From positions 33,496-97,495 of the forward strand of contig JAFKGD010000015.1 of the NCBI GenBank assembly GCA_017307855.1: a stretch of DNA of 64,000 bases, given 5' to 3'. The position numbers and the translations under genes are program-made. This DNA comes from Burkholderiales bacterium. GTDB taxonomy: Bacteria > Pseudomonadota > Gammaproteobacteria > Burkholderiales > Burkholderiaceae_C. Below are positions 1 to 64,000 of this stretch, in pieces. The notes under the pieces are model-generated. The model was not told the origin of the DNA. It did not search any database and worked only from the letters and a program-made list of their open reading frames with translations. Numbering within the stretch: position 1 is the stretch's first letter; every line of letters begins with the position of its first letter.

Positions 1-674
1 AACCATCGGCTGCTGAACTGCCGGCCAGTCACCGACTCGGAGAACCAGATCCAGAGCACGTCCACCAGATCGCGCGGGCGCAGGCCGCTGCGGCCGGCCA
101 GCGGATGCGAGCGGCTGGCGAACAGGCGGTGCTCGACGTTGAGCAGCGGCTCGTACACCAGCCGGCCGTCGCGCTCCTGGCGGGGTGGCAGCCCGCCCAG
201 CACGGCGTCCAGGCGGCCCTCGGACAGCATGGGCAGCGTGGTCTCGTTGAGGCCGCTGGAGAGGTGGATGCGCACACGTGGCATGCGCGCCTGCAGCGCC
301 GCCATGGCGTCGGGCACCAGTTCGTATACCCATGCCGGCCCGGCGGCTACCCGCAGCTCGCCCGTGCCACCGCCCAGCAGGTCGTTGATCTCGCCGACGG
401 CATAGTCGCAGGTCAGGCCCACCAAATGGGCGTGGTGCTGGAGCGCCTCGCCGAACTTGGTCAGCGTCATGCCGTGCGGATGACGCTCGAACAATTCCAC
501 GCCCAGGCCTGATTCCAGATCCTGGATGCGGCGGGTGAGGGCCGACTGGCTCAGGTGCTGGCGCTGGGCCGCGCTGCGGATGGTGCCGGTCTCGGCCACG
601 GCGAGGAAGTCCAGCAGCAAGTGCGCGCGTCGCAGCAGCTTGTGCGGAGCCAGGAGTGTGTCGGCGGTGGGCAT
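1..674 (-). CDS. LysR-family transcriptional regulator (3' end runs off the window)
   Basis: Reverse-strand ATG at 672-674. Translation MPTADTLLAPHKLLRRAHLLLDFLAVAETGTIRSAAQRQHLSQSALTRRIQDLE is a LysR wHTH. Divergent from the TctC gene at 803. Absent from the ORF track because there is no stop inside the window. Confidence 0.8.
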   Translation of the reverse strand, partial: MPTADTLLAPHKLLRRAHLLLDFLAVAETGTIRSAAQRQHLSQSALTRRIQDLESGLGVELFERHPHGMTLTKFGEALQHHAHLVGLTCDYAVGEINDLLGGGTGELRVAAGPAWVYELVPDAMAALQARMPRVRIHLSSGLNETTLPMLSEGRLDAVLGGLPPRQERDGRLVYEPLLNVEHRLFASRSHPLAGRSGLRPRDLVDVLWIWFSESVTGRQFSSRW

Positions 675-802
675 GGGCTTGTTCCAGTTTGTGTGATGCG
701 TCTGGCGCATCGACCGTTCGGAAATTAACACTTCCGCACATCGCGCCACCTCCCTAGAGTCGGCCCTTCCCCCAGGAGACAGTTTTCGACAAGGAGTCAT
801 CG

Positions 803-1780
803 ATGATGAAGCGTTCGTTCATCCGCACGGCGGTCGCCACTTTCGCGATCGGCCTCGGCATCGCCTCGGTACAGGCCCAGACCTTCCCTTCCAAGCCCAT
901 CACCGTCATCGTTCCCTTCGCGGCCGGCGGCGCCGCCGACGTGCTGGCGCGCGTGATCTCGCAGGAAGCCTCGGCCGCGCTCGGCCAGCCCATCGTCATC
1001 GACAACCGCGGCGGTGCGGGCGGCAGCATCGGCGCGGCCGCCGTGGCCAAGGCGCCCGCCGACGGCCACACGCTGCTGTTCGTGGCAGCGGGCCACGCCG
1101 GCATGGGCGCGCTCTATCCGCGCCTGACGTTCGACCCGGTGAAGGACTTCTCCCCCGTGATCGGCCTGGCGACGGCGCCGATCGCCATTGCTGTGAACGC
1201 ACAGTCGAAGTACCGCACGCTGGCCGATCTGGTGGCCGACGCCCGGGCCCACCCCGGCAAGCTCAACTGCGCGGGCGGCGGCGGCGGCGCCACGGTGACC
1301 AATCTGGCGTTCGAGCTGCTCAAGTCCGAGCTGGGCCTGCAAATCACGGCCGTGCCATACAAGGGCTCGGCGCCGGCCATCACCGGCCTCATTGCGGGCG
1401 AGATCGACTGCGATTCGGATGCCGCCTCGTCCATCCTTCCCATGGTGCAGGGCGGCAAGCTGCGTGCCCTGGCCGTGACCACGGCGCAGCGCGCCTCGGC
1501 CCTGCCCGACACGCCGACGGTGGCCGAGACGGTGCGCCCGGGCTTCGCGGCCTCGGTCTGGTATGGGCTGCTGGCGCCCGCCGGCACGCCCAGGCCGGTG
1601 GTGGACCGCCTGCACCGCGAGTTCCAGGCCGCCATGGACAAGCCCCAGGTGCGCGAGCGCCTGAAGGCCCTGGCCGCCGACCCGATGAATGCCGATCCGG
1701 CCGCGTTCGGCCAGTTCATGGCCAGCGAGACCACGCGCTGGAGCGGCGTGATCCAGAAGCTCGGCCTCAAGGCCGACTGA
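803..1780 (+). CDS. Bug/TctC-family tripartite tricarboxylate transporter substrate-binding protein
   Basis: 325 aa with a signal peptide (AIGLGIASVQAQ). Family-typical PSKPITVIVPFAAGGAADVLAR...IDNRGGAGGSIG...APADGHTLL. Confidence 0.9.
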   Translation: MMKRSFIRTAVATFAIGLGIASVQAQTFPSKPITVIVPFAAGGAADVLARVISQEASAALGQPIVIDNRGGAGGSIGAAAVAKAPADGHTLLFVAAGHAGMGALYPRLTFDPVKDFSPVIGLATAPIAIAVNAQSKYRTLADLVADARAHPGKLNCAGGGGGATVTNLAFELLKSELGLQITAVPYKGSAPAITGLIAGEIDCDSDAASSILPMVQGGKLRALAVTTAQRASALPDTPTVAETVRPGFAASVWYGLLAPAGTPRPVVDRLHREFQAAMDKPQVRERLKALAADPMNADPAAFGQFMASETTRWSGVIQKLGLKAD

Positions 1781-1810
1781 CACCGCGCCCACAGCGCACC
1801 ACACAGACCC

Positions 1811-1833
1811 CGGGGCGCGCGAGCGCCCCGTTT
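1811..1833 (+). terminator. Candidate intrinsic terminator or attenuator hairpin
   Basis: cggggcgc-gcga-gcgccccg: an 8-bp GC stem with a 4-nt loop, followed by ttt. Lies between the TctC stop (1780) and the sulfatase start (1855). The T-tract is short. Confidence 0.35.
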
Positions 1834-1854
1834 CGATTCCTCCAGGCCCTTGTC

Positions 1855-4107
1855 ATGCAGCACGACAACGAGAACTTCCAGGGCGTCATCGGACGCACGT
1901 ACCGCGAATCCCGCCCCCACTGGCCCGCGCCCGCAGCGGCGCCCGGCGGCGCGCCCAACGTGGTCTTCATCGTGCTGGACGACGTGGGCTTCTCCGACAT
2001 CGGCTGCTACGGCTCCGAGATCCGCACGCCGCGCATGGACCAGCTGGCCGCCGGCGGCCTGCGCTACAGCAACTTCCACGTGACGGCCATGTGCTCGCCC
2101 ACGCGCGCCTGCCTGCTCACGGGTCGCAATGCGCATGCCGCCGGCGTGGGCGCCATCGCCGAATGGTCCAACGGCTTTCCCGGCTACCAGGGCCGCATGA
2201 GCCGCAAGACGGCCACCGCGGCCGAGATCTTCGCGGACCATGGCTACGGCACCTACGCCATCGGCAAATGGCACCTGTCCAGCCTGGACCACTACGGCGT
2301 GGCCGGCCCGCACCCGCACTGGCCGCTGGGCCGTGGCTTCTCGCGCTGGTACGGCTTCCTCGGCGGCTACGTGGACCACTGGAATCCTGACCTGCACGAG
2401 GACAACCACCCGATCCGTCTCGACCCCAAGCCCGAGGGCTACCACCTGAGCGAAGACCTGGTGGACCACGCCATCGGCCAGATCCGCGACCACCTCACCA
2501 CCGCGAAGGGTCGCCCGTTCTTCACCTACCTCGCCTTCGGCGCCGCCCATTGGCCGCACCACGTGCCCGAGGAGTACATCCGCCGCTATGCCGGCCGCTA
2601 CGACTGCGGCTGGGATGCCATCCGCGAGGAGCGCCTGGCACGCCAGAAGGCGCTGGGACTGGTGCCGCAGGACACGCAACTGGCGCCACGCAACCCCGGC
2701 ATCGAGGCCTGGGACCAGTTGCCCGAAGGCGATCGCCGCGTGCGTGCCCGCCTGCAGGAAACCTACGCCGCCTTCATGGAGCACACCGACGAGCAGATCG
2801 GCCGCGTGATCGACGAGCTCGCGCGGCTGGGCCAGTTGAACAACACGGCCATCGTGCTGCTGTCGGACAACGGTGCCAGCGGCGAGGGCGGGCAGACCGG
2901 CGCGGTGAGTATCCGCAAGCACATGCTCACCGAGAAGGAAGACACGGCGTACGGCCTGGAGCATCTCGACACCATCGGCTCGGCGCATTCGTTCCCGCAT
3001 TACCCGATGGGCTGGGCGCAGGTATCGAACACGCCGCTCAAGTGGTTCAAGAAGAACACGCACGGCGGTGGCATCCGCGCGCCGCTGATCGTGCATTGGC
3101 CCGACCGCATCCGCGCGCGCGGCGAAATCCGCCACCAGTACCACCACGTGATCGACGTGCTGCCCACGCTGCTGGATGCCGGGGGCATGCAGGCGCCGCG
3201 CAGCTACCGTGGCGTGGAGCAGCTGCCGATGCACGGCATCAGCATGGCCTACACCTTCGATCCCGTCGATGGGCCCGACGCGCCCACGCGCAAGACCGTG
3301 CAGCACTTCGAGATCGTGGGCGACCGCGCGATCTGGCACGAAGGCTGGAAGGCCGTCGCGCGCCACGCCAAGGGCGACGACTTCGAGACCGACCGCTGGG
3401 AGCTGTATCACCTCGAAGAAGATTTCGCCGAGGTACACGACCTCGCGGCCGAGCGGCCCGAGCATCTGAAGCAGCTCATCGCGCTGTGGTGGGTCGAAGC
3501 CGAAAAGTACGGCGTGCTGCCGCTGGATGATCGCGAGACCGAGCGCGCCTTCGACTGGTTCCGCAACAACACGCCCAGCCGCTATGACTACCTGCCGGGC
3601 AACTCGCGCGCGGACCGCCTGATGGTGCCCGCCATCAACGAGCGCAGCTGGCGGCTCGACGCGCACCTGCACGTGGGCGACGCGGCCACCGCGCGCGGCG
3701 TGGTGCTGGCCTGCGGCAACCGCTTTGCCGGTTTCACGCTGTACTGCGATGCCGGCGACGTCGTGTTCGAGTACGTCTACACCGAGCAGACGTCGTACGT
3801 GCTGCGTGCACGCCTGCCGGCCGGCGTGCATACCGTCACCGTCGGCCTGGCGCGCCGCGGCGCGGGCGGGCGGTTCGTGCTCATGCTCGATGGCCTGGAG
3901 CAGGCCGCCGTGGATGTACCCAAGCTGTGGACCACCTACGGCGTGACGGCCGGCGTGACCTGCGGTTATGCCAACGTCCCGGTCAGCCGGGACTGGACGC
4001 CGCCCTTCGAATGCGCGCCGGGACTGGTGGAACGCGTGTCGGTGGAGATCGAAGGCGCGCCAGCGCGACCGGTGGGGGCGTTCGCGGCGTTGATGCAGGA
4101 GGAGTGA
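1855..4107 (+). CDS. Arylsulfatase (Cys-type sulfatase family)
   Basis: 750 aa. N-terminal VVFIVLDDVGFSDIGCYGS and the formylglycine motif MCSPTRACLLTGRN (C-x-P-x-R). Confidence 0.9.
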   Translation: MQHDNENFQGVIGRTYRESRPHWPAPAAAPGGAPNVVFIVLDDVGFSDIGCYGSEIRTPRMDQLAAGGLRYSNFHVTAMCSPTRACLLTGRNAHAAGVGAIAEWSNGFPGYQGRMSRKTATAAEIFADHGYGTYAIGKWHLSSLDHYGVAGPHPHWPLGRGFSRWYGFLGGYVDHWNPDLHEDNHPIRLDPKPEGYHLSEDLVDHAIGQIRDHLTTAKGRPFFTYLAFGAAHWPHHVPEEYIRRYAGRYDCGWDAIREERLARQKALGLVPQDTQLAPRNPGIEAWDQLPEGDRRVRARLQETYAAFMEHTDEQIGRVIDELARLGQLNNTAIVLLSDNGASGEGGQTGAVSIRKHMLTEKEDTAYGLEHLDTIGSAHSFPHYPMGWAQVSNTPLKWFKKNTHGGGIRAPLIVHWPDRIRARGEIRHQYHHVIDVLPTLLDAGGMQAPRSYRGVEQLPMHGISMAYTFDPVDGPDAPTRKTVQHFEIVGDRAIWHEGWKAVARHAKGDDFETDRWELYHLEEDFAEVHDLAAERPEHLKQLIALWWVEAEKYGVLPLDDRETERAFDWFRNNTPSRYDYLPGNSRADRLMVPAINERSWRLDAHLHVGDAATARGVVLACGNRFAGFTLYCDAGDVVFEYVYTEQTSYVLRARLPAGVHTVTVGLARRGAGGRFVLMLDGLEQAAVDVPKLWTTYGVTAGVTCGYANVPVSRDWTPPFECAPGLVERVSVEIEGAPARPVGAFAALMQEE

Positions 4108-4261
4108 AGTCCCTTCGTGCCTTCCGGGTAAAGCGCCCGACGGCGGGGGGCGGCTCGGCGACCCTGGTCCACCGGCGCTTCGGGCTGGCGGCGTTCTGCC
4201 GCCCGCGCCGTGCGCCTCCGCCCCTGCCGGCCCGGCGGCAACAAACAACCGCGCGGCTGTC

Positions 4262-5005
4262 TCAGCGCGTCGTCGTCGTATAGATGTGATTGCGCCCTTC
4301 CACGCAATACGTCTGCGCGTGGAAGATGGCGCGGCCTGCTGCGTAGTGGACCCGGTCCAGCAGCACGTAGAGCTGCGGCTTCTGGCTCGGCCGGTCCCAG
4401 CCGACGGTGCCGGAGTACACAGCGTGGTACTCGACATGTGTGCGGTCGGTGCGCACGCCCAGGCGCTCGAAGATGTCGACGAACGACAGCGAGAACAGCG
4501 ACTCGTCGACCTGGGGCCCAAACAGGTCGTCCACATAGCGGTCGTAGCCGTAACTCAGCAGCTCGTCGTCGCTGTAGACCGCGCGCTCGGTGTAGAGCAC
4601 GCGGCTGCCGGCGGGCAGGCCAAGCTTGTGCGTCTCGGCCAGCGTGCCGGTGCGGCGCTCCAGCTTGTGCAGGACGATGCGCGGCGTGCGGCCCTGCTGG
4701 CGGATGGAATCGGTGAGCGATTCGAAATGGCCCATGCCCATGGGGGCCTGCGGCGGCGCGGGCGGGCTCACCAGCGTGCCCACGCCGCGCTGGATGCGCA
4801 GCTGGCCCTCGGTCACCAGCCGGCTGATGGCTTCGCGGATCGTGTTGCGCGACACCGAGTACGCGGCGGCCAGCGCCGTCTCGGCCGGAATCGCCTGGCC
4901 CGGCGCCCATTCGCCCTCGGCCAGGCGGCGACGCAGGTCCTGCGCCAGCCGGTCGGGCAGGGTGAGGCGGCCGGCGCCGTGCGCCGCGTTCATCGGATCA
5001 CGCAT
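4262..5005 (-). CDS. GntR-family transcriptional regulator (HutC/UTRA subfamily)
   Basis: 247 aa. wHTH PAETALAAAYSVSRNTIREAISRLVTEGQLRIQRGVGTLV followed by a UTRA-like C-terminal domain. Last gene of the minus-strand operon. Confidence 0.85.
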   Translation of the reverse strand: MRDPMNAAHGAGRLTLPDRLAQDLRRRLAEGEWAPGQAIPAETALAAAYSVSRNTIREAISRLVTEGQLRIQRGVGTLVSPPAPPQAPMGMGHFESLTDSIRQQGRTPRIVLHKLERRTGTLAETHKLGLPAGSRVLYTERAVYSDDELLSYGYDRYVDDLFGPQVDESLFSLSFVDIFERLGVRTDRTHVEYHAVYSGTVGWDRPSQKPQLYVLLDRVHYAAGRAIFHAQTYCVEGRNHIYTTTTR

Positions 5006-5017
5006 CGCGGCGGGCCG

Positions 5018-5977
5018 TCACGACGTGAGCGCTGCCCACGACTTGCGCTCGCCCGCGAAGTTCTTGTAGACCTGATCGCCCGCCACGATCGGATCGAAAC
5101 GCACCGGCTCGCCGGCGGCGAAATCCCTGGCGTCGATCACCTGGTGGTAGTTCGGATGCACGAACAGCGGGATCGAATAGCGCTCGCGGCCCGAGCGGTT
5201 GATCACGCGGTGCAGGGCCGACTTCAGGCGGCCGTTGGTCCAGCGCGTGAGCAGCTTGGCCACGTTGAGCACGATGGCGCGCTCGTCGGGCACCACGGGC
5301 AGCCAGTCCTTCTCGGGGCCCAGCACTTCCAGGCCGCCGTTCATGTCCTGGATCAGCAGCGTGATCAGGCCCTGGTCTTCATGCGCGCGCACGCCTTCGT
5401 CGGCGATGTGCTGCACCGCTTCCTGCGGCGGGTAGTGCACCACGCGCATGTTGGAATAGGTGTTGCGCGACACGTTGGCGAAGAAGTCGTGCGGCGCGCC
5501 CAGGTGCACGGCGAAAGCCTCCAGCACGCGCTCGCCCACCTTGAACATCTCGTGATAGCACGTTTCCAGCCGTTCGCGGAACAGCGGCACGTCCGCCGGC
5601 CAGGGCGTGGCCGCGTAGAAGGGCAGCGACAGCAGCGCCGGGTCTTCCGGCGGAATCGGATGGCCCATGCTGAAGGCCTCCTGGCCGCTGGGCTTCTGGC
5701 CGGGCTTGGCGTTGTCGAACATAGGCTGGAAACCGCGGTTGGTCTTGCGCTCCTGGTAGGGCGCCTTGGCTTCCTCGCTCTGGCCGAAGAAATCCTGCGC
5801 GGCACTGAAGGTGTCGGCGATCACGGCTTCGGGCACGCCGTGGCCCACCAGCTTCATGAAGCCATAGGTCTGCGCGGCTTCGCCGAGCTGGCGTGCGATG
5901 TCGGCGCGCGCGGCGGCATCGCCCGTGAGCAGGGGCGCGATGTCGATGGTCGGGATCGCGTGGACGGTCGTGGTCAT
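5018..5977 (-). CDS. 2OG-Fe(II) oxygenase (isopenicillin N synthase-like family)
   Basis: 319 aa. N-terminal IPTIDIAPLL...GFMKLVGHGVP. The core contains H-x-D (AHEDQG) and a distal LKSALHRV. Confidence 0.8.
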   Translation of the reverse strand: MTTTVHAIPTIDIAPLLTGDAAARADIARQLGEAAQTYGFMKLVGHGVPEAVIADTFSAAQDFFGQSEEAKAPYQERKTNRGFQPMFDNAKPGQKPSGQEAFSMGHPIPPEDPALLSLPFYAATPWPADVPLFRERLETCYHEMFKVGERVLEAFAVHLGAPHDFFANVSRNTYSNMRVVHYPPQEAVQHIADEGVRAHEDQGLITLLIQDMNGGLEVLGPEKDWLPVVPDERAIVLNVAKLLTRWTNGRLKSALHRVINRSGRERYSIPLFVHPNYHQVIDARDFAAGEPVRFDPIVAGDQVYKNFAGERKSWAALTS

Positions 5978-6017
5978 GGCAACGTCTCCTGTGATGTGTG
6001 TCGGCGCGCGGGCGCGC

Positions 6018-7052
6018 TCACTGGCTCTTGATGGCGGGGTTGAAGGCGTTCGTCATCACCTCGCCCACCGGTGCAACGCGCGGGATCTGCTCGTATTCCT
6101 TGTAGAAGGCCATGGCGGCCTCCCAGGTCTTGGGGTCCATCCACAGCAGGCCGCGGGCCTTGGTGTCGGCGCTCACGTTCATCGGGTTCTGCGCCTTGAA
6201 ACGCCAGGCCAGCTTGTCGGCGCGCTCGATCTGCTGCGGATAGGCATCGACCAGCTTCACCGCCTCGGCCGGGTTGTCGATGGTGAACTTCATGCCCTTG
6301 GCCACTGCGCGGCTCACCTTGCGCACCAGTTCGGGGTTCTCGCGCGTCATCTTCGTCGTGGTGAACAGCACGTCGCCGTACGAGGGCACGCCGTACTGCG
6401 TGAAGCGCATGGCCTTCCAGACCTTGCCCTTGACGGCGGCCGGCGCGCCCGGCTTGGCGGCTTCCTGCTCGACCTGGTAGGTCTGGTTGTGCAGCATGCC
6501 GGTGAAGAAATCGACCTTGCCCACCATCAGCGGCTCGGCGTTGGCCAGCACCGTCTCCATCTTGATCTTGGAGATGTCGAGGTTGTTGCGCTTGGCGAAG
6601 GCCTTGATGAACAGGTCGCCGTCGGATTGCAGGCCCAGGCGCTTGCCTTCGAGGTCCTTGGGCGTGGGATCCGGATCGCCGGGGTTGCCCAGCGTGATGT
6701 AGGCGTAGGGCAGATCCTGGATCAGCGCGCCGATGGCCACCACGTCCACCGGCGTGGGCGCCAGGCGCGCCAGGAAGATGTGCGAGGCACCGACCACGCC
6801 GAACTGCGCCTGGTTCACGCCCACGGTGGGGATCGGGTTCTTGCCCGGGCCGCCGTCGATGAAGCTCACCTTCAGGCCCTCTTCGGCGAAGTAGCCCTTG
6901 GCATCGGCCACCATCAGGCCGGCGTACTGGCCATTGCGCAGCCACGAAAAGGCGATCTTCACTTCTTCCAGCGGGGCCTGCGCGGCCGCGCCGGTGGCGA
7001 AACTGGCGCCGGCGATGAGGGTGAGGGCGAACTTGACGAGGGTCGAACGCAT
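6018..7052 (-). CDS. ABC transporter substrate-binding protein (NMT1/THI5-, TauA/SsuA-like)
   Basis: Start re-set to MRSTLVKFALTLIAGASFATGAAAQAP (signal peptide) with RBS AAGGAAG upstream. The 72 aa upstream in the track ORF are Arg/Ser-rich shadow sequence. Confidence 0.85.
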   Translation of the reverse strand: MRSTLVKFALTLIAGASFATGAAAQAPLEEVKIAFSWLRNGQYAGLMVADAKGYFAEEGLKVSFIDGGPGKNPIPTVGVNQAQFGVVGASHIFLARLAPTPVDVVAIGALIQDLPYAYITLGNPGDPDPTPKDLEGKRLGLQSDGDLFIKAFAKRNNLDISKIKMETVLANAEPLMVGKVDFFTGMLHNQTYQVEQEAAKPGAPAAVKGKVWKAMRFTQYGVPSYGDVLFTTTKMTRENPELVRKVSRAVAKGMKFTIDNPAEAVKLVDAYPQQIERADKLAWRFKAQNPMNVSADTKARGLLWMDPKTWEAAMAFYKEYEQIPRVAPVGEVMTNAFNPAIKSQ

Positions 7053-7113
7053 GGGAACTTCCTTGGCTTGTAGGGAGGCGAGGGGGTGAGGGAGGAGGAG
7101 CCGGGGCGGGGCG

Positions 7114-7962
7114 TCAGCGCTTGCCTTCGCGCGCGCGCTCGCTCCAGTTGATGCGCGCGCCGATGACCTGCACCAGCATGTAGATGGAATAGGAGAGCAC
7201 GGCCGCGAGCAGCGCGACCGCATAGACCTGGTCGCCGCGGTACTGGGCCATGGCGCGGTTGATGACATAGCCCAGCCCTTCGGAGGAAATCATCCATTCG
7301 GCCGCGATCGCCACGATGATGCTGCCGCTGCCGGTGATCTCCTGCGCCGCCAGGATGTAGGGCACCGAGTACGGCAGCCGCACCTTGAGGAACACCTTCC
7401 ACGGGCTCACGTCGAGGATGCGCATGCGGTCGAGCACCACGGTGTCCACCGATCGCAGGCCACGCATGGTGTTCACCAGCACCGGGAAGAAGCCCGCGAT
7501 GGTGACGATGATGACCTTGGTCCACAGCCCGTCGCCCACGGCCAGCACCAGCACCGAGGCCAGTGCCACGTAGGGCACGTTGCGCAGCGTGATCGCGGCC
7601 GGCATCAGCAGGCGCTGGAAGATGCCCAGCGACGTGAACAGCACCGCCAGGCTGATGCCCACGATGTTGGCGAACAGGAAGCCCAGGGCCGCGGCCTTGA
7701 GCGTGACCACCAGATGCTGGGTGACGAAGGACGTCTCGTTGGTGAGCACGGCCAGCACCTGCGTGGGGCGCGGGATCACGAACTCGGGCAGACCCGAGAA
7801 CGCGATGGCCAGATACCACAGGCCCAGGATCGAGGCGACGGGAAAGGCGATGCGCGAGACGAGGCGCAGCGCGCGCGCCAGCAGGGCACGCGCGGCTTCA
7901 GCGGGCGCGGAGGCCGTCGTGGCGGGATGGGCGGGGGTGGCCGGAGCGGTCGTTGTGTTCAT
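7114..7962 (-). CDS. ABC transporter permease (TauC/SsuC-like)
   Basis: Start re-set to MNTTTAPATPA. Multiple TM segments and an EAA-loop-like region (LDVSPWKVFLKVRLPYSVPYILAAQ). Confidence 0.85.
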   Translation of the reverse strand: MNTTTAPATPAHPATTASAPAEAARALLARALRLVSRIAFPVASILGLWYLAIAFSGLPEFVIPRPTQVLAVLTNETSFVTQHLVVTLKAAALGFLFANIVGISLAVLFTSLGIFQRLLMPAAITLRNVPYVALASVLVLAVGDGLWTKVIIVTIAGFFPVLVNTMRGLRSVDTVVLDRMRILDVSPWKVFLKVRLPYSVPYILAAQEITGSGSIIVAIAAEWMISSEGLGYVINRAMAQYRGDQVYAVALLAAVLSYSIYMLVQVIGARINWSERAREGKR

Positions 7963-8006
7963 GGCGAAATCCGTGGGGCGATCTCGTGGGTGCGCGGTTC
8001 TGGCGG

Positions 8007-8762
8007 TCAGGCGGCGTGGCGCCAGTTGCCGAACAGCAGGCCGCGGATGCGGTCGGTGATCTCGACGAACTGCGGGTCGGTGCGGAACGCCGCCGTGCGC
8101 GGTCGCGGCGCGGTCACCGGGATGTCGGCCAGGATGCGGCCCGGCGCGGGCGAGAACACGATCACGCGGTCGGCCAGCAGCACGGCTTCGTCCACGTGGT
8201 GCGTCACGAACAGCACGGTCTTGGGGCGGCGCGCGAGCTCGGCCCCCAGCCACAGGCCCAGCTCCTCGCGCTTCATCTCGTCGAGCGCGGAGAAGGGCTC
8301 GTCCATCAGCAGCACATCGGGATCGTGCGCGATGGCGCTGGCGAAGTTCACGCGCTGCAGCATGCCGCCCGAGAGGTGGTGCGGCAGCTTGTCTTCATGG
8401 CCGGCCAGCCCGAAGTGGCGCAGCAGGCCGCGCGCGGGCAGGCCTTCGCGGCCGGTTACCTGCTGGGTGAATTCCACGTCGGCCGCCGCGCGTTTCCAGG
8501 GCAGCACGGCGGGCCGTTGCGACACCAGGCCCAGCTTGCGCTGGCGCCGCATGGCCGACGGCGACTGGTCGCCAATGAGCACGCTGCCGCCGCTGGGCTG
8601 GTCCAGGTCGGCCACCAGGCGCAGCAGGGTGGTCTTGCCGCAGCCCGAGGGGCCCACCAGCGCGATGAACTGGCCGGCGGCGATGTCGAGGTCCACGGTG
8701 TCGAGCGCCAGGGTGGCGCCGAAGCGGCGGGTCACGTTGCGAAGCTGGATATCGGCGGACAT
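8007..8762 (-). CDS. ABC transporter ATP-binding protein
   Basis: Start re-set to MSADIQLRNVTRRF. Walker A GPSGCGKTT, signature LSGGMLQRV, Walker B LLMDEPFSALD. Confidence 0.9.
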   Translation of the reverse strand: MSADIQLRNVTRRFGATLALDTVDLDIAAGQFIALVGPSGCGKTTLLRLVADLDQPSGGSVLIGDQSPSAMRRQRKLGLVSQRPAVLPWKRAAADVEFTQQVTGREGLPARGLLRHFGLAGHEDKLPHHLSGGMLQRVNFASAIAHDPDVLLMDEPFSALDEMKREELGLWLGAELARRPKTVLFVTHHVDEAVLLADRVIVFSPAPGRILADIPVTAPRPRTAAFRTDPQFVEITDRIRGLLFGNWRHAA

Positions 8763-8777
8763 GTGGGCAAGAGGTCT

Positions 8778-8815
8778 GGACGTCCCCAGAAGAGGGCGGG
8801 AGGTTGGACGTCCAA
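8778..8815. promoter_or_regulatory. Two palindromic GGACGTCC sites (candidate operator)
   Basis: GGACGTCC at 8778-8785 and the 12-bp perfect palindrome TTGGACGTCCAA at 8804-8815, centres 28 bp apart. They lie 16-53 bp upstream of the ABC operon start (8762, minus strand). Confidence 0.4.
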
Positions 8816-9019
8816 TGTCCAAAGCGAGATCCATGCCATGGATCAAGACGTGCGCGCCGCGGCCGTGGCAGGCCGCCCCCCGGCGAAGACCCTGTGGGGC
8901 AGGGGCGGTTACAGGGCCCGCCGATAATGTGCGCTGGCCGCATCCCCGCGCGAACGGGTTGCGCCACCCGTGCCGCCGCGAGCGGTCCGGGCCATAAGAA
9001 TCACTCCCTCCGCTAGCGC

Positions 9020-9805
9020 ATGCTGTTCCTCCTGTCTCCCGCCAAGTCGCTCGACTACGACACCCCCGTGGCCTCTGATCTGCCGCACACGCTGCCGGGC
9101 TTCGTGCGCGATTCGGCCGAACTGGTCGACGTGCTCAGGGACAAGACGCCGGCCGACCTGTCCTCGCTGATGTCGATCAGCGACGAGCTGGCGGCGCTCA
9201 ATGCCGCGCGATTCGGCGCGTGGAAGCCCCGCTTCACCGCCGCGAATTCGCGCCAGGCCGCGCTGGCCTTCGATGGCGATGTATACGGCGGGCTCGATGC
9301 GCGCAGCCTCACCGCGCGCGAGCTCGACTGGGCGCAGCAGCACCTGTGCATCCTCTCGGGCCTGTATGGCGTGCTGCGCCCGCTCGACCGCATGCAGCCG
9401 TATCGCCTGGAGATGAGCACGAAACTGGCCAACGCGCGCGGGCGCGACCTCTACCAGTTCTGGGGCGAGCGCATCTCGGCCTACCTCAACGAACGCCAGG
9501 CGGGCGAGAAGTCGCCCGTGGTCGTCAATCTCGCGTCGCAGGAGTACTTCCGCGCGGTGGACCGCAAAGTGCTGGGCGCCCGCGTGGTCGAGTGCGTGTT
9601 CGAGGAAAAGCGGGCCGGCGGCTACAAGATCATCAGCTTCTCGGCCAAGCGCGCGCGCGGCCTGATGGCCCGCCATGCCATCCGCCACCGCATCGCCACC
9701 GTCGCCAGGCTCAAGACGTTCGATGCCGAAGGCTATGCCTTCGCCCCCGACGCCTCGGATGAGGACCGCCTCGTGTTCCGGCGCGAGGCCGCGCCGGCCC
9801 GATGA
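9020..9805 (+). CDS. yaaA: Peroxide stress protein YaaA (DUF328/UPF0246)
   Basis: 261 aa. The N-terminus MLFLLSPAKSLDYDTPV is the YaaA signature start. Confidence 0.9.
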   Translation: MLFLLSPAKSLDYDTPVASDLPHTLPGFVRDSAELVDVLRDKTPADLSSLMSISDELAALNAARFGAWKPRFTAANSRQAALAFDGDVYGGLDARSLTARELDWAQQHLCILSGLYGVLRPLDRMQPYRLEMSTKLANARGRDLYQFWGERISAYLNERQAGEKSPVVVNLASQEYFRAVDRKVLGARVVECVFEEKRAGGYKIISFSAKRARGLMARHAIRHRIATVARLKTFDAEGYAFAPDASDEDRLVFRREAAPAR

Positions 9806-9866
9806 CCTTCCAACCGGGCGCGCGGCCACGCCGTGTGCCCTTCATGCGATTCAAGGAGCCCCTGCC

Positions 9867-10718
9867 ATGAGCCGTCAAGCCGTCACGCCCGAACTGCGCC
9901 AGTGGATCGTGGAGCAGGCGCGCGCCGGCCATGGACCCGAGGCCGTGCTCAAGTCCATGCTGGCCTCGGGCTGGGACGAACCGGTGGCCGTCGATGCGCT
10001 CGAAGCCACGCTCAAGACCCACCTGGAAGAAGAAGCCGTGGCGCGCGGCCTGCCGCCGGCCGCCAGCGTGCCGGAGCCCGCGCTGCAGGAGTCGCCGCTC
10101 TACCTCGACGGCGGCGACCGGCGCGTGCACGTGCTGCAAGCCATGTACAACCCGCGCGTGGTGGTCTTCGGCGGTCTGCTGTCCGACGAGGAATGCGACT
10201 CGCTCATCGATGCCGCGCGTCCGCGCCTGGCGCGCTCGCTCACCGTGGCCACGCAGACCGGCGGCGAAGAGGTCAATGCCGACCGCACCAGCGACGGCAT
10301 GTTCTTCGCGCGCGGCGAGACCGACGTCATCGCGCGCATCGAGCGGCGCATCGCGCGCCTGGTCAACTGGCCGGTGGAGAACGGCGAAGGCCTGCAGGTG
10401 CTGCACTACACGCCTGGCGCCGAATACAAGCCGCACTACGACTACTTCGATCCGGCCGAACCCGGCACGCCCACCATCGTGCGCCGCGGCGGCCAGCGCG
10501 TGGCCACGCTCGTGATGTACCTCTCGGAGCCCGAGAAGGGCGGCGGCACCACCTTTCCCGACGTGCACCTCGAAGTCGCGCCCAAGCGCGGCAACGCCGT
10601 CTTCTTCAGCTATGAGCGCCCGCATCCTTCCACCCGCACGCTGCATGGCGGCGCGCCGGTGATCGCGGGTGAGAAATGGATCGCCACCAAGTGGCTGCGC
10701 GAACACGAGTTCAACTGA
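9867..10718 (+). CDS. Prolyl 4-hydroxylase-like 2OG-Fe(II) oxygenase
   Basis: Start re-set to [10 protein letters not shown], with RBS AAGGAG at 9853-9858. P4Hc-like core KPHYDYFDP...[21 protein letters not shown]...GNAVFF...[20 protein letters not shown]. Confidence 0.85.
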
Positions 10719-10725
10719 GCTTCCG

Positions 10726-11571
10726 ATGACCTACGAGACCAATTCCCCGCTGGGCAAGGCCACCGCCTACGCTGACCAATACGACCCGGCGCTGCTGTTC
10801 CCGCTGCCCCGCCTGGCCAAGCGCGAAGAGATCGGTGCTGGCGCACGGCCGCCGTTCTTCGGCGCCGACCTGTGGACGGCTTACGAGCTGTCGTGGCTGA
10901 ACCCGCGCGGCAAGCCGCAGGTGGCGCTGGCCCACATCACGGTGCCGTGCGAATCCACCCACATCGTCGAGAGCAAATCGTTCAAGCTGTACCTCAACAG
11001 CTTCAACGGCACGCGCTTCACCGATGCCTCCGAGGTGCAGGCGAAGCTGCGCGCCGACATCTCGCAGGCCGTCTGGAGCGGCGGGCCGGTGCAGGCCTCG
11101 GTGGGCGTGCGCGTGGTGATGCCCGAGCAGTTCGGCACGGAGCGCGTAGCCGAACTGGCCGGGCTGTCGCTCGACCGGCTCGACATCGAATGCACGCGCT
11201 ATACGCCCGCGCCGGATCTGCTCACGGCCGCGTTCGACGAGCAGCCGGTGGACGAAGTGCTGACCTCCGACCTGCTCAAGAGCAACTGCCTCGTGACCAG
11301 CCAGCCCGATTGGGGCAGCGTGCAGATCGCCTACAGCGGCCCGCAGATCGAGCAGGCCGGTCTGCTGCAGTACCTGGTGAGCTTCCGCAACCACAACGAG
11401 TTCCACGAGCAGTGCGTCGAGCGCATCTTCATGGACGTGTGGACGCGCTGCCGCCCGGTCAAGCTGGCGGTGTATGCGCGCTACACGCGGCGCGGCGGGC
11501 TGGACATCAGCCCGTTCCGAACCAGCCATCCGCAGGCGCTGCCGGCGGCCGTGCGCAACGCCAGGCAATGA
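10726..11571 (+). CDS. queF: NADPH-dependent 7-cyano-7-deazaguanine reductase (two-domain type)
   Basis: Start re-set to [29 protein letters not shown]. Motif [12 protein letters not shown], and the length fits bimodular QueF. Confidence 0.9.
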
Positions 11572-11665
11572 GGGCACACGACACCGCCGTGCGGCTATGT
11601 CAAAAGACATGGTGTCTGCTGCCGCGCGTGCCTAAGATCGGCTCGATGCCCAGAATGCCCGCCCG

Positions 11666-13825
11666 ATGAATCCCACCCCCGACGAGTTCCAGGTCACGCT
11701 GGCCAACTGCGACCGCGAGCCCATCCACATTCCCGGGCGTGTGCAGTCGCATGGCGTGCTGGTGGCCTTCGGCGCGGGTGGCGTGGTCACGCACATCAGC
11801 GCCAATGCGGGCGCCATTCTGGGCGAGTTCGCGCCGGCCCTGGGCCAGTCGCTGGCCGACACCTGCTTCGGGCAGAACGCACAGATGCTGCATGGCGTGC
11901 AGGAATGCCTGCGCGACGACGGCCCCGACGTGCAGCCGGTCGCGCTCGAGGTCGAGCTGCTCGGGCGCCGCATGGAAATGGTGGCGCATCGCCACCAGGG
12001 TGTCACCCTCATCGAGCTCGAACCGTTGCCCGACGACGACCGCCGCTTCGACAACCACGCCTTCCAGGGCCATCGCGCGCTGGGCCGCCTGCGTCGCCAG
12101 CGCACCATCGAAGACCTGCTGGCCGCGGCCGTGCAGGAGGTGCGCCGCCTCACCGGGTTCGACCGCGTCATGGCCTATCGCTTCCGCCACGACGACAGCG
12201 GCGATGTGGTCGTCGAAGACAAGCTCGAGAGCCTCGAGCCCTTCGCGGGCCGTCGCTATCCGGCCAGCGACATTCCGGCCCAGGCGCGGCGCCTGTACGT
12301 GCTGAACACGCTGCGCAACATCGTCGACGTCGCCAGCCCCACCGTGCCGCTGGAAGTGTTCGACCCCGAGGCGCCGCCGCTGGACATGAGTCATGCGCTG
12401 CTGCGCGGCGTCTCGCCGGTGCACATCGAATACCTCACCAACATGGGCGTGCGTGCGTCCATGAGCATCTCGATCGTGATCAACGGCTCGCTGTGGGGCA
12501 TGCTGGCCTGCCACCACATGCAGCCGCACGTCGTGCCCTACCGTGTGCGCACGGCCTGCGACGTGCTGGCCCAGGTGCTGGCCGCCAACGTGCAGGGCCT
12601 GATGGCGCGCAGCCATGCGGCGCGCATGGAGTCGGCGGCGTCGGTGCGCACGCAGGCCATCCAGCATCTGCTGCATGCCGATGATGGCATTTTCGCGCTG
12701 CAATCGCGCGCCCAGGCGCTGTGCGACATGCTGGAAGCGCAGGGCCTGGTGCTGGCCAATGGCGGTCGGGTCGCCGTGCATGGCGGCCTGCCCGTGGCCG
12801 CCGGGCGCGCGCTCGTCGCCTGGCTGGAAGAGCAGGCCACCACCACGCGCGACTCGTTCGTGAGCCGGAACTGCCTGGACGACGTGCCCGCGCCGCTGCG
12901 CGAGACGCTCGGCGTCTGGTGCGGCTTCCTGGCGGTGCGCTTCGCGCCGGCCAGCGGCGGATGGCTGGTCGCGCTGCGCAAGGAACAGGTCGAAACCATC
13001 GCCTGGGGCGGCCGGCCCGAAAAGGAATACGTGCACGGCCCGATGGGCACGCGGCTCACGCCGCGCGGCTCGTTCGACGTGTGGAAGGAAACCGTGCGCG
13101 GCCAGTGCGTGCCCTGGAACGGCGCGGACCGCGAGATCGCGCAGGCGCTGCTGGCCGAGCTGATCCGCGCGGCATCGGTGCGCGGCGCCGAAGTGGCGCA
13201 TGCGCGCACGCACCTGCTGTCGATGCTCGGCGTGGCCAGCGGTGGGGACACCGACACGGCGGCCGCACCCGCCGAGGCGTCGTCGGCCGCCGGCCGGCTG
13301 CGCCACGTGGTCGGCCAGGTGCTCGACGCCTCGCGCCTGTCTTCGGGCACCGGGTTCGAACTGCGTCCCGAGGCGCTCGACCTCAGTGCCCTGGTGCGGG
13401 AACTGCTCGACCAGAAGGGCGAGGCCTATCCCGACACCCGCTTCGTGCGCGAACTGCCGCGTCAGCTGATGCTGCAAGGCGATGCGCAGCGCCTGCGCCA
13501 GCTGATCCAGAGCCTGCTGTCCAACGCGCGCGTCCACGGCGCACCGGGCGAGCCCATCTTCGTGCAGCTGGCCGAAAGCGACGGCACGGCCGTGCTGGAC
13601 GTGAGCAACACCGGCGACGCGATCGACCCCGCCGCCGTGGATGCCCTGTTCGATCCGCTGCGCCGGCCCACGCCCGGCGAGCGCGCAGGCGGGCTGGGAC
13701 TGGGCCTGTACATCGCGCGCAGCATCGCGCGTGCCCACGGCGGTGAACTGGACTACGCCTTCGCCGATCCCTTCGTGGTGTTCTCGCTCACCCTGCCGGT
13801 GCAGGCCGCCGTCGTCGCGGCCTGA
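11666..13825 (+). CDS. bphP: Bacteriophytochrome sensor histidine kinase (PAS-GAF-PHY-HK)
   Basis: 719 aa. N-terminal LANCDREPIHIPGRVQSHG carries the biliverdin-binding Cys (codon 11708-11710). GAF motifs DIPAQARRLY and SPVHIEYLTNMGVRASMSISI. C-terminal HATPase boxes (NARVHG, SNTGDAID, GGLGLGLYIARSIA). The H-box region is atypical. Confidence 0.9.
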   Translation: MNPTPDEFQVTLANCDREPIHIPGRVQSHGVLVAFGAGGVVTHISANAGAILGEFAPALGQSLADTCFGQNAQMLHGVQECLRDDGPDVQPVALEVELLGRRMEMVAHRHQGVTLIELEPLPDDDRRFDNHAFQGHRALGRLRRQRTIEDLLAAAVQEVRRLTGFDRVMAYRFRHDDSGDVVVEDKLESLEPFAGRRYPASDIPAQARRLYVLNTLRNIVDVASPTVPLEVFDPEAPPLDMSHALLRGVSPVHIEYLTNMGVRASMSISIVINGSLWGMLACHHMQPHVVPYRVRTACDVLAQVLAANVQGLMARSHAARMESAASVRTQAIQHLLHADDGIFALQSRAQALCDMLEAQGLVLANGGRVAVHGGLPVAAGRALVAWLEEQATTTRDSFVSRNCLDDVPAPLRETLGVWCGFLAVRFAPASGGWLVALRKEQVETIAWGGRPEKEYVHGPMGTRLTPRGSFDVWKETVRGQCVPWNGADREIAQALLAELIRAASVRGAEVAHARTHLLSMLGVASGGDTDTAAAPAEASSAAGRLRHVVGQVLDASRLSSGTGFELRPEALDLSALVRELLDQKGEAYPDTRFVRELPRQLMLQGDAQRLRQLIQSLLSNARVHGAPGEPIFVQLAESDGTAVLDVSNTGDAIDPAAVDALFDPLRRPTPGERAGGLGLGLYIARSIARAHGGELDYAFADPFVVFSLTLPVQAAVVAA

Positions 13826-13843
13826 GCGCGGCGCCATCGGCGG

Positions 13844-15022
13844 TCAGAACAGCTGTCCGGTGGTGTCCTCGTCGCGGGGCATGCCGGCCGCATCGTCGTC
13901 GCCGGGTCGTGACAGCGAGCCCACGCGCACGCCCAGCAATCTGAGCCGCCGGGTGAGGTCCACGCGCTTGAGGCACTGGCCGGCGATGCGGCGGATGGTG
14001 GCGGCGTCCTGCGTGGCCACGGCGATGGTCTGGTCGCGCGTGACGATGCGGAAGTCGTCGTAGCGCAGCTTGATGCCGATGGTCTTGCCTACGTAGCCCT
14101 TGCGCTGCAGGTCGTCGGCTACCTTGGTTGCCAGGCGGGTGAATATCTCGCCCAGCTCGGCGCGGTCGCGCACGGCATGCAGGTCGCGATCGAAGGTGGT
14201 CTCGCGGCTCATCGAGACAGGCTCGCTCTCGGTGATCACGGGCCGGTCGTCGCGGCCCCAGGCGGCGTCGTGCAGCCAGGCACCGTAGCTCTTGCCGAAG
14301 TTCTCCACCAGCCAGCCCCGCTCTCGCGCAGCCAGCTCGCCGATGGTGCGGATGCCGTGGCCCGCCAGCTTCGCGTCGGCCTTGGGGCCGATGCCGTTGA
14401 TCTTGCGGCAGGGAAGCGGCCAGATCTTCTGCTGCAGGTCGTCTTCGCCGACGATGGAGATGCCATTGGGTTTGTTGAACTCGCTGGCCATCTTGGCCAG
14501 CAGCTTGTTGGGCGCCACGCCGATGGAGCAGGTCAGGCCCGTGGCTTCGAAGATGCTTTTCTGGATGAGCCGTGCCAGCACGCGCCCGCCTTCGCGCTGG
14601 CCGCCGGGCACGTCGGTGAAGTCGATGTAGACCTCGTCCACGCCACGGTCCTGCATCAGCGGTGCGATGTCGGTGACGATGGCTTTGAACTGGTGCGAGA
14701 AGCGGCGCACCTCGTCGAAATCCACCGGCAGCAGGATGCAGTCGGGGCACAGCTTGGCGGCCTTCATCAGCCCCATGGCCGAGCCCACGCCGAACTGGCG
14801 CGCGGCATAGGTGGCGGTGGTGGCCACGCCGCGTCCGGCGTAGTCCTTCAGGCGGGGAAATTCGTCCACTGGCAGGAAGGCGCCGCGGTCGAGCACGGCA
14901 TCGGCGCGGCGGCGGCCGCCGCCGATCACCACCGGCTGGCCCTTGAGCTGCGGGTAGCGGAGCAGTTCGACCGACGCGTAGAACGCGTCCATGTCGAGAT
15001 GGGCGATGCGGCGGACGGGCAC
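13844..15022 (-). CDS. dinB: DNA polymerase IV
   Basis: 392 aa. RIAHLDMDAFYASVELLRYPQLKGQPVVIGG, Y-family polymerase. Confidence 0.92.
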   Translation of the reverse strand: MPVRRIAHLDMDAFYASVELLRYPQLKGQPVVIGGGRRRADAVLDRGAFLPVDEFPRLKDYAGRGVATTATYAARQFGVGSAMGLMKAAKLCPDCILLPVDFDEVRRFSHQFKAIVTDIAPLMQDRGVDEVYIDFTDVPGGQREGGRVLARLIQKSIFEATGLTCSIGVAPNKLLAKMASEFNKPNGISIVGEDDLQQKIWPLPCRKINGIGPKADAKLAGHGIRTIGELAARERGWLVENFGKSYGAWLHDAAWGRDDRPVITESEPVSMSRETTFDRDLHAVRDRAELGEIFTRLATKVADDLQRKGYVGKTIGIKLRYDDFRIVTRDQTIAVATQDAATIRRIAGQCLKRVDLTRRLRLLGVRVGSLSRPGDDDAAGMPRDEDTTGQLF

Positions 15023-15046
15023 GTCGTGATTGTCGCGTGCGACGGC

Positions 15047-15955
15047 CTACGCCGCCCGGCGCTGCAGCGCCCCCAGATGCCGTCGCAACAGGTCCCACAG
15101 CTCGGTGGCCGGCGTGCCGAGCACGCTGTCGTGGCGCCGCATGAGGCCGATGCGGCGCACCACCGGCGGCGATCCCAGGGGCCGGGTGCGCAGCGTTTCG
15201 CCGCCGCCGGCCGACAGCGCCAGACGCGGCAGCACACCGATGCCCACGCCGCCGCGCAGCAGGCCGAGCATCGACGACAGGTGTTCCACCTCGTCGAACC
15301 ACGGCGGCGGCAGGCCGCGCTCGGCCAGCGCTGCATCGACCTGCTGCCGGTTGGCGCTGCTGGAGCGCAGCATGACCACGCGCCACTGGTGCAACTCGTC
15401 CCAGCCCACGCGGCGGCGCCGTTCCAGCGGATGGCCCGGCGCGAAGGCGATCACGTAGGGATCGTCGGCGCAGTGCTCCACGGCAAGCTCCTGGGTGCCG
15501 GTGCCCAGCATGCCGACACCGAATTCGGCCTCGCGTGCCAGCACGGCCTGCGCCACGCGCTGGCCGGTGTCGTCCCGCAGGTTCAGGCGCAGCTGCGGAT
15601 AGCGGGCCCGGAAGTCGTGCAGCACCGCGGGCAGCACCGTATGCGCCACGGTGGTGAGGCAGGCCACGCTGAGGCGGCCGGCCTCGCCGCGGGCATGGCG
15701 TGCGGCGTCGAGCACGCTGTCGTCGAGTTGCCTGAGCACGTGATCGGCCTGGTCGGCCAGCGCCTGCCCCAGCGTCGTGAGCGCGGCGCGGCGCGTGGTG
15801 CGCACCACCAGCGGGCCGCCCACGGTCTGCTCCAGCTGGGCGATGCGGCGGCTGAAGGCCGACTGCGTGATGTGCATGCGCTCGGCGGCGCGCACGAAGC
15901 TGCCCAGGTCGCGCAGGGCGATCAGCGCCCGCAGATCGTCAGGTCGGTAATTCAT
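15047..15955 (-). CDS. LysR-family transcriptional regulator
   Basis: 302 aa. wHTH LRALIALRDLGSFVRAAERMHITQSAFSRRIAQLE. Divergent from the 16027 gene. Confidence 0.88.
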   Translation of the reverse strand: MNYRPDDLRALIALRDLGSFVRAAERMHITQSAFSRRIAQLEQTVGGPLVVRTTRRAALTTLGQALADQADHVLRQLDDSVLDAARHARGEAGRLSVACLTTVAHTVLPAVLHDFRARYPQLRLNLRDDTGQRVAQAVLAREAEFGVGMLGTGTQELAVEHCADDPYVIAFAPGHPLERRRRVGWDELHQWRVVMLRSSSANRQQVDAALAERGLPPPWFDEVEHLSSMLGLLRGGVGIGVLPRLALSAGGGETLRTRPLGSPPVVRRIGLMRRHDSVLGTPATELWDLLRRHLGALQRRAA

Positions 15956-16026
15956 GCATGCAGATCAAGAATTCATCTTCAAATGTCAATTTACATCATG
16001 GATGGCGCTCACCAGAATCGCGCCCC

Positions 16027-16350
16027 ATGCCCATCGTGAAGTTCTTCTGCCATGACCCGCAGCCCACTGCCGCAGCCGCGGAGACCCTGGCCGCGCGCGT
16101 CGAGGCGCTGTGCCGGCACGAACTGGCGGCCAGTCCGGACGCGATCGAGGTGCTGCTGGTGCCGTCGCTCGTGCTGCGCGGACCGCAGGTGCTGGTCGAG
16201 GCGCACTTCCGCGCCCAGCCGCACCGCGGGCCGCAGGCGGTGGAGCGTTTCATGGACGGCCTCGAAGAGGCATCGATCCGGCACCTGGGGCGGCGGCCCC
16301 GCATCCGCTGCTTTCCGGTCGACGGCAACGCGCTGGGAGCGCGCAATTGA
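16027..16350 (+). CDS. Tautomerase-superfamily-like small protein (DUF1904-like)
   Basis: Start re-set to MPIVKFF (Met-Pro start typical of Pro1 tautomerases). 107 aa. The assignment is tentative. Confidence 0.45.
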   Translation: MPIVKFFCHDPQPTAAAAETLAARVEALCRHELAASPDAIEVLLVPSLVLRGPQVLVEAHFRAQPHRGPQAVERFMDGLEEASIRHLGRRPRIRCFPVDGNALGARN

Positions 16351-17336
16351 ACGCACCTGCCGCATCCACGCCGACGCTGCGCCTGCGCGCCATCCACAGC
16401 TTCTTCGTCGGCGGCCGCACGGTGGCGCTGCAGGGCCTGCCGGTGGAACAGCACCGCTTCGCGCAGAACGGCGCGGCGCGCGCGGTGGATCCGAACGGCC
16501 ACTACCGCAGCGGTCAGATGTACGTGCAGGCCTTCCTGCAGGCGCAACCGTCGGGTCGTCCGCCGGTGCTGCTGTGGCACGGCGGCGGCATGACCGGCGT
16601 CAACTGGGAAACCACGCCCGATGGCCGGCCGGGCTGGCGCGATGCCTTCCTGCGCGCCGGCTACGACGTTTACGTGAGCGATGCGGTCGAGCGTGGGCGC
16701 GCGGGCTGGTCGCGCTGGCCCGACATCTATGAAGCGCCGCCGCTGCACCGCACGCTGGAGGAGGGCTGGGACATGTTCCGCATCGGCCCCGCCGGCGGCT
16801 GGCACGAACATGCCACGCAGCGCCGCGCGCACCCGGGCGGCCAGTTTCCCGCGGCCGCCTTCGATGACTTCGCCACCCAGTGGGTGCCGCGCTGGGCCGG
16901 CCACGAGGCCCTCACGCTGGCCGCCTACGACGCGCTGCTGCAGCGCATCGGCCGCTGCATCGTGATCGGCCACAGCCAGGGCGGCGGCTTCGCGCTCGAG
17001 GCTGTGCGCCGCCGGCCGCACGACGTGGCTGCCGTGGTCGCCATCGAGCCGTCGGGCGCACCGGCCCAAGCCGGCGCCACACTGCCGCCGCATCTGTACG
17101 TATGGGGCGACCACGTGCAGGCGCATCCGGTGTGGCGCGGCTACCGCGAGACGGTCGAGCGCCATGCCCAGGGCGTGCGCGCGGCGGGTGGCCGAGCCGA
17201 CGTGCTGGATCTGCCGCGCGAGGGCGTGCATGGCAACTCGCATTTCCCCATGCTGGACCTCAACGCAGCCGACGTGGCCGGCCGCGTGCTGTCCTGGCTG
17301 GATGGCGTGCTCGAGCCGCCTGACCCCGCCACCTGA
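16347..17336 (+). CDS. Alpha/beta hydrolase
   Basis: Nucleophile elbow IGHSQGG. The in-frame TTG at 16347 overlaps the upstream stop (TTGA), suggesting coupling. The track ORF start at 16110 overlaps the previous gene out of frame. The exact start is uncertain. Confidence 0.7.
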   Translation: MNAPAASTPTLRLRAIHSFFVGGRTVALQGLPVEQHRFAQNGAARAVDPNGHYRSGQMYVQAFLQAQPSGRPPVLLWHGGGMTGVNWETTPDGRPGWRDAFLRAGYDVYVSDAVERGRAGWSRWPDIYEAPPLHRTLEEGWDMFRIGPAGGWHEHATQRRAHPGGQFPAAAFDDFATQWVPRWAGHEALTLAAYDALLQRIGRCIVIGHSQGGGFALEAVRRRPHDVAAVVAIEPSGAPAQAGATLPPHLYVWGDHVQAHPVWRGYRETVERHAQGVRAAGGRADVLDLPREGVHGNSHFPMLDLNAADVAGRVLSWLDGVLEPPDPAT

Positions 17337-17368
17337 TTCCGATCCCCCGACTTCCTGGAGACAACACC

Positions 17369-18340
17369 ATGCAAAGACGATCACTTCTTCACACCTGTGC
17401 CGCCCTCGCGCTGCTGGGCACCGGCGTGCGCGCCCAGGCCCAGGCCGGCGACTGGCCGTCGCGGCCCATCCGCATCATCGTGCCCTTCGGTGCTGGCAGC
17501 GGCAACGACATCGTGGCGCGGCTTATCGGCGACCACCTGTCGCGTGCGCTGGGGCAGGCGGTCATCGTGGACAACCGCGTGGGCGCCAACGGCAGCATCG
17601 GCGCCGATGCGGCGGCGCGTTCGGCCCCGGACGGCTACACGCTGTTCGTCACCACCAACACCACGCAGGCCGCCAATCCGAGCCTGATGAAGAAGATCGG
17701 CTACGACCCGGTGAAGGATTTCGCCCCCATCGGCCGCATCGCCAACACCCCGGCCATGCTGGTGGTGCACCCCTCGGTGCCGGCCCGCTCGATGGCCGAG
17801 CTGATCGCGCTGGCCAAGTCCAGACCCGGCAAGCTGAGCTATGCCTCGGGCAGTGCCGGCACGCTGGTGCCCGGTGCCATGCTCACCAGCATGGCGGGCA
17901 TCGACATGCTGCACGTGCCCTACAAGACCATTCCGCTGGGCCTGAACGACGTGGTGGCGGGCCAGGTCGACATGATGTTCACCGACATGGCCACGGGCAC
18001 GCCCCAGGTCAAGGCCGGCAAGGTGCGCGCGCTGGGCGTGAGCAGCCTGGAGGCCTCGCCCGTGTTGCCCGACGTGCCGCCCATCGACCGCACGCTCAAG
18101 GGCTTCGAGCTGCTGGCCTGGTATGCGATGTATGCGCCGGCCGGCACGCCGCAGCCCATCGTCGAACGGCTCAACCGCGAGATCCAGGCAGCAGTGGGCA
18201 GCGCCTCGATGCGCGAGCGCCTGCTGGCGCTGGGGCTGCAGCCGGTGACCAGTACGCCGCAGCAACTGGCCGACTTCGGGCGCGACGAACTGGCGAAATG
18301 GACGCGGCTGATCCGCGCGGCGGGCATCCAGCCCGAGTGA
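17369..18340 (+). CDS. Bug/TctC-family substrate-binding protein
   Basis: 323 aa with a signal peptide. WPSRPIRIIVPFGAGSGNDIVARL...VDNRVGANGSIG...APDGYTLF. Confidence 0.9.
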   Translation: MQRRSLLHTCAALALLGTGVRAQAQAGDWPSRPIRIIVPFGAGSGNDIVARLIGDHLSRALGQAVIVDNRVGANGSIGADAAARSAPDGYTLFVTTNTTQAANPSLMKKIGYDPVKDFAPIGRIANTPAMLVVHPSVPARSMAELIALAKSRPGKLSYASGSAGTLVPGAMLTSMAGIDMLHVPYKTIPLGLNDVVAGQVDMMFTDMATGTPQVKAGKVRALGVSSLEASPVLPDVPPIDRTLKGFELLAWYAMYAPAGTPQPIVERLNREIQAAVGSASMRERLLALGLQPVTSTPQQLADFGRDELAKWTRLIRAAGIQPE

Positions 18341-18392
18341 ATTCCCGCATGGCGCCAGACTTGACGCAAGTCAAGACAGATGGCGTACTGGC

Positions 18393-19400
18393 ATGGGAGC
18401 ATCGCCCGCCATGCCGTACAGAGACCCGACACCCGTCCGCATCCTGATCTACGCCAGCCGGTCGAACCTGATCGGTCCGGTGTTCGGACAGATGGAATCG
18501 ATCCGTGCCGTCGTGGCGCGGCGCAACATCGCCCTGGGGCTGGGCACGGCGCTGCTGCACCAGAGCGGCTGGTTCGTGCAATGGGTCGAAGGGCCGGCCG
18601 AAGCCGTGCAGCAGGTGATCGACCGCGTGGCGGCCGATCCGCGCCACGGCGCCATGCATGTGGTGCACGACGCGGTGGCGCCGCGCCAGCTGCACGACTC
18701 GTGGTCGATGGCCGTGGTGCAGGCCGACGAGCTGCCGGACGACTTCGGCCGCCGGGTCGCCGCCCTGTTGCACGATCGCGAGCGCGGCCTGCACCACGCA
18801 CCGGCGGCCGTCTGGCGACTTCTCTCCACGCCGCTGGGCCACGCGGGCGCGCAGGCGCACGACGATCCCAACCTGTTCTGCCGCACCCTGGTGTGCGCGG
18901 CCGATTTCGACGAGTCGTTCGACCTCGTGCGGTGGCTGGGCGGGCGGCACCGCGTCGACGTGGTGCGGCGCCGCTTCGCGGGCGTGGACACACCCGACGT
19001 GGCCACCGACTATGTGGACTTCGCGGACGCTGGCCTGGTGCACCGCGTGATCGCCATGGCGCGCAATGGCATCCGCATCGGCCTGACGCGTGCCTTCCTG
19101 GCCGATTACGGCTGCATCGTGCTCGTGCGCGGCGGCGATGCGAAACGCGATGCCCAGGTGCTGGAGATGCTCTGCGCCGCCTGCGACGGCCTGCTGCACC
19201 GGCCCGTGCTGCTGGGGGTGGGCGCCGATGCCGCCAGCCACGAACCCCTGCGCCGCATGGCCCGTGGCCGTGCCATGCATTACCTGAACGTGGATGTCGA
19301 CGACCGGCGCGACAGCGCGCAACTCTGGCGCGCGATCGCGCCCGTGGTGCGTGAATTCGCGGCACCGGTGCCGATGCGGGCTATCGCGTGCGCCCGGTAG
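18393..19400 (+). CDS. BLUF-domain blue-light photoreceptor with an unassigned ~190-aa C-terminal domain
   Basis: N-terminal VRILIYASRSN...RRNIALGLGTALLHQSGWFVQWVEGPAEAVQQVIDRVAADPRHGAM...SWSMAVV matches the BLUF hallmarks: Tyr, RN, F-x-Q-x-x-EG, D-x-RH and W-x-M. The start may be the M at 18411. Confidence 0.85.
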   Translation: MGASPAMPYRDPTPVRILIYASRSNLIGPVFGQMESIRAVVARRNIALGLGTALLHQSGWFVQWVEGPAEAVQQVIDRVAADPRHGAMHVVHDAVAPRQLHDSWSMAVVQADELPDDFGRRVAALLHDRERGLHHAPAAVWRLLSTPLGHAGAQAHDDPNLFCRTLVCAADFDESFDLVRWLGGRHRVDVVRRRFAGVDTPDVATDYVDFADAGLVHRVIAMARNGIRIGLTRAFLADYGCIVLVRGGDAKRDAQVLEMLCAACDGLLHRPVLLGVGADAASHEPLRRMARGRAMHYLNVDVDDRRDSAQLWRAIAPVVREFAAPVPMRAIACAR

Positions 19401-19432
19401 ACAGTGCCGCAGCGCGGCACTAGATTGCGCGC

Positions 19433-19852
19433 ATGGCCCATCAGATTCTCGTGAACATCGACGTCGACGACCTGCAGGGCGCGACGGCCTTCTACCGTGC
19501 GGCCTTCGGGCTCGACCTGGGCCGGCGCATGGGCGACGACGTGGTCGAACTCACCGGCGGATCGAGCCCCATCTACCTGTTGCGCCGTGCCGCCGGGACC
19601 GTGGCCACGCCGGCCGGCGCACCCGCCAGCGACACCCGGCGCTACACGCGCCACTGGACGCCCGTGCACCTGGACTTCGTGGTGGACGACCTCGACGAGG
19701 CACTGGCGCGCGCGCTGCGCGCCGGTGCCACGCTCGAGCAGCCCGTGAGCACCAGCGGCTGGGGCCGGCTGGCGCTGCTGTCCGACCCGTTCGGCCACGG
19801 TCTGTGCCTGGTGCAATTCCTGGGGCGCGGATACGACGAACTGGCGGGCTGA
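19433..19852 (+). CDS. VOC/glyoxalase-bleomycin resistance family protein
   Basis: 139 aa. ILVNIDVDDLQGATAFYRAAFGL..., VOC-like beta-alpha-beta-beta-beta pattern. Confidence 0.7.
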   Translation: MAHQILVNIDVDDLQGATAFYRAAFGLDLGRRMGDDVVELTGGSSPIYLLRRAAGTVATPAGAPASDTRRYTRHWTPVHLDFVVDDLDEALARALRAGATLEQPVSTSGWGRLALLSDPFGHGLCLVQFLGRGYDELAG

Positions 19853-19865
19853 GCCACGCGGGCCT

Positions 19866-20813
19866 TCAGCCATGGGCCAGCCGCATGTACAGCGGGATGC
19901 CCACCAGGATGTTGAACGGGAAGGTCAGGCCGAGCGACAGGCCGAGGTACAGGCTCGGACGCGCCTCGGGGATGGCGTGGCGCACGACGGCCGGCACGGC
20001 GATGTAGCTTCCCGACGCGGCGAGCACCATCAGCAGCGCCAGGTTGCCCGCTTCGAGCCCGAACAGCGTCCCCAGCCCCAGTGCAACCAGGGCCTGGGCC
20101 AGCGGCGCGGCCAGCGCATAGACCAGCAACCAGCGCGGTGCGCCGCGCAGCTCGCCCACCTGGCGGGCGCACGACAGACCCATGTCCAGCAGGAAGAAGG
20201 CCAGCATGCCCTTGAACAGATCGCTGGTGAATGGCCGCATCGCGGCCTCGCCGCGGTCGCCGCTGAGCATGCCGATGACCATGGCGCCCAGCAACAGCAG
20301 CTGCGCGCCGTCGGTCAGCGACTCCCGCAACACACCGCGCAGCGGCACTGTCTGAGCCGCGCCTTGCTGGCGGCGCACGCGGTTGGCCAGCAGCACGCCC
20401 AGCACGATGGCGGGCGACTCCATCAGCGCCATTGCCGCGGCCATGTGGCCGCCGTAAGGCAGACCCTGCGTGTCGAGGTACTGGACCGCGGTGATGAAAG
20501 TGACCGCGCTCACCGACCCGTAGGTGGCGGCGATCGCCGCTGCGTCGAAGCCGTTGAGCGACCGCCGCAGCAGCGCGTAGCTGGCCAGGGGCACGGCCAC
20601 GGCGAGCATCACGGCGGCCGCCAGGCTGGCCAGCACCTCGCCCGCCAGGCCCGACTCCGCCAGCGCGAAGCCGCCCTTCAGGCCCAGCGCCATCAACAGG
20701 TAGAGCGACAGGAAGCGCGCGATGGCCGGTGGAATCTCCAGGTTGGAGCCCACGAGTCCGGCCGCGATCCCGAAGCAGAAGAAGAGGATGGCGGGATCGA
20801 GCAGCTGTTCCAT
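19866..20813 (-). CDS. Sodium-dependent bicarbonate transport (Sbt_1/DUF897) family permease
   Basis: Start re-set to MEQLLDPAILFFCFGIAAGLVGSNLEIPPAIARFLSLYLLMALGLKGGF, a family-typical N-terminus. Polytopic membrane protein. Confidence 0.8.
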   Translation of the reverse strand: MEQLLDPAILFFCFGIAAGLVGSNLEIPPAIARFLSLYLLMALGLKGGFALAESGLAGEVLASLAAAVMLAVAVPLASYALLRRSLNGFDAAAIAATYGSVSAVTFITAVQYLDTQGLPYGGHMAAAMALMESPAIVLGVLLANRVRRQQGAAQTVPLRGVLRESLTDGAQLLLLGAMVIGMLSGDRGEAAMRPFTSDLFKGMLAFFLLDMGLSCARQVGELRGAPRWLLVYALAAPLAQALVALGLGTLFGLEAGNLALLMVLAASGSYIAVPAVVRHAIPEARPSLYLGLSLGLTFPFNILVGIPLYMRLAHG

Positions 20814-20820
20814 GCGGTGA

Positions 20821-21807
20821 TCAGGCCTGTTGCGCTTCGGGCCGGGCCCTCGTCTTCCACAGCGACACCAGCACGCCACCCGCGATCAGCCCGAAGGTGA
20901 TGGACAGCGAAAGTGCCGGTGGAAACTTGCCGATGAAGTTCACCAGGAAAATCTTCGTGCCGATGAAGACCAGCACCAGCGCCAGGGCGTACTTCAGGTA
21001 GTGGAAACGGTGGATCATCGCCGCCAGCGCGAAGTAGAGCGCGCGCAGCCCGAGGATGGCGAAGATGTTGCTCGTGTAGACGATGAACGGATCGCTCGTG
21101 ATCGCGAAGATGGCCGGTACCGAGTCGACGGCGAACACCAGATCGACGATCTCCACCATCGCCAGTGCCAGGAACAGGGGCGTCGCATGGCGCACCACCG
21201 TGCCCGATGCGTCGGGCAGCTTCACGAAGAAGGCGTTGCCGTGCAGGCCGCCTGTCACGCGCAGGTGGCGGCGCAGGAATCGCAGCACCGCGCTGTTCTC
21301 CATGTCGGGTGCCTGCTCGGCCGCCAGCCACATCTTGACGCCGGTGAAGACCAGGAACGCGCCGAACAGGTACAGAACCCAGCTGAAGTTCTGCACCAGC
21401 GCCGCCCCCACGCCGATGAGCGCGGCGCGCATCACGATCACACCCAGGATGCCCCAGAATAGGACGCGATGCTGGTACACGCGCGGGATGCCGAGGAAGG
21501 CGAAGATCATCGCGATCACGAAGACGTTGTCCATGGACAGCGACTTCTCGATGAGAAAGCCCGTGTAGTACTCGATGCCCGACTGCGGGCCCATGTACCA
21601 CCAGACCCACCCGCCGAACAGCAGCGCGATGCTGATGTAGCCGGCCGACAGCAGCAGGCTCTCGCGCACGCCGATCTCGCGCTCCTTCCTGTGCAGCACG
21701 CCCAGGTCGAGCACCAGCAGGACGATGACCACCGCCAGGAAGGACAGCCAGGCCCAGGCGGGCTGGCCCAGCCACGGGGCTTGCAGGAGCGTCAGCAGGT
21801 CGGCCAC
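20821..21807 (-). CDS. TerC-family integral membrane protein
   Basis: GTG start at 21807 preceded by GAGGAGAAGGA. TerC motifs FLIEKSLSMDNVFVIAMIF and LFLALAMVEIVDLVFAVDSVPAIFAIT. Confidence 0.85.
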   Translation of the reverse strand: MADLLTLLQAPWLGQPAWAWLSFLAVVIVLLVLDLGVLHRKEREIGVRESLLLSAGYISIALLFGGWVWWYMGPQSGIEYYTGFLIEKSLSMDNVFVIAMIFAFLGIPRVYQHRVLFWGILGVIVMRAALIGVGAALVQNFSWVLYLFGAFLVFTGVKMWLAAEQAPDMENSAVLRFLRRHLRVTGGLHGNAFFVKLPDASGTVVRHATPLFLALAMVEIVDLVFAVDSVPAIFAITSDPFIVYTSNIFAILGLRALYFALAAMIHRFHYLKYALALVLVFIGTKIFLVNFIGKFPPALSLSITFGLIAGGVLVSLWKTRARPEAQQA

Positions 21808-21919
21808 AGAAATCCTTCTCCTCGGGCGAGGGTTCAAACGTCGAGGTCCCGATCCTATCGACCGGAATTCATCGGAAAAATAAGATAATTGCAGAACATA
21901 ATTCCTTAAAAAAGGGAAC

Positions 21920-22798
21920 ATGTCCCAGCACTTCAACTACCGCCACCTGTACTACTTCTGGGTCGTCGCCAAGGAAGGCGGCATGTCGCGGGCGGCTTTG
22001 CGGCTCGACATGGCCGTGCAGACCGTGAGCGCCCAGGTCCGGGAGCTGGAGCGATCGCTGGGCGTGCAGCTTCTGCGGCCCGAGGGCCGGGGCGTCGTGC
22101 TGACCGAGGCAGGCCATCGCGCCATGCAGCAGGCCGACGTGATCTTCGAGGCAGGAGAAGCGCTGCCTGATCTGCTTCGCGCGCGCGATAGCGCCAGTCC
22201 GGTGATGAGGATGTCCCTGGGCATCAGCGATACGTTGCCCAAGCTGGTGGTGCGCCACCTGATGCAGCCCGTGCTGGCCACGCCGGGGCTGAGGCTGCTG
22301 TGCCACGAACAGGACTTCGAAGACCTGCTGGGCAACCTCGCCGTGCACAAGCTGGATCTGGTGCTGGCCGACCGTCCGGCGCCGCCGCACGCCGGGCTGC
22401 GGGTGTTCAACCATGCGATGGGTGCGTCGGCGCTGGCCTGGTACGGCACGGCCGAGCTCGCGGTCCGCGCCAGGAAGCGTTATCCCGAGGGGCTGGGCGA
22501 TGTGCCGGTGCTGCTGCCGGCCCACAACGCGGCCGTCCGCCCGCTCATCGACCGCTGGTTCATGCAGCGCGGCATCGCCCCGAAGGTCGCCGGCGAGTTC
22601 GAGGACTCAGCCCTGCTCAAGACGTTTGCGTCGGGAGGCATGGGGGTGTTTCCGGCGCCCGTGCTGGTACAGCAGCAACTACTGGCCCAGTACGGCGTAC
22701 GTCACATCGGCGAGATGGACGCTGTCGTGGAGCATTTCTACGGGATCAGCACCGAGCGGCGCGTGGTCCATCCGCTGGTGAAGAAGATGCTCCACTGA
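21920..22798 (+). CDS. LysR-family regulator, NhaR-like
   Basis: 292 aa. The N-terminus FNYRHLYYFWVVAKEGGMSRAALRLDMAVQTVSAQVRELE resembles NhaR-type LysR proteins. Divergent from the terC-like gene across an AT-rich spacer. Confidence 0.85.
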   Translation: MSQHFNYRHLYYFWVVAKEGGMSRAALRLDMAVQTVSAQVRELERSLGVQLLRPEGRGVVLTEAGHRAMQQADVIFEAGEALPDLLRARDSASPVMRMSLGISDTLPKLVVRHLMQPVLATPGLRLLCHEQDFEDLLGNLAVHKLDLVLADRPAPPHAGLRVFNHAMGASALAWYGTAELAVRARKRYPEGLGDVPVLLPAHNAAVRPLIDRWFMQRGIAPKVAGEFEDSALLKTFASGGMGVFPAPVLVQQQLLAQYGVRHIGEMDAVVEHFYGISTERRVVHPLVKKMLH

Positions 22799-22838
22799 CG
22801 CCTGCGGCACGGCGCATGGACGCGCCGTGGCAATCCGC

Positions 22839-23996
22839 TCAGGGCGTGGGATAGGTGCCCGGCAGCAACACGCCGGTGTCCACGTCGGCGATGTTCGTGC
22901 GGCCGCAGAAGGCCATCGTCAGATCGAGCTCCTTGTGGATGATCTGCAGCGCGCGCGTCACGCCGGCCTCGCCCATGGCGCCCAGTCCGTAGAGCATGCT
23001 GCGGCCGATGTAGGTGCCTTTGGCGCCCAGGGCCACGGCCTTGAGCACGTCCTGGCCGCTGCGGATGCCGCCGTCCATGTGCACCTCGATCTGGTGGCCG
23101 ACGGCATCGACGATGGCCGGCAGCGCATTGATCGACGAGGGCGCGCCGTCGAGCTGGCGGCCACCGTGGTTGGAGACCACGATGGCGTCGGCGCCGGTCT
23201 GCACAGCCAGGCGCGCGTCTTCCACGTCCTGGATGCCCTTGAGGATGAGCTTGCCGCCCCAGCGTGCCTTGATCCAGGCCACGTCGTTCCACGACAGCGT
23301 GGGGTCGAACTGCTTGTTGGTCCACTCGGACAGCGAGCCCATGTTCTCCACGCCCTTCACGTGGCCGAAGATGTTGCCGAAGTTGCGGCGTTTCGTACCC
23401 AGCATGCCCAGGCACCACTGCGGCTTGGTGGCCAGGTTGAGCAGGTTGGCGGGCGTGGGCTTGGGCGGGGTGGACAGGCCGTTCTTCAGGTCGTTGTGGC
23501 GCTGGCCGATGATCTGCAGGTCGAGCGTGAGCACCAGCGCCGAGCAGCCGGCGGCCTTCGCGCGGTCGATCAGGCGGCCGATGAAGTCGCGGTCGCGCAT
23601 CACGTAGAGCTGGAACCAGAACGGATGGCCGCCCGTGCCTTCGGCCACGTCCTCGATCGAGCAGATGCTCATGGTGGAGAGGGTGAACGGAATGCCGAAC
23701 TTCTTGGACGCGCGCGCCGCCAGGATCTCGCCGTCGGCATGCTGCATGCCGGTGAGCCCCGTGGGCGCGATCGCCACGGGCATGGCCACGTCGTGGCCCA
23801 GCATGGTGGTGCGCGTGCTGCGGTGCTCGATGTTCACGGCCACGCGCTGGCGCAGCAGGATCTTCTGGAAGTCGGCCTCGTTGGCCCGGTAGGTGCCCTG
23901 CGTCCACGAGCCGCTGTCGGCGTAGTCGTAGAACATGCGCGGCACGCGGCGCCGGGCGATGACGCGCAGGTCTTCAATGCTGGTGATGACGGACAT
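22839..23996 (-). CDS. FMN-dependent alpha-hydroxy acid dehydrogenase (L-lactate dehydrogenase-like)
   Basis: 385 aa. RRVPRMFYDYADSGSWTQGTYRANEADF... and SNHGGRQLD. Confidence 0.88.
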   Translation of the reverse strand: MSVITSIEDLRVIARRRVPRMFYDYADSGSWTQGTYRANEADFQKILLRQRVAVNIEHRSTRTTMLGHDVAMPVAIAPTGLTGMQHADGEILAARASKKFGIPFTLSTMSICSIEDVAEGTGGHPFWFQLYVMRDRDFIGRLIDRAKAAGCSALVLTLDLQIIGQRHNDLKNGLSTPPKPTPANLLNLATKPQWCLGMLGTKRRNFGNIFGHVKGVENMGSLSEWTNKQFDPTLSWNDVAWIKARWGGKLILKGIQDVEDARLAVQTGADAIVVSNHGGRQLDGAPSSINALPAIVDAVGHQIEVHMDGGIRSGQDVLKAVALGAKGTYIGRSMLYGLGAMGEAGVTRALQIIHKELDLTMAFCGRTNIADVDTGVLLPGTYPTP

Positions 23997-24123
23997 GAGG
24001 AGGAGATGGACTCTTGGACGAAGCGGCCATCGTAGCGCCGCCCGCCGGGCGGGCGCATGAGGAAATTTCCGGGGCCGGCCGCCGCGCGCGAAGCGAATTC
24101 ACGCGCGGGGCCCGCAAGAGGCG

Positions 24124-25131
24124 TCACTCGACAGTGATCTTCTGGTCCTTGACCACCTTGCCCCACATCGCCGATTCGCGCACCAGATCCTGCGCCAGTT
24201 CGGCCGAGGGAAGGTAGGCCGGCACGCTGCCCTGCGCCAGCGCGGCGGCCGTGAAATCGGGCGCGTTCATCACCTGGCGCACGGCGTCGCCCAGCCGGTT
24301 GACGATGGCCGGTGGCGTGCCCGCCGGTGCAGCGATGAACAGGCGCGGTGCGGCGTCGAAGCCCGGCAGCACGTCGGCCAGCGCGGGCACCTCCTCGGCG
24401 CCGGCCAGCTTCACCGGGCTCATCACGGCAATCGCCTTGAGCCGGCCCGACTTCAGTTGCGCGATGGCGGCCGTGGCGCTGACCACGCCGATCGGCACCT
24501 GGCCGCTCATCACGTCGGGCACGATCTGCGCCGCGCCCTTGTAGGGCACGTGCACCACCTGCGTCTGAGTGCGCGCCTTGAAGAGCTCGAAGCCCAGATG
24601 CTGGACCTGGCCCACGCCCGAGGTGGCGAACGAGTACTTGCCCGGCTCGGCCTTCACGCGCGAGATGAACTCGGCCGGCGTGCGAGCCGGGAAGTCGGCG
24701 CCCGTCACGATGACCAGCGGCGCGGTGACCAGGCCGGCCACGGGTGTGAACGACTTGAGCGGGTCGAAGCTCATCTTCGGCTGCAGGTGCTGCGCGATCA
24801 GCGTGGAGCTGTCGCCCAGCAGCAGCGTGTAGCCATCGGGCGCGGCCTTGGCCACCAGGTCGCCCGCGATCAGGCCGGCGGCGCCGGCGCGGTTTTCCAC
24901 CACCACCTGCTGGCCGAGCAGCTGCGACAGGCGCGGCTGGTAGAGGCGGGCCACGGCGTCGATGCCGCCGCCGGCCGAGTAGCCCACCAGCAGGCGGATC
25001 GGCCGGTCGGGGTAGTTGGCCTGGGCCACGGCCGGGCCGCCGAAGGCGAGGGCGCCGGTGGCCGCCAGGGCGGCGGCAAGCCAGCGGCGGCGATGCGTCG
25101 CGGCGGTGGAGGGGGTCTGCTTCATCGTCAT
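24124..25131 (-). CDS. Bug/TctC-family substrate-binding protein
   Basis: Start re-set to MTMKQTPS, with RBS GGAGA upstream. YPDRPIRLLVGYSAGGGIDAVARL...ENRAGAAGLIA...APDGYTLLL. The upstream part of the 589-aa track ORF is shadow sequence of the enolase gene. Confidence 0.9.
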   Translation of the reverse strand: MTMKQTPSTAATHRRRWLAAALAATGALAFGGPAVAQANYPDRPIRLLVGYSAGGGIDAVARLYQPRLSQLLGQQVVVENRAGAAGLIAGDLVAKAAPDGYTLLLGDSSTLIAQHLQPKMSFDPLKSFTPVAGLVTAPLVIVTGADFPARTPAEFISRVKAEPGKYSFATSGVGQVQHLGFELFKARTQTQVVHVPYKGAAQIVPDVMSGQVPIGVVSATAAIAQLKSGRLKAIAVMSPVKLAGAEEVPALADVLPGFDAAPRLFIAAPAGTPPAIVNRLGDAVRQVMNAPDFTAAALAQGSVPAYLPSAELAQDLVRESAMWGKVVKDQKITVE

Positions 25132-25237
25132 GTCTTGTCTCCTTGTGTCTGTCTGCGATCGATCTCGCGCGCGGCCCGTGCCGTCCGCTGCGGGCGGGGG
25201 CCCCCCTGGGCCCCGCGCCACATTCATGCGCTGGCGC

Positions 25238-26395
25238 TCAGGCCTTGCCCACGCCGCGCGAAAGCGGCCGGCGCGCGGCCTCGGCCAGCCTTTCGGCGTT
25301 GGGCGCGAAACCCAGGCCCGGCGTCTCGGGCAACGTGAGCATGCCGGCCTCGGGCTCGGGCAGGTCGTCGAACACGTTCTTGCAGCATTCGACGGCCACC
25401 GAGTGGTACTCGACCAGCGAGCCGTTGGCCAGCCCCGCATGCAGGTGCATGTTGTGGTGAGGCCAGGCGCCGCCGTTGGCGAAGCGCGTGTTGAACGCAG
25501 CGGCCATGCCGGCGATGCGGTTGCACTGTGTGAAGCCGCCGGTGATGCAGGCGTTGGGCTGCACCACGTCGAGCGCGCCGGCCGTGAGGAAATCGCGGAA
25601 GCGACTGGCCAGGCCCTCGTTCTGCCCGCCGGCCAGCGGAATGCTGGTCTTGCCGCGCAGCTTGACGAGGTTGGGGATGTCGTTGTGCGACACCGGTTCC
25701 TCGAAGAAGCTGATGTCGTGTTGCTCGACGCGCTGGGCCAGCCAGAGGGCGTGGAAATAGTCGAGGCTGCAGTTGGCGTCGATGTAGATCTGCACGTCGG
25801 GGCCCACGGCCTCGCGCACGGCACGGATGCGCTGCACGTCTTCGGCGATGACGGTGTCGAGCGGACGGGGTTCGTCGCGCCGCTGCAGGGCATGGTGGCC
25901 CACGGTCATCTTCAGCCGCGTGAAGCCGCGCGCCACCCACGACTTCGCGGCTTCGGCCAACTCGTCCCGGTCGAAGAAGGCGAAGCCGAAGGTGGCGTAC
26001 ACCGGTACCTGGTTGCGCGCGCCGCCGAGCAGGCGCCAGCACGGCTGGCCCAGGGCCTGGCCCTTGATGTCCCACAGCGCGAGGTCGAGCGCGGCGATGG
26101 CGTGGCTGGCGTAGCCGGACTGGCCGCGCGGCGTGAGCAGCCAGTAGAGCCGGTCCCACAGTTGTTCGTGCCGCATCGGGTCCTGGCCCACGAGATGCGG
26201 CGCGGCGATGTCGTTGACGATGCTGCCGATCACCTCTTCTTCGGTGATGGCGGTCATGCCCGTGCCGGTGAGGCCGGTGTCGGTCTCGATCTGCACGAGG
26301 CAAACGGAGAGCGAGGTGCTCTTGGTGCGCCCGCCGGAGGCGTTCACGGTGACGGGCAGGTTGAGCGGCGTGGCATGCACGCGCGTGATCTTCAT
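25238..26395 (-). CDS. Enolase-superfamily enzyme (mandelate racemase/muconate lactonizing family)
   Basis: 385 aa. MKITRVHATPLNLP...AIAALDLALWDIKGQALGQPCWRLLGG. RBS AGGAGA upstream. Confidence 0.85.
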   Translation of the reverse strand: MKITRVHATPLNLPVTVNASGGRTKSTSLSVCLVQIETDTGLTGTGMTAITEEEVIGSIVNDIAAPHLVGQDPMRHEQLWDRLYWLLTPRGQSGYASHAIAALDLALWDIKGQALGQPCWRLLGGARNQVPVYATFGFAFFDRDELAEAAKSWVARGFTRLKMTVGHHALQRRDEPRPLDTVIAEDVQRIRAVREAVGPDVQIYIDANCSLDYFHALWLAQRVEQHDISFFEEPVSHNDIPNLVKLRGKTSIPLAGGQNEGLASRFRDFLTAGALDVVQPNACITGGFTQCNRIAGMAAAFNTRFANGGAWPHHNMHLHAGLANGSLVEYHSVAVECCKNVFDDLPEPEAGMLTLPETPGLGFAPNAERLAEAARRPLSRGVGKA

Positions 26396-26534
26396 GAGGC
26401 GGTGTCTCCTGTGGCCGGGATCGGCCCTCGTCGTTGTCGTGGTCAGTGTAGGAACGGCCGGACGCTGGGGGCAAGCATGACGGACGAAGGCTGCTTTCGC
26501 GGATGGCGAAAGCTGGCTTGCGAGAGTCGTGGGC

Positions 26535-26750
26535 GGGGTGAGGCGGTCGCCGGGTGCACCCCTCCGCTCGTGTCCCCCGGCCTGCGGCCTCCTCCTTTAC
26601 CTCGCTGCGGGGTGCACCCGACACCCGCCTCACCCTGGGCCGGTGGTGGCTCGCGGTGTGCGACGCGATGTCTCTGGATCACGACGATGCGGTGCTCTCG
26701 CAGCGAGGTAAAGGAGGAGCCGGCGCAGCCGGCGGGGGACACGAGCGGAG
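26535..26750. repeat. Nested imperfect inverted-repeat element (REP/MITE-like or structured RNA)
   Basis: Arm 26562-26609 is the reverse complement of 26699-26750: identical for 18 nt and 21 nt at the two ends, with a divergent centre. A second pair, 26535-26561 versus 26610-26635, shares ggtgaggcgg...gggtgcaccc. The palindrome gggtgcaccc occurs twice. Confidence 0.7.
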
Positions 26751-26797
26751 GGAGTACCGCGTCGGCGTGATCCGCCCGCAAAGGTGGAGTGAGGATC

Positions 26798-27694
26798 TCA
26801 GTGCGCCCTGCGTAACGCCTCCACCAGCGTCTTCGCCGCCGGCGACAGTGCCACCCCCGCGCGCGTCGCCAGCCGGTGCGTGCGCCGCGCCCACGGATCG
26901 GTGAGCGGCACGGCCTCGATCGGCAGGTGCGCCAGTTGCGGCGCCACGGCCTCCAGCGGCAGCACGCCCACGCCGATGCCGCCGGCCACCATGCGGCACA
27001 CGGCATCGAAGCTGCGCATGCGCATGCGGATGTGCACCGGCCGGCCCAGTTCGGCGGCGCTGGTCAGCAGGCGGTTCGACAGGGCCGTGCCGTCGGTGAG
27101 GGTGATGAAGTGCTGGTCCAGTGCCTCGCGCAATGCGATGGCTCCACGCCCGGCCAGCGCATGACCCTGCTGTACCAGCAGCACCAGCGTATCGGTGCAG
27201 AAGTCCACCAGCTCCAGGCCCTGCGGCGCATGGGGCAGATCGACGATGCCGAGATCGGCACGGCCTTCGAGCAGCGGCAGCGGCACTTCGGGGCTGCTGC
27301 GTTCTTCCAGGTCGATGTGGATCAGCGGATGCTCTCGCATGAAACCTTCCAGGCGCGGCGCCAGCACCTCCAGGATGGCCGATGCATTCGCCAGCACGCG
27401 CACGTGGCCCTGCAGGCCCTGGCTGTAGTCGTGCAGGTCCACGGCCAGGCGGTCGGCGTCGTCGAGCAGCGCGCGGCTGCGCTGCACCAGCATGTGGCCG
27501 GCCGGCGTGAGCCGCACGCCACGCGAGGTGCGCTCGAACACGCGGAAGCCCAGCGTGTCTTCCAGCGCCGTGATGCGGGTGCTGGCGGCGGCCACGGCCA
27601 GGCGCAGGCGGTCGCTGGCGGCGCTGATCGAGCCGAGGTCGGCGGCCAGCACGACCACGCGCAGCGTGGCCAGGTCGAGAGGCGATGAAGGCAT
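26798..27694 (-). CDS. LysR-family transcriptional regulator
   Basis: Start re-set to MPSSPLDLATLRVVVLAADLGSISAASDRLRLAVAAASTRITALE (298 aa). Confidence 0.85.
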   Translation of the reverse strand: MPSSPLDLATLRVVVLAADLGSISAASDRLRLAVAAASTRITALEDTLGFRVFERTSRGVRLTPAGHMLVQRSRALLDDADRLAVDLHDYSQGLQGHVRVLANASAILEVLAPRLEGFMREHPLIHIDLEERSSPEVPLPLLEGRADLGIVDLPHAPQGLELVDFCTDTLVLLVQQGHALAGRGAIALREALDQHFITLTDGTALSNRLLTSAAELGRPVHIRMRMRSFDAVCRMVAGGIGVGVLPLEAVAPQLAHLPIEAVPLTDPWARRTHRLATRAGVALSPAAKTLVEALRRAH

Positions 27695-27737
27695 GGCCGC
27701 ATTGTGTCTGCCCCGCACGCCGGGCAGGCAAGCAGCG

Positions 27738-29957
27738 TCACGCCGGGCCGGGTGCGGCGTTAGCGGCAGGCGCGGGGGGTGGCACCAGGCCGGCGGCCAG
27801 CCGGTGCAGCTGCGGCAGCTGGCGCGCCAGCAGTGCAAGCTGGGTCTGCGCCAGCCGCTGCGAGGCAGGCAGGCCCGGCGCCTCGTCGTCGGCCGTCGGT
27901 AGGGCCGTGGCGGGCACGGCGGCGGGCAATGCCTGCGGCGGCAGCCCGCTGGCCAGCGGCGTGGCGATGCGGTCCAGGCCGTCCTCGATGCGCGCGGCCT
28001 CGGCCAGCAGAGCATCGAGCGCAGGGCCGGGCGGCAGTTGCTCGCGGTGCGCGCCCAGGCCCGAGAGGTAGGACAGCAGCGTATGCGACACCACCAGCAG
28101 CCGAACGCTGGTGTCGCCCTGGCGCTGGATGAAGCCGGGCTCGCGCAGCATGCCGGCCACCGCCGTGGACAGCGCGGCGTCGGCGTTGTGCGCGTTGCGC
28201 CGCGCCAGGCGGAAGGGCAGGTCGTCGCGCGGGCCGTCGCGGTATTGCCGCATCAGCTCGCGCAGGTAGTCCCGGTGGGCGGCCACGGCACGCGCGGCCA
28301 CCTGGTGCATGCGGCGGCCCTGCCAGTCGGGCAGCACGGCGAACACGGCCAGGCCCGCGATCAGGCTGCCGATCAGGGTGTCGACCATGCGCGGCACGAT
28401 CAGCTCGGCTCCGTGCCCCACCTGGTTGGCGGCCAGCAGCACCAGCAGCGTGATGGCGCCGGTGGCGAAGGTGTAGCGCGTGGTTCGCAGCGCGAAGAAC
28501 GCCACGCCCGCCACCACGGCGAAGCCGGCCTGCACCAGCACCTCGGGAAACAGCCGGAAGATCGCCCAGCCCACCAGAAGCCCGCCGAACGTGCCCACCA
28601 CACGCTGCACCACGCGCCGCCGTGTGGCGCCGAAGCCCGGCTGGCAGACGAACAGCGTGGTCAGCAGGATCCAGTAGCCCTGCTGCGTGGGAAAGAGGCG
28701 CATCAGCCCGTAACCCGCCAGCAGCGCGATCGCCAGCCGCACCGCGTGACGGAACAGCGGCGCGCCGGGGTTGAGCTGCAGCCGCACGCGGGCCAGTGCC
28801 TCGCGCCAGGTGCGGGCCGAGCGGTCGAGCAGGGCCTGGTCGGCGGCGGCCGCGTCGGCCGGCGAATCGGCGGCGGGCTGGCTGGCCACCGAGATGCGCG
28901 AGGCCAGGCGCGAGAGGTTGCGCGCCAGCGCCTGCAGCGTCTGCAGCAGGCCTTCGTGCGCCGTGTCGCTGCGGCCGTCGCGGCCCAGGTGGGCCAGCGC
29001 GGCCTGCAGGTCGTCCTGCGCCTGGCGGCTGGCCTCGCCCTGCACGAAAGGCTGGCGCAGCCGGATCGCCTGCGCCAGCTGCTCGCAGTCGTCGCCCGCC
29101 AGCCGCAGCACGCGCTGCGCGCGGAACAGCACGTCGCTGTGGAAGAAACTGGCGATCAGTTCGTCGTAGGGGTAGTGCGACGAGCTGGCGCGTTCATGGA
29201 TGTCCTGCGCCAGGAAATAGAGGCGCAGGTAGCGGTTGGTGCGCGCGTTGCGCGTGCCGCGGATGCGGCTGAACAGCCCTTCCTTCACGCCGTTGAGGGC
29301 GGCCACCACGTCGCCGTTGAGCTGCGCCAGCGCCAGTCGCCGGCGCTCCACATCGGTGCCGCGCACGGGTTCGAGCAGCGAAGCCTTCACGCGCAGGTAG
29401 CCGGCCAGCAGCACATACAGCCTCGCGAGCGCCTGCTGCACCGGCTGGTGCACGAAGAGCGCGGCCCAGATCACCGACAGCACGCCGTACCACGCGGCGC
29501 CAGCCACCAGCAGCACGGGCTCGATCCAGGCCGGGTCGTCGCCGCGCAGCGCGTGCTGCTCCATCGAAATGGCGGTGTAGATGGAGGCAATCAGCGTCGC
29601 GTAGCCCAGCGCCTGGTAGCGCGGGCCAATGGCGCCCAGCATGCTCAGGCAGAACGTGGCCACCGCCATGCCGGCAGCGAACAGCCACGGATGCGGCGCC
29701 AGCGCCTGCACCGAGAACGCCGCCGCCGCGAAGCACGCCAGCGTGGCGCCCACCGCACGCAACCGGCCGCGCCAGCTGTCGTCGGTTTCGGCGATGGCGC
29801 CGGCGATCGCGCCAAGAAAGAGGGGCATCAGCCAGCCCATCTGGCCCGCCGCATGGCAGGCCGCCATGATGGCCGACAGCGCGATGAACACGCGCAGGCT
29901 GTAGGGCAGGGAAGGCAGCGCCCAGAGGCGGCCGAGCAGGCGGGAAGACGACGACAT
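27738..29957 (-). CDS. YccS/YhfK (FUSC-like) family integral membrane protein
   Basis: Start MSSSSRLLGRLWALPSLPYSLRVFIALSAIMA. Two blocks of TM helices are separated by a long soluble region, about 739 aa in all. This is the lower part of the artefactual 1497-aa track ORF. Confidence 0.8.
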   Translation of the reverse strand: MSSSSRLLGRLWALPSLPYSLRVFIALSAIMAACHAAGQMGWLMPLFLGAIAGAIAETDDSWRGRLRAVGATLACFAAAAFSVQALAPHPWLFAAGMAVATFCLSMLGAIGPRYQALGYATLIASIYTAISMEQHALRGDDPAWIEPVLLVAGAAWYGVLSVIWAALFVHQPVQQALARLYVLLAGYLRVKASLLEPVRGTDVERRRLALAQLNGDVVAALNGVKEGLFSRIRGTRNARTNRYLRLYFLAQDIHERASSSHYPYDELIASFFHSDVLFRAQRVLRLAGDDCEQLAQAIRLRQPFVQGEASRQAQDDLQAALAHLGRDGRSDTAHEGLLQTLQALARNLSRLASRISVASQPAADSPADAAAADQALLDRSARTWREALARVRLQLNPGAPLFRHAVRLAIALLAGYGLMRLFPTQQGYWILLTTLFVCQPGFGATRRRVVQRVVGTFGGLLVGWAIFRLFPEVLVQAGFAVVAGVAFFALRTTRYTFATGAITLLVLLAANQVGHGAELIVPRMVDTLIGSLIAGLAVFAVLPDWQGRRMHQVAARAVAAHRDYLRELMRQYRDGPRDDLPFRLARRNAHNADAALSTAVAGMLREPGFIQRQGDTSVRLLVVSHTLLSYLSGLGAHREQLPPGPALDALLAEAARIEDGLDRIATPLASGLPPQALPAAVPATALPTADDEAPGLPASQRLAQTQLALLARQLPQLHRLAAGLVPPPAPAANAAPGPA

Positions 29958-30004
29958 GGTGCGCACGGGAGTGTACGCAGGCATCGTGCCAGCGCGCGCG
30001 GGCG

Positions 30005-32266
30005 TCAGCGCGGCCGCGCACCCACCTGAACACCCGCGCCGCGCACTTCGATACGAATCTCGTCGAGCACCTTGCCGCGCGCATCGACCAGCTGCACGAC
30101 GTGCCGGCCCGGCCACGGGAGCCATTGCGCGCTCGCGCCGCGCGCGAACTCGCGGCCGTCCATGCGCCAGGCCAGGCCCTCGCCTTCGGCCGCGAACCGC
30201 ACGCGCTGGCGCGTGGGCGGGATGTCGGGGTCGAGCGCGACGATGGTGCCGCTGGCGGGCGCCGTGATGCGTGGCGTGGCGCGGCCGCGTTCGGCCAGTG
30301 CGCCGCCGAAGCTGCCGGCCGTGAACAGCGGCTGCGCCGTGCCGGGCAGAAACCATTCCTGCCGCGCGGCCTCGATGGGCATCGCGTCGGCGCCGGGCCC
30401 GAAGCGCACCGCCGTCGGCTTCATGCCCGCCGGTGGGGCCGGCGCGCGGCTGGGCTCGTGTGCATGCAGGAACCCCATCAGCGCGGCCCACACGGGCGCG
30501 GCGCCGCTGGATCCGCTCACCGCATGCATGGGTGCGCCACTGGCATTGCCCACCCACACGCCGACCGTGTAGCGCTGCGACCACCCCACGGCCCAGTTGT
30601 CGCGCATGTCCTTGCTGGTGCCGGTCTTCACGGCCGTCCAGAAACGCGTGGCCAGAACGCTGCCGGTGCCGAAGGTGCGCGCACGGGCGTTGGTGTCCGA
30701 GAGGATGTCGCCGATCACGAACGCGGCCTGAGCGTCGAAGACCTGCGCGCCGCGTGCGGCGGGAGCGTTGGGCGTGCGCCCGGTGGTGCGCGGCAGCAGC
30801 GTGGTTTCGCCCGCGCGTCCGCCATTGGCCAGCGTTCGATACGCGTTGGTGAGCGAGAGCAGCGTGACCTCGGCGCTGCCCAGCGCGAGCGAGAAGCCGT
30901 AGTAGTCGCCGGTCTCGCGCAATGGCAGCCCGGTGGCCTTGAGCTGGCGGTGGAAGGCGTCGGGCGAGACCATGCCCAGCGTTCGCACGGCCGGCACGTT
31001 GAGCGAAGCGCCCAGGGCTGTGCGCACCGACACCCAGCCCTTGAACTGCCGGTCGTAGTTCTGCGGAATGTAGAGGCCGCCGGACGTGGGAATGTGCGTG
31101 GGCGAATCCTCCAGCAGCGAAGCGGCGGTGAGCCGCCGCTCGGCCAGCGCCTGCGCGTAGAGGAAGGGCTTGAGCGTGGAGCCGGCCTGGCGCAGCGCGG
31201 TGACGCCATCCACCTCGGCCGCGCGGCTGAGCGCGCCGGAGGAGCCCACCCACGCCAGCACTTCGCCGCTGGCGTTGTCCAGCACGACGATGGCGCCGTC
31301 TTCCACCTGGCGGCCCGCGAGTTCGCGCAGGTGCTGGTCCAGCGTCTGCACCGCGAAGCGCTGCAACGGCGCGCGCAACGTGGTGCGCACGCTGGCGGGC
31401 AGGGCGCCGGCCTGCGAGGCGCGCACCACCTGCCGCGCCACGTGCGGCGCGATGCCGTCGCTGGCCGCGAAGGCGCGGCGCGACAGCGCGGCCTGCGCGT
31501 ACATGTCCAGGCCCAGGCAGTCCACCGTCTCGCCGGGCTGCAGCGCGCGCAGCACGCCGCAGGCCCGCTGAGCCACCTGGGCCGGCTTCGCGTTGGGCGC
31601 ACGCACCAGGGCCGAGGCGACAGCCGCTTCGCGGTCGTCCAGGCCGTGCGGTGCCTTGCCGAACAGCGTGCGCGAGAGCGCGTCGATGCCCACCAGCTCG
31701 CCCCGGAAGGGCACGAGGTTGAGGTAGGCCTCCAGGATCTGGTCCTTGCGCCATCGCGCATCGAGCCGTGTGGCCGCCACGGCCTGGCCGACCTTCTGGC
31801 CCATCGAACGTCCGCCCGGTCCGTGGCGCCAGTCGTCGTCCAACAGTCCGGCCAGCTGCATGGTGAGCGTGGAAGCGCCGCGCGTGCGCGTGTTCCACAG
31901 ATTGGCCCAGGCCGCGGCCGAGACGGCGCGCCAGTCCACGCCCGAGTGCTCGTAGAAGCGCCGGTCTTCCGACAGCACGATGGCCGTGCGCAAGGCGGGC
32001 GAGATGTCGGCCAGCGACACCCAGTCGCCGCGCCGCACGGTCGCGTCGGTGCGCAGCCGGTGCAGCGGCGCGCCGTCGCGGTCGAGCACCAGGGTCTCCG
32101 ACGCACGGTGGCTCGCGCGCACCTCGTCGAAGCCTGGCAGCCCCTGCGCCTGCGCGCCCTGCAGCAGCACGCCCAAGAGCAGCGCGCCGGCGGCGATGCG
32201 CGTGGTCAGGCGTGCGGCAAGGCGCGGCCACGCGGTCATCGGAGCAGCGCTGGCCTGCATCGGCAA
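30005..32266 (-). CDS. pbpC: Penicillin-binding protein 1C (transglycosylase/transpeptidase)
   Basis: 753-aa ORF. GT51 motifs EDRRFYEHSGVD and GASTLTMQL. TP motifs STLK, SLN and KTGTS. Start is uncertain (TTG 32266, ATG 32260 or ATG 32239). Confidence 0.9.
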   Translation of the reverse strand: MPMQASAAPMTAWPRLAARLTTRIAAGALLLGVLLQGAQAQGLPGFDEVRASHRASETLVLDRDGAPLHRLRTDATVRRGDWVSLADISPALRTAIVLSEDRRFYEHSGVDWRAVSAAAWANLWNTRTRGASTLTMQLAGLLDDDWRHGPGGRSMGQKVGQAVAATRLDARWRKDQILEAYLNLVPFRGELVGIDALSRTLFGKAPHGLDDREAAVASALVRAPNAKPAQVAQRACGVLRALQPGETVDCLGLDMYAQAALSRRAFAASDGIAPHVARQVVRASQAGALPASVRTTLRAPLQRFAVQTLDQHLRELAGRQVEDGAIVVLDNASGEVLAWVGSSGALSRAAEVDGVTALRQAGSTLKPFLYAQALAERRLTAASLLEDSPTHIPTSGGLYIPQNYDRQFKGWVSVRTALGASLNVPAVRTLGMVSPDAFHRQLKATGLPLRETGDYYGFSLALGSAEVTLLSLTNAYRTLANGGRAGETTLLPRTTGRTPNAPAARGAQVFDAQAAFVIGDILSDTNARARTFGTGSVLATRFWTAVKTGTSKDMRDNWAVGWSQRYTVGVWVGNASGAPMHAVSGSSGAAPVWAALMGFLHAHEPSRAPAPPAGMKPTAVRFGPGADAMPIEAARQEWFLPGTAQPLFTAGSFGGALAERGRATPRITAPASGTIVALDPDIPPTRQRVRFAAEGEGLAWRMDGREFARGASAQWLPWPGRHVVQLVDARGKVLDEIRIEVRGAGVQVGARPR

Positions 32267-32286
32267 AGGGATGGGATCGGCCGCGC

Positions 32287-32598
32287 TCAGGCGCCGCCGG
32301 GCTGCGGCCCGTCGTAGCCCTCGATCACCACGATGTCGCCCACGGCGGCCGGCAGGCGCAGCGTGATCGCGTGCTGGTATTCGGGCGAATTCCAGCAGGC
32401 GAGGGCGGTGGCGTAGTCGGGGAATTCGATCACCACGTTGCGCGCGCGGGCCGTGCCCTCCACCGCTTCGAAGGCGCCGCCGCGCACGAGGAAGCGCGCG
32501 CCGTATTTGGCGAAGGCCACCGCATTGGCGGCCACGTATTGCTTGTATTGCTCGGGGTCGTGGACGTCGACACGGCCGATCCAGTAGGCCTTGGGCAT
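32287..32598 (-). CDS. DUF1330 domain protein
   Basis: MPKAYWIGRVDVHDPEQYKQYVAANAVAFAKYGARFLVRGG..., typical DUF1330. An alternative start lies at 32616. Confidence 0.8.
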   Translation of the reverse strand: MPKAYWIGRVDVHDPEQYKQYVAANAVAFAKYGARFLVRGGAFEAVEGTARARNVVIEFPDYATALACWNSPEYQHAITLRLPAAVGDIVVIEGYDGPQPGGA

Positions 32599-32641
32599 GG
32601 TTGGGGTTCTCTCCATTGAAAATTCGGTGACGGGGCCGCGC

Positions 32642-35600
32642 TCAGGGCGCCGGCTCCACCTTGATGCGCGCGTTCGGGATCTCGCCGTACACGTCGGGCG
32701 CGTACAGCGCTTCGGCGCGCGTCGGCGGCAGGGCGAAGTCGCCCACGTTGTTCAGGCGCACGGTGTATTCGATCTTTGCCTTGCCCTTGGGCAGGTATTC
32801 GTAATACGTGCGGAAGGCTTCGAAGCCGCGCTCCTCGAACGCCGGCCAGGCCACACCGCGATCGCGTTGTTCGCCGCGCGTGGCGATCTGCGAATCGCGG
32901 CCCAGGCCGCTGCCCAGCACCGTGGCGCCGCCGGGCACGGGGTCGCTCACCACCACCCAGCTCATGTCGGCCTGCGCATCCACTTCGAGCGTGATGCGCA
33001 GCACGTCGCCGCGCGTGTAGCGGCCGGCCGTGGCCTGCTCCACCGGGGTCACGGTACGCGTGATGCGATAGCCCGCCGCGACCGGGGACGTCAGCGGCAC
33101 GGCTGCCAGCGCCTGCAACGTGAGCCACGGCCGGCCGCTGCCCTGGTGCGTGACGACCAGCGGCTGCGCGGCGCCCGGCGCGGGCCAGGGCAGCGTCATG
33201 GCGTTGTTGCGCAGCATGCCCACGGCGGCGGGCGCGCCGATGGCCGTGCCCTGGTGCGGCGCGCCCTGGGTGGTGTTCGCGTCGGCGGGCTTCACGCGTT
33301 CGACCCGCGCCCAGTCCACCGCGGCGGTGCCGCTGCCCAGTTGCGCGCGCGTGGTGCCGGCCACGGGTTGCGATTCGAACTTGGCCGAGAACTGGCGCAG
33401 CGCCAGGTTGCCCCACAGGTTGGCCGTGGTGGTGTGCCAGGCGCCGTTCTGCTGGCGCGCGATGAAGCCGGCGGCCAGGCGGCCCATGTCGTCCTTCCAG
33501 GCCGGGTCGTCCATCACCGAGAGCAGCAGGCGCGCGGCGTTGACGTCGGGGCCCTGCATCAGCCACCACCAGGCGTCGTCGCGCTCGGTGCTGAACGACA
33601 TGCGCGTGCCCTGGTAGGTGAGCCGCGCGCGCAGGATCTGCGTGGCCTCGGCCAGCCGCTCGGCGCGGCGCGGCGCATCCGGCATGCGCTGCAGGATGTC
33701 GTGCCAGTCGATCACGGCGTGCGTGGGCCACTGGTTGGGCGCGAGGGTGACGCTCTGCAGCAGGCGCGGCGTGGCGGCACCGGTGCGCGCGAGGGCCGCG
33801 ATGGCGGCGATCTTGCGCACGTCGAGGTCGGCGCGCGGGCTCCAGAAGTCGCGCTTCACGCGGCCTTCGACGAAGGCGATCAGGCCGCGTTCGAGCTCGC
33901 TGCGTACGGCATCTGGCAGTGCAAAGGCCGGATCCAGCGCGGCAGCCTCGTGCGTGGCCGAGAGCAGGTAGGCGGCCAGCGTGTCGCTGCCGCGTGCGCC
34001 TTCGCCTTCGCGCGGCGGGAAGTAGCTGGGCAGGCCATCGCTGTCGAGATAGCCCGGCATCAGGCCGGCCACGCGACGCCACAGCGTGGCGTCGCCCAGG
34101 CCGATGGCGCGGCTGGTCTGCTGCTCCAGGCAGGTGTAGGGGTAGCGCGCGAACCAGTCGCGCACACCGGGCAGGCCTTCGGCGAGGCGTGGCTGCAGCG
34201 ACAGGCGCAGCCCGCCGCGCGCGACGCCGTTGTCGGCCAGCGCGCCGGCCGGCGACGCCACGTCGATCGAGAAACTGCCATCCACCTGCGCCAGCGTGGC
34301 TTGTCGGACGGTGAGCGGCACGGCGGGCACGATGCGTTGCGTGGCCTTGAGCGCGTCGCGCGCGCCCGCGCTGCCGCTGGTCTCGCGCGCCTCGATCTCC
34401 CACAGCAGCGATTCGGCGCGGGTGAAGGCCAGCTGCGCGGGCGCCTTCACGTCCCACGTCACTTCACGGGCTTCGCCGGCGGGAATGTCGACCGTGCGCG
34501 CCGGCAACTGCAGCAGCGTGGCGCGCGGCGCCACCTCGACCTTCATCGCGCGCGACGTGGTGTTGCGCAGCGTGAACTGCGCCCGGAAGGCATCGTCCTC
34601 GCGCACCAGGGGCGGCAGGCCGCTGATGATCTGCAGGTCCTGCGTGGCGCGGATGCGCGCCTCGCCGGTGCCGAACAGGTCCGCGCCCGCATCGGCCACG
34701 GCGACGATGCGGAAGGTGGTGAGCGCGTCGTTGAGCGGCACCGTCACCTTCGCCTGGCCCTGGGCGTCGAGCACCACGCGGGGATTCCACAGCAGCAGCG
34801 TGTCGAGCAGTTCGCGCGTCGGGCTGCGCCCGCCGCCGCCACCCGGCGCCACGGCTTTGCGGCCGTAGTGGCGCCGGCCGATGATTTCCATCTGCGCGGT
34901 GGACGTTTCCACCCCCCACGAGCGGCGTTGCAGCATGGCGTCCAGCAGGTTCCAGCTGTCGTTGGGCATCAGCTCCAGCAAGGCCTGGTCGACCGCGGCC
35001 AGCGCCACTTCGGCGCCGCCGGCCGGCGTGCCGTCGGGCTTCTTCACGCTGATGGTCACCTGCGCCTGGCCGCGCACGGTGTAGCTCTCGCGGTCGGCCT
35101 TCACCGCGACGTCCAGCTTGTGCGCGCGCGTGCCCACGCGGATCTCGGCCACGCCGAGGCGGAAGGCGGGCTTGGAGAGATCGACCAGGGCCGTGGGCGC
35201 GACGTATTCGCGGCCCTCCACCCAGAAGGCCGTCCACCATTCGCGCGGCGCCTTGTAGCCCCAGGTGAAGAAGCTGTACCAGGGCACGTCGCGCAGACGG
35301 CCGCGCAGGGCCAGCACGCTCACGAAGGTGTTCGGGCCCCAGTTCTCGCCGACTTTCAGGCTCACGGTCGGGTCTTGCCCGTTGAGCTGCATCACGTGCG
35401 TCTCGACGATGCCCTCGCGTTCCACCGCCACCAGCGCGGTGGCGAAGCGGAACGGCATGCGCACCTGGAAGCGCGCGGTCTCGCCGGGCTCGTAGCTCTT
35501 CTTCTCGGGCAGCACGTCGATGCGGTCGTTGTTCTGGCCGCCGAACCACAGCTCGCCCTGGCGCGTGACCCAGACCGAGCTGGCGGCCTCGCTGGCGCGG

Positions 35601-38600
35601 CCGGCGCCGTCTTTCGCCGTGGCCACCAGCTCGACCTCGCCGGCCTGGGCCAGCGAGGTCTCGCACAGCAGCAGTCCGCGCGAGTCGCTCTTGCCGCTGC
35701 AGACCTCGCCGAGGTCTTTCAGTTCGGTCTTGTTGTCGTAGCTGTAGAAGCCGCCCACCATGCGTTTGCGGCTGGTGGTGGTGATGCGCGCCACGGCCTT
35801 CACGGCCAGCGACACGCCCTCGCGCGGCTTGCCCGCGTGGTCGAGCGCGAGGGCCTGGAACTTGAGCTTGCGGCCCGACGACACCCAACTCTCGGCGCGG
35901 ATGCCGGCCACCACGCCGGCCGGCCACACGGTGGAGACGCTGCGCAGCGTCTGAAGTTCGCCGTTGGGGTCGGCGTAGGTGGCTTCGAGCACCAGCTCGC
36001 GCGGTGCGCGCGCGGCGGGCAGCGGTTCGATGGTGACCTGCCCGGTGCCGTTGCGGTCGAGCGTGAGCGGCAGCTTGTCGGCCACCACGCGCTCATCCTG
36101 CGGCGCGGCTTCTTCTTCCTCGCCCTCGGTGCCGGCGGCAGGGGTGGCGTTGCGCGGGGGCGCGAAGCTGAAGCTGTCGAAGTCGCGGAAGTCGGGCCGG
36201 CGCTCGCGCACCAGCGCCGATACGCGCACCGGCAGGTTCGTCGCGGCGCCGCCGGCCACGTAGCTCACCTGCACCTGGGCCGGCACGCGCGTCGGGGCGA
36301 TCAGCGCCTCCTTGCCTGCCGGTGCCACGCGGCCCTGCAGCACGGGCAGGCGGAACTCCTCGACGCGGAACTCGCCGCTGTCCTGCGTGTCGTTGCCCAG
36401 CTGCATCGTCACGCGGTAGACGCCCAGCCGCGCGGCGGGCGGGATGGCGAATTCGCTCTCGGCCGAGAGGCCCCCGCTGCCGGTGGTACGCCACGTCAGC
36501 GGCTGGCGGTACAGCTGGCCGCTGCCGGTGTGGCGAATCTCCACCTGCGTGGGGCGTTCCCGCGGCAGCGCGAAGCCGGTGCGCGTCTCGGTGCGGATGA
36601 AGTGCTTCATCGACACGGTCTCGCCAGCGCGCAGTAGCGTGCGGTCGAACACGGTGTGCATGCGCACGTCGGGTTGTGGCGCGCTGTTGGTGGGCAGGTC
36701 GAACCGCCAGGGCTCGATGCCGCGGTGCCAGTCGCTCCAGGTGAAGGCGATGTCCTGCACGGCGCTGCCGTCGGGCGCACGGCCCGGCGCGCGCGCGCTC
36801 ACGAAGTAGGCGTCGCGGTACTCGCCTTCTTCCTTGCACGTGGGTGGCTGTGACGACAGGCCGGCCAGCTCGACCAGGCCGCGCGCATCGGTGGTGCCGC
36901 GTGCCAGCTCGCGCCCGTCGCACGAGGACACGCGCACCTGCGCACCGGCCACGGGCTTGCCGGCATCCAGCGTGGTCACCCAGGCCATGGCGTTCTCGCG
37001 GCCCAGCTTGAAGTGCACGCCCAGGTTGGTGACCAGGGCCGAGCTGCGCACGTACATCGTGCGTGCCGCGCCGTGCTGCGCGTCGAGCAGGGCCGCGCCC
37101 AGCCTGGGCGAGGCGATCTCGACGACGTGGAAGCCGGGTGACAGCGGAATACCCACCACCTCGAACGGGCGCGGATCGCCGCCCTGGCCGCGCGGCAACT
37201 CCAGTGTGCGCACGCCGCTCTTGCCGGCCAGCAGCGAGAGCATGCGCGACTGCACCCACTCGCGCTCTTCCTTGGTGAGCGGTGCCGGCAGCGGACCCTG
37301 CACGTCACGCGCGGCCTGCTTGCGCGAAACCTCGAAGTCGTCGTAGCGCTGCAGGCGGCGCTGCCACGCGATGATGTCGGCGTCGTCCTTGAGTTGCAGC
37401 ACCGATACCTTGCCCGGCTCGGCCGGCGTGCCTTCCACCTTGCGCAGCGTGACGGGCAGCACCATGGCGCCGTCGGGCTCGGCCAGCCGCTCGACGATGC
37501 CGAAGGGCGCGGCCGCGAACTTGGCCAGCGGCGGCATCACGCCGGTGGCCACGGGCAGCGGGAAGTTGCCCGCGTTGCGCGCCGCGCGGCCGGCGGCGTC
37601 CTTGAAGCCCGAGGGCAGCTCGACCGTGTAGCGCGCGCTCTCGGCAAAAGGCGCCTCGAACCGCACGCCGTTGACCAGTGCGTCGTCCTCGCCCTCGTTG
37701 TCGAACTTCGGCTTCACGCTGCCCTGCGGGCCCTTGAGCACGATGGCGGCGGCCAGGCGGCGCTCGACGGGTGCGTTGAACGACAGGCGCAGCGGCCGGA
37801 TCGGCAGGCATGCGGCCTCGGCGTTCTCGCGCTCGCAGCTGAATTCAAGTGCGAAGGGCTCGCGCACGGTGAAGTCGAAGCGCCTCTCGACGGCATTGAC
37901 CACCCCGGACGGCGTGGCCACGCCGCGCCCGTAGACCACCTGCACCTTGGCCGACGGCGTGAGGCGGCGGTTGCACGCGAAGGTGGCGATACGCAGCGGA
38001 TCGGTGGCGGCGGCCTTGTCGAGGTTGAGCGACTTGAGCAGATCGGAGCGCTGGGCGCCGTCGATCATCCGCACCGGAATGCGCTCGCCCAGACCTTCCA
38101 TCTCGCACCACACGTTGGCGGCCACGCTGGCCGTGGTGGCCGGGCCGGTGAGTTGCATCACGAAGAACTGCTCCTCGTCCAGCGGCTGCCAACTGCCGGG
38201 GCGCAACTGCCGCACGGCCGGCCCGCCGGTCTGGAAGCGCCACTGGCCGCTGGCCAGCGCGCCGCCCTGGGGCGCGGCAAAGCCGCTGCGCGTAGCCACG
38301 GTGCAGCGCACACCGGGCGGCAGATCGGCCGTGAAGTCCCAGACCCAGCGCCGGTCGTCCAGCCAGCGGCCGCTGCCGCGCGAGGCCTGCGCATCGCTGC
38401 AGCTGACCGTGGCCGGGGCCGCGGCGGCCGGGTCGCCGAAGGCGACTGCGGCAGAATCGAACCTCACCGTCACCTGCCGCACCTGGGCGACTTCGCCCTG
38501 TGGCGTGACGCCCGTCACCTGCAGGGCCCAGGCGGGCCATCCCGCCGCCAGCGCGGTGCCGACGATGGCGCGCGCGATCCATCCTGTTGTTGTATTTCTT

Positions 38601-38614
38601 GTTCCGTTCTTCAT
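32642..38614 (-). CDS. Bacterial alpha-2-macroglobulin family protein (YfhM/ECAM-like, thioester-containing)
   Basis: Start re-set to MKNGTRNTTTGWIARAIVGTALAAGWPAWA, with RBS AAGGAGAAG (1990 aa). The thioester motif C-L-E-Q (YPYTCLEQQTS) is encoded at 34121-34132. It has the classical pairing with pbpC. Confidence 0.9.
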   Translation of the reverse strand: MKNGTRNTTTGWIARAIVGTALAAGWPAWALQVTGVTPQGEVAQVRQVTVRFDSAAVAFGDPAAAAPATVSCSDAQASRGSGRWLDDRRWVWDFTADLPPGVRCTVATRSGFAAPQGGALASGQWRFQTGGPAVRQLRPGSWQPLDEEQFFVMQLTGPATTASVAANVWCEMEGLGERIPVRMIDGAQRSDLLKSLNLDKAAATDPLRIATFACNRRLTPSAKVQVVYGRGVATPSGVVNAVERRFDFTVREPFALEFSCERENAEAACLPIRPLRLSFNAPVERRLAAAIVLKGPQGSVKPKFDNEGEDDALVNGVRFEAPFAESARYTVELPSGFKDAAGRAARNAGNFPLPVATGVMPPLAKFAAAPFGIVERLAEPDGAMVLPVTLRKVEGTPAEPGKVSVLQLKDDADIIAWQRRLQRYDDFEVSRKQAARDVQGPLPAPLTKEEREWVQSRMLSLLAGKSGVRTLELPRGQGGDPRPFEVVGIPLSPGFHVVEIASPRLGAALLDAQHGAARTMYVRSSALVTNLGVHFKLGRENAMAWVTTLDAGKPVAGAQVRVSSCDGRELARGTTDARGLVELAGLSSQPPTCKEEGEYRDAYFVSARAPGRAPDGSAVQDIAFTWSDWHRGIEPWRFDLPTNSAPQPDVRMHTVFDRTLLRAGETVSMKHFIRTETRTGFALPRERPTQVEIRHTGSGQLYRQPLTWRTTGSGGLSAESEFAIPPAARLGVYRVTMQLGNDTQDSGEFRVEEFRLPVLQGRVAPAGKEALIAPTRVPAQVQVSYVAGGAATNLPVRVSALVRERRPDFRDFDSFSFAPPRNATPAAGTEGEEEEAAPQDERVVADKLPLTLDRNGTGQVTIEPLPAARAPRELVLEATYADPNGELQTLRSVSTVWPAGVVAGIRAESWVSSGRKLKFQALALDHAGKPREGVSLAVKAVARITTTSRKRMVGGFYSYDNKTELKDLGEVCSGKSDSRGLLLCETSLAQAGEVELVATAKDGAGRASEAASSVWVTRQGELWFGGQNNDRIDVLPEKKSYEPGETARFQVRMPFRFATALVAVEREGIVETHVMQLNGQDPTVSLKVGENWGPNTFVSVLALRGRLRDVPWYSFFTWGYKAPREWWTAFWVEGREYVAPTALVDLSKPAFRLGVAEIRVGTRAHKLDVAVKADRESYTVRGQAQVTISVKKPDGTPAGGAEVALAAVDQALLELMPNDSWNLLDAMLQRRSWGVETSTAQMEIIGRRHYGRKAVAPGGGGGRSPTRELLDTLLLWNPRVVLDAQGQAKVTVPLNDALTTFRIVAVADAGADLFGTGEARIRATQDLQIISGLPPLVREDDAFRAQFTLRNTTSRAMKVEVAPRATLLQLPARTVDIPAGEAREVTWDVKAPAQLAFTRAESLLWEIEARETSGSAGARDALKATQRIVPAVPLTVRQATLAQVDGSFSIDVASPAGALADNGVARGGLRLSLQPRLAEGLPGVRDWFARYPYTCLEQQTSRAIGLGDATLWRRVAGLMPGYLDSDGLPSYFPPREGEGARGSDTLAAYLLSATHEAAALDPAFALPDAVRSELERGLIAFVEGRVKRDFWSPRADLDVRKIAAIAALARTGAATPRLLQSVTLAPNQWPTHAVIDWHDILQRMPDAPRRAERLAEATQILRARLTYQGTRMSFSTERDDAWWWLMQGPDVNAARLLLSVMDDPAWKDDMGRLAAGFIARQQNGAWHTTTANLWGNLALRQFSAKFESQPVAGTTRAQLGSGTAAVDWARVERVKPADANTTQGAPHQGTAIGAPAAVGMLRNNAMTLPWPAPGAAQPLVVTHQGSGRPWLTLQALAAVPLTSPVAAGYRITRTVTPVEQATAGRYTRGDVLRITLEVDAQADMSWVVVSDPVPGGATVLGSGLGRDSQIATRGEQRDRGVAWPAFEERGFEAFRTYYEYLPKGKAKIEYTVRLNNVGDFALPPTRAEALYAPDVYGEIPNARIKVEPAP

Positions 38615-38758
38615 GACTTCTCCTTGCCCCCTGATCGTCGCCGGGCTTGATGACGCGTCGCCAGGCCCGTTGGAAACAATTTGTAGGACAAACGCAGCGG
38701 GACGATCAGGCGGCCGGCCCACATTCTCGCCACCGCGAATCACCGTACTGTCGCCAGC

Positions 38759-40051
38759 ATGAACCGCCGTTGGGAATTCGATGCGCTGCGCGGCCTGATG
38801 CTGGTGCTGATGACCTTCACGCACCTGCCCTCGCGCCTGAGTTCGCCGCTGGGCCAGCCGTTCGGCTTCGTCTCGGCGGCCGAAGGCTTCGTGCTGCTCT
38901 CGGCGGTGATGGCGGGGATGATCTACGGCCGCATGGCGCGGCGCGACGGCATCGAGGCGATGGAGCGCGCGTTCTGGAAGCGCGCCCTCAAGGTCTACCT
39001 GTGCCAGCTGGCGCTGATGCTGTTCCTGTTCACGGTGGTGGCCATGCTGGGCCTGGCGCGCGGCGAGCCGGCGGTGACCAACCTGATGTCGTTCTACCTG
39101 CAGCATCCGGTGCTGGCGCTGCCGGCGGCTGCGCTGCTGGTCTACCAGCCGGCGCTGATGGACATCCTGCCCATGTATGTGCTGTTCATGCTGGCCAGTC
39201 CGTGGGTCATGGCCTGGGGCCTGCGGCGTGGCTGGGGTCCGGTGATGGCGCTGAGCGTGGGCCTTTGGGTGGTGGCGCAGTTCGGTGTCGAGATGCGGCT
39301 GCACGGCCTGCTCGAACACCATTTGGCTTTCCCGGTGCCCTGGCGGGACACCGGCGCATTTTCATTGATGGCGTGGCAGTTCCTGTGGGTGATGGGGCTG
39401 TGGCTGGGCGCGGGCCGCCAGCCCCATTCGCCACCGCACCTGCGCTTTCCGTCCTGGGCGGTCACCCTGGCGGTGATGCTGGCGCTGGTCGGGCTGGCCT
39501 GGCGCCACACCATGGGGCAGGCGCCGTTCGGCGCCAACGTCGCGCTCAACATGGTGTTCGACAAATGGCAGCTGGCACCCATGCGCGTGCTCAACCTGTT
39601 CGCGCTGATCGTGGTGGTTCTGCGTTTCGGACCCTGGCTGGCCGCGCGCATGCCGCGCCTGCGGTGGCTGGAAACGCTGGGCATGGCATCGCTGCCGGTG
39701 TTCTGCGCCCACCTGGTCGTGGTGCTGCTGGTGCTCTCGATCTGGGGTGGCAGTCCGACGGCGCGGCCGGTGTGGGGCGACGTGCTGCTGGTGGCGGGCT
39801 GCTTCGGCATCCTGTATGCCGTGGCGCGCATCTCGGTGGCGCTGGACCGCCTGCCGCCGCGCGGCAAGGGCGGCCGGCCGGCGGCCCCGTTCAGCGCGCG
39901 GCCGTCGCCGTCACCGCATGCGCCGGTGCCTGTGCAGGCGCCGACGGCAGCGGCCGCGTCGATGCCGACGTCGTCAGCACGGCCGGCACCGCTGTCGCCG
40001 CCGTCACCGCCGCTGGGGCCGGTGCCCCCGGTGCCACCGGCACCCCTGTGA
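38759..40051 (+). CDS. OpgC-like / acyltransferase-3-like membrane protein with a Pro/Ala-rich tail
   Basis: 430 aa. MNRRWEFDALRGLMLVLMTFTHLP and about 10 TM segments. The last ~70 aa are low-complexity Pro/Ala/Ser. Confidence 0.65.
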   Translation: MNRRWEFDALRGLMLVLMTFTHLPSRLSSPLGQPFGFVSAAEGFVLLSAVMAGMIYGRMARRDGIEAMERAFWKRALKVYLCQLALMLFLFTVVAMLGLARGEPAVTNLMSFYLQHPVLALPAAALLVYQPALMDILPMYVLFMLASPWVMAWGLRRGWGPVMALSVGLWVVAQFGVEMRLHGLLEHHLAFPVPWRDTGAFSLMAWQFLWVMGLWLGAGRQPHSPPHLRFPSWAVTLAVMLALVGLAWRHTMGQAPFGANVALNMVFDKWQLAPMRVLNLFALIVVVLRFGPWLAARMPRLRWLETLGMASLPVFCAHLVVVLLVLSIWGGSPTARPVWGDVLLVAGCFGILYAVARISVALDRLPPRGKGGRPAAPFSARPSPSPHAPVPVQAPTAAAASMPTSSARPAPLSPPSPPLGPVPPVPPAPL

Positions 40052-40781
40052 GGCGGGCGGCGATGATCGATTGCCAGAGCTGGTAGCCGGTCTCGTTGAG
40101 GTGCAGCCGATCACCCAGGAACAACTCGGGCCGCGGTGTGCCCTCGGCGGTCATCATGGGCGTGAAGATGTCGATATAGCCCGCGTTGGGCAGGCTCTGC
40201 ACGTAGGCGCCGATCAGCGCGTTGGTCTCGCGGGCCTTCTCGAGCAAGCCGACACGCGAGGGGCTGGGCTTGATCGAGATGTAGTCGATGCGCACGCCAG
40301 GCAGCTCGGCGCGCACCGTGCCGACAAATTCGCGGAAGCTCTCCAGCACTTGGGCCGGCGTGCGGCCCTCGGCGAGGTCGTTGTCGCCTGCATAAACCAG
40401 CACCTGGCTGGGCTGGTAGCGCACCACGAGGTCGCGCGCGAAACGGTTGCAGTCGGCCATGGTGGACCCGCCGAAGCCGCGGTTGATGACCACCGGCAGC
40501 TGGCGGAAGTCCTGCGCCAGCGTGGTCCACATGCGGATCGTGGAGCTGCCCACGAAGAGCGTGCCTTGCTTGGCCGGGGCCTTCTCGAGATCGGCCCTGG
40601 CAAAGGCATCGAAGCTGGCCTGCCACTGCCCGTAAGACACCTTCACGGGCGTGGCCGGCGCCGCCTGGGCCGGCGCGGCGGCCGGCGTTGCCGGTGTCAG
40701 CTGGGCGTGGGATGAGGACGCGCCGGCGAGCAGGACGGCAGCGATCAGCGATGTCAGACGATGGCTTGCGGTGGCGGGCAT
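39891..40781 (-). CDS. SGNH/GDSL-family hydrolase (secreted)
   Basis: Start re-set to MPATASHRLTSLIAAVLLAGASSSHA (signal peptide). Blocks FVGSSTI, RGFGGST, YAGDNDL and DRLHLN. Ala/Pro/Thr-rich C-terminal tail. Confidence 0.8.
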   Translation of the reverse strand: MPATASHRLTSLIAAVLLAGASSSHAQLTPATPAAAPAQAAPATPVKVSYGQWQASFDAFARADLEKAPAKQGTLFVGSSTIRMWTTLAQDFRQLPVVINRGFGGSTMADCNRFARDLVVRYQPSQVLVYAGDNDLAEGRTPAQVLESFREFVGTVRAELPGVRIDYISIKPSPSRVGLLEKARETNALIGAYVQSLPNAGYIDIFTPMMTAEGTPRPELFLGDRLHLNETGYQLWQSIIAARLTGVPVAPGAPAPAAVTAATAVPAVLTTSASTRPLPSAPAQAPAHAVTATAAR

Positions 40782-40895
40782 GGCGTGAATGTTCAGGCAA
40801 ACCGCGGCGCGAAGTTGTGACATCGGCGGTAGGCGGGACGACTCAAGGGTTTTCCCGTAGTGTCGTCGCCACGCACTGCTGCTTTTCTGCCACCG

Positions 40896-42380
40896 TCAGC
40901 CCGTTTTCACGGGCACGAAGATCCGGTCGTCGCCGCGCTGGATCAGGAGGGCCACCGATTTTCCGGCCTTGGCCACCACCTGGCGAACCTCGTCAACGCT
41001 GGTGACGGGCGTGCCGTTGACGGCCAGCAGCACATCGCCGGCCTGCACGCCCGCGCGCGCCGCCGCGCCGCCGGCCTGCTGGATGAGCAGGCCCGTGTCC
41101 ACACCCGCCTGCTGGCGCTCGGCCGGGCGCAGCGCGCGCAGCGCCAGGCCCAGCTTGCCCTGCGGTGTGTCGGCGCCGGCCTGGGCCACTTCGGTGGCCG
41201 CGTCGTCGGCGCGCACCAGCTTTGCCGACAGCGTCCTGGACTCGCCCTTGCGCCACACCTCCATGGCCAGCTTGTCGCCGGGCTTGGACATGCTCACGAT
41301 GGCGGGCAGATCGGCCGACGAGACGATGCGCTGGCCATTGGCCGTGCGGATCACGTCTCCGGGCTGCAGGCCAGCGGCCTCGGCCGGGCCGTCCTTCTGC
41401 ACGCTGGAGACCAGCGCGCCTTCGGGCGATGGCAGCTTGAACGAGTCAGCCAGGCTCTGGTTGACCTCCTGCACCGCCACGCCCAGCCGCGCGTGCTGGG
41501 CGCTGCCGGTGGCGACGATCTGGTCCTTGATCTTCACGGCCAGGTCGATCGGAATCGAGAACGACACGCCCTGGTAGCCGCCGGTGCGGCTGTAGATCTG
41601 CGAATTGATGCCCACCACTTCGCCACGCGCATTGAACAGCGGGCCGCCCGAGTTGCCGGGGTTCACGGCCACGTCGGTCTGGATGAAGGGCACCGTGCTG
41701 TCGTCAGGCAGCGAGCGGTTCTTGGCGCTCACCACGCCGGCCGTCACGGTGTTCTCGAAGCCGAAGGGCGAGCCGATGGCGGCCACCCATTCGCCCACGC
41801 GCAGGTCGGCCGTGCGGCCCAGGCTCACCACGGGCAGGTTGCGTGCATCGATCTTGAGCACGGCGATGTCGGTGCGCGGATCCATGCCGAGCACCTTGGC
41901 GGCCAGTTCGCGGCGATCGGTGAGCTTCACGGTGACTTCCTTGGCGCCGCGCACCACGTGCGCGTTGGTCAGGATCAGGCCGTCGGCCGAAATGATGAAG
42001 CCCGAACCCATGCCGCGCGTGGGCACGTCCTGCTGCGGCACGGCGCGCCGGCCCTGCTGCTGTTGCTGCTGGAAGCGGCGGAAGAACTCGAAGAACGGAT
42101 CGTTGCCGAAGGGGTTGTCGTCGCCTTGCGCCACTGCCTCGTCCGCATCGGCGCGCGCGGTGCCCACCACGCTGATGTTGACCACGGCCGGGCCGTAGCG
42201 TTCGGTGATGGTGGAGAAATCGGGCGCCGATACCGGCGAAGGCGGCGCGCTGGACACAGGCGCGAGCGGCGCGGCGCCCACGGTGCCGGTGTGGATGAGG
42301 GAGGCACCCGCGCCGCCGAGGACGCCGGCGGTGACGAGGGCCAGGACGAGGCGCGAGGCCTTGAGCGAGACGGTGTTCAT
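40896..42380 (-). CDS. Periplasmic serine endoprotease DegP/MucD (HtrA family, two PDZ domains)
   Basis: Start re-set to MNTVSLKASRLVLALV, with RBS GGAGAG. Motifs TNAHVV and NPGNSGGPLF, followed by two PDZ-like regions. Confidence 0.9.
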   Translation of the reverse strand: MNTVSLKASRLVLALVTAGVLGGAGASLIHTGTVGAAPLAPVSSAPPSPVSAPDFSTITERYGPAVVNISVVGTARADADEAVAQGDDNPFGNDPFFEFFRRFQQQQQQGRRAVPQQDVPTRGMGSGFIISADGLILTNAHVVRGAKEVTVKLTDRRELAAKVLGMDPRTDIAVLKIDARNLPVVSLGRTADLRVGEWVAAIGSPFGFENTVTAGVVSAKNRSLPDDSTVPFIQTDVAVNPGNSGGPLFNARGEVVGINSQIYSRTGGYQGVSFSIPIDLAVKIKDQIVATGSAQHARLGVAVQEVNQSLADSFKLPSPEGALVSSVQKDGPAEAAGLQPGDVIRTANGQRIVSSADLPAIVSMSKPGDKLAMEVWRKGESRTLSAKLVRADDAATEVAQAGADTPQGKLGLALRALRPAERQQAGVDTGLLIQQAGGAAARAGVQAGDVLLAVNGTPVTSVDEVRQVVAKAGKSVALLIQRGDDRIFVPVKTG

Positions 42381-42441
42381 GGATGACTCTCCGTTGCAGG
42401 GACTGGGGATCAGTCGATGGAGAGAACTATGCGGCGCCGGT

Positions 42442-42458
42442 CTTAGCGCGGGCTTAAG
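42442..42458. promoter_or_regulatory. Candidate OmpR/PmrA-type response-regulator box CTTAGC-N5-CTTAAG
   Basis: Hexamer direct repeat with 11-bp period, 62-78 bp upstream of the degP-like start (42380). Resembles the box at 44593-44609. Both are adjacent to TAAGACGC. Confidence 0.4.
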
Positions 42459-42483
42459 ACGCCGCGTGCGCGACGCAGGGTGC

Positions 42484-43854
42484 TCAGCCCTCGCGAAGCG
42501 GCAGCCGCACTTCGGCACGCAGCCCGCCCAGGCGCTGAGACGTGCCGAGCGATAGCACGCCCCCGTGGCGCGCTGCCACGGCCTGCACGATGGCCAGGCC
42601 CAGGCCGCTGCCACCGGCGTTGCCCGTGTCGTTGCCGCGCACGAAGCGGCCGGGCACACGTTCGCGCTCGGCCGGCGCGATGCCGGGGCCGCTGTCTTCC
42701 ACGGCCAGCACGGCCGAGCCGCCCGCGGCGGACACCGATACGTCGACGCGGCCCGACTCGGGCGTGTACTTGATCGCGTTGTCCAGCAGGTTGCGCAGCA
42801 ACGCGCGCAGGGCTTCGGGCTGGCCGCGCACGATCACCGGCGCGGCGCTACCGTCCTCGCCTTCGCCGGCCACGCCCAGATCGATGTCGCGGGCCTGTGC
42901 GTGCGGCAGCACGTCGGCGATGGCCAGGCGCATCACGTCCTGCAGCACCACGTCGGCCTGCGCCGCCTCGGTGCCGCCGGCCTCGGCGCGGGCCAGCGCA
43001 AGCAGTTGCTCGACGAGGTGGATCGCGCGGGCGATTCCCTGGTCGAGCCGCGCGAGCGCAGCCCCGTGCGCGGCCGGGTCGCCCGCCACGTCGCTGCGGC
43101 GCAACGCCTGCGCCTGCAGCTTGAGCGCGGTGAGCGGTGAGCGCAGTTCATGGGCGGCGTCGGCGACGAAGGCCTGCTGCGTTTCGAACGCCGCCTTGAC
43201 GCGCGTGAACAGCAGGTTGAGCTCGCCCACGAGCGGTCGCACCTCGTCGGGCAGGTCTGTGTCGGCCAGCGGCGAGAAGTCGCCCGCCGCGCGCCCGGCC
43301 ACCTGGCGCCGCGCGCGATCGATGGGCGCGAGCGATGCGCTGATCACCCACCACACCACCATCATCAACAGCGGTGCCATCAGCACGACGGGCAGCACCG
43401 CGCGCAGGGCCAGAGCGCGGGCGCGGGCATTGCGCGCGCTCATGTCCTGCGCGATCTGCACGGTCTGCACGGGCGTCTGCACGGTGTAGACGCGGTAGCT
43501 CGTTCCCTGCACTGTCACGTCGGAGAAGCCGAGCACGGCGCTTTGCGGCAGGTCGGAGCGCGGCGAGCGGAACAGCTGCACGCCATCCGGCCCCCAGATC
43601 TGGATCTCGAAATCCATCTCGGGCCCGCCGTCCTCGGGCGGCAGCAGCGGCGGCGGCCCGCCCGGGCGCATGGCGTGCGCCATCTGCCGCAGGTGCAGGT
43701 CGAACATCTGGTCGGCCTGACGCACGGCCCCCCGGTAGGCGCCAGCGCCCTGCAGCAGCGCGAAGAAGGCGATGGCCAGCAGCAGGAAAACGAGCAAGCG
43801 CCGCCGCAGCGAGTGCGGTCGGGCGTCGGAGGCGGGCGCGGTGGCGGCGTCCAT
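42484..43854 (-). CDS. Two-component sensor histidine kinase (QseC/PmrB-like)
   Basis: Start re-set to MDAATAPASDARPHSLRRRLLVFLLLAIAFFALL. H-box AAHELRSPLTAL, N-box LLDNAIKYT, G-boxes EDSGPGI and GSGLGLAIV. Its start overlaps the RR stop by 1 nt. Confidence 0.9.
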   Translation of the reverse strand: MDAATAPASDARPHSLRRRLLVFLLLAIAFFALLQGAGAYRGAVRQADQMFDLHLRQMAHAMRPGGPPPLLPPEDGGPEMDFEIQIWGPDGVQLFRSPRSDLPQSAVLGFSDVTVQGTSYRVYTVQTPVQTVQIAQDMSARNARARALALRAVLPVVLMAPLLMMVVWWVISASLAPIDRARRQVAGRAAGDFSPLADTDLPDEVRPLVGELNLLFTRVKAAFETQQAFVADAAHELRSPLTALKLQAQALRRSDVAGDPAAHGAALARLDQGIARAIHLVEQLLALARAEAGGTEAAQADVVLQDVMRLAIADVLPHAQARDIDLGVAGEGEDGSAAPVIVRGQPEALRALLRNLLDNAIKYTPESGRVDVSVSAAGGSAVLAVEDSGPGIAPAERERVPGRFVRGNDTGNAGGSGLGLAIVQAVAARHGGVLSLGTSQRLGGLRAEVRLPLREG

Positions 43855-44510
43855 CAGCGCGGCACCAGATAGCCGAGGCCGCGCACGGTCTGCACCAGAT
43901 CGGCCCCGAGTTTCTTGCGAACGCCGTGGATGTAGACCTCGACGGCATTGCTGCTGACCTCGTCCTTCCAGCTGAAGAGCTTCTCTTCGAGCTGGGCGCG
44001 CGAGAACACGACGCCCGGGCGCGCGATCAGCGGCTCCAGCACGGCCCACTCGCGGGCCGACAGGGTGACGGGCCTGCCATCCTGCGAGGCCTCGCGCGTG
44101 GCCGGGTTGAGCGTGACGCCGCGATGCGAATAGACGGGTTGCGCCTGCCCTTCGGCGCGCCGCAGCAACGCGCGGATGCGGGCCAGCAGTTCGTCGGTGT
44201 CGTACGGCTTGACCACGTAGTCGTCGGCCCCGGCGTCGAGCCCGGCCACGCGATCGGCCACGGCGTCGCGCGCGGTGGCCAGCAGAACGGGCGTGCGCAC
44301 GCCGCGCTGACGCAGGCTGCGCAGTACGGCCAGGCCATCGCGGCGGGGCAGGCCCAGATCGAGCAGCACGAGGTCGTACTGGCTGTCGGCCAGGGCGGAT
44401 TCGGCCAGCTCGCCATCGCGCACCCAGTCCACGGCGTAGTGCGCGGCGCGCAGCACGTCGAGCACGGCTTCGCCGATCATGGAGTCGTCTTCGACAAGGA
44501 GCAGGCGCAT
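43854..44510 (-). CDS. OmpR-family response regulator (QseB/PmrA-like)
   Basis: Start re-set to MRLLLVEDDSMIGEAV. Receiver D (LVLLDLGLP) and K (VVKP), with a C-terminal wHTH (VRGLGYLV). Confidence 0.92.
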   Translation of the reverse strand: MRLLLVEDDSMIGEAVLDVLRAAHYAVDWVRDGELAESALADSQYDLVLLDLGLPRRDGLAVLRSLRQRGVRTPVLLATARDAVADRVAGLDAGADDYVVKPYDTDELLARIRALLRRAEGQAQPVYSHRGVTLNPATREASQDGRPVTLSAREWAVLEPLIARPGVVFSRAQLEEKLFSWKDEVSSNAVEVYIHGVRKKLGADLVQTVRGLGYLVPR

Positions 44511-44592
44511 GGCGGGTGGTGTTGGGGCGGATCTCGCGCCGCCGCCGGGCGATGCGGATCGCTTCGATGATAAGACGCGCCCTGCGGCGGGC

Positions 44593-44609
44593 CTTAGGGC
44601 AGCCTTAGG
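44593..44609. promoter_or_regulatory. Candidate response-regulator box CTTAGG-N5-CTTAGG
   Basis: Perfect hexamer direct repeat with 11-bp period (CCTTAGGG occurs twice). Lies in the divergent promoter region between the RR gene (start 44510) and the glycine-zipper gene (start 44733). Confidence 0.5.
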
Positions 44610-44732
44610 GTCGGCGCAGTGTTTTCCATGTGCGGTATCTCCTACGGACAGACGGGACCACCGGGCCTGCCGGGTTTTCCGAGCGCGCCGCACACTGGAC
44701 TGATACACATCAGAACCGAAGGACTTGCACTC

Positions 44733-45836
44733 ATGGACACCCGATTCTCATGGCGTGGCTGGCTCGTGCCGGCCATGACCGCCCTCATGCTGGGATTCCT
44801 CCAGCCGGCCGCAGCGCAGCAGCCCGCAGCGCCCGGAGCGGCGCCGGTGACATCCCGCATTGATGGCTTCGACGTCGAGCCGATCAGCCAGGCCGGTGCC
44901 GGCCGCGAGCTTCTGTTCACGCTGTACGGTAGCCCAGGCGGCGTGGCCCGCGTGCAGATTTCGGGCGCCACGGGCGCGCTGTTGATGGAAGAACTCGAAC
45001 CCGGTCTGTACGAGGGTATCTACACCATCCGCGCCCGCGACAAGATCACCGCCGCCAGCCAGACCACGGTGAACCTGCGCCAGGGCAACCAGGTTGCCAC
45101 GGCCGTGCTGGACGAGCCGCTGATCGGCACACCGCGCGCCTCGCGTGCCCTGCCCACCTCCACGCGTGTGCGCGTCGACCGGTTTGCCATTGAGCAGCCG
45201 CAGTCGCTCTCGGCTGGCAATGAGTTGCGCTTTACGCTGACCGGCACGCCGGACGCCGTCGCCAGCGTGCGTCTGGCAGGCGTGCGCGGCAAAGTAGATC
45301 TGAATGAAGTGCGCCGGGGCGTCTACCAGGGTGCCTACGTGATCAAGCAGCGTGACCGCGTCGTGTCGTCCACTGCCATCACGCCGTACCTGCGCCAGGG
45401 CACGCAGCAGACCGCGCTGGCAGGTCAGACGCTCGGTGTGGCCGTTTCGCAGCAGGCGGCCGTGCGCCCGGTGGCGCCTCCGCCCCCGCCGGCCGTGTGC
45501 AACCTGTGTGGCGTGGTGGAAGCCGTGAATCCGGTGCAGGTACAGGGTGAAGGCTCGCTGGTGGGCAAGATCGGAGGCGGCGTCGCGGGTGCGGTGATCG
45601 GCAGCCAGATCGGCAAGGGCGACGGCCGCAAGCTCGCGCAGATCGCGGGCGTGGTCGGTGGCGCAGTGGCTGGCAACGAGATCGAGAAGCGCATGCGCGC
45701 CGCCACGCACTACGAGGTGGTGGTGCGGCTGGACAACGGAGGCTCGCAGACGGTGCAGTTTGCCACCCAGCCCGAGGTGCGCATCGGCACGCGGGTGCGG
45801 GTGGAAGAAAACGGCGCCACGCTGCGTCTGATCTGA
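44733..45836 (+). CDS. Glycine-zipper 2TM (SlyB/17-kDa antigen-like) envelope protein with a duplicated N-terminal domain
   Basis: Start re-set to MDTRFSWRGWLVPAMTALMLGFLQPAAAQ. Two ~90-aa internal repeats (RIDGFDVEP...VNLRQGNQ and RVDRFAIEQ...PYLRQGTQ). C-x-x-CG followed by the glycine zipper GGGVAGAVIGSQIGKG...GVVGGAVAG. Confidence 0.8.
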   Translation: MDTRFSWRGWLVPAMTALMLGFLQPAAAQQPAAPGAAPVTSRIDGFDVEPISQAGAGRELLFTLYGSPGGVARVQISGATGALLMEELEPGLYEGIYTIRARDKITAASQTTVNLRQGNQVATAVLDEPLIGTPRASRALPTSTRVRVDRFAIEQPQSLSAGNELRFTLTGTPDAVASVRLAGVRGKVDLNEVRRGVYQGAYVIKQRDRVVSSTAITPYLRQGTQQTALAGQTLGVAVSQQAAVRPVAPPPPPAVCNLCGVVEAVNPVQVQGEGSLVGKIGGGVAGAVIGSQIGKGDGRKLAQIAGVVGGAVAGNEIEKRMRAATHYEVVVRLDNGGSQTVQFATQPEVRIGTRVRVEENGATLRLI

Positions 45837-45854
45837 TCCGAGTGACGTGAAACG

Positions 45855-45889
45855 ACGACGCCCGGCCGCGTGAGCGCGCCGGGCGTCGT
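45855..45889. terminator. Bidirectional intrinsic-terminator-like hairpin
   Basis: acgacgcccggc (45855-45866) pairs perfectly with gccgggcgtcgt (45878-45889). Lies between the convergent glycine-zipper and gdhA genes, flanked by aa and tt. Confidence 0.6.
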
Positions 45890-45912
45890 TGCCTCTGCGT
45901 TGCCTTCGTCGT

Positions 45913-47238
45913 TCAGGGGTAGAGGCCGCGCAGCTCGCGCGCATGCAGGATGCGTGTGCACGCGATGATGAAAGTGGCCGTGCGCAGGCTCACCTTGTGT
46001 TCCTGGGCCGTCAGCCAGATGGCGTTGAATGCGGCCTTCATGATGCGCACCAGGCGCGCGTTGATCTCGTCCTCGTCCCAGAAGAACGACGAGAAATCCT
46101 GCACCCACTCGAAGTAACTCACCGTCACGCCGCCCGCGTTGGCGATCACGTCGGGCAGCACCAGCACGCCACGTTCCTGCAGGATGTCGTCCGCCTCGGG
46201 CGTGGTAGGACCGTTGGCGCCTTCGATCACCATGCGCGCCCGGATCTTGCCGGCATTGGTCTTGTTGATCTGGCCTTCCAGTGCGGCGGGGATGAGGATG
46301 TCGCAATCCACCTGCCAGAACTGGTCGTCGGCGATCTTCTCACCGTCGGCGAAGCCGGCCACCGTGCGGTGCTCGGCGACGTGCTTGAGCAGCTCGGGCA
46401 CGTTGAGCCCCGCTTCGCGGTACACCGTGCCGCCATGGTCCTGCACTGCCACTACACGCGCGCCGGCCTCGGCGAACAGCTTGGCCGCCACGCCGCCCAC
46501 GTTGCCAAAGCCCTGCACGATCAGGCGGGCCTGGCTGACGTCGAGGCCGATGTGCCTGGCGGCTTCCACGCCCACGGTGAACACGCCACGACCCGTGGCT
46601 TCCACACGGCCCAGCGATCCGCCGAGGTCAATCGGCTTGCCCGTGACCACGCCGGTGGCGGTGGAGCCCTGGTTCATGGAATACGTGTCCATCATCCAGG
46701 CCATGACCTGGCCGTCGGTGTTAACGTCGGGAGCGGGGATGTCCTTGTTGGGGCCGATGATGATGCCGATCTCGCTGGTGTAGCGGCGCGTGAGGCGTTC
46801 GAGCTCGCCGCGCGAGAGCAGGCGGGGGTCGACGCGGATGCCGCCTTTGGCACCGCCGTAGGGCACGTTGACCGCGGCGTTCTTGATCGACATCCAGGCC
46901 GACAGCGCCATCACCTCCGACAGCGTGACGTCCTGATGAAAGCGCACGCCCCCCTTGCCCGGCCCGCGCGATGTGTTGTGCTGGACCCGGTAGCCTTCGA
47001 AATGCGCCACCGTGCCATTGTCGAGCTCGATCGGCACGTCGACGATCAGTGATCGCTTGGGGCGCTTGAGGGTCTCGACCCAGCGCGAGAGATTGCCCAG
47101 GTAAGGCGTGACGCGATCCACCTGCTGCAGGTAGATGCCCCATGGGCCGAGATGGCTGGGATCAAGGTAAGAGGGCAAGGCGCCCGGTGCGGGGGCAGCA
47201 GCCGGGGACGGGGCTGCTGCGCGGGATGCTTGAGACAC
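45913..47238 (-). CDS. gdhA: Glutamate dehydrogenase (Glu/Leu/Phe/Val dehydrogenase family)
   Basis: 441 aa with a GTG start and RBS AGGAG. Motif [14 protein letters not shown] and a Rossmann GFGNVGG. Confidence 0.9.
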
Positions 47239-47412
47239 GGAGGACTCCTGGGGACGCTGGCACGACGCCAGCGATCGCTAGGTTAGGCAGGGCCCGCGCA
47301 GTTGTCCAAAGCCGTTTGGGCTACGCCTTATGCATGAAATGCATGCTTGAGAAAATTCCGAGCCGGTGGCGATACCGCGCCACCCTCCTGCCGCGACAAG
47401 CGCCGGGTGCTC

Positions 47413-48828
<1,416 letters not shown>

Positions 48829-48863
48829 TGGGCAACAATAATCGGGTTCAACCCCGATCGGGC

Positions 48864-49916
48864 ATGAGAGCAGAAGAATCGCAAATTTTATCGGCGTTCC
48901 ACGAGCCGGCGGCTTCGTCGGAGCCGGCGGCGCAGCTGCTGGTGTTCGACGCCTGCCAGCTGGGTGTCGTGCTGCGTGCGGTGCTTTTCGTCGAGGCGGT
49001 TGTGGCTGTGGCGTCCATGTATGGTGCGGCCGGCCCTTCGCACTGGTTGTTGCGCGCCTCGCTGATCACTGCCGTGGCGCTTCCGGCCACGCTGGCCTGG
49101 CTGATCGTCGCCTGCGCCGGCAAGCGCGCGCTCGCGCGTCTGCCGCGGTGGGCCCAGTACCTGGCAGGCGCGAGCCTGGGCGCGCTGGCCGGACTCTACG
49201 GTTGCGGCATGCTGGCGCTGGCGAGCTACGCCGAGGCCGTTCCCTGGCTGGCAGGCGCCAGCACCGGCGCGCTGATGGCTGCCCTGCTGGTCGGCGGCCT
49301 GGAACTGCGGGCGCGAGGCCGCACACCGGCCGACACCACCGCGCGCCTGGCCGAGTTGCAGTCGCGCATCCGGCCGCACTTTCTCTTCAATACCCTCAAC
49401 AGCGCCATCGCGCTGGTACGCGCCGAGCCGGCCAAGGCGGAAGCCCTGCTGGAAGATCTCAGTGATCTGTTCCGCGCCGCGCTGGTGGAGCAGGGAGACT
49501 CGGTGACATTGGACGAAGAAATCCGCATGGCCGAGCGTTATCTGGCGATCGAGCAGGTGCGGTTCGGTGACCGGTTGCGCATCGGCTGGCATCTCGATCC
49601 TGACGCCGACACCGCCCGGCTGCCGCCGCTTCTGCTCCAGCCGCTGGTGGAGAATGCCGTACGCCATGGCGTGGAGCCCAGCGACAGCGGCGCCGACATC
49701 GAAATCAGCACCGAACGGCGCCGCAACACGGTCGTCATCAAGGTTGCCAATACCGTTCCGGCCGGACCGGGCACGCCAGGACACGGCGTGGCGCTGAACA
49801 ATGTGCGCGACCGGCTGCATTTGCTGCACGACGTGCGCGTGCAGTTCAGCGCAGCCTTGGATGGTGGCGTGTTCCGCGTCCGCATCGAATTACCCGTTGG
49901 GGGAGAAGTCCGATGA
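48864..49916 (+). CDS. LytS/AlgZ(FimS)-type sensor histidine kinase
   Basis: ATG at 48864 chosen because the GTG at 48822 would overlap the argH start. Membrane N-terminus, then the His_kinase motif [17 protein letters not shown] and [14 protein letters not shown]. Sits beside argH, as algZ does in Pseudomonas. Confidence 0.85.
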
Positions 49917-50656
49917 CCCTGAGAGTCCTGATCGTCGATGACGAGCCGCTTGCCCGGGCACGGCTGCGCACCCTGCTGGGGGACTGCGCTGATCCGACCG
50001 CCCAGGTCGTGGCCGAGGCCGGCAATGCCACCCAGGCCATGGACCTGATCACGCGGGAGCGTTTCGATCTCGCGCTGATAGACATCCACATGCCGGGGGC
50101 CGATGGCCTCAAGCTGGCCCAGGCGATGCGTGGCGTGGACCGGCCGCCGATGGTGGTCTTCGTGACCGCCCACCCCGGCCATGCGGTGACGGCATTCGAA
50201 CTCGATGCGGTGGACTACCTCACCAAGCCGGTACGCATCGAGCGGTTGCGCCAGGCGCTGGTGAAGGCCGAGCGCTTCCTGCGCGAGCGCGAGGCGCCGG
50301 CCGATGAGCCCGTGCTCGTCATCCAGGACCGGGGGCGCACGGAGCGGGTGCCGTTCGCGGAGATCCTGTATTTCAAGGCCGAACTGAAGTACGTCACCGT
50401 GCGAACAGCCGCCCGCAGCTACATCCTGGACGGCTCGCTGGCCGAGCTCGAAGCCCGGCTGACCGGCCAGTTCCTTCGCATCCATCGAAACGCCCTGGTG
50501 GCGCGCCGCGCCGTGCGCTCACTGGAAAAGCACTACAGCACCGAGCCCGGCGAAGAAGGGGAAGGCTGGGCCATCCGCCTCACCGGCGTCCAGGAGGTGC
50601 TGGCCGTGTCGCGACGCCAACTGGCGGCTGTCCGCGAAGCAATCGCGTCAGGCTGA
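49913..50656 (+). CDS. LytTR-family response regulator (AlgR-like)
   Basis: 247 aa. Receiver (VLIVDDEPLAR...LALIDIHMPG...KP) plus a LytTR domain (ILYFKAELKYVTVRT...FLRIHRNALV). ATGA overlap with the kinase gene. Confidence 0.92.
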   Translation: MTLRVLIVDDEPLARARLRTLLGDCADPTAQVVAEAGNATQAMDLITRERFDLALIDIHMPGADGLKLAQAMRGVDRPPMVVFVTAHPGHAVTAFELDAVDYLTKPVRIERLRQALVKAERFLREREAPADEPVLVIQDRGRTERVPFAEILYFKAELKYVTVRTAARSYILDGSLAELEARLTGQFLRIHRNALVARRAVRSLEKHYSTEPGEEGEGWAIRLTGVQEVLAVSRRQLAAVREAIASG

Positions 50657-50672
50657 CAAGACGCGAGCTACA

Positions 50673-50724
50673 GGTTTCCGTTCCAGCGTCTTCGGACTTC
50701 GCTCCGGGGATGGTCGGTTTCGGC
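50673..50724 (+). promoter_or_regulatory. Three phased TTCG-core direct repeats (candidate LytTR/AlgR-type sites)
   Basis: GGTTTCCGT (50673), GACTTCGCT (50695) and GGTTTCGGC (50716), spaced 22 and 21 bp. Each matches GGYTTCGAT from the 52944 site at 7 of 9 positions. They lie 74-125 bp upstream of the RES-like gene start. Confidence 0.4.
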
Positions 50725-50797
50725 GCACTGAACGCGCGGCACGCGACATCCCTCCTAACCTGCGGCGCTTGCGATGCTGCACGGAGGATCGATGCGC

Positions 50798-51394
50798 ATG
50801 AGACTTTTCCGACTGGCGTTTCCGGACCAGTCGTTGACGCGCACGGCGCGGCGGATGAAGGACTTGCAAAGGTGCGGGGACATCAACAGCGAACACCTCA
50901 GACCTTGTGTCGCCTACGAGTCGGCTGAGCTCGCGGCCATGTGCTCAAGCGAACTTCTGTGGAGTGTCCGCCGCAAGACAGAACTCCTGCGGGAGACCGT
51001 GACACTGCCTGGCGGCACCGGGCTGCATGGTCTCGCACCGGCCGCGGTGTGCGAGTCGTTCGATGCGCAGTACACGCCATCGCTGCCGCTGGTCGAGCAT
51101 ATGGTGGCGCACGGGCTGTTGTCGCTCTGGGTTCCAAGCGCCCATGCGGGCCACCAGCATGCGGTGTTCATCAACCCTTGCCACGCGGCGTTTGCGGACA
51201 TCGTCATCGAGAAGCGGCATATCGTGCTGACCCGGCCGCCATGGAGCGGATACGTCGAGTCGTCGGATCGCATGATGCTCGCTGCGGGAATCCACACGGC
51301 CGAACCGGCTGCGCCGAGCGGGCTCGCCTGGCGCTGGATTTCAGAGGATATTTCTCGGCATACGGCAGGTTTACTCCATGCATCGGATGGTTGA
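50798..51394 (+). CDS. RES-domain-like protein (NAD-targeting toxin family relative), atypical context
   Basis: ATG at 50798 sits 9 nt after GGAGGA (50783-50788). MRLFRLAF..., RPCVAYESAELAAMCSSELL and LLSLWVPSAHAGHQHAVFINPCHAAFADIVIE resemble the RES family pattern (G-R-W/F-N...Y..S...E...VPS...NP.H). The G-R-x-N position reads G-D-I-N. GC3 pattern supports this frame. Confidence 0.55.
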   Translation: MRLFRLAFPDQSLTRTARRMKDLQRCGDINSEHLRPCVAYESAELAAMCSSELLWSVRRKTELLRETVTLPGGTGLHGLAPAAVCESFDAQYTPSLPLVEHMVAHGLLSLWVPSAHAGHQHAVFINPCHAAFADIVIEKRHIVLTRPPWSGYVESSDRMMLAAGIHTAEPAAPSGLAWRWISEDISRHTAGLLHASDG

Positions 51395-52173
51395 GGGCGG
51401 AATTCGTCGATCCAGTCGAATTTGAACCATTCGGTTACATCTGGGCAAAAATCGGCCTGCCCTCAGCTTTGAGCCCATCCGATATGCCATCTGTTACTGC
51501 ATTTCTCCGGCACTGGTTGCCGCGTCAGAGTTCCGGAAGTGAGCGGGCTGCCCGAGCCGCAGGCAGCGGGTCCGAGACCGCCGAGTCCGCTACGCTGGCT
51601 GATTCGCACCTGATCATGAATGTCTTCAATCAGCTGGCGGCGAGCATGCATGCCCGCCTGGGTGAAGAAGATCCACGGCTGTTTGCGCTGGCCGACTATC
51701 TACGTCTGGTGCTTCGCTGTGGCAACGTTGACAAGCTGTCTGTGCACGAAGAATTCCTGCTGCTTCAGAGTTACATCCAGCTGGTGGCCCGCAATCGCCC
51801 GATAGACCTCTCTTTCGAATTCAGTCCTGGTGCGGAGGAGGAGGGCGGCCATGGGCGCCTCGTCCAGCGGCATCTGGCATGCGATCTCGTGGGCGCCGTA
51901 TTGAAAGCACTGCCCGGCGGAGGAGCGAGTGCCACGCGCCTGCGTATCGGGTTCGAGAACGGCGGGCCTGGCTGCGCCTACGTCCTGCATGCTTCGCTGG
52001 TTTGTCCGGATGCCGCCGAATTCGAACGCCGGCTTCGCAACGAACTGGACGGCATGGCCGATCGCTTCGACCTGCCTGGCGGCGGGCCGAAACAATCCTA
52101 TGGCAGGTCGGGAACGCACGTCACCTGGTCTGCCACCGTCGTGGGCCAACCGGCTTACCAGGGGGCCGTATGA
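51391..52173 (+). CDS. Soluble LytS/His_kinase-type protein with a degenerate ATPase region
   Basis: SHLIMNVFNQLAASM...LADYLRLVL...LSVHEEFLLLQSYIQLVARNR aligns with the AlgZ-like paralog ([10 protein letters not shown]...LSDLFRAAL...[21 protein letters not shown]). No TM segments. The N-box Asn and DxGxG are not recognisable. Start is uncertain: TTG 51391 overlapping the upstream stop, or ATG 51484. Confidence 0.6.
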   Translation: MRAEFVDPVEFEPFGYIWAKIGLPSALSPSDMPSVTAFLRHWLPRQSSGSERAARAAGSGSETAESATLADSHLIMNVFNQLAASMHARLGEEDPRLFALADYLRLVLRCGNVDKLSVHEEFLLLQSYIQLVARNRPIDLSFEFSPGAEEEGGHGRLVQRHLACDLVGAVLKALPGGGASATRLRIGFENGGPGCAYVLHASLVCPDAAEFERRLRNELDGMADRFDLPGGGPKQSYGRSGTHVTWSATVVGQPAYQGAV

Positions 52174-52916
52174 GGAGCCTATCGGTCATCCTGGCTGACG
52201 ACGATCGTGAGCAGTTGCGCTATCTCCAAGACCTGATCCACGTCCTTCGCCCCCACTGGACGGTCATCGCAGCGCTCGACGACATCACGTCGTTGCCGGC
52301 GTTGATCCAGAGTGAGCAGCCGTCCCTGTGCATTCTTGACGTCGGCTTCGAAGATACGAATGGAATAGACACGGTTCGAAATATTCCGAGCGCTCCTCCC
52401 ATCATCTACGTCACGGGCGACCCCTCCGCTGCTGTGAGGGCATTCGATACGCCGGCTATCGACTTCATCGTCAAACCCATACGCCGTGACCGTTTCGAGC
52501 AAGCGCTGGAGAGGGCCGAAAAACAGGTCGGGCTGCTCGCGGCCGAGAGGAGCCAGGCCGAGCGTTCCGATACCAGCCGCGTCGTGACGCCCACCATGGT
52601 CCGGATGATGCGCGGCGAAGATCTCATGATCGTCTCGCTGGACGAAGTCCGCTACTTCCAGGCGGATCGCAAGTACACGCGCGTGGTCCTCCAGTCCCAG
52701 GAAGGCATGCTGCGAATGAGCCTGTACGCCATCGAACCGTACATCAATGCGGACCACTTCTGGCGCATTCACAGAGGCTGCATCATCAACGCCCGGCGCG
52801 TGTCGCTGGCCAAGCGGGATGATCTGGGTCGTCTGTTCATCCGAGTCCAGGACCGGCCCGAGAGCCTGCCGGTCGCCAGGCCGTACGAGTACCTGTTCAA
52901 GGATGGCTTCTCCTGA
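52170..52916 (+). CDS. LytTR-family response regulator
   Basis: Start MRSLSVILADDDREQL (ATGA overlap with the upstream stop). Receiver D (LCILDV), T (YVTGD) and K (IVKP). LytTR domain VRYFQADRKYTRVVL...FWRIHRGCIIN. Confidence 0.9.
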   Translation: MRSLSVILADDDREQLRYLQDLIHVLRPHWTVIAALDDITSLPALIQSEQPSLCILDVGFEDTNGIDTVRNIPSAPPIIYVTGDPSAAVRAFDTPAIDFIVKPIRRDRFEQALERAEKQVGLLAAERSQAERSDTSRVVTPTMVRMMRGEDLMIVSLDEVRYFQADRKYTRVVLQSQEGMLRMSLYAIEPYINADHFWRIHRGCIINARRVSLAKRDDLGRLFIRVQDRPESLPVARPYEYLFKDGFS

Positions 52917-52943
52917 ATGTGCACAGGGGCGAACTGTCACGAA

Positions 52944-52973
52944 GGTTTCGATCTTGATTCTGAGGGCTTCGAT
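52944..52973 (+). promoter_or_regulatory. 9-12-9 direct repeat GGTTTCGAT-N12-GGCTTCGAT (candidate LytTR binding site)
   Basis: 8 of 9 identical 9-mers at 52944-52952 and 52965-52973, separated by exactly 12 nt. This is the canonical LytTR-site geometry. Lies 89-118 bp upstream of the hybrid kinase start (53062). Confidence 0.55.
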
Positions 52974-53061
52974 ATCGCCTGAACACAACTGACGATAGCC
53001 CTGTGACGCAGGCCGCAGGGGCTTCTAGGATGGGCCGGCTTTCGGACCGCCGTTCTTCCAG

Positions 53062-54891
53062 ATGTCCATCCCCTTCTTCGGCCGCGCCGCTGGCAAACAG
53101 CGTGTTTCAGGACTGTCGTCCTTGCCCCACGTCGATGTGGCGAGCCAGATCTCCCGGGAACGCATGGAGGTTGCCTGGCGCCAGGCCACCCGCACGATCC
53201 CCGGTCTGGCCGCTGCCGGAATGGGCGCTCTCTGGATGTGGGCGGCGACGGACAGGCTTGCATTGGGAAGTCTCTGGATCCTTGCCTGTCTGTTGCAGAC
53301 GGGGCTGATGTGGCTGGCCGCGCGACGCTACTTGAGGCTGGACGAAGCCGAGCGTCGACGGCATTACAGGGCGTTCTGGTGGAGCAACACCATCGGTGGC
53401 CTTCTACACGGCGCGCTGTGCACCACCTTCGCGTGGAGTGTGATTCCTGGGCTGGATCCGCCCGCACGCGCTTCCGCATCGGTGGCTTTGCTGGTCTTGG
53501 GGGGATGGCTGGCCAGCACCGGCTCCCTGCTGCGCGTCGGCTTCCTGTTCTCCGCGCTGTTGCCAACCTCGTCCTTGTGCCTCATCTGGTGGCCCGGCGC
53601 CCCTGCCGATGCGGCGGGTGCCGTGGTCGTCCTCATGTTCGGACTGGCACTGGTGTGGATGCACAGGGAGCAGGAACTTCTCCTTCAACGCTCCGTTCTC
53701 GCGCAGATGCGCAACGCAATGCTGATGCGCGAGGCATTGCAGCGCAGCCAGCTCATCGAGTCGATCAACAAGAAGAAGACCGAGATCATTGCTGCCGCCA
53801 GTCATGACTTGCGGCAGCCTGTCCATGCGCTCGGACTGCTCGTCCAGCGGCTGCATCCGAATCTGGGGGAGGCCGACCAACTGGTGCTTTTCCATCAGGT
53901 GCGATCCCGGGTGGCCGTGATCTCGGAGATGCTGGCTGGCCTGCTCGACCTGTCGAAGTTCGACAGCGGAAGCTACAAGGTGCGCCTCGAGACGGTCCGC
54001 TTGACCGACGTCGTGGAGGAAGTCGTCGGGCTCTTCGAGGACCGGGCACACCGGAAGAACCTCCGGTTGCGGCACGAGGTCGAGGATGTGGATATCCAGA
54101 CGGATGCGGCGTTGCTCAAGCAGATCATCCACAACCTCATCAGTAACGCGATCAAATACACGGCAAAGGGCGAGGTGGCGATCGTCGGCGGCTACGGAGG
54201 GGCGGGTTCGTTTCTCCTTCAGGTGCGCGATACCGGGATCGGTATTCCGCGTGGCAACCTCGACGAGATCTTCATGGAGTACTTCCGGCTGCCGGTCCAT
54301 CGCAATGGAAGCGAGGACGGTCTCGGCATCGGCCTGGCATTGGTCAAGCGCGCGTGCTCGTTGCTGAGCTACCGCGTCCACGTCAAGTCGATCGTGGGTG
54401 GTGGCAGCCGCTTCACGCTTGAAATTCCGGCGATGAGGGTGGCGCCGCATCGTCGCCAGGTGGATCTCCTGCCGGCCGACACGGTGCCCGGGGATTCTGC
54501 AGGTAACCAGGAGCATTGCATCCTGCTGCTGGAGAACGATGAGGTCGCGCACGACGCCATGGTTCGCCTGGTCTCGGACTGGGGCTATCGCGTCATCGCC
54601 AACACGGACGGCGAGCGCATGCTGCAACGCCTGAGAACTGATCCTGCATTGCGGCCCGATCTCATCGTCTCGGACATGCATCTGGGCGGGCCCAAGGATG
54701 GCGTGCAGTACATCGAGGCCATCCGGGAGATCATGGGAGCTCCCAGGCTGCCTGGTCTGGTGGTGACCGGCGATCTGGGGCGTGAGCTTCAGGAGCGTGC
54801 GGCCAAGAAGGGCATCCGCATCCTGTACAAGCCACTCCAGCCGCGGATCCTGAAGGCCGCCATCAGAGGCGTCCTGCGCTCTCCCGGCTAG
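53062..54891 (+). CDS. Hybrid sensor histidine kinase (membrane N-terminus, HisKA, HATPase, C-terminal receiver)
   Basis: 609 aa with about 5-6 TM helices. H-box AASHDLRQPVHAL, N-box LISNAIKYT, G-boxes VRDTGIGIP and GLGIGLALV. Receiver ILLLENDEVAHD...LIVSDMHLGG...YKP. Confidence 0.88.
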   Translation: MSIPFFGRAAGKQRVSGLSSLPHVDVASQISRERMEVAWRQATRTIPGLAAAGMGALWMWAATDRLALGSLWILACLLQTGLMWLAARRYLRLDEAERRRHYRAFWWSNTIGGLLHGALCTTFAWSVIPGLDPPARASASVALLVLGGWLASTGSLLRVGFLFSALLPTSSLCLIWWPGAPADAAGAVVVLMFGLALVWMHREQELLLQRSVLAQMRNAMLMREALQRSQLIESINKKKTEIIAAASHDLRQPVHALGLLVQRLHPNLGEADQLVLFHQVRSRVAVISEMLAGLLDLSKFDSGSYKVRLETVRLTDVVEEVVGLFEDRAHRKNLRLRHEVEDVDIQTDAALLKQIIHNLISNAIKYTAKGEVAIVGGYGGAGSFLLQVRDTGIGIPRGNLDEIFMEYFRLPVHRNGSEDGLGIGLALVKRACSLLSYRVHVKSIVGGGSRFTLEIPAMRVAPHRRQVDLLPADTVPGDSAGNQEHCILLLENDEVAHDAMVRLVSDWGYRVIANTDGERMLQRLRTDPALRPDLIVSDMHLGGPKDGVQYIEAIREIMGAPRLPGLVVTGDLGRELQERAAKKGIRILYKPLQPRILKAAIRGVLRSPG

Positions 54892-54908
54892 GCGACCGAG
54901 GGCCCCGG

Positions 54909-55607
54909 TCAGCTGCGGATGCCCGTCGCCGGCATCTCTGCGCCAGCCGGTGTGCCCTGCGCGTTCAGCGACAGCGGCCAGGTGTCCACGAAGTCCTGAT
55001 GGGTCTGGAGCATCATCTCCGGCCAGGCGGAAAGCACTTCGATGTATCTCAGATAGGTGCTGCGGACGACTTGGGCAAATGCATCGGCCCATGAACGGAA
55101 CACGACGTCCATCTCAAGGGGCGAGAGCAACACGGCTTCCTGCAGGGCTCGCTCCAGGCACAACGAGTAGCGGAGGGGATCGAAAGCACTGCCTTTGACC
55201 TCGAAGTTGCAATCTTCGCGCCTGATCATGCGCGTAAGCGCCAGCGTTTCGGTGCGGCACCCGGCCTGTGCACGGCGGCCCAGATGCAGAACATGATCCG
55301 AGTAGTCGTCGTGCGGCGGTTCTGCCGTCGGGACACTGCGAAGGTCCTGGAGCCGCCAGGCCATGAAGCGCTCGCTGACCGCGCCTGCGTTCGCCAGCAG
55401 ACGAAGGGCGAGCGAGCGCTGCAGATGCGGGCGATAGACCAAGGCGGCCGCATCCGCGTAGACGAAAAGGAGACAACGCCTCAGGAACGCAGGCAACAGC
55501 AAATGGTTGTCGTAAACGGCAAACTCGATGAGCGTCGCGCGCATCGATAGTTCATAGCGGGGTTCGAAACCGTCCATCAGAGTGCCCTCACGAGTCAAGG
55601 TGTGCAT
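54909..55607 (-). CDS. Hypothetical protein (no recognisable domain)
   Basis: Start taken at MHTLTREG (55607), with an alternative MDGFEPRY at 55577. The G/C-rich third-position pattern supports coding. The upstream part of the 364-aa track ORF overlaps a promoter region and looks non-coding. Confidence 0.5.
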   Translation of the reverse strand: MHTLTREGTLMDGFEPRYELSMRATLIEFAVYDNHLLLPAFLRRCLLFVYADAAALVYRPHLQRSLALRLLANAGAVSERFMAWRLQDLRSVPTAEPPHDDYSDHVLHLGRRAQAGCRTETLALTRMIRREDCNFEVKGSAFDPLRYSLCLERALQEAVLLSPLEMDVVFRSWADAFAQVVRSTYLRYIEVLSAWPEMMLQTHQDFVDTWPLSLNAQGTPAGAEMPATGIRS

Positions 55608-55985
55608 GATGGTTCGGAAATTTGTAGCGTGAAGGCTGGGGGAGCGAGCGCTTCGGGGGCGGGAGCAGGCCTGCGCTGCGCAGGATCGGACCATGGCATC
55701 GGCGGCGTCAGGCGGCGTGCTTGGTCCCATGCCACATGCCGGGCGGGATCGGGGATTCCACTGTTCCGCGTTACGTCCCACGTTCCACCGGGTGTTACGT
55801 AGCAAGTACTCGTCCATCGAGGGCTTGAAGCTGTAAAGCGGAGGGCGCAACGCACAGTTCGCCGGTTTTTTGACGAATTGGGAGCGTTTTGCGGGATTTT
55901 GGGACCCAGTGGTTTGGTTGCACGTTCTGGCCCGGGAATTGCCCTTCTGAACGCATATCCACCCGCAAATCCAAGGAGCGAAGAC

Positions 55986-57140
55986 ATGAAGGCAGTGACT
56001 CACCTGTTCAAAGGTTCGTGTGTCGTGATCGCGCTGGCACTGACCGGCTGCGCTTCGGACGGCAGTTTCAGCTCAACCGCCGGTGCAGGAGGCGGCGGAG
56101 GCACGACTGGCGGTGGGGACAGCGGCTCCGGCAGTCCCAGGACCTTCACCAGTGTCGAGCGCGGCACCAACGCCGTGGCCACGATCGGCCAGGAGGCCGG
56201 CGGCCTGCTCGGCACGGCGGGCAATCTGGTCGAGCAGGTGGGCGGCAGCGTGGGTCAGGCCAGCCTTCCTTTGGTGGGCGCAGGCACTGCGCCCGCGCTG
56301 GGCGGCGTGCTCGGCAACACCGGCCAGGCCGTGGGGGCTGTCGGCGCTGGCGTGTCGTCGGGTCTCGGCCAGCTTGGCAACGTCGCAGATCCGATCGGCA
56401 ACACGGCCGGCGGCCTGCCGCCCGCCGTCCAGTCGCTGGGCCAGGCGGTGAGCAGCGCAGGCGAGGCCGTGCGCTCGGTCGATGGCGGTCAATTGGGCGT
56501 ACTGGCGCCCGTGACCAACACGGCTGGCGAGGTGGTCGATCGCACGGGCGGCCTCGTGACGCAAGTCGGCGGTCAGCTGGGTACGGCGCTCGATAGCGAG
56601 GGCGTGCGGCAGGTGACGGGCGGCCTGAGTGAAGCGGTGACGCCCGTGGTCGGCGGCGTGATGACGGGAACCCAGAGTGCCGGCGACATGCTGGGTGTGG
56701 GCCAGCCCGTCAACAACCTGCTGACACAGGTGGGCGGCGGCGTGCAGTCGCTTGGCGAAGCCATCTCCGGAGACGGCAACCGTCCGGTGGTGAACGAGGT
56801 GGGTCAGGTCGTCTCCGCCGCGGGCACGACGGTCGTCGCATTGGGCGGTGTGGTGCATGCCGACGGTAGCCAGGGCGCTGGTCTGGGCAGCCTCGGTGGC
56901 GTCCTCGGCTCGCTGACGGGCGGGCTCGCGGGCGGCTCGGGCAGTGGCTCCGGCGGCGGCAGCGTGGGTGTGGGCGGCGGTCTCGTGGCTGGCGTCGCCA
57001 GCACGGCAGGCAGCCTGGGCGTCGGACTGGGCGGTGGCGTAGGCGCAGGTGCCACGGGCTCCTCGGGTGGCACGTCGTCCACCGGCGGCCTGCTGGCCCC
57101 CGTGGGCAACCTCCTCGGCGGCCTGAGCGGACGGCGTTGA
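55986..57140 (+). CDS. Glycine-rich repetitive lipoprotein (no TPS domain)
   Basis: Start re-set to MKAVTHLFKGSCVVIALALTGCASDG, with RBS AAGGAG at 55972-55977. Lipobox L-T-G-C. The mature part is Gly/Val/Leu/Gln-rich with recurring xQVGGxxG units and poly-Gly/Ser tracts. 384 aa. Confidence 0.75.
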   Translation: MKAVTHLFKGSCVVIALALTGCASDGSFSSTAGAGGGGGTTGGGDSGSGSPRTFTSVERGTNAVATIGQEAGGLLGTAGNLVEQVGGSVGQASLPLVGAGTAPALGGVLGNTGQAVGAVGAGVSSGLGQLGNVADPIGNTAGGLPPAVQSLGQAVSSAGEAVRSVDGGQLGVLAPVTNTAGEVVDRTGGLVTQVGGQLGTALDSEGVRQVTGGLSEAVTPVVGGVMTGTQSAGDMLGVGQPVNNLLTQVGGGVQSLGEAISGDGNRPVVNEVGQVVSAAGTTVVALGGVVHADGSQGAGLGSLGGVLGSLTGGLAGGSGSGSGGGSVGVGGGLVAGVASTAGSLGVGLGGGVGAGATGSSGGTSSTGGLLAPVGNLLGGLSGRR

Positions 57141-57169
57141 GCCGGGCTGACGTTCATCGCCAGCACCGG

Positions 57170-58867
57170 ATGGCTTCCAGTACCAGGACCGCGCTCGCCT
57201 GGCTCTGCGCCCTGACTCTCGCGAGTCAGGGCGCGGTGTCGTGGGCGCAATCGCCCAGCGCGGGCAATCCGCTCGACCAGTTGCCGCAACCGCTGGACCG
57301 CACTCCGGCCGGCGGCGGCGTACAGGTCGAAGTCACGCCGGCGCCCGCGCCGGCCGCCACGGCCGACGCTCTGGCAAGGCAGTTCGTGCCTCGCCGCTTC
57401 GACATCGAGGGCGTGAAATCGGTGCCGTTCTCCGACATCGCGGCGCTGTTTTCTCCCCACGTAGGCAAACCGGTGACCGTCGCGCGTCTGGTCGAGCTCG
57501 CGCGCGAGGCGACGGCCCTCTACCAGCGCGACGGCTGGGGCCTGTCGTTCGTCTACGTGCCGTCCCAGGCCTTCGCCGACGGCGTGGTGCGCGTGGTGGC
57601 GGTGGAAGGCCACGTGGCCGATGTCCGGGTGGAAGGCGATGCCGGACGCTCGGCCGCGCGTCTGCAGGACATCGCGGCCCGCATCCGGACAGAGAAGCCG
57701 TTGCGGCGCGAAACCTTCGAGCGGTACTCGGCGCTTCTGGGCCGTCTTCCGGGGCTGACGGTGGAGGCCAGTGTGCCGCTGCCGGCGTCCACCGATGGCG
57801 CCTCCGTCATGACGCTCAAAGTGACGCGCAAGATGTTCGATGCCAACGTGGCTTCCGACCTGCGGCGGCCGCATCCGCGTGCCGTGGCGACGGCGACGCT
57901 CAACGACACCCTCACCCCCGGCGGACAGCTCTCGGTGTCGGCGCTGGTGGTCGGGCGTGAAGACGAGAGGCTGCAGGCCGTGCAGTACCGGCAGGCGATC
58001 GGTTCCGAGGGCCTTACCCTCAAGGCCGCGTTCTCTGCCTACCGGGGGGATCCCGACGGCACGCTGGGCCTTGCGTCCCCGTTCGACCGCCGCACCACCA
58101 ACCTGCGGCGCGAGCTCTCGGCGTTGTATCCGCTGCGCCTGGGACCCACGCACAGCCTCCTGCTGTCGGGTGGCCTGTACAGCGTCGACAACGTGGAGAC
58201 CACGGCCGATCCGGCCACCGGCAATTTCGTCGCCGACGATACACGCGTGCGAGCTGCCTTCGCGCAGCTGGCCTGGGAAGACAACCAGCCCCGGCGCGCG
58301 CGCTCGGCCAGTCTCCTGGTCGCGCGCGGACTCGACGGCAACGGTGCGGGCTCGTTCGTTCGCAGCAATGTGCCGGGCGCGGCCGGGCCGGGCACGGCAC
58401 GCGTGGACTTCACGCGCGCGTTGATCGAGCTGAAGGAATCGCGCCGCATCGGCGACGCCTGGGGCATCGTCGCCTCGGCCGCAGCGCAGGTCACACCGGA
58501 TACCCTGCCCACGACCGAGCGCCTGTCGTTCGGAGGGGCACGCTTCGGCCGTGCCTATGCGCCGGGCGAAACCTCGGGCGACCAGGGGTGGGGCCTGGGC
58601 TTCGAGGTCAACCGCCTCTTCACGCGGCCAGCAGGCGGCTGGGTGCGGCAAGTGCAACCCTACGTGTTGCTGGAGGCTGCACGCGCGTATGGCGAACTGG
58701 GAACGCCCGTGCCGTCGAAGTTGGGCTCGGCGTCACTGGGTCTGCGGCTCGCCGATCTCAAGCACTACATGCTGGATTTCTCGGTGTCGCGCGCCGTGGG
58801 CGAGCGGCCGCTGGAGAATCCCGACCGCGAACCGCGCCTCGTCGTGCAGTTCAGCTTCCGCCTGTGA
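57170..58867 (+). CDS. ShlB/FhaC/HecB-family (TpsB, type Vb) outer-membrane transporter
   Basis: Signal peptide MASSTRTALAWLCALTLASQGAVSWAQ. POTRA-like FDIEGVKSVPFSDIAALFSPHVGKPVTVARLVELAREATALYQRDGWGLSFVYVPSQAFADGVVRVVAVEG. C-terminal beta-barrel ending in F-S-F-R-L. An alternative TTG start at 57137 overlaps the lipoprotein stop. Confidence 0.85.
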   Translation: MASSTRTALAWLCALTLASQGAVSWAQSPSAGNPLDQLPQPLDRTPAGGGVQVEVTPAPAPAATADALARQFVPRRFDIEGVKSVPFSDIAALFSPHVGKPVTVARLVELAREATALYQRDGWGLSFVYVPSQAFADGVVRVVAVEGHVADVRVEGDAGRSAARLQDIAARIRTEKPLRRETFERYSALLGRLPGLTVEASVPLPASTDGASVMTLKVTRKMFDANVASDLRRPHPRAVATATLNDTLTPGGQLSVSALVVGREDERLQAVQYRQAIGSEGLTLKAAFSAYRGDPDGTLGLASPFDRRTTNLRRELSALYPLRLGPTHSLLLSGGLYSVDNVETTADPATGNFVADDTRVRAAFAQLAWEDNQPRRARSASLLVARGLDGNGAGSFVRSNVPGAAGPGTARVDFTRALIELKESRRIGDAWGIVASAAAQVTPDTLPTTERLSFGGARFGRAYAPGETSGDQGWGLGFEVNRLFTRPAGGWVRQVQPYVLLEAARAYGELGTPVPSKLGSASLGLRLADLKHYMLDFSVSRAVGERPLENPDREPRLVVQFSFRL

Positions 58868-59774
58868 CAGCGCGGCCACGGGGCTTGAGCAGGCCCGTGG
58901 CCAGCCCCGTACCCAGGAGGATCACGGCGCCGCATGCCACCATCCACGGAGTGATCGTCTCACCCAGGAAGATCGCGCCGAAGACCACCGCGAACACTGG
59001 CACGACGAAGGTGACGGCCAGCGCGCGCGTCGGCCCGGCCTGCTCGAGCAGGCGGAAGAACAGAAGGTAGGCCACGCCGGTGGACAGCGTGCCTGCTGCC
59101 AGCACGGCCATCCACGCCTGCATGCTGGGCCACTGGCTCGGCATGAACCACAGGGCCGGCAGCAGCAGCCCCACGGTGGCACCGATCTGGCTGCCTGCGG
59201 CCGTGAGCACGGGTGGCAAACCCTTGGCGTGCCGGCGTGTGTAGCTCGCCGCGATGCCGTAGCACAGCGTGGCCAGCAGGCACGCCAGCACGGCCCAGCC
59301 CGTGGCCAGGCCCGAGGCGTCGGGGCGGAAGCTGGCCTTGTTCCAGGCCAGCATCACCACGCCCGCGAAGCCCACGGCCAGTCCGAGCGTGCGCCAGCGG
59401 TCGGGGCGATCGCCCAGCCACACCCACGCCACCAGCGCGCCGAACAGCGGCGTGGTCGCGTTGAGGATGGCCGACAGGCCCGACGTGATCGACAGCAGCG
59501 CGAAGCTGTAGCACGCGAACGGAATGGCTGAATTCACCATGCCCACGACGAGCAGCGGGCGCCAGTGCTGCCGCATTCCGCTGCCCAGGCCGCGCAGCAG
59601 CAACAGCGGCAGCAGCATCAGCGCGGCCACGGCCGTGCGCAACGCCGCCGTGGGCAGCGCGCCGAATTCCTGCGTGGCCACGCGCATGAACAGAAACGAA
59701 CAACCCCACGCGGCCGAAAGCAGCAGGAAATCGAGCACCCAACGGTGGCCCGGCGCCGAGCGCGGTGCAGTCAC
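58851..59774 (-). CDS. EamA/DMT-family transporter
   Basis: Ten-TM pattern with two EamA repeats (LLLSAAWGCSFLFMRVA...). The GTG at 59774 (GTGA overlap with the ogt stop) is chosen because upstream track sequence is ogt shadow. Start is uncertain. Confidence 0.75.
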   Translation of the reverse strand: MTAPRSAPGHRWVLDFLLLSAAWGCSFLFMRVATQEFGALPTAALRTAVAALMLLPLLLLRGLGSGMRQHWRPLLVVGMVNSAIPFACYSFALLSITSGLSAILNATTPLFGALVAWVWLGDRPDRWRTLGLAVGFAGVVMLAWNKASFRPDASGLATGWAVLACLLATLCYGIAASYTRRHAKGLPPVLTAAGSQIGATVGLLLPALWFMPSQWPSMQAWMAVLAAGTLSTGVAYLLFFRLLEQAGPTRALAVTFVVPVFAVVFGAIFLGETITPWMVACGAVILLGTGLATGLLKPRGRAVTGGS

Positions 59775-60358
59775 GCGCGCTGCCCCGCCGTCGCCAGGCC
59801 AATGGCGCGCTCGCCGAAGTCCAGCCCTGGTGAATCCAGTGGCGATGGCACCCGCGACGCCGGCCACGCGCCTTCGAGCGTGAGCAGCGCTTGCTTGCGG
59901 TGCAGCCCGCCGGCATAGCCGGTGAGGCTGCCGCCGTGCCCCATCACGCGGTGGCAGGGCACGATGATCGATACCGGGTTGCGGCCCACCGCCGCGCCCA
60001 CGGCGCGCACGGCCGAGGCGCGGCCGATCTGCCGGCCCAGCGCGCCGTAGCTCGTGGTCGTGCCCGGCGCGATGCCCAGAAGTGCCTGCCACACCGCCTG
60101 CTGGAACGCCGTGCCGCCCGAGAGATCCAGCGGCAGGTCGAACATCAGGCGGCGGCCCGCAAAGTACTCCTCGAGCTGGCGCCCGGCGGCGTCGAGCACG
60201 GCATCGGCGGTGTCAGCGGATGCCCAGGCCGAACCGTCGGGCTGATGGCGCTGGCCGTCGAACCACACGCCGGCCAGGCCTGTGGGGCTGGCCGCCAGGA
60301 TCATCGGGCCGAGCGGGCTGTCATGGCGGCGTCGCCGCAAGGTATCGGGGAACTTCAT
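59771..60358 (-). CDS. ogt: Methylated-DNA--protein-cysteine methyltransferase
   Basis: Start re-set to MKFPDTLRRRR (ATGA overlap with the upstream gene). Active-site IIVPCHRV motif. Confidence 0.9.
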   Translation of the reverse strand: MKFPDTLRRRRHDSPLGPMILAASPTGLAGVWFDGQRHQPDGSAWASADTADAVLDAAGRQLEEYFAGRRLMFDLPLDLSGGTAFQQAVWQALLGIAPGTTTSYGALGRQIGRASAVRAVGAAVGRNPVSIIVPCHRVMGHGGSLTGYAGGLHRKQALLTLEGAWPASRVPSPLDSPGLDFGERAIGLATAGQRA

Positions 60359-61851
60359 GATGTCGTTGTCCTTGTCGTCTCGGGTGGCCGGTCCCAGGCG
60401 CGCAGCACGGCGTAGCTGCGCCATGGCTTCCAGGCCTGCGAGGCGGCCTCGGCCGTGCGCGCCGTGGGCGTGTCCAGCGCCTTCTGCAAGGCGATGTCTC
60501 CGGCCGGAAAGGCATCGGGCCAGCGCAGCGCACGCATGGCGATGTACTGCGCCGTCCAGTCGCCGATGCCCGGCAGCTCGCACAGGCGCCGCACGGTGTC
60601 GGCATACGGCACGCCCGGATGCAGCGGCAGCGTGCCATCGGCGGTGGCCCGCGCGATGGCTCGAAGGGCGGCCTGCCGCTGGCGCACGATGCCGAGCTGG
60701 CCCAATGCATCGGGGTCGGCGGCCGCCAGCACTTCGGGCGCGGGGAACAGGTGGGTCAACTCGGGCAAGGGTGTGGCGACGGGCTCGCCGAAGCGCTCGG
60801 CCAGCCGCCGTGCCAGCGTGCGTGCCGCCGCCACCGTGATCTGCTGGCCGAGGACGGCGCGCATGGCAAGCTCGTAGCCGTCCACCGTGCCGGGAACACG
60901 CAGGCCCTCGCTGCCCGGGAAGTGCGGCAGCAGCGTGGCATTGATGGCCTTCGGGTCCGCATCAAGGTCGAGCAGCGAGCGCACGCGCTGGATGACCTGC
61001 GGCAGCGCCGTACGCAGGCCGTCGGAGACGCGCAGCACCACCTGAGACCGTCCGGCGTCGAACTCGCACGCCAGCCATCCCGTGAGTGTGTGACCACCCG
61101 AGCGCAGCCGCAGCGTACGTGCCAGCCGCGGCGTGGCGGGCGATGCATCGACCCACTCGATACCCGGCAGGTGCCGCCGCTCCAGGAAGCCGAGCATGGC
61201 CGTCACGTCGTAGGGCGGCCGATAGCCCAGCCTGACTACCGAGCCTTCGATGCCGGCAGCCCTGCGTGCCGGCTCCTGGCGCCGCAGCTGCGTGGGATTG
61301 AGGCCGTAATGTTCGACGAATGCGGCGTTGAAGCGCCGCAGGCTGGCAAAGCCGCTGGCCAGCGCCACCTGGGCGATGGGCAGGTGGGTGTCGGCCAGCA
61401 ACTGCTTGGCGGTGAGCAGCCGCCGCGTCTGCAGGTACTGCAGGGGCGACACGCCGAACTGCGCCTCGAAGATGCGGCGCAGGTGGCGATCGCTCACGCC
61501 CAGACGCCCGGCCAGCTGGGCCGGCGAGGGCGGGGCGTCGCTCCAGGCCTCGGGATCGTCGAGCCAGCGCGCGGCCTGGTGGGCAAGGATGTACGACGCG
61601 TCCTGGATCGACCACACGATGGAGTGCGGCGCCAGCTCGGGACGGCAGCGCAGGCAGGGCCTGAAGCCCGCGGCCTCGGCCTGCGCCGCGTGGCCGAAAA
61701 AGCGGCAGTTCTCGCGGCGCGGTGTCCGCACGCGGCAGACGGGGCGGCAGTAGATGCCGGTGGAGGTGACCCCGGTGAAGAAGCAGCCGTCGAAACGCGC
61801 ATCGCGCGCCTGCAGCGCGAGATAGAAGGCGTCGTCGGCAGCGAGGGTCAT
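60355..61851 (-). CDS. Ada-N/AraC regulatory domain fused to an AlkA-type DNA-3-methyladenine glycosylase II
   Basis: Start re-set to MTLAADDAFYLALQARDARFDGCFFTGVTSTGIYCRPVCR. Cys-rich Ada Zn domain, AraC HTH (RHLRRIFEAQFGVSPLQYLQ) and HhH-GPD region (LPGIGDWTAQYIAMRAL). Confidence 0.85.
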   Translation of the reverse strand: MTLAADDAFYLALQARDARFDGCFFTGVTSTGIYCRPVCRVRTPRRENCRFFGHAAQAEAAGFRPCLRCRPELAPHSIVWSIQDASYILAHQAARWLDDPEAWSDAPPSPAQLAGRLGVSDRHLRRIFEAQFGVSPLQYLQTRRLLTAKQLLADTHLPIAQVALASGFASLRRFNAAFVEHYGLNPTQLRRQEPARRAAGIEGSVVRLGYRPPYDVTAMLGFLERRHLPGIEWVDASPATPRLARTLRLRSGGHTLTGWLACEFDAGRSQVVLRVSDGLRTALPQVIQRVRSLLDLDADPKAINATLLPHFPGSEGLRVPGTVDGYELAMRAVLGQQITVAAARTLARRLAERFGEPVATPLPELTHLFPAPEVLAAADPDALGQLGIVRQRQAALRAIARATADGTLPLHPGVPYADTVRRLCELPGIGDWTAQYIAMRALRWPDAFPAGDIALQKALDTPTARTAEAASQAWKPWRSYAVLRAWDRPPETTRTTTS

Positions 61852-62030
61852 GCGGTCGATGATACGGTGCCGATGGCGCCTGACTCGCCGTTTCCGGACA
61901 TGCCCATGTCGCGCCATGCCAGGGGATGGCGAGGCGGATGCGGCGTTGGCTGACACGGGTGCGCGCGGGTGCAAACCTACAATGCCGGCTCCGTTCCCGC
62001 GGCCCGGCCGCGTCACGAAAGCTCTCCGCC

Positions 62031-63422
62031 ATGCAGCTGTCTCCCTCCATCTTCAAGGCCTACGACATCCGCGGCATCGTGCCCTCCACGCTCACGCCCG
62101 AAGTCGCCGAAGCCCTCGGCCGTGCGTTCGGCACGCAGGCGAGGAACGCTGGCGAGAAGCGCGTGGCCGTGGGCCGCGACGGACGTCTGTCGGGCCCCGA
62201 GCTGTCGGCGGCGCTGGTGCGCGGCCTGGCGGCCACGGGAATCGAGGTGATCGACATCGGCGTCGTCACCACGCCGATGCTGTATTTCGCGGCCGCCACG
62301 CTGGCCAATTCGGGGATCCAGGTCACGGGCAGCCACAACCCCAGGGACTACAACGGCTTCAAGATGGTGCTGGCTGGCCGTGCGATCTATGGCGACGAGA
62401 TCCAGGCCCTGCGCCGAATCATGGAAGAGGAAAGCTGGCAGCTCGCCCCCGGCGGCAAGGTGTCCAACGTCAACGTGTTCGCGCCTTACCGCGACCGCAT
62501 CGTGGGCGACGTGAAGCTCGCGCGTCCGATGAAGATCGTGGTGGACAGCGGCAACGGTGTGGCCGGTGCCTCGGCCCCCGCGATCTTCCGGGCGCTGGGA
62601 TGCGAAGTGATCGAGCTGTTCAGCGAGGTGGACGGCAACTTCCCCAACCACCATCCCGATCCGAGCAAGCCCGAGAACCTCAAGGACCTGATCGCCGCGC
62701 TGCAGTCCTCCGATGCCGAGCTGGGCCTGGCCTTCGACGGCGACGGCGACCGTCTGGGCATCGTCACCAAGAGCGGCCAGAACATCTATCCCGACCGGCA
62801 GATGATGCTGTTCGCGCGCGACGTGCTCTCGCGCGTGCCGGGTGGCCGGATCGTGTTCGACGTGAAGTGCTCCCAGCGCCTGGCGCCCGCCATCCGCGAG
62901 GCGGGCGGCGAGGCGTTGATGTTCAAGACCGGCCACTCGCTCATCAAGGCGAAGATGAAGGAAGTCGATTCGCCGCTGGGCGGCGAAATGAGCGGCCACA
63001 TCTTCTTCAAGGAGCGCTGGTTCGGCTTCGACGACGGCACCTACGCGGGCTGCCGCCTGCTGGAGATCGCCAGTCGCACCGACGATCCGTCGGCGCTGCT
63101 CGAAGGACTGCCCACCAGCCACTCGACACCCGAGATCAATGTGGCCTGCGCCGAAGGCGAGCCGCACGCGCTGGTGGCCGAACTGGTGGCGCGCGCGCCG
63201 CAAGAGGACTTCGGCGCCGGCGCCCAGGTGTCCACCATCGATGGCGTGCGCATCGACTGGCCCGATGGCTTCGGGCTGATCCGCGCTTCCAACACCACGC
63301 CGGTGCTGGTGCTGCGCTTCGAGGGCCACGACGAGAAGGCGCTGCACCGCATCGAGGAGCGCATGCTGGTGCTGCTTCGCAGCGTCAAGCCCGACGCCGT
63401 GCTTGGCGCGTCGGCCCACTGA
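62031..63422 (+). CDS. Phosphomannomutase/phosphoglucomutase
   Basis: Start re-set to MQLSPSIFKAYDIRGIV. Active-site TGSHNPRDYNGFK, Mg loop FDGDGDRLG, and GEMSGHIFF. Confidence 0.92.
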   Translation: MQLSPSIFKAYDIRGIVPSTLTPEVAEALGRAFGTQARNAGEKRVAVGRDGRLSGPELSAALVRGLAATGIEVIDIGVVTTPMLYFAAATLANSGIQVTGSHNPRDYNGFKMVLAGRAIYGDEIQALRRIMEEESWQLAPGGKVSNVNVFAPYRDRIVGDVKLARPMKIVVDSGNGVAGASAPAIFRALGCEVIELFSEVDGNFPNHHPDPSKPENLKDLIAALQSSDAELGLAFDGDGDRLGIVTKSGQNIYPDRQMMLFARDVLSRVPGGRIVFDVKCSQRLAPAIREAGGEALMFKTGHSLIKAKMKEVDSPLGGEMSGHIFFKERWFGFDDGTYAGCRLLEIASRTDDPSALLEGLPTSHSTPEINVACAEGEPHALVAELVARAPQEDFGAGAQVSTIDGVRIDWPDGFGLIRASNTTPVLVLRFEGHDEKALHRIEERMLVLLRSVKPDAVLGASAH

Positions 63423-63447
63423 GCCACCACACCGCTTTCCGAGATGG

Positions 63448-63474
63448 GAGCGCCCTGTGGGGCGCTCTTTTTTT
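63448..63474 (+). terminator. Rho-independent terminator
   Basis: gagcgccc-tgtg-gggcgctc hairpin followed by a run of seven T, 26 nt after the phosphomannomutase stop. Confidence 0.8.
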
Positions 63475-63640
63475 GTGCGTGCGCGACGCCCGTGCCCATG
63501 CGGCGCTGGCATGCGCCGTGCTTTCTCGAAATCAGAAAACTTTCCTCGAAATTCTCTACCCATGAGCGGAATCGCCATTCCTATACTGAATTTGCCCGCC
63601 CCTCTCCGGCGCTTCTTTCCCCCTTCCGCGAAGTCCAGCC

Positions 63641-64000
63641 ATGACCGATCCTTGCACCTCCCCGAGCCTCACCGTCTCCCGCCGACGTTTGGCACTGGCC
63701 TCCATGGCCGGCGCCGGCCTGTGGCACCTGGGCGCCGCCGCGCAGCCGGCCTTGCCCAAGGTGCGCATCGGCGTCGGCAGCCTCACGCTCAACGCCGCCA
63801 TGCCCTACGTGATGATGCCGCCGGTGCTGGGCTACTGGCGCAGCGAGGGCTACGACGGCGAGGCGTTCTCGGCGCAGAGTTCCGTGCAGGCCGTGCAACT
63901 GCTGGCCGCGGGCCGGGTGGACTTCATCCAGGTGAATTCCGCGCCGATGGTTCAGGCCGTCATCCGCAACCGCCTGCCGCTGCGCGCGGTGATGGTGTCC
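63641..64000 (+). CDS. ABC transporter substrate-binding protein, NMT1/SsuA-like (5' part only)
   Basis: MTDPCTSPSLTVSRRRLALASMAGAGLWHLGAAAQP (Tat-like signal), then KVRIGVGSLTLNAAMPYVMMP...VDFIQVNSAPMV. Runs off the window. Confidence 0.7.
   Translation, partial: MTDPCTSPSLTVSRRRLALASMAGAGLWHLGAAAQPALPKVRIGVGSLTLNAAMPYVMMPPVLGYWRSEGYDGEAFSAQSSVQAVQLLAAGRVDFIQVNSAPMVQAVIRNRLPLRAVMVS

Follow-up and report, generated by a model that had tools for sequence, protein, structure and literature searches.

The seven genes that follow algR in the window, as we call the whole 64,000-nucleotide stretch of DNA analysed here, are two separate units: a five-gene cassette (unit A), which is restricted to a small Comamonadaceae clade and has descended vertically at a fixed site after algZ-algR, and a two-gene pair (unit B). 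From its gene content we infer that unit A probably encodes a multi-step phosphorelay that runs from the hybrid kinase HK609 through the histidine-kinase-like protein LytS' to the response regulator LytTR2. For the account as a whole, in which the units are independent, the first being a clade-specific, vertically inherited phosphorelay cassette and the second an unrelated pair, we consider the chances to be about evenly balanced. The cassette has as its context, outside the cassette itself, the conserved anchor pair algZ-algR (48822..50656), which consists of a LytS-type kinase gene (algZ, 48822-49916, plus strand; Pfam His_kinase 1.1e-24) and a LytTR regulator gene (algR, 49913-50656, plus strand; Pfam Response_reg and LytTR). 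The seven ORFs span from algR to eamA (58851-59774, minus strand), at the positions and in the order given by the initial annotation: unit A (about 50.79-55.58 kb) comprises orf206, LytS', LytTR2, HK609 and the convergent orf232, and unit B (55.99-58.87 kb) a Collagen_mid lipoprotein and a POTRA_2/ShlB-type transporter.

In the initial annotation, all seven genes made up a single sensory-plus-output unit; that they arrived by horizontal transfer as an island inserted between algR and eamA, whose output would be the secretion pair, is a reading to which we give only a slim chance. In its favour, the seven genes are contiguous, with the same order at loci L081 and L085, and the segment is indeed accessory at the level of the family: argH-algZ-algR is kept in 80/80 related Comamonadaceae loci listed, and neither the seven genes nor eamA, ogt or ada was found within 10 kb at any of them. 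The downstream genes are instead ppc-hemC-hemD in 37 of the 62 listed Comamonadaceae loci with long flanks, and algR-(AI-2E)-ppc-hemC-hemD is the alternative arrangement in many of those listed. Against a simple insertion, no relative listed has algR next to eamA, as an empty site would, and the whole downstream neighbourhood differs; mobility genes (integrase, transposase), a tRNA and convincing flanking direct repeats were all missing from the segment, as had been noted before, and a search of it against Rfam gave no match. The post-algR segment is a lineage-specific addition rather than a mobile island. The cassette lies directly 3' of algR in the window and at L081/L100-L103, L085, L088 and L089, and is present at every locus of the clade where post-algR DNA is visible; AlgR is 80-100% identical among the cassette-bearing loci and the cassette proteins diverge in parallel. 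The unit A families are tiny (5-10 protein clusters each among billions of proteins), and no plasmid relatives were found. Probably the clade acquired the cassette in a single event at its root, with a change in the downstream neighbourhood too; this gain is deduced from distant relatives alone because no genome of the clade lacks the cassette, and closer relatives may exist beyond the loci listed.

Base composition, the third point in favour of one island, sets the two units apart. Relative to 27 reference genes (GC3 0.882±0.028), the greater A/T usage at third codon positions that had been attributed to all seven genes was confirmed for the five of unit A (orf206 0.741, LytS' 0.674, LytTR2 0.787, HK609 0.802 and orf232 0.758, or 2.9-7.5 SD under the reference), was borderline for the lipoprotein (0.813) and did not extend to the transporter (0.848, normal). 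Likewise, GC and tetranucleotide values were outlying only at about 50-56 kb, where unit A is the strongest tetranucleotide outlier of the window, and unit B is near-host. As a sign of recent arrival the low GC3 fails: it is retained between lineages that are separated by a dS of about 1 or more in algR and the cassette genes, and its persistence where synonymous sites are near saturation argues for old vertical inheritance and no recent transfer.

Unit B consists of genes for a glycine-rich lipoprotein (55986..57140, plus strand; Collagen_mid PF15984, 2.8e-45; lipobox LTGC, 28% Gly) and a TpsB-like outer-membrane protein (57170..58867, plus strand), both identified as in the initial annotation, the latter through POTRA_2 (2.4e-15) with a weak ShlB barrel match (19.1 bits against a cut-off of 22.7). 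The Collagen_mid family comprises the Bcc-CLP putative adhesins of Burkholderia (PMC10224339); the window lipoprotein shares with these the strong PF15984 match, the lipobox and glycine-rich low-complexity sequence, but it has no GXY collagen repeats. It is also no classical TpsA with a TPS domain, and its export by the TpsB-like protein is putative. The Collagen_mid lipoproteins here and in Ralstonia both adjoin ShlB/FhaC-type transporters. The TpsB-like protein is 39% identical to a homologue on the Ralstonia Po82 megaplasmid, whose gene lies directly 3' of a glycine-rich lipoprotein gene, in the same order as in unit B, and the pair there stands alone. At L088 the order is algR-orf200-LytS'-LytTR-HK-orf232-eamA, so that the pair is missing and the cassette abuts eamA; at L086 a prophage-like block is found where the pair would be. 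The absence of the pair from L088, its near-host composition and its solitary occurrence in Ralstonia together separate the two units and contradict a single sensory-plus-output unit, as does orf232, whose transcription points away from the pair. Unit B is common in Burkholderiales and lies beside the cassette merely by position in the lineage of the window.

Two members of the cassette are orphan proteins. The first, orf206/200 (50792..51394, plus strand), opens the cassette operon; its ATG at 50792 is preceded by the Shine-Dalgarno sequence GGAGGA, another possible start being at 50774, and its stop shares 4 nt with a possible LytS' start at TTG 51391. Its homologues form just 5 clusters among 5.8 billion proteins, and its AlphaFold model has a pLDDT of 34. 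The label of RES-like given to it earlier was dropped, as the RES match is partial and sub-threshold (15.7 bits against a cut-off of 23.2, E=0.015), occurs in 1/5 family members and is accompanied by no match in a PDB sequence search. The second, orf232/222 (54909..55577, minus strand, convergent with HK609), has 9 homologues among 5.8 billion proteins (10 clusters among 1.84 billion representatives in a profile search) and no match in Pfam, NCBIfam or PADLOC; it lies beside the hybrid kinase in the window, L081, L085, L088 and L086 and is solitary in L087. The partial RES-like match of orf206, together with the low GC3, a raised dS (0.72-1.25 in the cassette vs 0.23-0.46 in the flanks) and a natural 2.86-kb deletion allele, could be taken to mean that the cassette is decaying, non-functional DNA with a GC3 lowered by missing selection. 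This we find highly improbable: in at least five lineages none of the five ORFs is disrupted, HK609 and LytTR2 show no variation in their catalytic residues, and neither a dN/dS near 1 nor frameshifts in most lineages, as signs of decay, were observed. The cassette is under purifying selection, with dN/dS of 0.04-0.20 between the window and L085 (LytTR2 0.04, orf232 0.12, orf206 0.20) and 0.12-0.31 between the window and L088.

In HK609 (53062..54891, plus strand), a multi-pass membrane region at the N-terminus (about residues 45-205 by hydropathy) precedes HisKA, HATPase_c and a C-terminal receiver (Pfam HisKA, HATPase_c and Response_reg); no HPt domain was detected with Pfam or NCBIfam. Its H-box, N-box, G1, G2 and receiver Asp/Lys are all kept across the family alignment, and this complete set of predicted kinase and receiver motifs without an HPt would support a relay. 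In hybrid kinases the C-terminal receiver acts as an intermediary and depends on a His carrier (PMC9981736). The core of HK609 resembles that of the kinases in NahK/ErcS'-HptB relays (HisKA-HATPase_c-REC, HPt absent; NCBIfam NF041832, 9.8e-78), although at 261.8 bits it falls below the family cut-off of 400, and its input is the membrane region, the NosP or PAS sensor being absent. Kinases of the NahK/ErcS' type require a separate phosphotransfer protein. No HPt-fold protein is encoded near HK609, and one elsewhere in the genome could serve it.

LytS' (51391..52173, plus strand; start candidates TTG 51391 and ATG 51484) has a DHp domain, in which His42 is conserved, and a CA-like domain that is devoid of ATP-binding motifs. 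The earlier description of a soluble LytS-like protein holds in part: no transmembrane segment or sensor domain was found, and the PF06580 match is weak (E=0.002-0.004, below the cut-off), with no HATPase_c match at any threshold. In hhalign H42 pairs with H186 of AlgZ (probability 46%), and H42, N46 and D134 are invariant in a 5-sequence alignment in which D134, judged by eye, takes the place of the AlgZ N-box Asn. Neither the alignment nor the AF2 model (pLDDT 70, medium confidence, built from 5 sequences) contains G1/G2 boxes or a G-rich ATP lid. LytS' is thus predicted to keep the phospho-histidine but to have neither the Asn that binds ATP nor the G-boxes and lid. The modelled fold is a DHp hairpin followed by an α/β domain, in which 3 residues connect strand 166-173 to helix 177-195; this short link may parallel ChpT, in which helix turns stand in place of the lid (PMC3433190). 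The best Foldseek matches of the model were the GanS kinase domain, RetS, ChpT (4fpp) and DivL, at low TM-scores against solved kinases (0.3-0.45).

Taken together, these features suggest that LytS' is probably a ChpT/Spo0B-like histidine phosphotransferase. ChpT, of the Caulobacter CckA-ChpT-CtrA relay, and Spo0B, of the Bacillus sporulation relay, are phosphotransferases descended from histidine kinases. With LytS' they share the DHp hairpin with its phospho-His, the lid-less Bergerat-like α/β domain, and a position between an upstream hybrid kinase (or receiver) and a downstream DNA-binding response regulator. They differ in that sequence homology is undetectable, the DHp of LytS' is of the LytS/PF06580 lineage, its activity is putative, and the terminal regulator is LytTR-type rather than OmpR- or Spo0A-type.

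The candidate terminal regulator, LytTR2 (52170..52916, plus strand; Response_reg 1.9e-14, LytTR 1.5e-16), is the best-conserved cassette protein (70-94% identical between lineages), with D10-D12, D57 and K102 invariant in the family alignment. Pfam agrees with the earlier identification of this regulator and of the hybrid kinase, but signalling domains occur in just three of the seven products rather than the four proposed. LytTR2 shares only about 30% identity with AlgR, which excludes a recent duplication. The spacer between LytTR2 and HK609 contains a direct repeat, TTCGAT-N15-TTCGAT (52947..52973, plus strand), with a single match in the 64 kb window against 0 expected and kept in part in L085, L088 and L090; it is a weak candidate for a LytTR-type operator because the pattern was chosen post hoc. 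In the proposed relay, HK609 would autophosphorylate, the phosphoryl group would move to the receiver at the C-terminus of HK609 itself, His42 of LytS' would accept it from there and transfer it to Asp57 of LytTR2, and LytTR2 would then bind DNA, possibly also at the repeat upstream of HK609.

It is also conceivable, though in our estimation unlikely, that LytS' has kinase activity, as a soluble and highly diverged member of the LytS type, and makes up a conventional two-component system together with LytTR2; HK609 would then be an unrelated neighbour served by an HPt protein from another locus. LytTR regulators are usually partnered by PF06580 kinases, and LytS-family kinases are atypical to begin with; the LytS' fold resembles a kinase, and the LytS' gene always adjoins that of LytTR2, the stop of the first running 4 nt into the start of the second. 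As in AlgZ(FimS)/AlgR and LytS/LytR, a conserved PF06580-type H-box (SHLIMNVFNQ against a ten-residue counterpart) stands beside a REC-LytTR regulator. Unlike in those systems, there is no 5TM sensor or membrane segment, N-box Asn or G-box. Also against this reading, HK609 travels with LytS'-LytTR2 wherever the contig extends far enough.

Still less probable, in our view, is that LytS' is a pseudokinase modulator like RetS or DivL, which are non-autophosphorylating, and acts by forming a heterodimer with AlgZ, by binding HK609, or as a phosphatase of LytTR2 or AlgR. Both proteins are among its best fold matches, its DHp and the AlgZ DHp are homologous, and the cassette directly adjoins the genuine algZR pair wherever upstream DNA is visible. 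Vertical inheritance explains this adjacency equally well, however, LytTR2 and AlgR are dissimilar, and the invariant His42 favours phosphoryl chemistry over pure binding. Were LytS' such a modulator, the cassette would be functionally tied to AlgZR, which would explain its constant position after algR.

Seven open reading frames (ORFs) follow algR (49913-50656) in the window, which has a GC content of ~70%, and they match those listed in the initial annotation. Five form what we refer to as the cassette: orf206/200 (50792-51394, plus strand, 200 aa), an orphan; the gene for the soluble LytS-like protein LytS' (51391 or 51484-52173, plus strand, 260 or 229 aa); that for LytTR2, a second LytTR regulator (52170-52916, plus strand, 248 aa), with Response_reg and LytTR domains in Pfam; that for HK609, a hybrid kinase (53062-54891, plus strand, 609 aa), with HisKA, HATPase_c and Response_reg domains in Pfam; and orf232/222 (54909-55577, minus strand, 222 aa), also an orphan. 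Neighbouring genes overlap by 4 nt at two junctions: the orf206 stop with the candidate TTG start of LytS' at 51391, and the LytS' stop with the start of LytTR2. The remaining two genes encode a glycine-rich lipoprotein (55986-57140, plus strand, 384 aa) and a TpsB-like transporter (57170-58867, plus strand, 565 aa), after which eamA-ogt-ada lie on the minus strand. Signalling domains were detected in only three of the seven products, not in the four that had been proposed. An Rfam scan gave no matches, and a sigma-70 promoter and terminator scan gave nothing informative.

Among the matches listed, the argH-algZ-algR genes of the window are closest to those of Comamonadaceae, with identities to Ramlibacter, Rhodoferax and Curvibacter genomes of at most 72% for AlgR and at most 88% for ArgH. 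The argH-algZ-algR order was kept in all 80 AlgR-retrieved relatives (family-level relatives among the matches listed, with AlgR at most 72% identical to that of the window), and none of the 80 contained any of the seven genes, or eamA, ogt or ada, within 10 kb downstream; the seven genes are not a family-wide feature of this position. Instead, algR was followed by (AI-2E transporter)-ppc-hemC-hemD in 37 of the 62 long-flank loci among the matches listed, an order that we take to resemble the Pseudomonas arrangement. An empty site with algR next to eamA was not seen in the relatives examined.

Closer relatives present a different picture. Five loci from the species of the window, or nearly so (L081 and L100-L103), share its gene order, and L085 (AlgR 96% identical) contains all seven genes followed by eamA-ogt-ada. 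In L088 (AlgR 80%) the order is algZ-algR-orf200-LytS'-LytTR-HK-orf232 with eamA directly after and without the lipoprotein/TpsB pair; L089 (AlgR 83%) has algR-orf203-LytS'-LytTR-HK, L086 has LytTR-HK-orf232 and then a prophage-like block, and L087 has a lone orf232 in an unrelated context. The cassette was present on every contig with AlgR at least 80% identical in which the DNA after algR is visible, and no cassette-free member of this clade was seen among the contigs examined. The five genes stand directly after algR wherever upstream DNA is visible, and these contexts identify them as a conserved unit from which the lipoprotein/TpsB pair varies separately. Homologues are few: five were found for LytS', five for orf206, and for orf232 nine in 5.8 billion proteins and, by profile search, 10 clusters in 1.84 billion. 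A metagenome scan with a LytTR2 alignment added one further cassette fragment (L091), all other matches being generic LytTR proteins of ~30% identity. We also observed that in L086 (1-9850; orf232 58% identical) the prophage-like block, which includes a Phage_GPA replication protein, a P2_N/P2_C protein, a GTA_holin_3TM and many small ORFs, occupies the place of the lipoprotein, TpsB and eamA genes of the window, and the border adjoining orf232 may be an integration hotspot.

The initial annotation had judged by eye that all seven genes are richer in A/T at third codon positions than their flanks. Computed GC3 and GC bear this out for the first five genes and show it to be wrong for the last two. 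Relative to reference genes within the window (GC3 0.882±0.028, n=27), GC3 was 0.741 for orf206, 0.674 for LytS', 0.787 for LytTR2, 0.802 for HK609 and 0.758 for orf232, i.e. 2.9-7.5 SD below the reference, compared with 0.813 for the lipoprotein, 0.848 for TpsB and 0.893 for eamA. Within the window the drop in total GC to 61-65% is confined to 51-56 kb, and 4-kb windows over 50-56 kb are the strongest tetranucleotide outliers (L1 0.32-0.38 vs 0.18±0.05). Composition therefore deviates from that of the host over 50.7-56 kb but not over 56-58.9 kb. Tetranucleotide content also deviates, though less strongly (L1 up to 0.24), at 26000-35000, where GC is very high (0.73-0.74), across large minus-strand genes that include a 2239-aa ORF at 32645-39361.

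The lipoprotein contains a lipobox (LTGC), and its sole Pfam match is PF15984 Collagen_mid (155 bits vs a cut-off of 31.1; 2.8e-45), a family of putative adhesins in Burkholderia (PMC10224339). The TpsB-like protein has a clear POTRA_2 domain (2.4e-15) and a ShlB match below threshold (19.1 vs 22.7 bits) in Pfam, but, in contrast to two-partner secretion systems, its neighbour is the lipoprotein and not a TpsA with a TPS domain. On the Ralstonia solanacearum Po82 megaplasmid, too, a gene for such a glycine-rich lipoprotein comes directly before that for a TpsB homologue of 39% identity, which argues that the pair is an independent, widespread module. The Po82 region (L099 713-5611), unannotated in the gene table of the plasmid collection, carries two divergent genes for glycine-rich Collagen_mid-like lipoproteins, one of them directly upstream of the TpsB homologue, and the pairing seems to be general and uncharacterised. 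The view that all seven genes constitute a single island, read in the initial annotation as one sensory-plus-output unit, is contradicted by L088, where the cassette occurs without the pair, and by L086, the composition data and the Ralstonia pair. Overall, what had been observed was confirmed in part and its interpretation supported in part: what is really present is a five-gene signalling cassette that is rare, confined to one clade and inherited vertically, with an ordinary lipoprotein/TpsB pair beside it.

The cassette genes are functional. Between the window and L085 their dN/dS was 0.04-0.20 with dS of 0.72-1.25, and between the window and L088 it was 0.12-0.31 with dS of 1.2-1.8; decay into a pseudogene cluster is contradicted by these dN/dS values, which are well below 1. 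Flanking dS was 0.23-0.46 against L085 (argH, algZ, algR, eamA and ogt), and 1.0 (algR) and 0.67 (eamA) against L088. At synonymous sites the five genes have thus diverged from L085 two to three times as far as the flanking genes; this could reflect weaker synonymous constraint or recombinational replacement from a more distant relative. Since GC3 of the cassette is below that of its flanks in L085 and L088 as well, and is kept despite near-saturated synonymous sites between the window and L088, the low GC3 is maintained and is not the fading trace of a recent transfer. Weak codon selection, weak biased gene conversion and low expression are possible causes. Odd composition can be a stable, long-lived trait of a vertically inherited accessory cassette, and so is no proof of recent transfer.

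As had been noted from the sequence, the segment contains no integrase, transposase, tRNA or flanking direct repeat, and no ORF has a mobility domain; no convincing repeats were found around the segment, and no plasmid relatives were found. A perfect 25-nt inverted repeat, CGCCCACGGCGCGCACGGCCGAGGC, occurs at 59995-60019 and 60446-60470, with one arm within ogt and the other within the 3' end of ada; further, less well matching copies are present at 58780-58802 and 59623-59660. Two further loci (L084 and L104), from assemblies of separate runs (SRR29352995 and SRR29352993), lack 51050-53909: both carry the same in-frame deletion of 2.86 kb, which lies at a short microhomology. The deletion takes out LytS', LytTR2 and the membrane and H-box part of HK609, so that residues 1-86 of orf206 are fused to the part of HK609 that starts near residue 283; this allele is a natural knock-out of the cassette.

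Neither orphan gave a usable Pfam, NCBIfam or PADLOC match. The description of orf206 as RES-like was not upheld: PF08808 scored 15.7 bits vs a cut-off of 23.2, over profile positions 99-154 only and in only one of five family members, and NF049844 scored 14.9 bits vs 110. With algR upstream and LytS' downstream, orf206 has no Xre/DUF2384 antitoxin gene beside it, and a defence or toxin-antitoxin system was rejected on this ground and for want of PADLOC matches. A profile search of PDB sequences with orf206 gave no match, and its predicted structure (pLDDT 34) was too poor for a fold search. One homologue (P0028, 62% identical) is on a 1.2-kb contig labelled as a Verrucomicrobiaceae MAG; the other occurrences look like Burkholderiales, and the label is probably a binning error.

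LytS' matches PF06580 weakly and below the cut-off (Pfam E=0.002-0.004), and the same domain is precomputed on four of its homologues. The helix at its N-terminus (SHLIMNVFNQ) can be aligned with the H-box of AlgZ, placing H42 on AlgZ H186 (hhalign, E=2e-4), and H42 and N46 are invariant among LytS' sequences. At the position of the AlgZ N-box LytS' reads RHLACDLVGAV, in which an invariant Asp134 replaces the Asn that serves Mg-ATP. No HATPase_c match was obtained in Pfam, the Gly-rich G1/G2/lid segment is absent from both alignment and model, and no hydrophobic or membrane sensor segment (5TM-5TMR_LYT or similar) was found. Of the features of a full LytS-type kinase (PF06580 plus HATPase_c), LytS' has the DHp His, but not the N-box Asn, the G-boxes or the membrane sensor. 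In the AlphaFold model (pLDDT 70, medium confidence) a DHp hairpin precedes an α/β domain, in which strand 166-173 connects to helix 177-195 by a 3-residue link at the lid position. Foldseek retrieved the GanS kinase domain as the best match, followed by RetS, ChpT (4fpp), DivL, HK853 and DesK, and a profile search of PDB sequences returned noise only, neither kinase nor ChpT. Sequence and model together thus predict a kinase-dead LytS-like protein. In this model LytS' resembles ChpT and Spo0B in pairing a His-bearing DHp hairpin with a CA-like domain without an ATP lid (structural comparison with ChpT drawn from PMC3433190), but the likeness is at the level of fold, without sequence homology. 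The literature yielded no precedent for a PF06580-type phosphotransferase.

An exact sequence look-up returned no record for HK609. Its N-terminal part passes through the membrane several times, its H, N, G1 and G2 boxes are all intact, and the receiver at its C-terminus keeps the Asp and Lys; no HPt domain was found in the protein. In its core HK609 resembles hybrid kinases of the NahK/ErcS type, whose His carrier is a separate protein. Among the cassette proteins LytTR2 is the most conserved, and its receiver is intact, with D10-12, D57 and K102 invariant. A recent algZR duplication was rejected, LytTR2 being only ~30% identical to AlgR. The LytTR2-HK609 spacer contains a direct repeat, TTCGAT-N15-TTCGAT, a pattern chosen post hoc that is unique within the window and partly conserved; its spacing is typical of LytTR operators. 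To our knowledge, a HisKA-type hybrid kinase and a LytTR regulator are not normally paired.

In hybrid kinases, C-terminal receivers mediate between DHp-type partners (PMC9981736). A His-Asp-His-Asp relay is the most parsimonious interpretation; in it, HK609 would pass a phosphoryl group to its own receiver, from there to His42 of LytS' and finally to Asp57 of LytTR2. Alternatively, LytS' might be active as an atypical kinase, and HK609 a neighbour unrelated to it, or LytS' might be a RetS/DivL-like modulator that links the cassette with AlgZR; the latter would accord with the cassette always adjoining algZR. Returning to the relay, we consider it possible, though on balance doubtful, that LytS' and its few relatives constitute a class of histidine phosphotransferases that has so far gone unrecognised and that evolved independently from kinases of the LytS/PF06580 lineage; they would connect a LytTR regulator with a hybrid kinase of the HisKA type, with the orphan families orf206 and orf232 as possible new input or output components. 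If the relay does not hold, the cassette is an ordinary regulatory addition, specific to its lineage, in an environmental bacterium of the Comamonadaceae. If the relay is true, it would be another independent conversion of a histidine kinase into a phosphotransferase, after Spo0B and ChpT, and the first in the LytS family, and would show a route by which a HisKA-type hybrid kinase can come to control a LytTR regulator.

Follow-up and report, generated by a model that had tools for sequence, protein, structure and literature searches.

Gene content and organisation of the locus

The window analysed here, a stretch of 64,000 nt (64 kb) from a Burkholderiales genome assembly (GCA_017307855.1, contig JAFKGD010000015.1), contains a series of same-strand (+) open reading frames encoding an AlgZ-like kinase, an AlgR-like regulator, a RES-like protein, a kinase-like protein and a LytTR regulator. 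The first of these (48822..49916, +) is an AlgZ/FimS-like membrane histidine kinase of the LytS type (Pfam His_kinase, E = 1.1e-24), with a weak HATPase_c match (1.5e-4) and three to four hydrophobic segments; it forms part of the upstream context and is not present at every related locus. The AlgR-like response regulator (49913..50656, +), which combines REC and LytTR domains (Pfam Response_reg, 3.9e-25; LytTR, 2.4e-18), is likewise upstream context, preceding the RES-like gene in loci L001-L004 and L006-L008, and in L017 an FHA-domain protein takes its place.

The RES-fold protein of 200 aa (50792..51394, +), delimited by its ATG start and identified by an AF2 model compared with Foldseek and by hhalign against ParT, is separated from algR by the non-coding gap described in the initial annotation. 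This gap measures 141 nt to the start proposed there (50798) and 135 nt to the ATG at 50792, which is the better supported start, having a GGAGGA Shine-Dalgarno site and aligning with the starts of homologues. An 89-nt spacer (51395..51483, unstranded), defined by sequence comparison with relatives, leads to the gene for the soluble kinase-like protein of 229 aa (51484..52173, +; Pfam His_kinase and H-box alignment), followed by a response regulator with REC and LytTR domains (52170..52916, +) and a membrane hybrid histidine kinase (53062..54891, +), in which a transmembrane region, HisKA, HATPase_c and REC were recognised from Pfam and NCBIfam matches and transmembrane-like segments.

The RES-like, kinase-like and LytTR regulator reading frames are real genes, all three being under purifying selection. 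Values of dN/dS were 0.16-0.30 for the RES-like gene (approximately 0.18 in its core), 0.12-0.37 for the kinase-like gene and 0.04-0.14 for the regulator; for the RES-like gene they were obtained at a near-saturated dS of 0.8-2.2 and indicate that the gene is maintained. The GC content of the 50.8-56 kb segment is below that of its flanks, suggesting an acquired segment, and the position downstream of algR is kept in most loci. No match to the RES-like or kinase-like protein was found on plasmids (tblastn), none of the four proteins tested matched a PADLOC defence model, and a promoter and terminator consensus scan was uninformative.

The initial annotation had the RES-like stop overlapping a TTG start of the kinase-like gene, implying translational coupling. 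The TTG/TGA overlap is present in the window (51391-51394), but TTG 51391 was rejected as the start: an ATG at 51484 (M-P...) is common to the three closest distinct relatives, and in the closest of these (L007/L008) a TAG located 22 nt past the RES stop interrupts the kinase frame. In other loci the distance between the two genes ranges from 57 to 166 nt with varying relative frames, leaving coupling at this junction unsupported. The 4-nt ATGA overlap between the kinase-like and regulator genes (52170-52173), also reported in the initial annotation, is kept in all homologous loci. Within the spacer, a 34-nt stretch (51421-51454) is near-identical between the window and L007, and partly so in L009, despite a dS of 0.8-1.2 in the flanking genes, and may be an internal regulatory site.

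A remote RES-domain relative with an incomplete active site

The product of 50792-51394 is a true but remote relative of RES-domain proteins, with similarity that exceeds chance at the level of profile or fold only. The direct match to Pfam RES (PF08808; COG5654) has E = 0.016 and 15.7 bits, short of the 23.2-bit gathering score, and spans only the C-terminal third of the model; NCBIfam Res_ParT_toxin gave a score of 14.9, below its cutoff of 110. The RES assignment made in the initial annotation thus finds no above-threshold support in direct domain searches, but is upheld by family profiles and structure. A family profile matched the RES toxins ParT, Res and NatT in the PDB (E = 2e-4) over profile positions 24-142 of 165, which takes in the greater part of the toxin domain; a profile of close homologues gave no match in the PDB, and only the broadened profile A3 reached the toxins. 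Alignment of the family with ParT by hhalign (93.5% probability, E = 2.3e-7) provided the residue mapping used below, and one family member (P0027) itself clears the Pfam RES gathering score with 35.2 bits.

The AF2 model, built on a 27-sequence alignment, has a pLDDT of 83.6 and comprises a folded RES-like core (residues 1-150, approximately 86-98 per ten-residue block and mostly above 90) and a low-confidence tail (residues 151-200). An earlier model from only seven close homologues (pLDDT 43.5) was unusable. All of the top ten Foldseek matches of the model in the PDB are RES toxins (E = 1.9e-5 to 1.1e-3, probability 1.0), and lower matches include Tpt1, PARP and pertussis toxin.

The sequence contains the motifs quoted in the initial annotation, namely G-D-I-N with an arginine two residues upstream (R27-C-G29-D30-I31-N32), V114-P-S116 with N128-P-x-H131, and S53-E-L-L. 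Active-site residues of characterised toxins include R23, R82, Y93, S184 and N193 in NatT and R27, R47 and Y58 in MbcT (PMC11535050, PMC6436930). In MbcT, R47 and Y58 are essential, with R47A and Y58A being non-toxic, and R27A and R27E are non-toxic and inactive (PMC6436930); R82A is a catalytic mutant of NatT (PMC11535050). By alignment, whose register at the Tyr and Glu positions may be off by up to two residues, the arginine of the G-R-W-N motif is replaced by D30 in the window protein, the active-site Tyr by V40 and the RES Glu by C51. Three of five canonical active-site positions are retained (R7, equivalent to MbcT R27, S116 and N128), as is H131 of the N-P-x-H block. Family members that keep W-H also have Tyr in the V40 column, and the W/F-H motif and Tyr are kept together only in a separate clade from that of the window. 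R7, E46, E68 and H131 are invariant in all full-length family members, including the toxin-antitoxin-like ones, and Q122 is conserved in 22 of 27. The retention of R7, S116, N128 and H131 alongside the invariant polar residues of the family makes an altered catalytic site possible. The window protein is probably non-toxic.

The kinase-like protein, its regulator and the hybrid kinase

The kinase-like protein has a DHp domain and H-box of the LytS type, in which all family members share H42 (codon 51607-51609), N46 and N49, and H42 aligns with the H-box of the AlgZ-like kinase (hhalign). All six family members match Pfam His_kinase (PF06580) at E <= 0.1, with a best value of 1.1e-5, and the window protein does so below threshold (E = 0.0016-0.002, 19.1 bits, the gathering score being 25.2). 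In none of the six was HATPase_c matched at E <= 0.1, and alignment A2 with the AlgZ-like kinase shows a C-terminal domain that has neither the N-box Asn nor the G1 and G2 boxes. The description as a His_kinase-domain protein in the initial annotation consequently holds for the H-box domain, but not for the ATPase domain, and because the Asn box, the Gly boxes and any HATPase_c match are all absent, the protein is probably not an autokinase. It is soluble, as initially described, with no transmembrane segment found from hydrophobicity, and only about 35 poorly conserved residues lie ahead of the H-box region. A profile of the family gave no meaningful match in the PDB and no similarity to Spo0B or ChpT.

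The downstream regulator was correctly recognised as a LytTR protein in the initial annotation, both LytTR (6.6e-17) and Response_reg (9.5e-15) scoring above the Pfam gathering thresholds. Its phosphorylation-site set, read from the translation, is complete, with the acidic pocket D10-D12, the acceptor D57, Thr and Lys. The membrane hybrid kinase follows the regulator in every locus of sufficient length (L001-L004, L007 and L009) except L005, and is the candidate phosphodonor for the module. In L005 it is cut to a truncated CA-domain remnant next to an intact trio, so it may not be an obligatory donor.

Distribution, genomic linkage and the missing antitoxin

The RES-like family is very rare, with approximately 30 representative clusters among 1.84 billion proteins, and appears to be limited to a few probable Burkholderiales. 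Patterns for the close clade had no match in GTDB representative genomes, a second scan of these genomes returned as its sole match a Variovorax relative from a different sub-branch, and a JGI metagenome scan added one further locus; a word-index homologue search with profile A3 recovered only eight proteins.

The RES-like clade of the window is monophyletic, and in all eight of its clusters with known context (the window, P0002-P0005, the L009 relative, P0012 and P0013) the kinase-like gene directly follows the RES-like gene. This link is kept despite a different upstream neighbour in P0013 and with an FHA-domain protein in place of algR, and every kinase-like homologue found adjoins a RES-like gene. 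All relatives whose sequence extends far enough repeat the order RES-like, kinase-like, LytTR proposed in the initial annotation. The loci showing this linkage all belong to a narrow group of metagenome contigs, probably from Burkholderiales, and part of the linkage could be inherited synteny.

Elsewhere in the family, distant relatives in which R/W-H/Y is kept are preceded by a gene whose product resembles the C-terminal domain of Xre/ParS antitoxins, and in two members of the canonical-like clade (P0028 and P0038) the overlapping upstream gene weakly matches Xre_MbcA_ParS_C. No such gene accompanies the RES-like gene of the window, in agreement with the absence of an Xre/DUF2384 antitoxin noted initially: no antitoxin-like sequence was found on either strand by Pfam searches, among ORFs overlapping or flanking the genes or in the kinase-like N-terminus, and a profile built from the antitoxin-like proteins of L011 and L012 had no match in the 64-kb window. 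Three other degenerate RES-like branches adjoin OmpR-type regulator/CHASE2-kinase systems.

Proposed role in a split phosphorelay

These features suggest a plausible and undescribed recruitment of a toxin fold into a signalling pathway. We tentatively favour, at somewhat under an even chance, a reading in which the RES-like protein is an exapted RES fold with an accessory or input function in a phosphorelay. Its ADP-ribosyltransferase-like fold would descend from the toxins of Xre-RES systems and would have lost the canonical NAD+-degrading function, the protein now serving a cytoplasmic signalling module as its accessory or input subunit. As its constant partner it would have a soluble, sensor-less DHp protein of the LytS type, with the phospho-accepting His kept and the ATPase domain degenerate, which probably passes phosphate to, or takes it from, the co-translated LytTR regulator in the manner of Spo0B or ChpT. 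Phosphate would probably come from the neighbouring membrane hybrid kinase (HisKA, HATPase, REC), giving a putative split phosphorelay that would run from the hybrid kinase through the DHp-only LytS-type phosphotransferase to the LytTR regulator. The RES-like protein may associate with the DHp protein to gate the transfer, possibly using the cleft in which toxins accommodate NAD+ or the helix of the antitoxin.

Three ideas had been put forward in the initial annotation, of which a RES fold reused as a sensor or regulatory domain fits best. The loss of both the G-R-W-N Arg and the active-site Tyr from the window clade argues against a signalling-controlled NAD-targeting effector and weakens that idea, and a kinase acting as antitoxin by phosphorylation is unlikely for a kinase-like protein without any ATP-binding motif. 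A broader version of the favoured reading is possible but doubtful: the degenerate RES protein would be a domesticated toxin fold forming a ligand-sensing (e.g. for NAD+, ADP-ribose or another nucleotide) or gating subunit of the split phosphorelay and, together with a wider degenerate branch including the members adjacent to CHASE2 kinases, would represent an unrecognised class of two-component accessory proteins.

It is unlikely that the RES-like gene has no direct functional link to its neighbours and is instead the remnant of a decaying or orphan toxin, or codes for an unrelated small protein, and is simply inherited along with the signalling island that lies downstream of algR. The narrow taxonomic range agrees with this, as does the vertical synteny suggested by most linked loci, which share algZR upstream and the hybrid kinase and an unknown minus-strand ORF downstream; but a dN/dS of 0.16-0.30 at a dS of 0.8-2.2 points to a maintained gene, P0013 keeps the link to the kinase-like gene next to a different upstream neighbour, and no member of the kinase-like family was found apart from a RES-like gene. 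Somewhat less likely again is that the protein has remained a toxin, acting as an NADase/NAD+ phosphorylase or as an ADP-ribosyltransferase, and is either paired in reverse order with the kinase-like protein as a non-canonical antitoxin or controlled by the signalling proteins. The protein lacks the G-R-W-N Arg, which is essential in both MbcT and NatT, and the Tyr, which is likewise essential in MbcT, the partner has no similarity to Xre or ParS_C, the genes are uncoupled at 57-166 nt apart, and a kinase-like protein without ATP-binding motifs would not phosphorylate a toxin unaided; the genomic position is moreover conserved rather than patchy, and plasmid copies were not found. These points outweigh for us the retained fold with R7 (MbcT R27; PMC6436930), S116, N128 and H131, the strict co-occurrence and similar rarity of the two partners, and the lower GC at 50.8-56 kb, as in an acquired island.

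The least probable of the readings considered is an enzyme with altered chemistry, which would use R7, E46, E68, H131 and the near-invariant Q122 to produce or use up a small molecule for the LytTR pathway or to modify the kinase-like protein or the regulator covalently. ART-fold enzymes are chemically versatile, and the lower fold matches to Tpt1, PARP and pertussis toxin agree with this versatility; the family-wide invariance of R7, E46, E68 and H131, the conservation of Q122 (22/27) and the core dN/dS of approximately 0.18 also speak for this reading. Loss of the canonical NAD+-contacting residues nevertheless makes NAD+ chemistry less likely, and the literature search yielded no precedent.

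Comparison with known systems

To our knowledge, RES proteins have been described solely as toxins that destroy NAD+ or act by ADP-ribosylation and are kept in check by Xre antitoxins; what they do physiologically is debated. We know of no two-component accessory protein with a RES/ART fold. A literature search yielded no paper linking the RES domain with LytTR or histidine kinases in a signalling sense and, in line with the initial annotation, no description of a RES/LytS/LytTR unit. If the favoured reading is true, the locus would be a specific example of the exaptation of a toxin fold for signalling and may explain the input source of a kinase-like protein that has no input domain. Among LytS-type proteins, this kinase-like protein would be the first candidate for a Spo0B/ChpT-like phosphotransferase. 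With three soluble proteins and one membrane kinase, the system is small and directly testable; its general importance may be limited, as the family is very rare and of probable Burkholderiales origin.

The window protein shares with the RES toxins ParT (6D0H), P. putida Res (6GW6/9R35), MbcT, NatT (8QNQ) and VPA0770 (8GUG) the fold (Foldseek probability 1.0, TM 0.53-0.64 normalised to target), the beta-1 Arg (R7), the P-S motif (S116) and the N-P-x-H block, and distant members of its family keep G-R-W-H, the Tyr and an upstream gene like the antitoxin C-terminal domain. It differs from them in falling below Pfam and NCBIfam thresholds, in having D30, V40 and C51, in lacking an antitoxin and in its extra C-terminal tail of approximately 50 aa, and its gene is fixed beside signalling genes at a conserved chromosomal position.

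With LytS/LytTR systems (AlgZ/FimS-AlgR, BtsS-BtsR and LytS-LytR) the module has in common the PF06580-type H-box H-[LF]-[LIV]-[MF]-N-x-[LF]-N and a cognate REC-LytTR regulator whose gene overlaps the kinase-like gene by 4 nt. Unlike the kinases of those systems, the kinase-like protein is without a membrane sensor domain, HATPase_c, the N-box Asn and the G boxes, is only 229 aa long and always has a RES-like gene ahead of it.

Spo0B and ChpT are histidine phosphotransferases that act within phosphorelays and consist of a DHp and a degenerate CA domain. The likeness of the kinase-like protein to them would be one of mode of action only, in that a His-bearing DHp-like domain is joined to a CA-sized domain without ATP motifs; its gene also lies between one for a hybrid kinase with a REC domain and one for a terminal response regulator, whereas its DHp is of the LytS type and no sequence similarity was found. 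KipI and Sda are anti-kinases or accessory regulators of two-component systems, and by analogy with these three-component arrangements the RES-like protein would be a small soluble protein that is encoded together with a kinase/regulator pair and gates its phosphotransfer.

Gene organisation

The RES-like gene (50792-51394, +), a 200-aa ORF, lies in a series of plus-strand genes that comprises an AlgZ/FimS-like membrane LytS-type kinase (48822-49916), an AlgR-like REC-LytTR regulator (49913-50656), the RES-like gene itself, a kinase-like ORF (51484-52173), a further REC-LytTR regulator (52170-52916) and a membrane hybrid kinase with HisKA, HATPase_c and REC domains (53062-54891). In NCBI, the RES-like and kinase-like proteins (MBN9412141.1 and MBN9412142.1, from a Burkholderiales MAG) carry no annotation beyond 'hypothetical protein'. 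The upstream regions of four loci align on a GGAGGA site and, after it, an ATG equivalent to 50792, placing the RES-like start six bases before that of the initial annotation; the non-coding gap described there after algR exists, but measures 135 nt rather than 141 nt. Just 3' of the algR stop (50643-50692) are two short perfect inverted repeats, TCGCGTC/GACGCGA and AAGACGC/GCGTCTT, the second with CCGTTCC in its loop; they have no T-tract and are too short to be told from chance.

The TTGA that had been proposed to couple the RES-like and kinase-like genes is present (51391-51394), but TTG 51391 is an unlikely start. In all three closest distinct relatives the kinase-like gene starts at an ATG (M-P...) matching 51484, and in the nearest of these (L007/L008) a TAG closes the kinase frame 22 nt past the RES stop. 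At more distant loci the spacing is 57-166 nt and the relative frame of the two genes differs. L015 has a separate GGGAGGAG site ahead of the kinase-like gene. The junction is therefore an 89-nt spacer with no translational coupling. The ATGA overlap of the kinase-like gene with the regulator was found in every locus. Within the spacer, a 34-nt stretch (51421-51454; TTTGAACCATTCGGTTACATCTGGGCAAAAATCG) is near-identical in L007/L008 and recognisable in the relative at L009 despite dS of 0.8-1.2 in the flanking genes, its conservation being absent from more distant loci; one possibility is an internal promoter or operator serving the kinase-like gene and the regulator.

RES homology and fold

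The window protein's own scores make only a weak case for RES membership, with a match to the last third of the Pfam RES model (E = 0.016; 15.7 bits, gathering score 23.2) and one to NCBIfam Res_ParT_toxin (E = 0.017). The family is extremely rare, comprising six 90%-identity clusters among 5.8 billion proteins and 30 representatives at E < 1e-3 in an exhaustive search of 1.84 billion proteins. Among PDB entries, a profile of 27 members matched P. putida Res, ParT and the RES toxin (E about 2e-4) over profile positions 24-142 of 165, which is most of the toxin domain; hhalign against ParT gave 93.5% probability (E = 2.3e-7), and one member, P0027, exceeds the Pfam RES threshold over its full length (35.2 bits). 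An AlphaFold2 model built on the same alignment reached a pLDDT of 83.6, with about 86-98 per block in residues 1-150. All ten of its best PDB fold matches were RES toxins (ParT, NatT, Res, VPA0770), with probability 1.0 and TM values reaching 0.64; other ART folds came lower, at E > 0.09. The RES fold and homology are therefore real, as initially annotated, even though the window sequence alone is below the Pfam threshold.

Residues 151-200 (51242-51394) form a C-terminal tail of about 50 aa with pLDDT below 60. The tail is under constraint similar to that of the core (dN/dS about 0.21 vs 0.18, window vs L007), and an [RHQ]-K-x-x-V motif ends five of seven close homologues, the window protein and P0002 being without it. 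The tail may be a docking peptide.

Active-site residues and antitoxin partners

In published work the active site of RES proteins consists of a beta-1 Arg (MbcT R27, NatT R23), the G-R-W-N Arg (MbcT R47, NatT R82), a Tyr (MbcT Y58, NatT Y93) and a Ser and Asn (NatT S184, N193) (PMC6436930, PMC11535050). MbcT mutants R27A, R47A and Y58A are non-toxic, E69A has partial activity and S126 is dispensable (PMC6436930). By hhalign mapping and the family alignment, the window protein retains the beta-1 Arg (R7), the Ser (S116) and the Asn of N-P-x-H (N128, with H131), and has lost the G-R-W-N Arg (D30), the Tyr (V40) and the RES Glu (C51). The G-D-I-N pointed out in the initial annotation does correspond to G-R-W-N; it is not kept in close homologues, which read SSLR, NDAH or GVPP at the same place. 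Only one separate clade (P0022-24, 27-29, 37) has the [WF]-H motif together with the Tyr; the window clade has neither. Invariant residues specific to the family are R7, E46, E68 and H131, with W113 and Q122 near-invariant. By canonical criteria the window protein would be expected to lack NADase activity, though a re-tooled active site is conceivable.

Around the genes, ORFs of both strands gave no match to an antitoxin family in Pfam. Two relatives with canonical motifs, P0038 (L011) and P0028 (L012), have their starts overlapped by a small upstream gene, of 112 aa (L011, 1663-2001) and 91 aa (L012, 1835-2110) respectively. The two products are 62% identical and weakly match Xre_MbcA_ParS_C (E = 0.01 and 0.035), with no Xre HTH detected in either; they are likely to represent a diverged antitoxin family. 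Their profile found no match in the 64-kb window, in keeping with the reported lack of an Xre/DUF2384 antitoxin. Thus, the family includes classical toxin-antitoxin-like members, and the window clade has lost its antitoxin partner.

Conservation of the three-gene order

A neighbour-joining tree recovers the window clade as monophyletic, and the kinase-like gene follows the RES-like gene in every cluster with readable context, namely the window with L001/L002, P0002 (L007/L008), P0003 (L005), P0004 (L004), P0005 (L003), the L009 relative, P0012 (L015/L016; 42% identity) and P0013 (L017/L018; 36% identity). The LytTR regulator is next wherever the contig extends far enough, so the suggested RES-kinase-LytTR order does recur, and all five kinase-like homologues found adjoin a RES-like gene. 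An FHA-domain protein takes the place of algR upstream of P0013; the RES/kinase-like link is therefore independent of algZR. Purifying selection acts on each gene of the trio, with dN/dS of 0.16-0.30 (RES-like), 0.12-0.37 (kinase-like) and 0.04-0.14 (regulator) at near-saturated synonymous divergence.

In L001-L004, L007 and L009 the gene after the regulator encodes the hybrid kinase. In L005 (2649-3143) it is reduced to a 164-aa ORF with the HATPase_c (CA) region only, beside an intact trio; either the gene has decayed or the CA domain stands alone.

Three other degenerate members from different sub-branches, all without the W-H/Tyr motif, were found in L010 (5691-6323), L013 (5375-5896) and L014 (6001-6531; Variovorax sp. 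VNK109, NZ_JBMSDV010000001.1). They adjoin an OmpR-type regulator / (LysM-FecR) / CHASE2-PAS kinase system in differing arrangements, which hints that the degenerate branch is more generally associated with two-component systems. In L014, genes for PilY1 and a ComP-like minor pilin lie upstream.

Kinase-like protein

The kinase-like protein has no transmembrane segment and is soluble, as first described. It keeps a LytS-type H-box (T-L-A-D-S-H-L-V-M-N-x-L-N-Q, with H42, N46 and N49 invariant) that aligns to that of the adjacent AlgZ-like kinase, and PF06580 was matched by six of six members (best E = 1.1e-5). None of the six matches HATPase_c, and the N-box Asn and the G1 and G2 glycines are absent, making autophosphorylation unlikely on sequence grounds. 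The deposited model MBN9412142.1 (185 aa) starts at the Met of H-L-I-M-N within the 51484-52173 gene and is probably too short, because this start excludes the invariant H-box His and the conserved T-L-A-D-S-H segment.

Interpretation

The RES-like protein of the trio is a true RES-fold derivative of a rare kind, and its signalling context is both conserved and new. A literature search found no paper joining the RES domain and LytTR, and matches to 'RES domain' with histidine kinase were irrelevant. The best-supported reading, still tentative, is exaptation: a toxin fold of Xre-RES descent would have become a non-toxic subunit, accessory or input, of the neighbouring phosphorelay. The initial annotation had listed among its options an NAD-targeting effector and a kinase that acts as antitoxin; the sequence evidence makes both less likely. 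A toxin that is still active, with the kinase-like protein as its unconventional antitoxin or controller, is doubtful. An enzyme with new chemistry is more improbable still.

Simple co-inheritance of the RES-like gene within an acquired island is unlikely, if somewhat less so than a still-active toxin. An acquired island would fit the base composition, with GC of 0.59-0.65 at 50.8-56 kb (~50800-56200) vs 0.66-0.73 in the flanks. This block holds the trio, the hybrid kinase and an uncharacterised minus-strand ORF, five genes that may have arrived downstream of algR as a unit. The minus-strand ORF (54909-56003, -; probably 54909-~55577), which contains ...MDGFEPRYELSMRATLIEF..., has no Pfam match and is conserved beside the hybrid kinase in L001-L003 and L005. 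In a chimeric database protein, P0014 (409 aa), the first ~86 residues of the window RES-like protein (window ~50798-51049) run in frame into the last two-thirds of the hybrid kinase (~53.9-54.9 kb). It is either an assembly artefact or a ~2.8 kb deletion variant, which would be missing the kinase-like gene and the regulator along with what remains of the RES-like gene and the sensor region of the hybrid kinase.

In the relay proposed under the accessory-subunit reading, the kinase-like gene is positioned between the REC-containing hybrid kinase and the terminal regulator. Spo0B and ChpT work through a His-bearing DHp joined to a degenerate CA domain. No sequence similarity between them and the kinase-like protein was found, but its architecture is of this type, and by analogy it would act as they do.

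What the first reader, a model, noticed from the sequence alone, without database searches (positions are those of the whole stretch)
55986..58867. Type Vb (TpsB) transporter paired with a small glycine-rich lipoprotein instead of a TpsA exoprotein
- ShlB/FhaC-family transporters normally sit next to a very large TpsA cargo that carries an N-terminal TPS domain with NPNL/NPNG motifs.
- Here the only adjacent candidate cargo is a 384-aa protein whose stop overlaps or abuts the tpsB start.
- That protein has a clear lipobox (LALTG-C), no NPN motifs and no beta-helix-type repeats.
- Its mature region is built from degenerate Gly/Val/Leu/Gln units (EQVGGSVGQ, TQVGGQLGT, TQVGGGVQS) and ends in poly-Gly/Ser tracts.
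- No ORF over 1000 aa with TpsA character lies on either side. Upstream is a divergent hypothetical gene and downstream a convergent eamA.
- This suggests a TpsB-dependent route for surface display of a lipoprotein, or a new cargo class. That would differ from both classical two-partner secretion and Slam-type lipoprotein export.
Basis: partly seen in the sequence, partly recalled or inferred. Interest (0 to 1): 0.8.

Follow-up and report, generated by a model that had tools for sequence, protein, structure and literature searches.

The report
TpsB transporter paired with collagen-mid lipoprotein
A FhaC/ShlB-type outer-membrane transporter sits here, and in every related genome examined, directly beside a glycine-rich lipoprotein of the known 'Collagen_mid' family instead of the usual giant TPS-domain cargo, which suggests but does not prove an undescribed route for putting lipoproteins on the cell surface.

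Summary
55986-57140(+) encodes a 384-aa lipoprotein (RBS, lipobox LALTG|C). 57170-58867(+) encodes a TpsB-type Omp85 protein: POTRA_2 at E 2e-15, and an AF2 model with 2 POTRA domains plus a 16-strand barrel whose best structural matches are CdiB and FhaC.

The lipoprotein is not an orphan. It belongs to Pfam PF15984 'Collagen_mid' (155 bits), the family of Burkholderia Bcc-CLP proteins such as BCAL1523 and BCAL1524. It is predicted all-alpha and shows no TPS domain by Pfam, PDB profile or motif search.

The pairing is strictly conserved. All 78 related loci with enough upstream DNA carry 1-2 Collagen_mid lipoprotein genes directly upstream of the tpsB. These loci span Comamonadaceae, Burkholderia/Paraburkholderia, Lysobacter and Dyella. 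Alcaligenes has the same genes in reversed order. No other flanking gene is shared. The nearest outgroup TpsBs do sit beside TPS-domain proteins.

The cargo family is nearly free of charged and aromatic residues. It ends in a conserved LAPVT-LLGGL-(K/R) tail.

Best explanation (confidence ~0.5): a TpsB clade that exports or surface-displays a Lol-delivered lipoprotein without a TPS domain. No paper found proposes this. All evidence is genomic or predicted, and transport is untested.

The parts
55608..55985 (+). Divergent intergenic region upstream of the lipoprotein gene, with RBS AAGGAG at 55973-55978. Presumed promoter region.
   Evidence: GC drops to 0.59 against about 0.72 in the genes. 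The RBS was read. The consensus scan found no sigma-70-like site, so the promoter is inferred only.
55986..57140 (+). Collagen_mid lipoprotein gene (384 aa plus stop), the putative cargo.
   Evidence: ORF. Pfam PF15984 at 155.3 bits, E 2.2e-45. Homologues at 33-48% identity, all PF15984. GC3 0.81.
55986..56051 (+). Lipoprotein signal peptide with lipobox LALTG|C. Cys22 is at 56049-56051 and is followed by A-S-D.
   Evidence: Sequence. A lipobox is present in 114 of 121 family members in related loci; most of the rest are cut by a contig end. None has Asp at +2.
56052..56147 (+). Gly/Ser/Thr-rich linker after the lipid anchor (aa 23-54), predicted disordered.
   Evidence: AF2 pLDDT is below 50 across most of aa 1-54. 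Composition over aa 22-54 is 36% Gly and 21% Ser.
56148..56858 (+). Helical core (aa 55-291): seven predicted long amphipathic helices. The Pfam Collagen_mid match covers aa 94-291 (nt 56265-56858).
   Evidence: AF2 helices 55-97, 101-130, 136-165, 171-200, 205-236, 239-261 and 267-289, with pLDDT mostly 65-82 and a dip to 45-48 around aa 201-220. Hydrophobic periodicity is 3.5 with autocorrelation peaks at 7, 11 and 14. No significant PDB fold match.
56859..57137 (+). Disordered Gly-rich C-terminal tail (aa 292-384) ending in the family-conserved motif GGLLAPVGNLLGGLSGRR. Candidate recognition or secretion signal.
   Evidence: Alignment A2. C-terminal profile of 119 distinct tails: LAPVT-x-L(L/G)GGL...K/R, last residue K/R in 87%, no acidic residue in the last 40 aa in 111 of 119, never a terminal aromatic.
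57170..58867 (+). TpsB-type (ShlB/FhaC/HecB-like) outer-membrane transporter gene, 565 aa. An alternative TTG start at 57137 overlaps the lipoprotein stop.
   Evidence: ORF. 100% identical to an NCBI MAG protein named ShlB/FhaC/HecB family (P0017). Pfam. AF2 and Foldseek. Profile against PDB: CdiB 6.6e-14, FhaC 1e-9.
57170..57247 (+). Sec signal peptide of the transporter (aa 1-26, ...AVSWA|QSP).
   Evidence: Read from the translation. Inferred from n/h/c-region rules; not run through a predictor.
57263..57286 (+). Clade-conserved N-terminal motif GNPLDQLP (aa 32-39) in a Pro-rich segment where FhaC and CdiB carry the H1 plug helix.
   Evidence: Invariant P34, L38 and P39 in the 20-sequence alignment A1. 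8 Pro in aa 27-72. AF2 pLDDT below 50 for aa 1-62, with no long helix.
57386..57835 (+). Two periplasmic POTRA domains (aa about 73-147 and 148-222).
   Evidence: Pfam POTRA_2 E 2.4e-15 on the first domain. AF2 secondary-structure elements for both domains at pLDDT around 90. Profile match to the TpsB4 POTRA 2mhj at 3e-10.
57836..58864 (+). 16-strand Omp85-type beta-barrel (aa about 223-565). The loop-6 motif FGRAY lies at aa 459-463 (nt 58544-58558).
   Evidence: AF2 strands. The L6 segment aligns with CdiB ...GGESSVRGF.... The family consensus is FGRGY and the window protein has RAY.

Best explanation
This is a two-gene operon in which a specialised clade of TpsB (type Vb, FhaC/CdiB-like) outer-membrane transporters serves Collagen_mid lipoproteins rather than TPS-domain exoproteins.

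**Proposed path**
1. The 384-aa precursor is exported by Sec. It is lipidated at Cys22 and has no Asp at +2, so Lol delivers it to the inner leaflet of the outer membrane (inferred from sequence rules).
2. It is almost free of charged, aromatic and Cys residues and is flanked by disordered Gly-rich segments, so it stays translocation-competent (inferred).
3. The POTRA domains of the co-encoded TpsB engage an extended segment. The most likely candidate is the conserved C-terminal LAPVT-LLGGL-K/R tail (inferred).
4. The chain is threaded through the 16-strand barrel. The heptad-patterned helical Collagen_mid core then folds outside the cell.
5. The protein stays tethered by its N-terminal lipid through the Gly/Ser linker (inferred).
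6. On the surface it acts as a self-associating or adhesive factor. This is extrapolated from the B. cenocepacia homologue BCAL1524, which is found in OMVs, promotes autoaggregation and contributes to virulence, and is co-induced with the adjacent flp/tad pilus genes.

**Shown here:** the identities of both proteins, the absence of a TPS domain, and the strict conservation of the gene pair.

**Not shown:** transport, topology, and which segment acts as the signal.
For: **Gene linkage**
- In 80 genome loci retrieved by TpsB similarity, plus 3 from contig look-ups, every locus with at least about 1 kb of upstream DNA (78 of 78) has one or two Collagen_mid ORFs immediately upstream on the same strand.
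- Pfam confirms 79 of 79 TpsB-proximal upstream genes, the window's own included, as Collagen_mid. None of the 79 matches the TPS domain at E<=0.1.
- These taxa span Comamonadaceae, Burkholderiaceae, Lysobacter and Dyella.
- In Alcaligenes the order is tpsB then Collagen_mid, and the genes remain linked.
- Several Comamonadaceae show 4-nt overlaps between the two genes.

**A discrete module**
- No other flanking gene family is shared across the groups.

**A discrete clade**
- Scores fall from 352 to 121 bits outside the clade.
- Both sampled outgroup TpsBs sit beside proteins with Pfam TPS domains of 123 and 120 bits. This also serves as a positive control for TPS detection.

**The transporter is a translocator type**
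- POTRA_2, 2 POTRA domains plus a barrel, and best structural matches to CdiB and FhaC.

**Cargo-like features across the family**
- Lipobox in 114 of 121 members. D+E+K+R total 2.7% and F+W+Y total 0.1%. A single mature Cys. A conserved basic-ended C-terminal tail.

**Homologue data**
- BCAL1524 is found in OMVs, and its deletion lowers autoaggregation and Galleria virulence (PMC10303873).
- bcal1520, bcal1523 and bcal1524 are induced together with flp pilus genes on contact with host membrane (PMC7970998).
- bcal1522, an outer-membrane 'heme utilization-related' protein, lies next to bcal1523 and bcal1524 (PMC10224339).
Against: - No experiment or complex model links the two proteins physically.
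- Detection in OMVs does not distinguish surface exposure from periplasmic-face anchoring.
- In the only TpsB systems with known mechanisms, recognition needs an N-terminal TPS beta-helix domain, which is absent here. No TpsB is known to move a lipidated substrate.
- The predicted helical core has only moderate confidence (overall pLDDT 59.5).
- B. cenocepacia has three further Collagen_mid paralogues with no adjacent TpsB (PMC10224339, Table 1). A cis-encoded TpsB is therefore not needed by every family member.
- The window protein's barrel scores below the Pfam ShlB threshold, and its loop-6 motif is RAY rather than RGY.
- The survey sampled loci by TpsB similarity only. A survey starting from Collagen_mid could not be run.
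- A TpsA elsewhere in this genome cannot be excluded from 64 kb.
Confidence: 0.5

Rival explanations
1. The lipoprotein is not cargo but a periplasm-facing, outer-membrane-anchored accessory subunit of the Omp85-type protein. It would act as a partner, regulator or plug, as BamB-E do for BamA. The barrel protein would then do something else, such as exporting an unlinked substrate or assembling an outer-membrane component.
For: Strict co-occurrence fits a stable complex as well as it fits a cargo-transporter pair. Omp85 proteins commonly work with lipoprotein partners (BamA with BamBCDE; established knowledge, and discussed in PMC4104836). The clade lacks a detectable H1 plug helix, so an external partner could take over gating.
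Against: - The transporter's POTRA domains are the TpsB-specific POTRA_2 type. Its nearest structures are the translocators CdiB and FhaC, not BamA or TamA.
- Burkholderia has two divergent tandem lipoprotein genes per tpsB, with highly variable repeat lengths. That is typical of surface antigens or cargo rather than a machine subunit.
- The near absence of charged, aromatic and Cys residues together with long disordered tails is unusual for a structural subunit.
- The BCAL1524 deletion phenotype is autoaggregation.
Confidence: 0.2
2. The two genes are co-regulated components of an adhesion or aggregation programme, often alongside Tad/Flp pili, without a direct transport relationship. The lipoprotein would reach its final location by Lol/BAM or another route.
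For: The module lies next to tad/flp pilus genes in 44 of 49 Burkholderia loci, in two Polaromonas loci and in Alcaligenes. The genes are co-induced with flp genes in B. cenocepacia. Three Collagen_mid paralogues in J2315 have no adjacent TpsB.
Against: The Tad linkage is absent from the window and from most Comamonadaceae and Xanthomonadales loci, whereas the tpsB-lipoprotein linkage is universal. Gene overlaps of 4 nt suggest translational coupling. A dedicated TpsB with no substrate would have no explanation.
Confidence: 0.15
3. This is a classical TpsB whose real TpsA partner, carrying a TPS domain, is encoded elsewhere in the genome. The lipoprotein neighbour is incidental.
For: Only 64 kb of this genome is visible. 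Unlinked TpsA/TpsB genes are known in some bacteria (own knowledge, not tested here).
Against: An incidental neighbour would not be kept in 78 of 78 loci across two proteobacterial classes while every other neighbour changes. No TPS motif or domain was found in the window, nor within about 10 kb on each side (less where the contig ends) in the 83 loci then held. The outgroup TpsBs keep their TpsA adjacent.
Confidence: 0.05

Closest known systems
Two-partner secretion (type Vb): FhaC/FhaB, ShlB/ShlA, CdiB/CdiA
   Same: The transporter has the TpsB architecture: a Sec signal, two POTRA_2-type POTRA domains, a 16-strand Omp85 barrel and a loop-6 Arg-(Gly/Ala)-Tyr motif. It is encoded next to its presumed substrate, and one transporter can sit beside two substrate genes.
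   Different: The partner has no TPS domain, no NPNL/NPNG motifs and no beta-helix. It is small (about 300-630 aa in the related loci), predicted alpha-helical and lipidated. The transporter has a Pro-rich N-terminus with a conserved GNPLDxLP motif in place of a detectable H1 plug helix.
Burkholderia collagen-like lipoproteins with the Pfam Collagen_mid domain (Bcc-CLPs BCAL1523 and BCAL1524; probably Bucl3 of B. pseudomallei)
   Same: The window lipoprotein belongs to the same Pfam family (PF15984, 155 bits). It has the same layout: lipobox, low-complexity linker, ordered middle region and Gly-rich tail. It has the same neighbour type, since bcal1522 is the outer-membrane protein next to bcal1523 and bcal1524.
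   Different: The window protein has no GXY collagen-like repeats, whereas 26 of 121 relatives have runs of four or more GXY triplets. It shares only about 30-40% identity with the Burkholderia members. Its module is not next to tad/flp genes. That Bucl3 belongs to this family is my inference from its description as a lipoprotein with GTS repeats and a helical 'Talin-1' region. It was not tested.
Slam (type XI) surface-lipoprotein translocators of Neisseria
   Same: A dedicated outer-membrane barrel encoded next to the lipoprotein it is thought to put on the surface. This is a conceptual analogy from own knowledge.
   Different: Slam is a different family: a DUF560 14-strand barrel with an N-terminal TPR domain (own knowledge). 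The protein here hits only POTRA_2 and ShlB in Pfam and matches CdiB and FhaC structurally.
BamA-dependent surface exposure of RcsF, and lipidated autotransporters (NalP, SphB1)
   Same: These are precedents for a lipoprotein being threaded through, or exported by, an Omp85/type V-related barrel while keeping an N-terminal lipid anchor (own knowledge; the BamA-RcsF structure 6t1w appears among the fold matches).
   Different: Those systems use BamA or the protein's own C-terminal barrel. Here there is a separate, dedicated TpsB-type transporter, and the lipoprotein has no barrel domain.

Membership tests
TpsB transporters (Omp85 superfamily, ShlB/FhaC/HecB type) | TpsB-specific POTRA domains (Pfam POTRA_2), two in number | tested here: met
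   PF08479 at 56.6 bits against a cut-off of 24. The AF2 model shows two beta-alpha-alpha-beta-beta modules at aa about 73-147 and 148-222 with pLDDT around 90. Profile hit to the TpsB4 POTRA at 3e-10.
TpsB transporters (Omp85 superfamily, ShlB/FhaC/HecB type) | C-terminal 16-strand barrel matching the ShlB Pfam model | tested here: inconclusive
   By sequence, the window protein scores 19.1 bits, below the gathering score of 22.7. Nearly all homologues carry PF03865. By structure, the predicted barrel matches CdiB 6wim (E 9e-25, TM 0.65-0.69) and FhaC.
TpsB transporters (Omp85 superfamily, ShlB/FhaC/HecB type) | Conserved loop-6 (V)RG(Y/F) motif | tested here: met
   The clade consensus FGRGY aligns to CdiB VRGF. 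The window protein reads FGRAY, so Arg and Tyr are kept and Gly is replaced by Ala.
TpsB transporters (Omp85 superfamily, ShlB/FhaC/HecB type) | N-terminal alpha-helix H1 that plugs the barrel (seen in FhaC and CdiB structures) | tested here: not met
   aa 27-72 contain 8 Pro, and the longest Pro-free stretch is about 15 residues. AF2 gives pLDDT below 50 and no long helix for aa 1-62. FhaC aligns only from profile position 50 onward. This rests on prediction only.
Two-partner secretion system (type Vb) as a whole | Cargo (TpsA) carries an N-terminal TPS domain (Pfam PF05860, with NPNL/NPNG motifs) recognised by the POTRA domains | tested here: not met
   No PF05860 hit in the window lipoprotein, nor in any of the 79 TpsB-proximal partners at E<=0.1. 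No TPS-domain chain appears in the PDB profile search at E<=10. No motif in the window or in 5415 locus ORFs. Positive control: the outgroup partners score 120-123 bits.
Two-partner secretion system (type Vb) as a whole | Transporter-dependent translocation of the partner across the outer membrane | not testable with these tools
   This needs a tpsB deletion with surface-exposure assays, or at least a complex structure prediction. Only single-chain prediction was available.
Pfam PF15984 Collagen_mid (bacterial collagen, middle region; Bcc-CLP lipoproteins) | Match to the family HMM above the gathering threshold, covering the whole domain | tested here: met
   155.3 bits against a cut-off of 31.1. 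aa 94-291 cover profile positions 1-197 of 198.
Bacterial lipoproteins (Lgt/LspA substrates) | Signal peptide ending in a lipobox [LVI][ASTVI][GAS]C | tested here: met
   The sequence reads ...VVIALALTG|C22. A lipobox is conserved in 114 of 121 relatives. Actual lipidation was not tested; globomycin treatment or palmitate labelling would be needed.
Bacterial collagen-like proteins (Gly-X-Y triple-helix repeats, Pfam PF01391) | Runs of GXY triplets | tested here: not met
   No PF01391 hit in the window protein. Its Gly-rich tracts (GGGGGTTGGGDSGSGS, GGSGSGSGGGS) are not GXY repeats. Some relatives do have them (26 of 121).
Slam / type XI surface lipoprotein translocator | DUF560 barrel with an N-terminal TPR domain | tested here: not met
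   The Pfam scan of the transporter returns only POTRA_2 and ShlB. The top fold matches are TpsB and BamA family members.

The most novel reading that the evidence does not exclude
A discrete clade of TpsB transporters, present in at least several hundred species of Burkholderiales and Xanthomonadales, has changed its cargo class. It would export Lol-delivered, N-terminally lipidated, alpha-helical Collagen_mid proteins that have no TPS domain. Recognition would use a conserved uncharged Gly-rich C-terminal tail ending in Lys/Arg. This would be a 'type Vb-like surface lipoprotein display' pathway, distinct from classical TPS, from Slam/T11SS and from BamA-RcsF. It would also explain how the Burkholderia Bcc-CLP/Bucl3-type adhesins reach the surface.
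Probability: 0.4. Interest if true: 0.8.

Novelty: new variant of a known kind. Interest (0 to 1): 0.7.

Why it matters
- The TPS domain is treated as the universal entry ticket for type Vb secretion, and how Proteobacteria expose lipoproteins on the surface is only partly understood. A TpsB clade that handles small lipidated helical proteins would add a cargo class and a recognition mode to type V secretion.
- It would give a testable export route for the Burkholderia collagen-like lipoproteins now being pursued as adhesins and vaccine antigens (BCAL1524; possibly Bucl3).
- A genetically tractable model is already available. B. cenocepacia K56-2 has bcal1522-1524, and a ΔBCAL1524 mutant and assays have been published.
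- The cargo's composition is extreme, with almost no charged or aromatic residues. Together with the conserved C-terminal tail, this gives concrete handles for dissecting the signal.

Tried and rejected
- **TPS domain hidden in the lipoprotein: rejected.** Pfam, a profile search against PDB sequences at E<=10, a motif scan and the all-alpha AF2 model all fail to find one.
- **TpsA nearby: rejected for the window.** The large ORFs are an alpha-2-macroglobulin and a FUSC-like protein. It is also rejected for up to about 10 kb on each side in the 83 loci then held.
- **Fold assignment of the Collagen_mid core: no result.** Foldseek against the PDB gave no significant match; the best E was 0.3, to BAR-domain helices.
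- **NCBIfam naming: no result.** No family matched the lipoprotein, and the transporter gave only a spurious weak BamA hit.
- **Promoter and terminator scan: uninformative.** No sigma-70-like site was found, and the one terminator-like site lies outside the operon.
- **Survey starting from Collagen_mid: failed twice.** The fraction of Collagen_mid genes that have a TpsB neighbour is therefore unknown.
- **Literature: nothing found.** Searches combining TpsB or two-partner secretion with lipoprotein or collagen-like, plus 'orphan TpsB' and similar phrases, found no paper proposing this pairing. The library is incomplete.
- **C-terminal tail as a sortase-type tripartite signal (PEP-CTERM or GlyGly-CTERM like): considered and not pursued.** The hydrophobic stretch is short, the motif is repeated upstream, no NCBIfam model hit, and the conserved partner is a TpsB rather than an exosortase or rhombosortase.
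- **The third protein-database search and the representative-library search were not used.** Their answers would not have changed the verdict.

Full report
**1. What is at the coordinates**

The window carries two same-strand ORFs.

The first is 55986-57140, 384 aa.
- A strong ribosome-binding site, AAGGAG, lies 7 nt before the ATG.
- The signal peptide ends in the lipobox LALTG|C, with Cys22.

The second ORF is listed from TTG 57137. Its most likely start is ATG 57170.
- That start gives a 565-aa protein 100% identical to an NCBI MAG protein annotated 'ShlB/FhaC/HecB family hemolysin secretion/activation protein [Burkholderiales bacterium]' (P0017).
- The two genes are therefore 29 nt apart, or overlap if the TTG is used.

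Context and reading frames:
- The tpsB 3' end overlaps by 17 nt a convergent EamA transporter gene.
- Upstream lie a lower-GC intergenic region and a divergent 232-aa ORF with no Pfam match.
- GC by codon position supports both reading frames over the long antisense ORFs typical of this 70% GC DNA.

**2. The transporter**

- Pfam finds the TpsB-specific POTRA_2 domain (E 2.4e-15). The ShlB barrel hit is sub-threshold (19.1 bits against a cut-off of 22.7).
- An AlphaFold2 model built on 20 homologues (pLDDT 81.9, pTM 0.78) shows two POTRA modules and a 16-strand barrel.
- Its best PDB matches are CdiB (6wim, E 9e-25) and FhaC. BamA and TamA rank behind them.
- A sequence profile of the clade also hits CdiB (6.6e-14), the TpsB4 POTRA domain and FhaC.
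- The loop-6 motif aligns: the clade consensus is FGRGY, CdiB has VRGF, and the window protein has FGRAY.
- One difference stands out. After the signal peptide comes a Pro-rich segment (8 Pro in aa 27-72) with a clade-invariant GNPLDxLP motif and no predicted long helix. FhaC and CdiB carry the H1 plug helix at this position.

**3. The lipoprotein**

It is not an orphan. It matches Pfam PF15984 'Bacterial collagen, middle region' over the whole model (155 bits, E 2.2e-45), and all database homologues carry that domain.

- The mature protein is 28.7% Gly, has no Lys, Trp or Tyr, and has one Cys.
- AF2 (overall pLDDT 59.5; core mostly 65-82) predicts seven long helices across aa 55-289. These are flanked by a disordered Gly/Ser linker (aa 23-54) and a disordered Gly-rich tail (aa 292-384).
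- Hydrophobic residues show a 3.5-residue period, with autocorrelation peaks at 7, 11 and 14. This supports amphipathic helices.
- Foldseek finds no significant PDB relative.
- There is no TPS domain by any test:
  - Pfam;
  - a profile search against all PDB sequences at E<=10;
  - a six-frame NPNL...NPNG motif scan.

**4. Is the pairing more than chance?**

The transporter has more than 100 homologues at 36-86% identity in Comamonadaceae, Burkholderia/Paraburkholderia, Ralstonia, Lysobacter and Dyella. Scores then drop sharply, from 352 to 121 bits.

Three contexts chosen for diversity (Burkholderia, Lysobacter, Variovorax) each showed an unannotated 450-495-aa gene directly upstream. Pfam identifies all three as Collagen_mid.

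A genome scan then returned 80 loci, out of at least 279 related stretches.
- Using local HMMs, every locus with enough upstream DNA (78 of 78) has one Collagen_mid ORF (most Comamonadaceae and Xanthomonadales loci) or two (most Burkholderia and Paraburkholderia loci) directly upstream on the same strand.
- The five loci without one have the tpsB less than 400 nt from a contig end.
- Pfam confirmed 79 of 79 TpsB-proximal upstream genes, the window's own included, as Collagen_mid. None hits the TPS domain.

Further linkage evidence:
- A look-up starting from a Collagen_mid protein also landed next to a TpsB.
- In Alcaligenes the genes are linked in the reverse order, tpsB then Collagen_mid.
- Clustering of flanking ORFs found no other gene family shared across the taxonomic groups. 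The pair is therefore a self-contained module.
- Several Comamonadaceae have 4-nt overlaps between the two genes.

Controls: two outgroup TpsBs at 23-27% identity sit in a CHAT-protein, TpsB, large-protein arrangement. The large proteins carry Pfam TPS domains of 120-123 bits.

**5. Family-wide cargo features**

- Among 121 Collagen_mid ORFs in the loci, 114 have a lipobox. Most of the rest are truncated by contig ends.
- None has Asp at +2.
- The pooled mature composition is D+E+K+R = 2.7% and F+W+Y = 0.1%.
- The extreme C-terminus is conserved: LAPVT-x-L(L/G)GGL...(K/R).
  - The last residue is Lys or Arg in 87% of 119 distinct tails.
  - There is no acidic residue in the last 40 aa in 111 of 119.
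  - The terminal residue is never aromatic, unlike Omp85 beta-signals.
- The window protein ends ...GGLLAPVGNLLGGLSGRR.

**6. What is known about relatives**

- PMC10224339 catalogued 75 Collagen_mid lipoproteins ('Bcc-CLPs').
  - It tabulated bcal1524-bcal1523-bcal1522-bcal1520 as a possible operon next to the flp pilus locus.
[quoted passage not shown] No link to two-partner secretion is made.
- PMC10303873 found BCAL1524 in OMVs. Its deletion reduces autoaggregation and Galleria virulence.
- PMC7970998 found bcal1520, bcal1523 and bcal1524 induced together with flp genes on contact with host membrane vesicles.
- I found the Tad/Flp adjacency in 44 of 49 Burkholderia loci, in two Polaromonas loci and in Alcaligenes. 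It is absent from the window.
- Three other J2315 paralogues have no adjacent outer-membrane protein.
- Searches for any paper linking TpsB transporters to lipoprotein or collagen-like cargo found none. The library is incomplete.

**7. Interpretation**

*Best supported (about 0.5).* A TpsB clade exports or surface-displays its co-encoded, Lol-delivered Collagen_mid lipoprotein. The Gly-rich, uncharged, Cys-free chain would pass unfolded through the barrel. The conserved C-terminal tail is the most likely recognition element, because the N-terminus is lipid-anchored. Every transport step is inferred.

*Rivals.*
- The lipoprotein is a periplasmic accessory or gating partner of the barrel (0.2).
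- The two are co-regulated adhesion components with no direct transport relationship (0.15).
- There is an unlinked classical TpsA elsewhere in the genome (0.05).

*Classification.* The system fails the defining test for canonical two-partner secretion, because the partner has no TPS domain. It should therefore not be filed as a TPS system. It may still work like one.

**8. Verdict**

Its interpretation is partly supported: the functional pairing is strongly supported, and the transport claim is untested.
- The lipoprotein family and its neighbourhood are already in the literature. The idea that a TpsB serves it appears not to be.
- Novelty: a new variant of a known kind.
- Interest: 0.7.

Noticed in passing
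window 57263-57286 (TpsB aa 32-39); alignment A1: The Collagen_mid-linked TpsB clade has an invariant short motif, GNPLDxLP, directly after the signal peptide. It lies in a Pro-rich segment where FhaC and CdiB have the H1 plug helix. Its role is unknown.
   Followed up: partly
L020:12030-16822, L027, L084:1-341, and 44 of 49 Burkholderia loci: The lipoprotein-tpsB module repeatedly lies next to Tad/Flp pilus genes (prepilin peptidase A24, TadE, RcpC/CpaB, secretin, Flp). This occurs in Burkholderia, Polaromonas and Alcaligenes but not in the window. It suggests a shared adhesion or aggregation programme.
   Followed up: partly
window 32642-39322 (-); L014:2320-8328: A 2226-aa bacterial alpha-2-macroglobulin gene lies about 17 kb upstream in the window. 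In Variovorax sp. RT4R15 the homologous A2M gene sits immediately upstream of the Collagen_mid-tpsB module. This could be coincidence or residual synteny.
   Followed up: no
L086:5883-13795 and L087:1087-9411: The nearest outgroup TpsBs sit in a three-gene arrangement: a CHAT-domain/TPR protein, then the TpsB, then a TPS-domain protein over 1300 aa long.
   Followed up: partly
window 49913-54891 (+): Upstream of the module are a 247-aa ORF (49913-50656) whose N-terminus reads like a response-regulator receiver and whose C-terminus reads like LytTR (by eye, not scanned). A second similar ORF ends at 52916. Then comes a hybrid histidine kinase at 53062-54891 (HisKA, HATPase_c and receiver domains). 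Whether they regulate the module is unknown; they are not conserved next to it elsewhere.
   Followed up: no
L084:4833-5300 and 7369-7800: In Alcaligenes each of the two Collagen_mid genes is followed by a MarR-family regulator gene. This repeated cargo-regulator unit was not seen in the other lineages.
   Followed up: no
L001:3826-4287 and 41-46 Burkholderia loci: In Burkholderia a DUF2147 protein gene (probably the counterpart of bcal1520, listed as a putative lipoprotein in PMC10224339) directly follows the tpsB and is conserved across that genus only. It may be a lineage-specific third component.
   Followed up: partly
window 59771-62016 (-) and 61926-63422 (+): Downstream of eamA, by eye from the translations only, are ORFs resembling a methylated-DNA-protein-cysteine methyltransferase, an Ada/AlkA-type regulator-glycosylase and a phosphomannomutase/phosphoglucomutase. 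They appear to be unrelated housekeeping genes.
   Followed up: no
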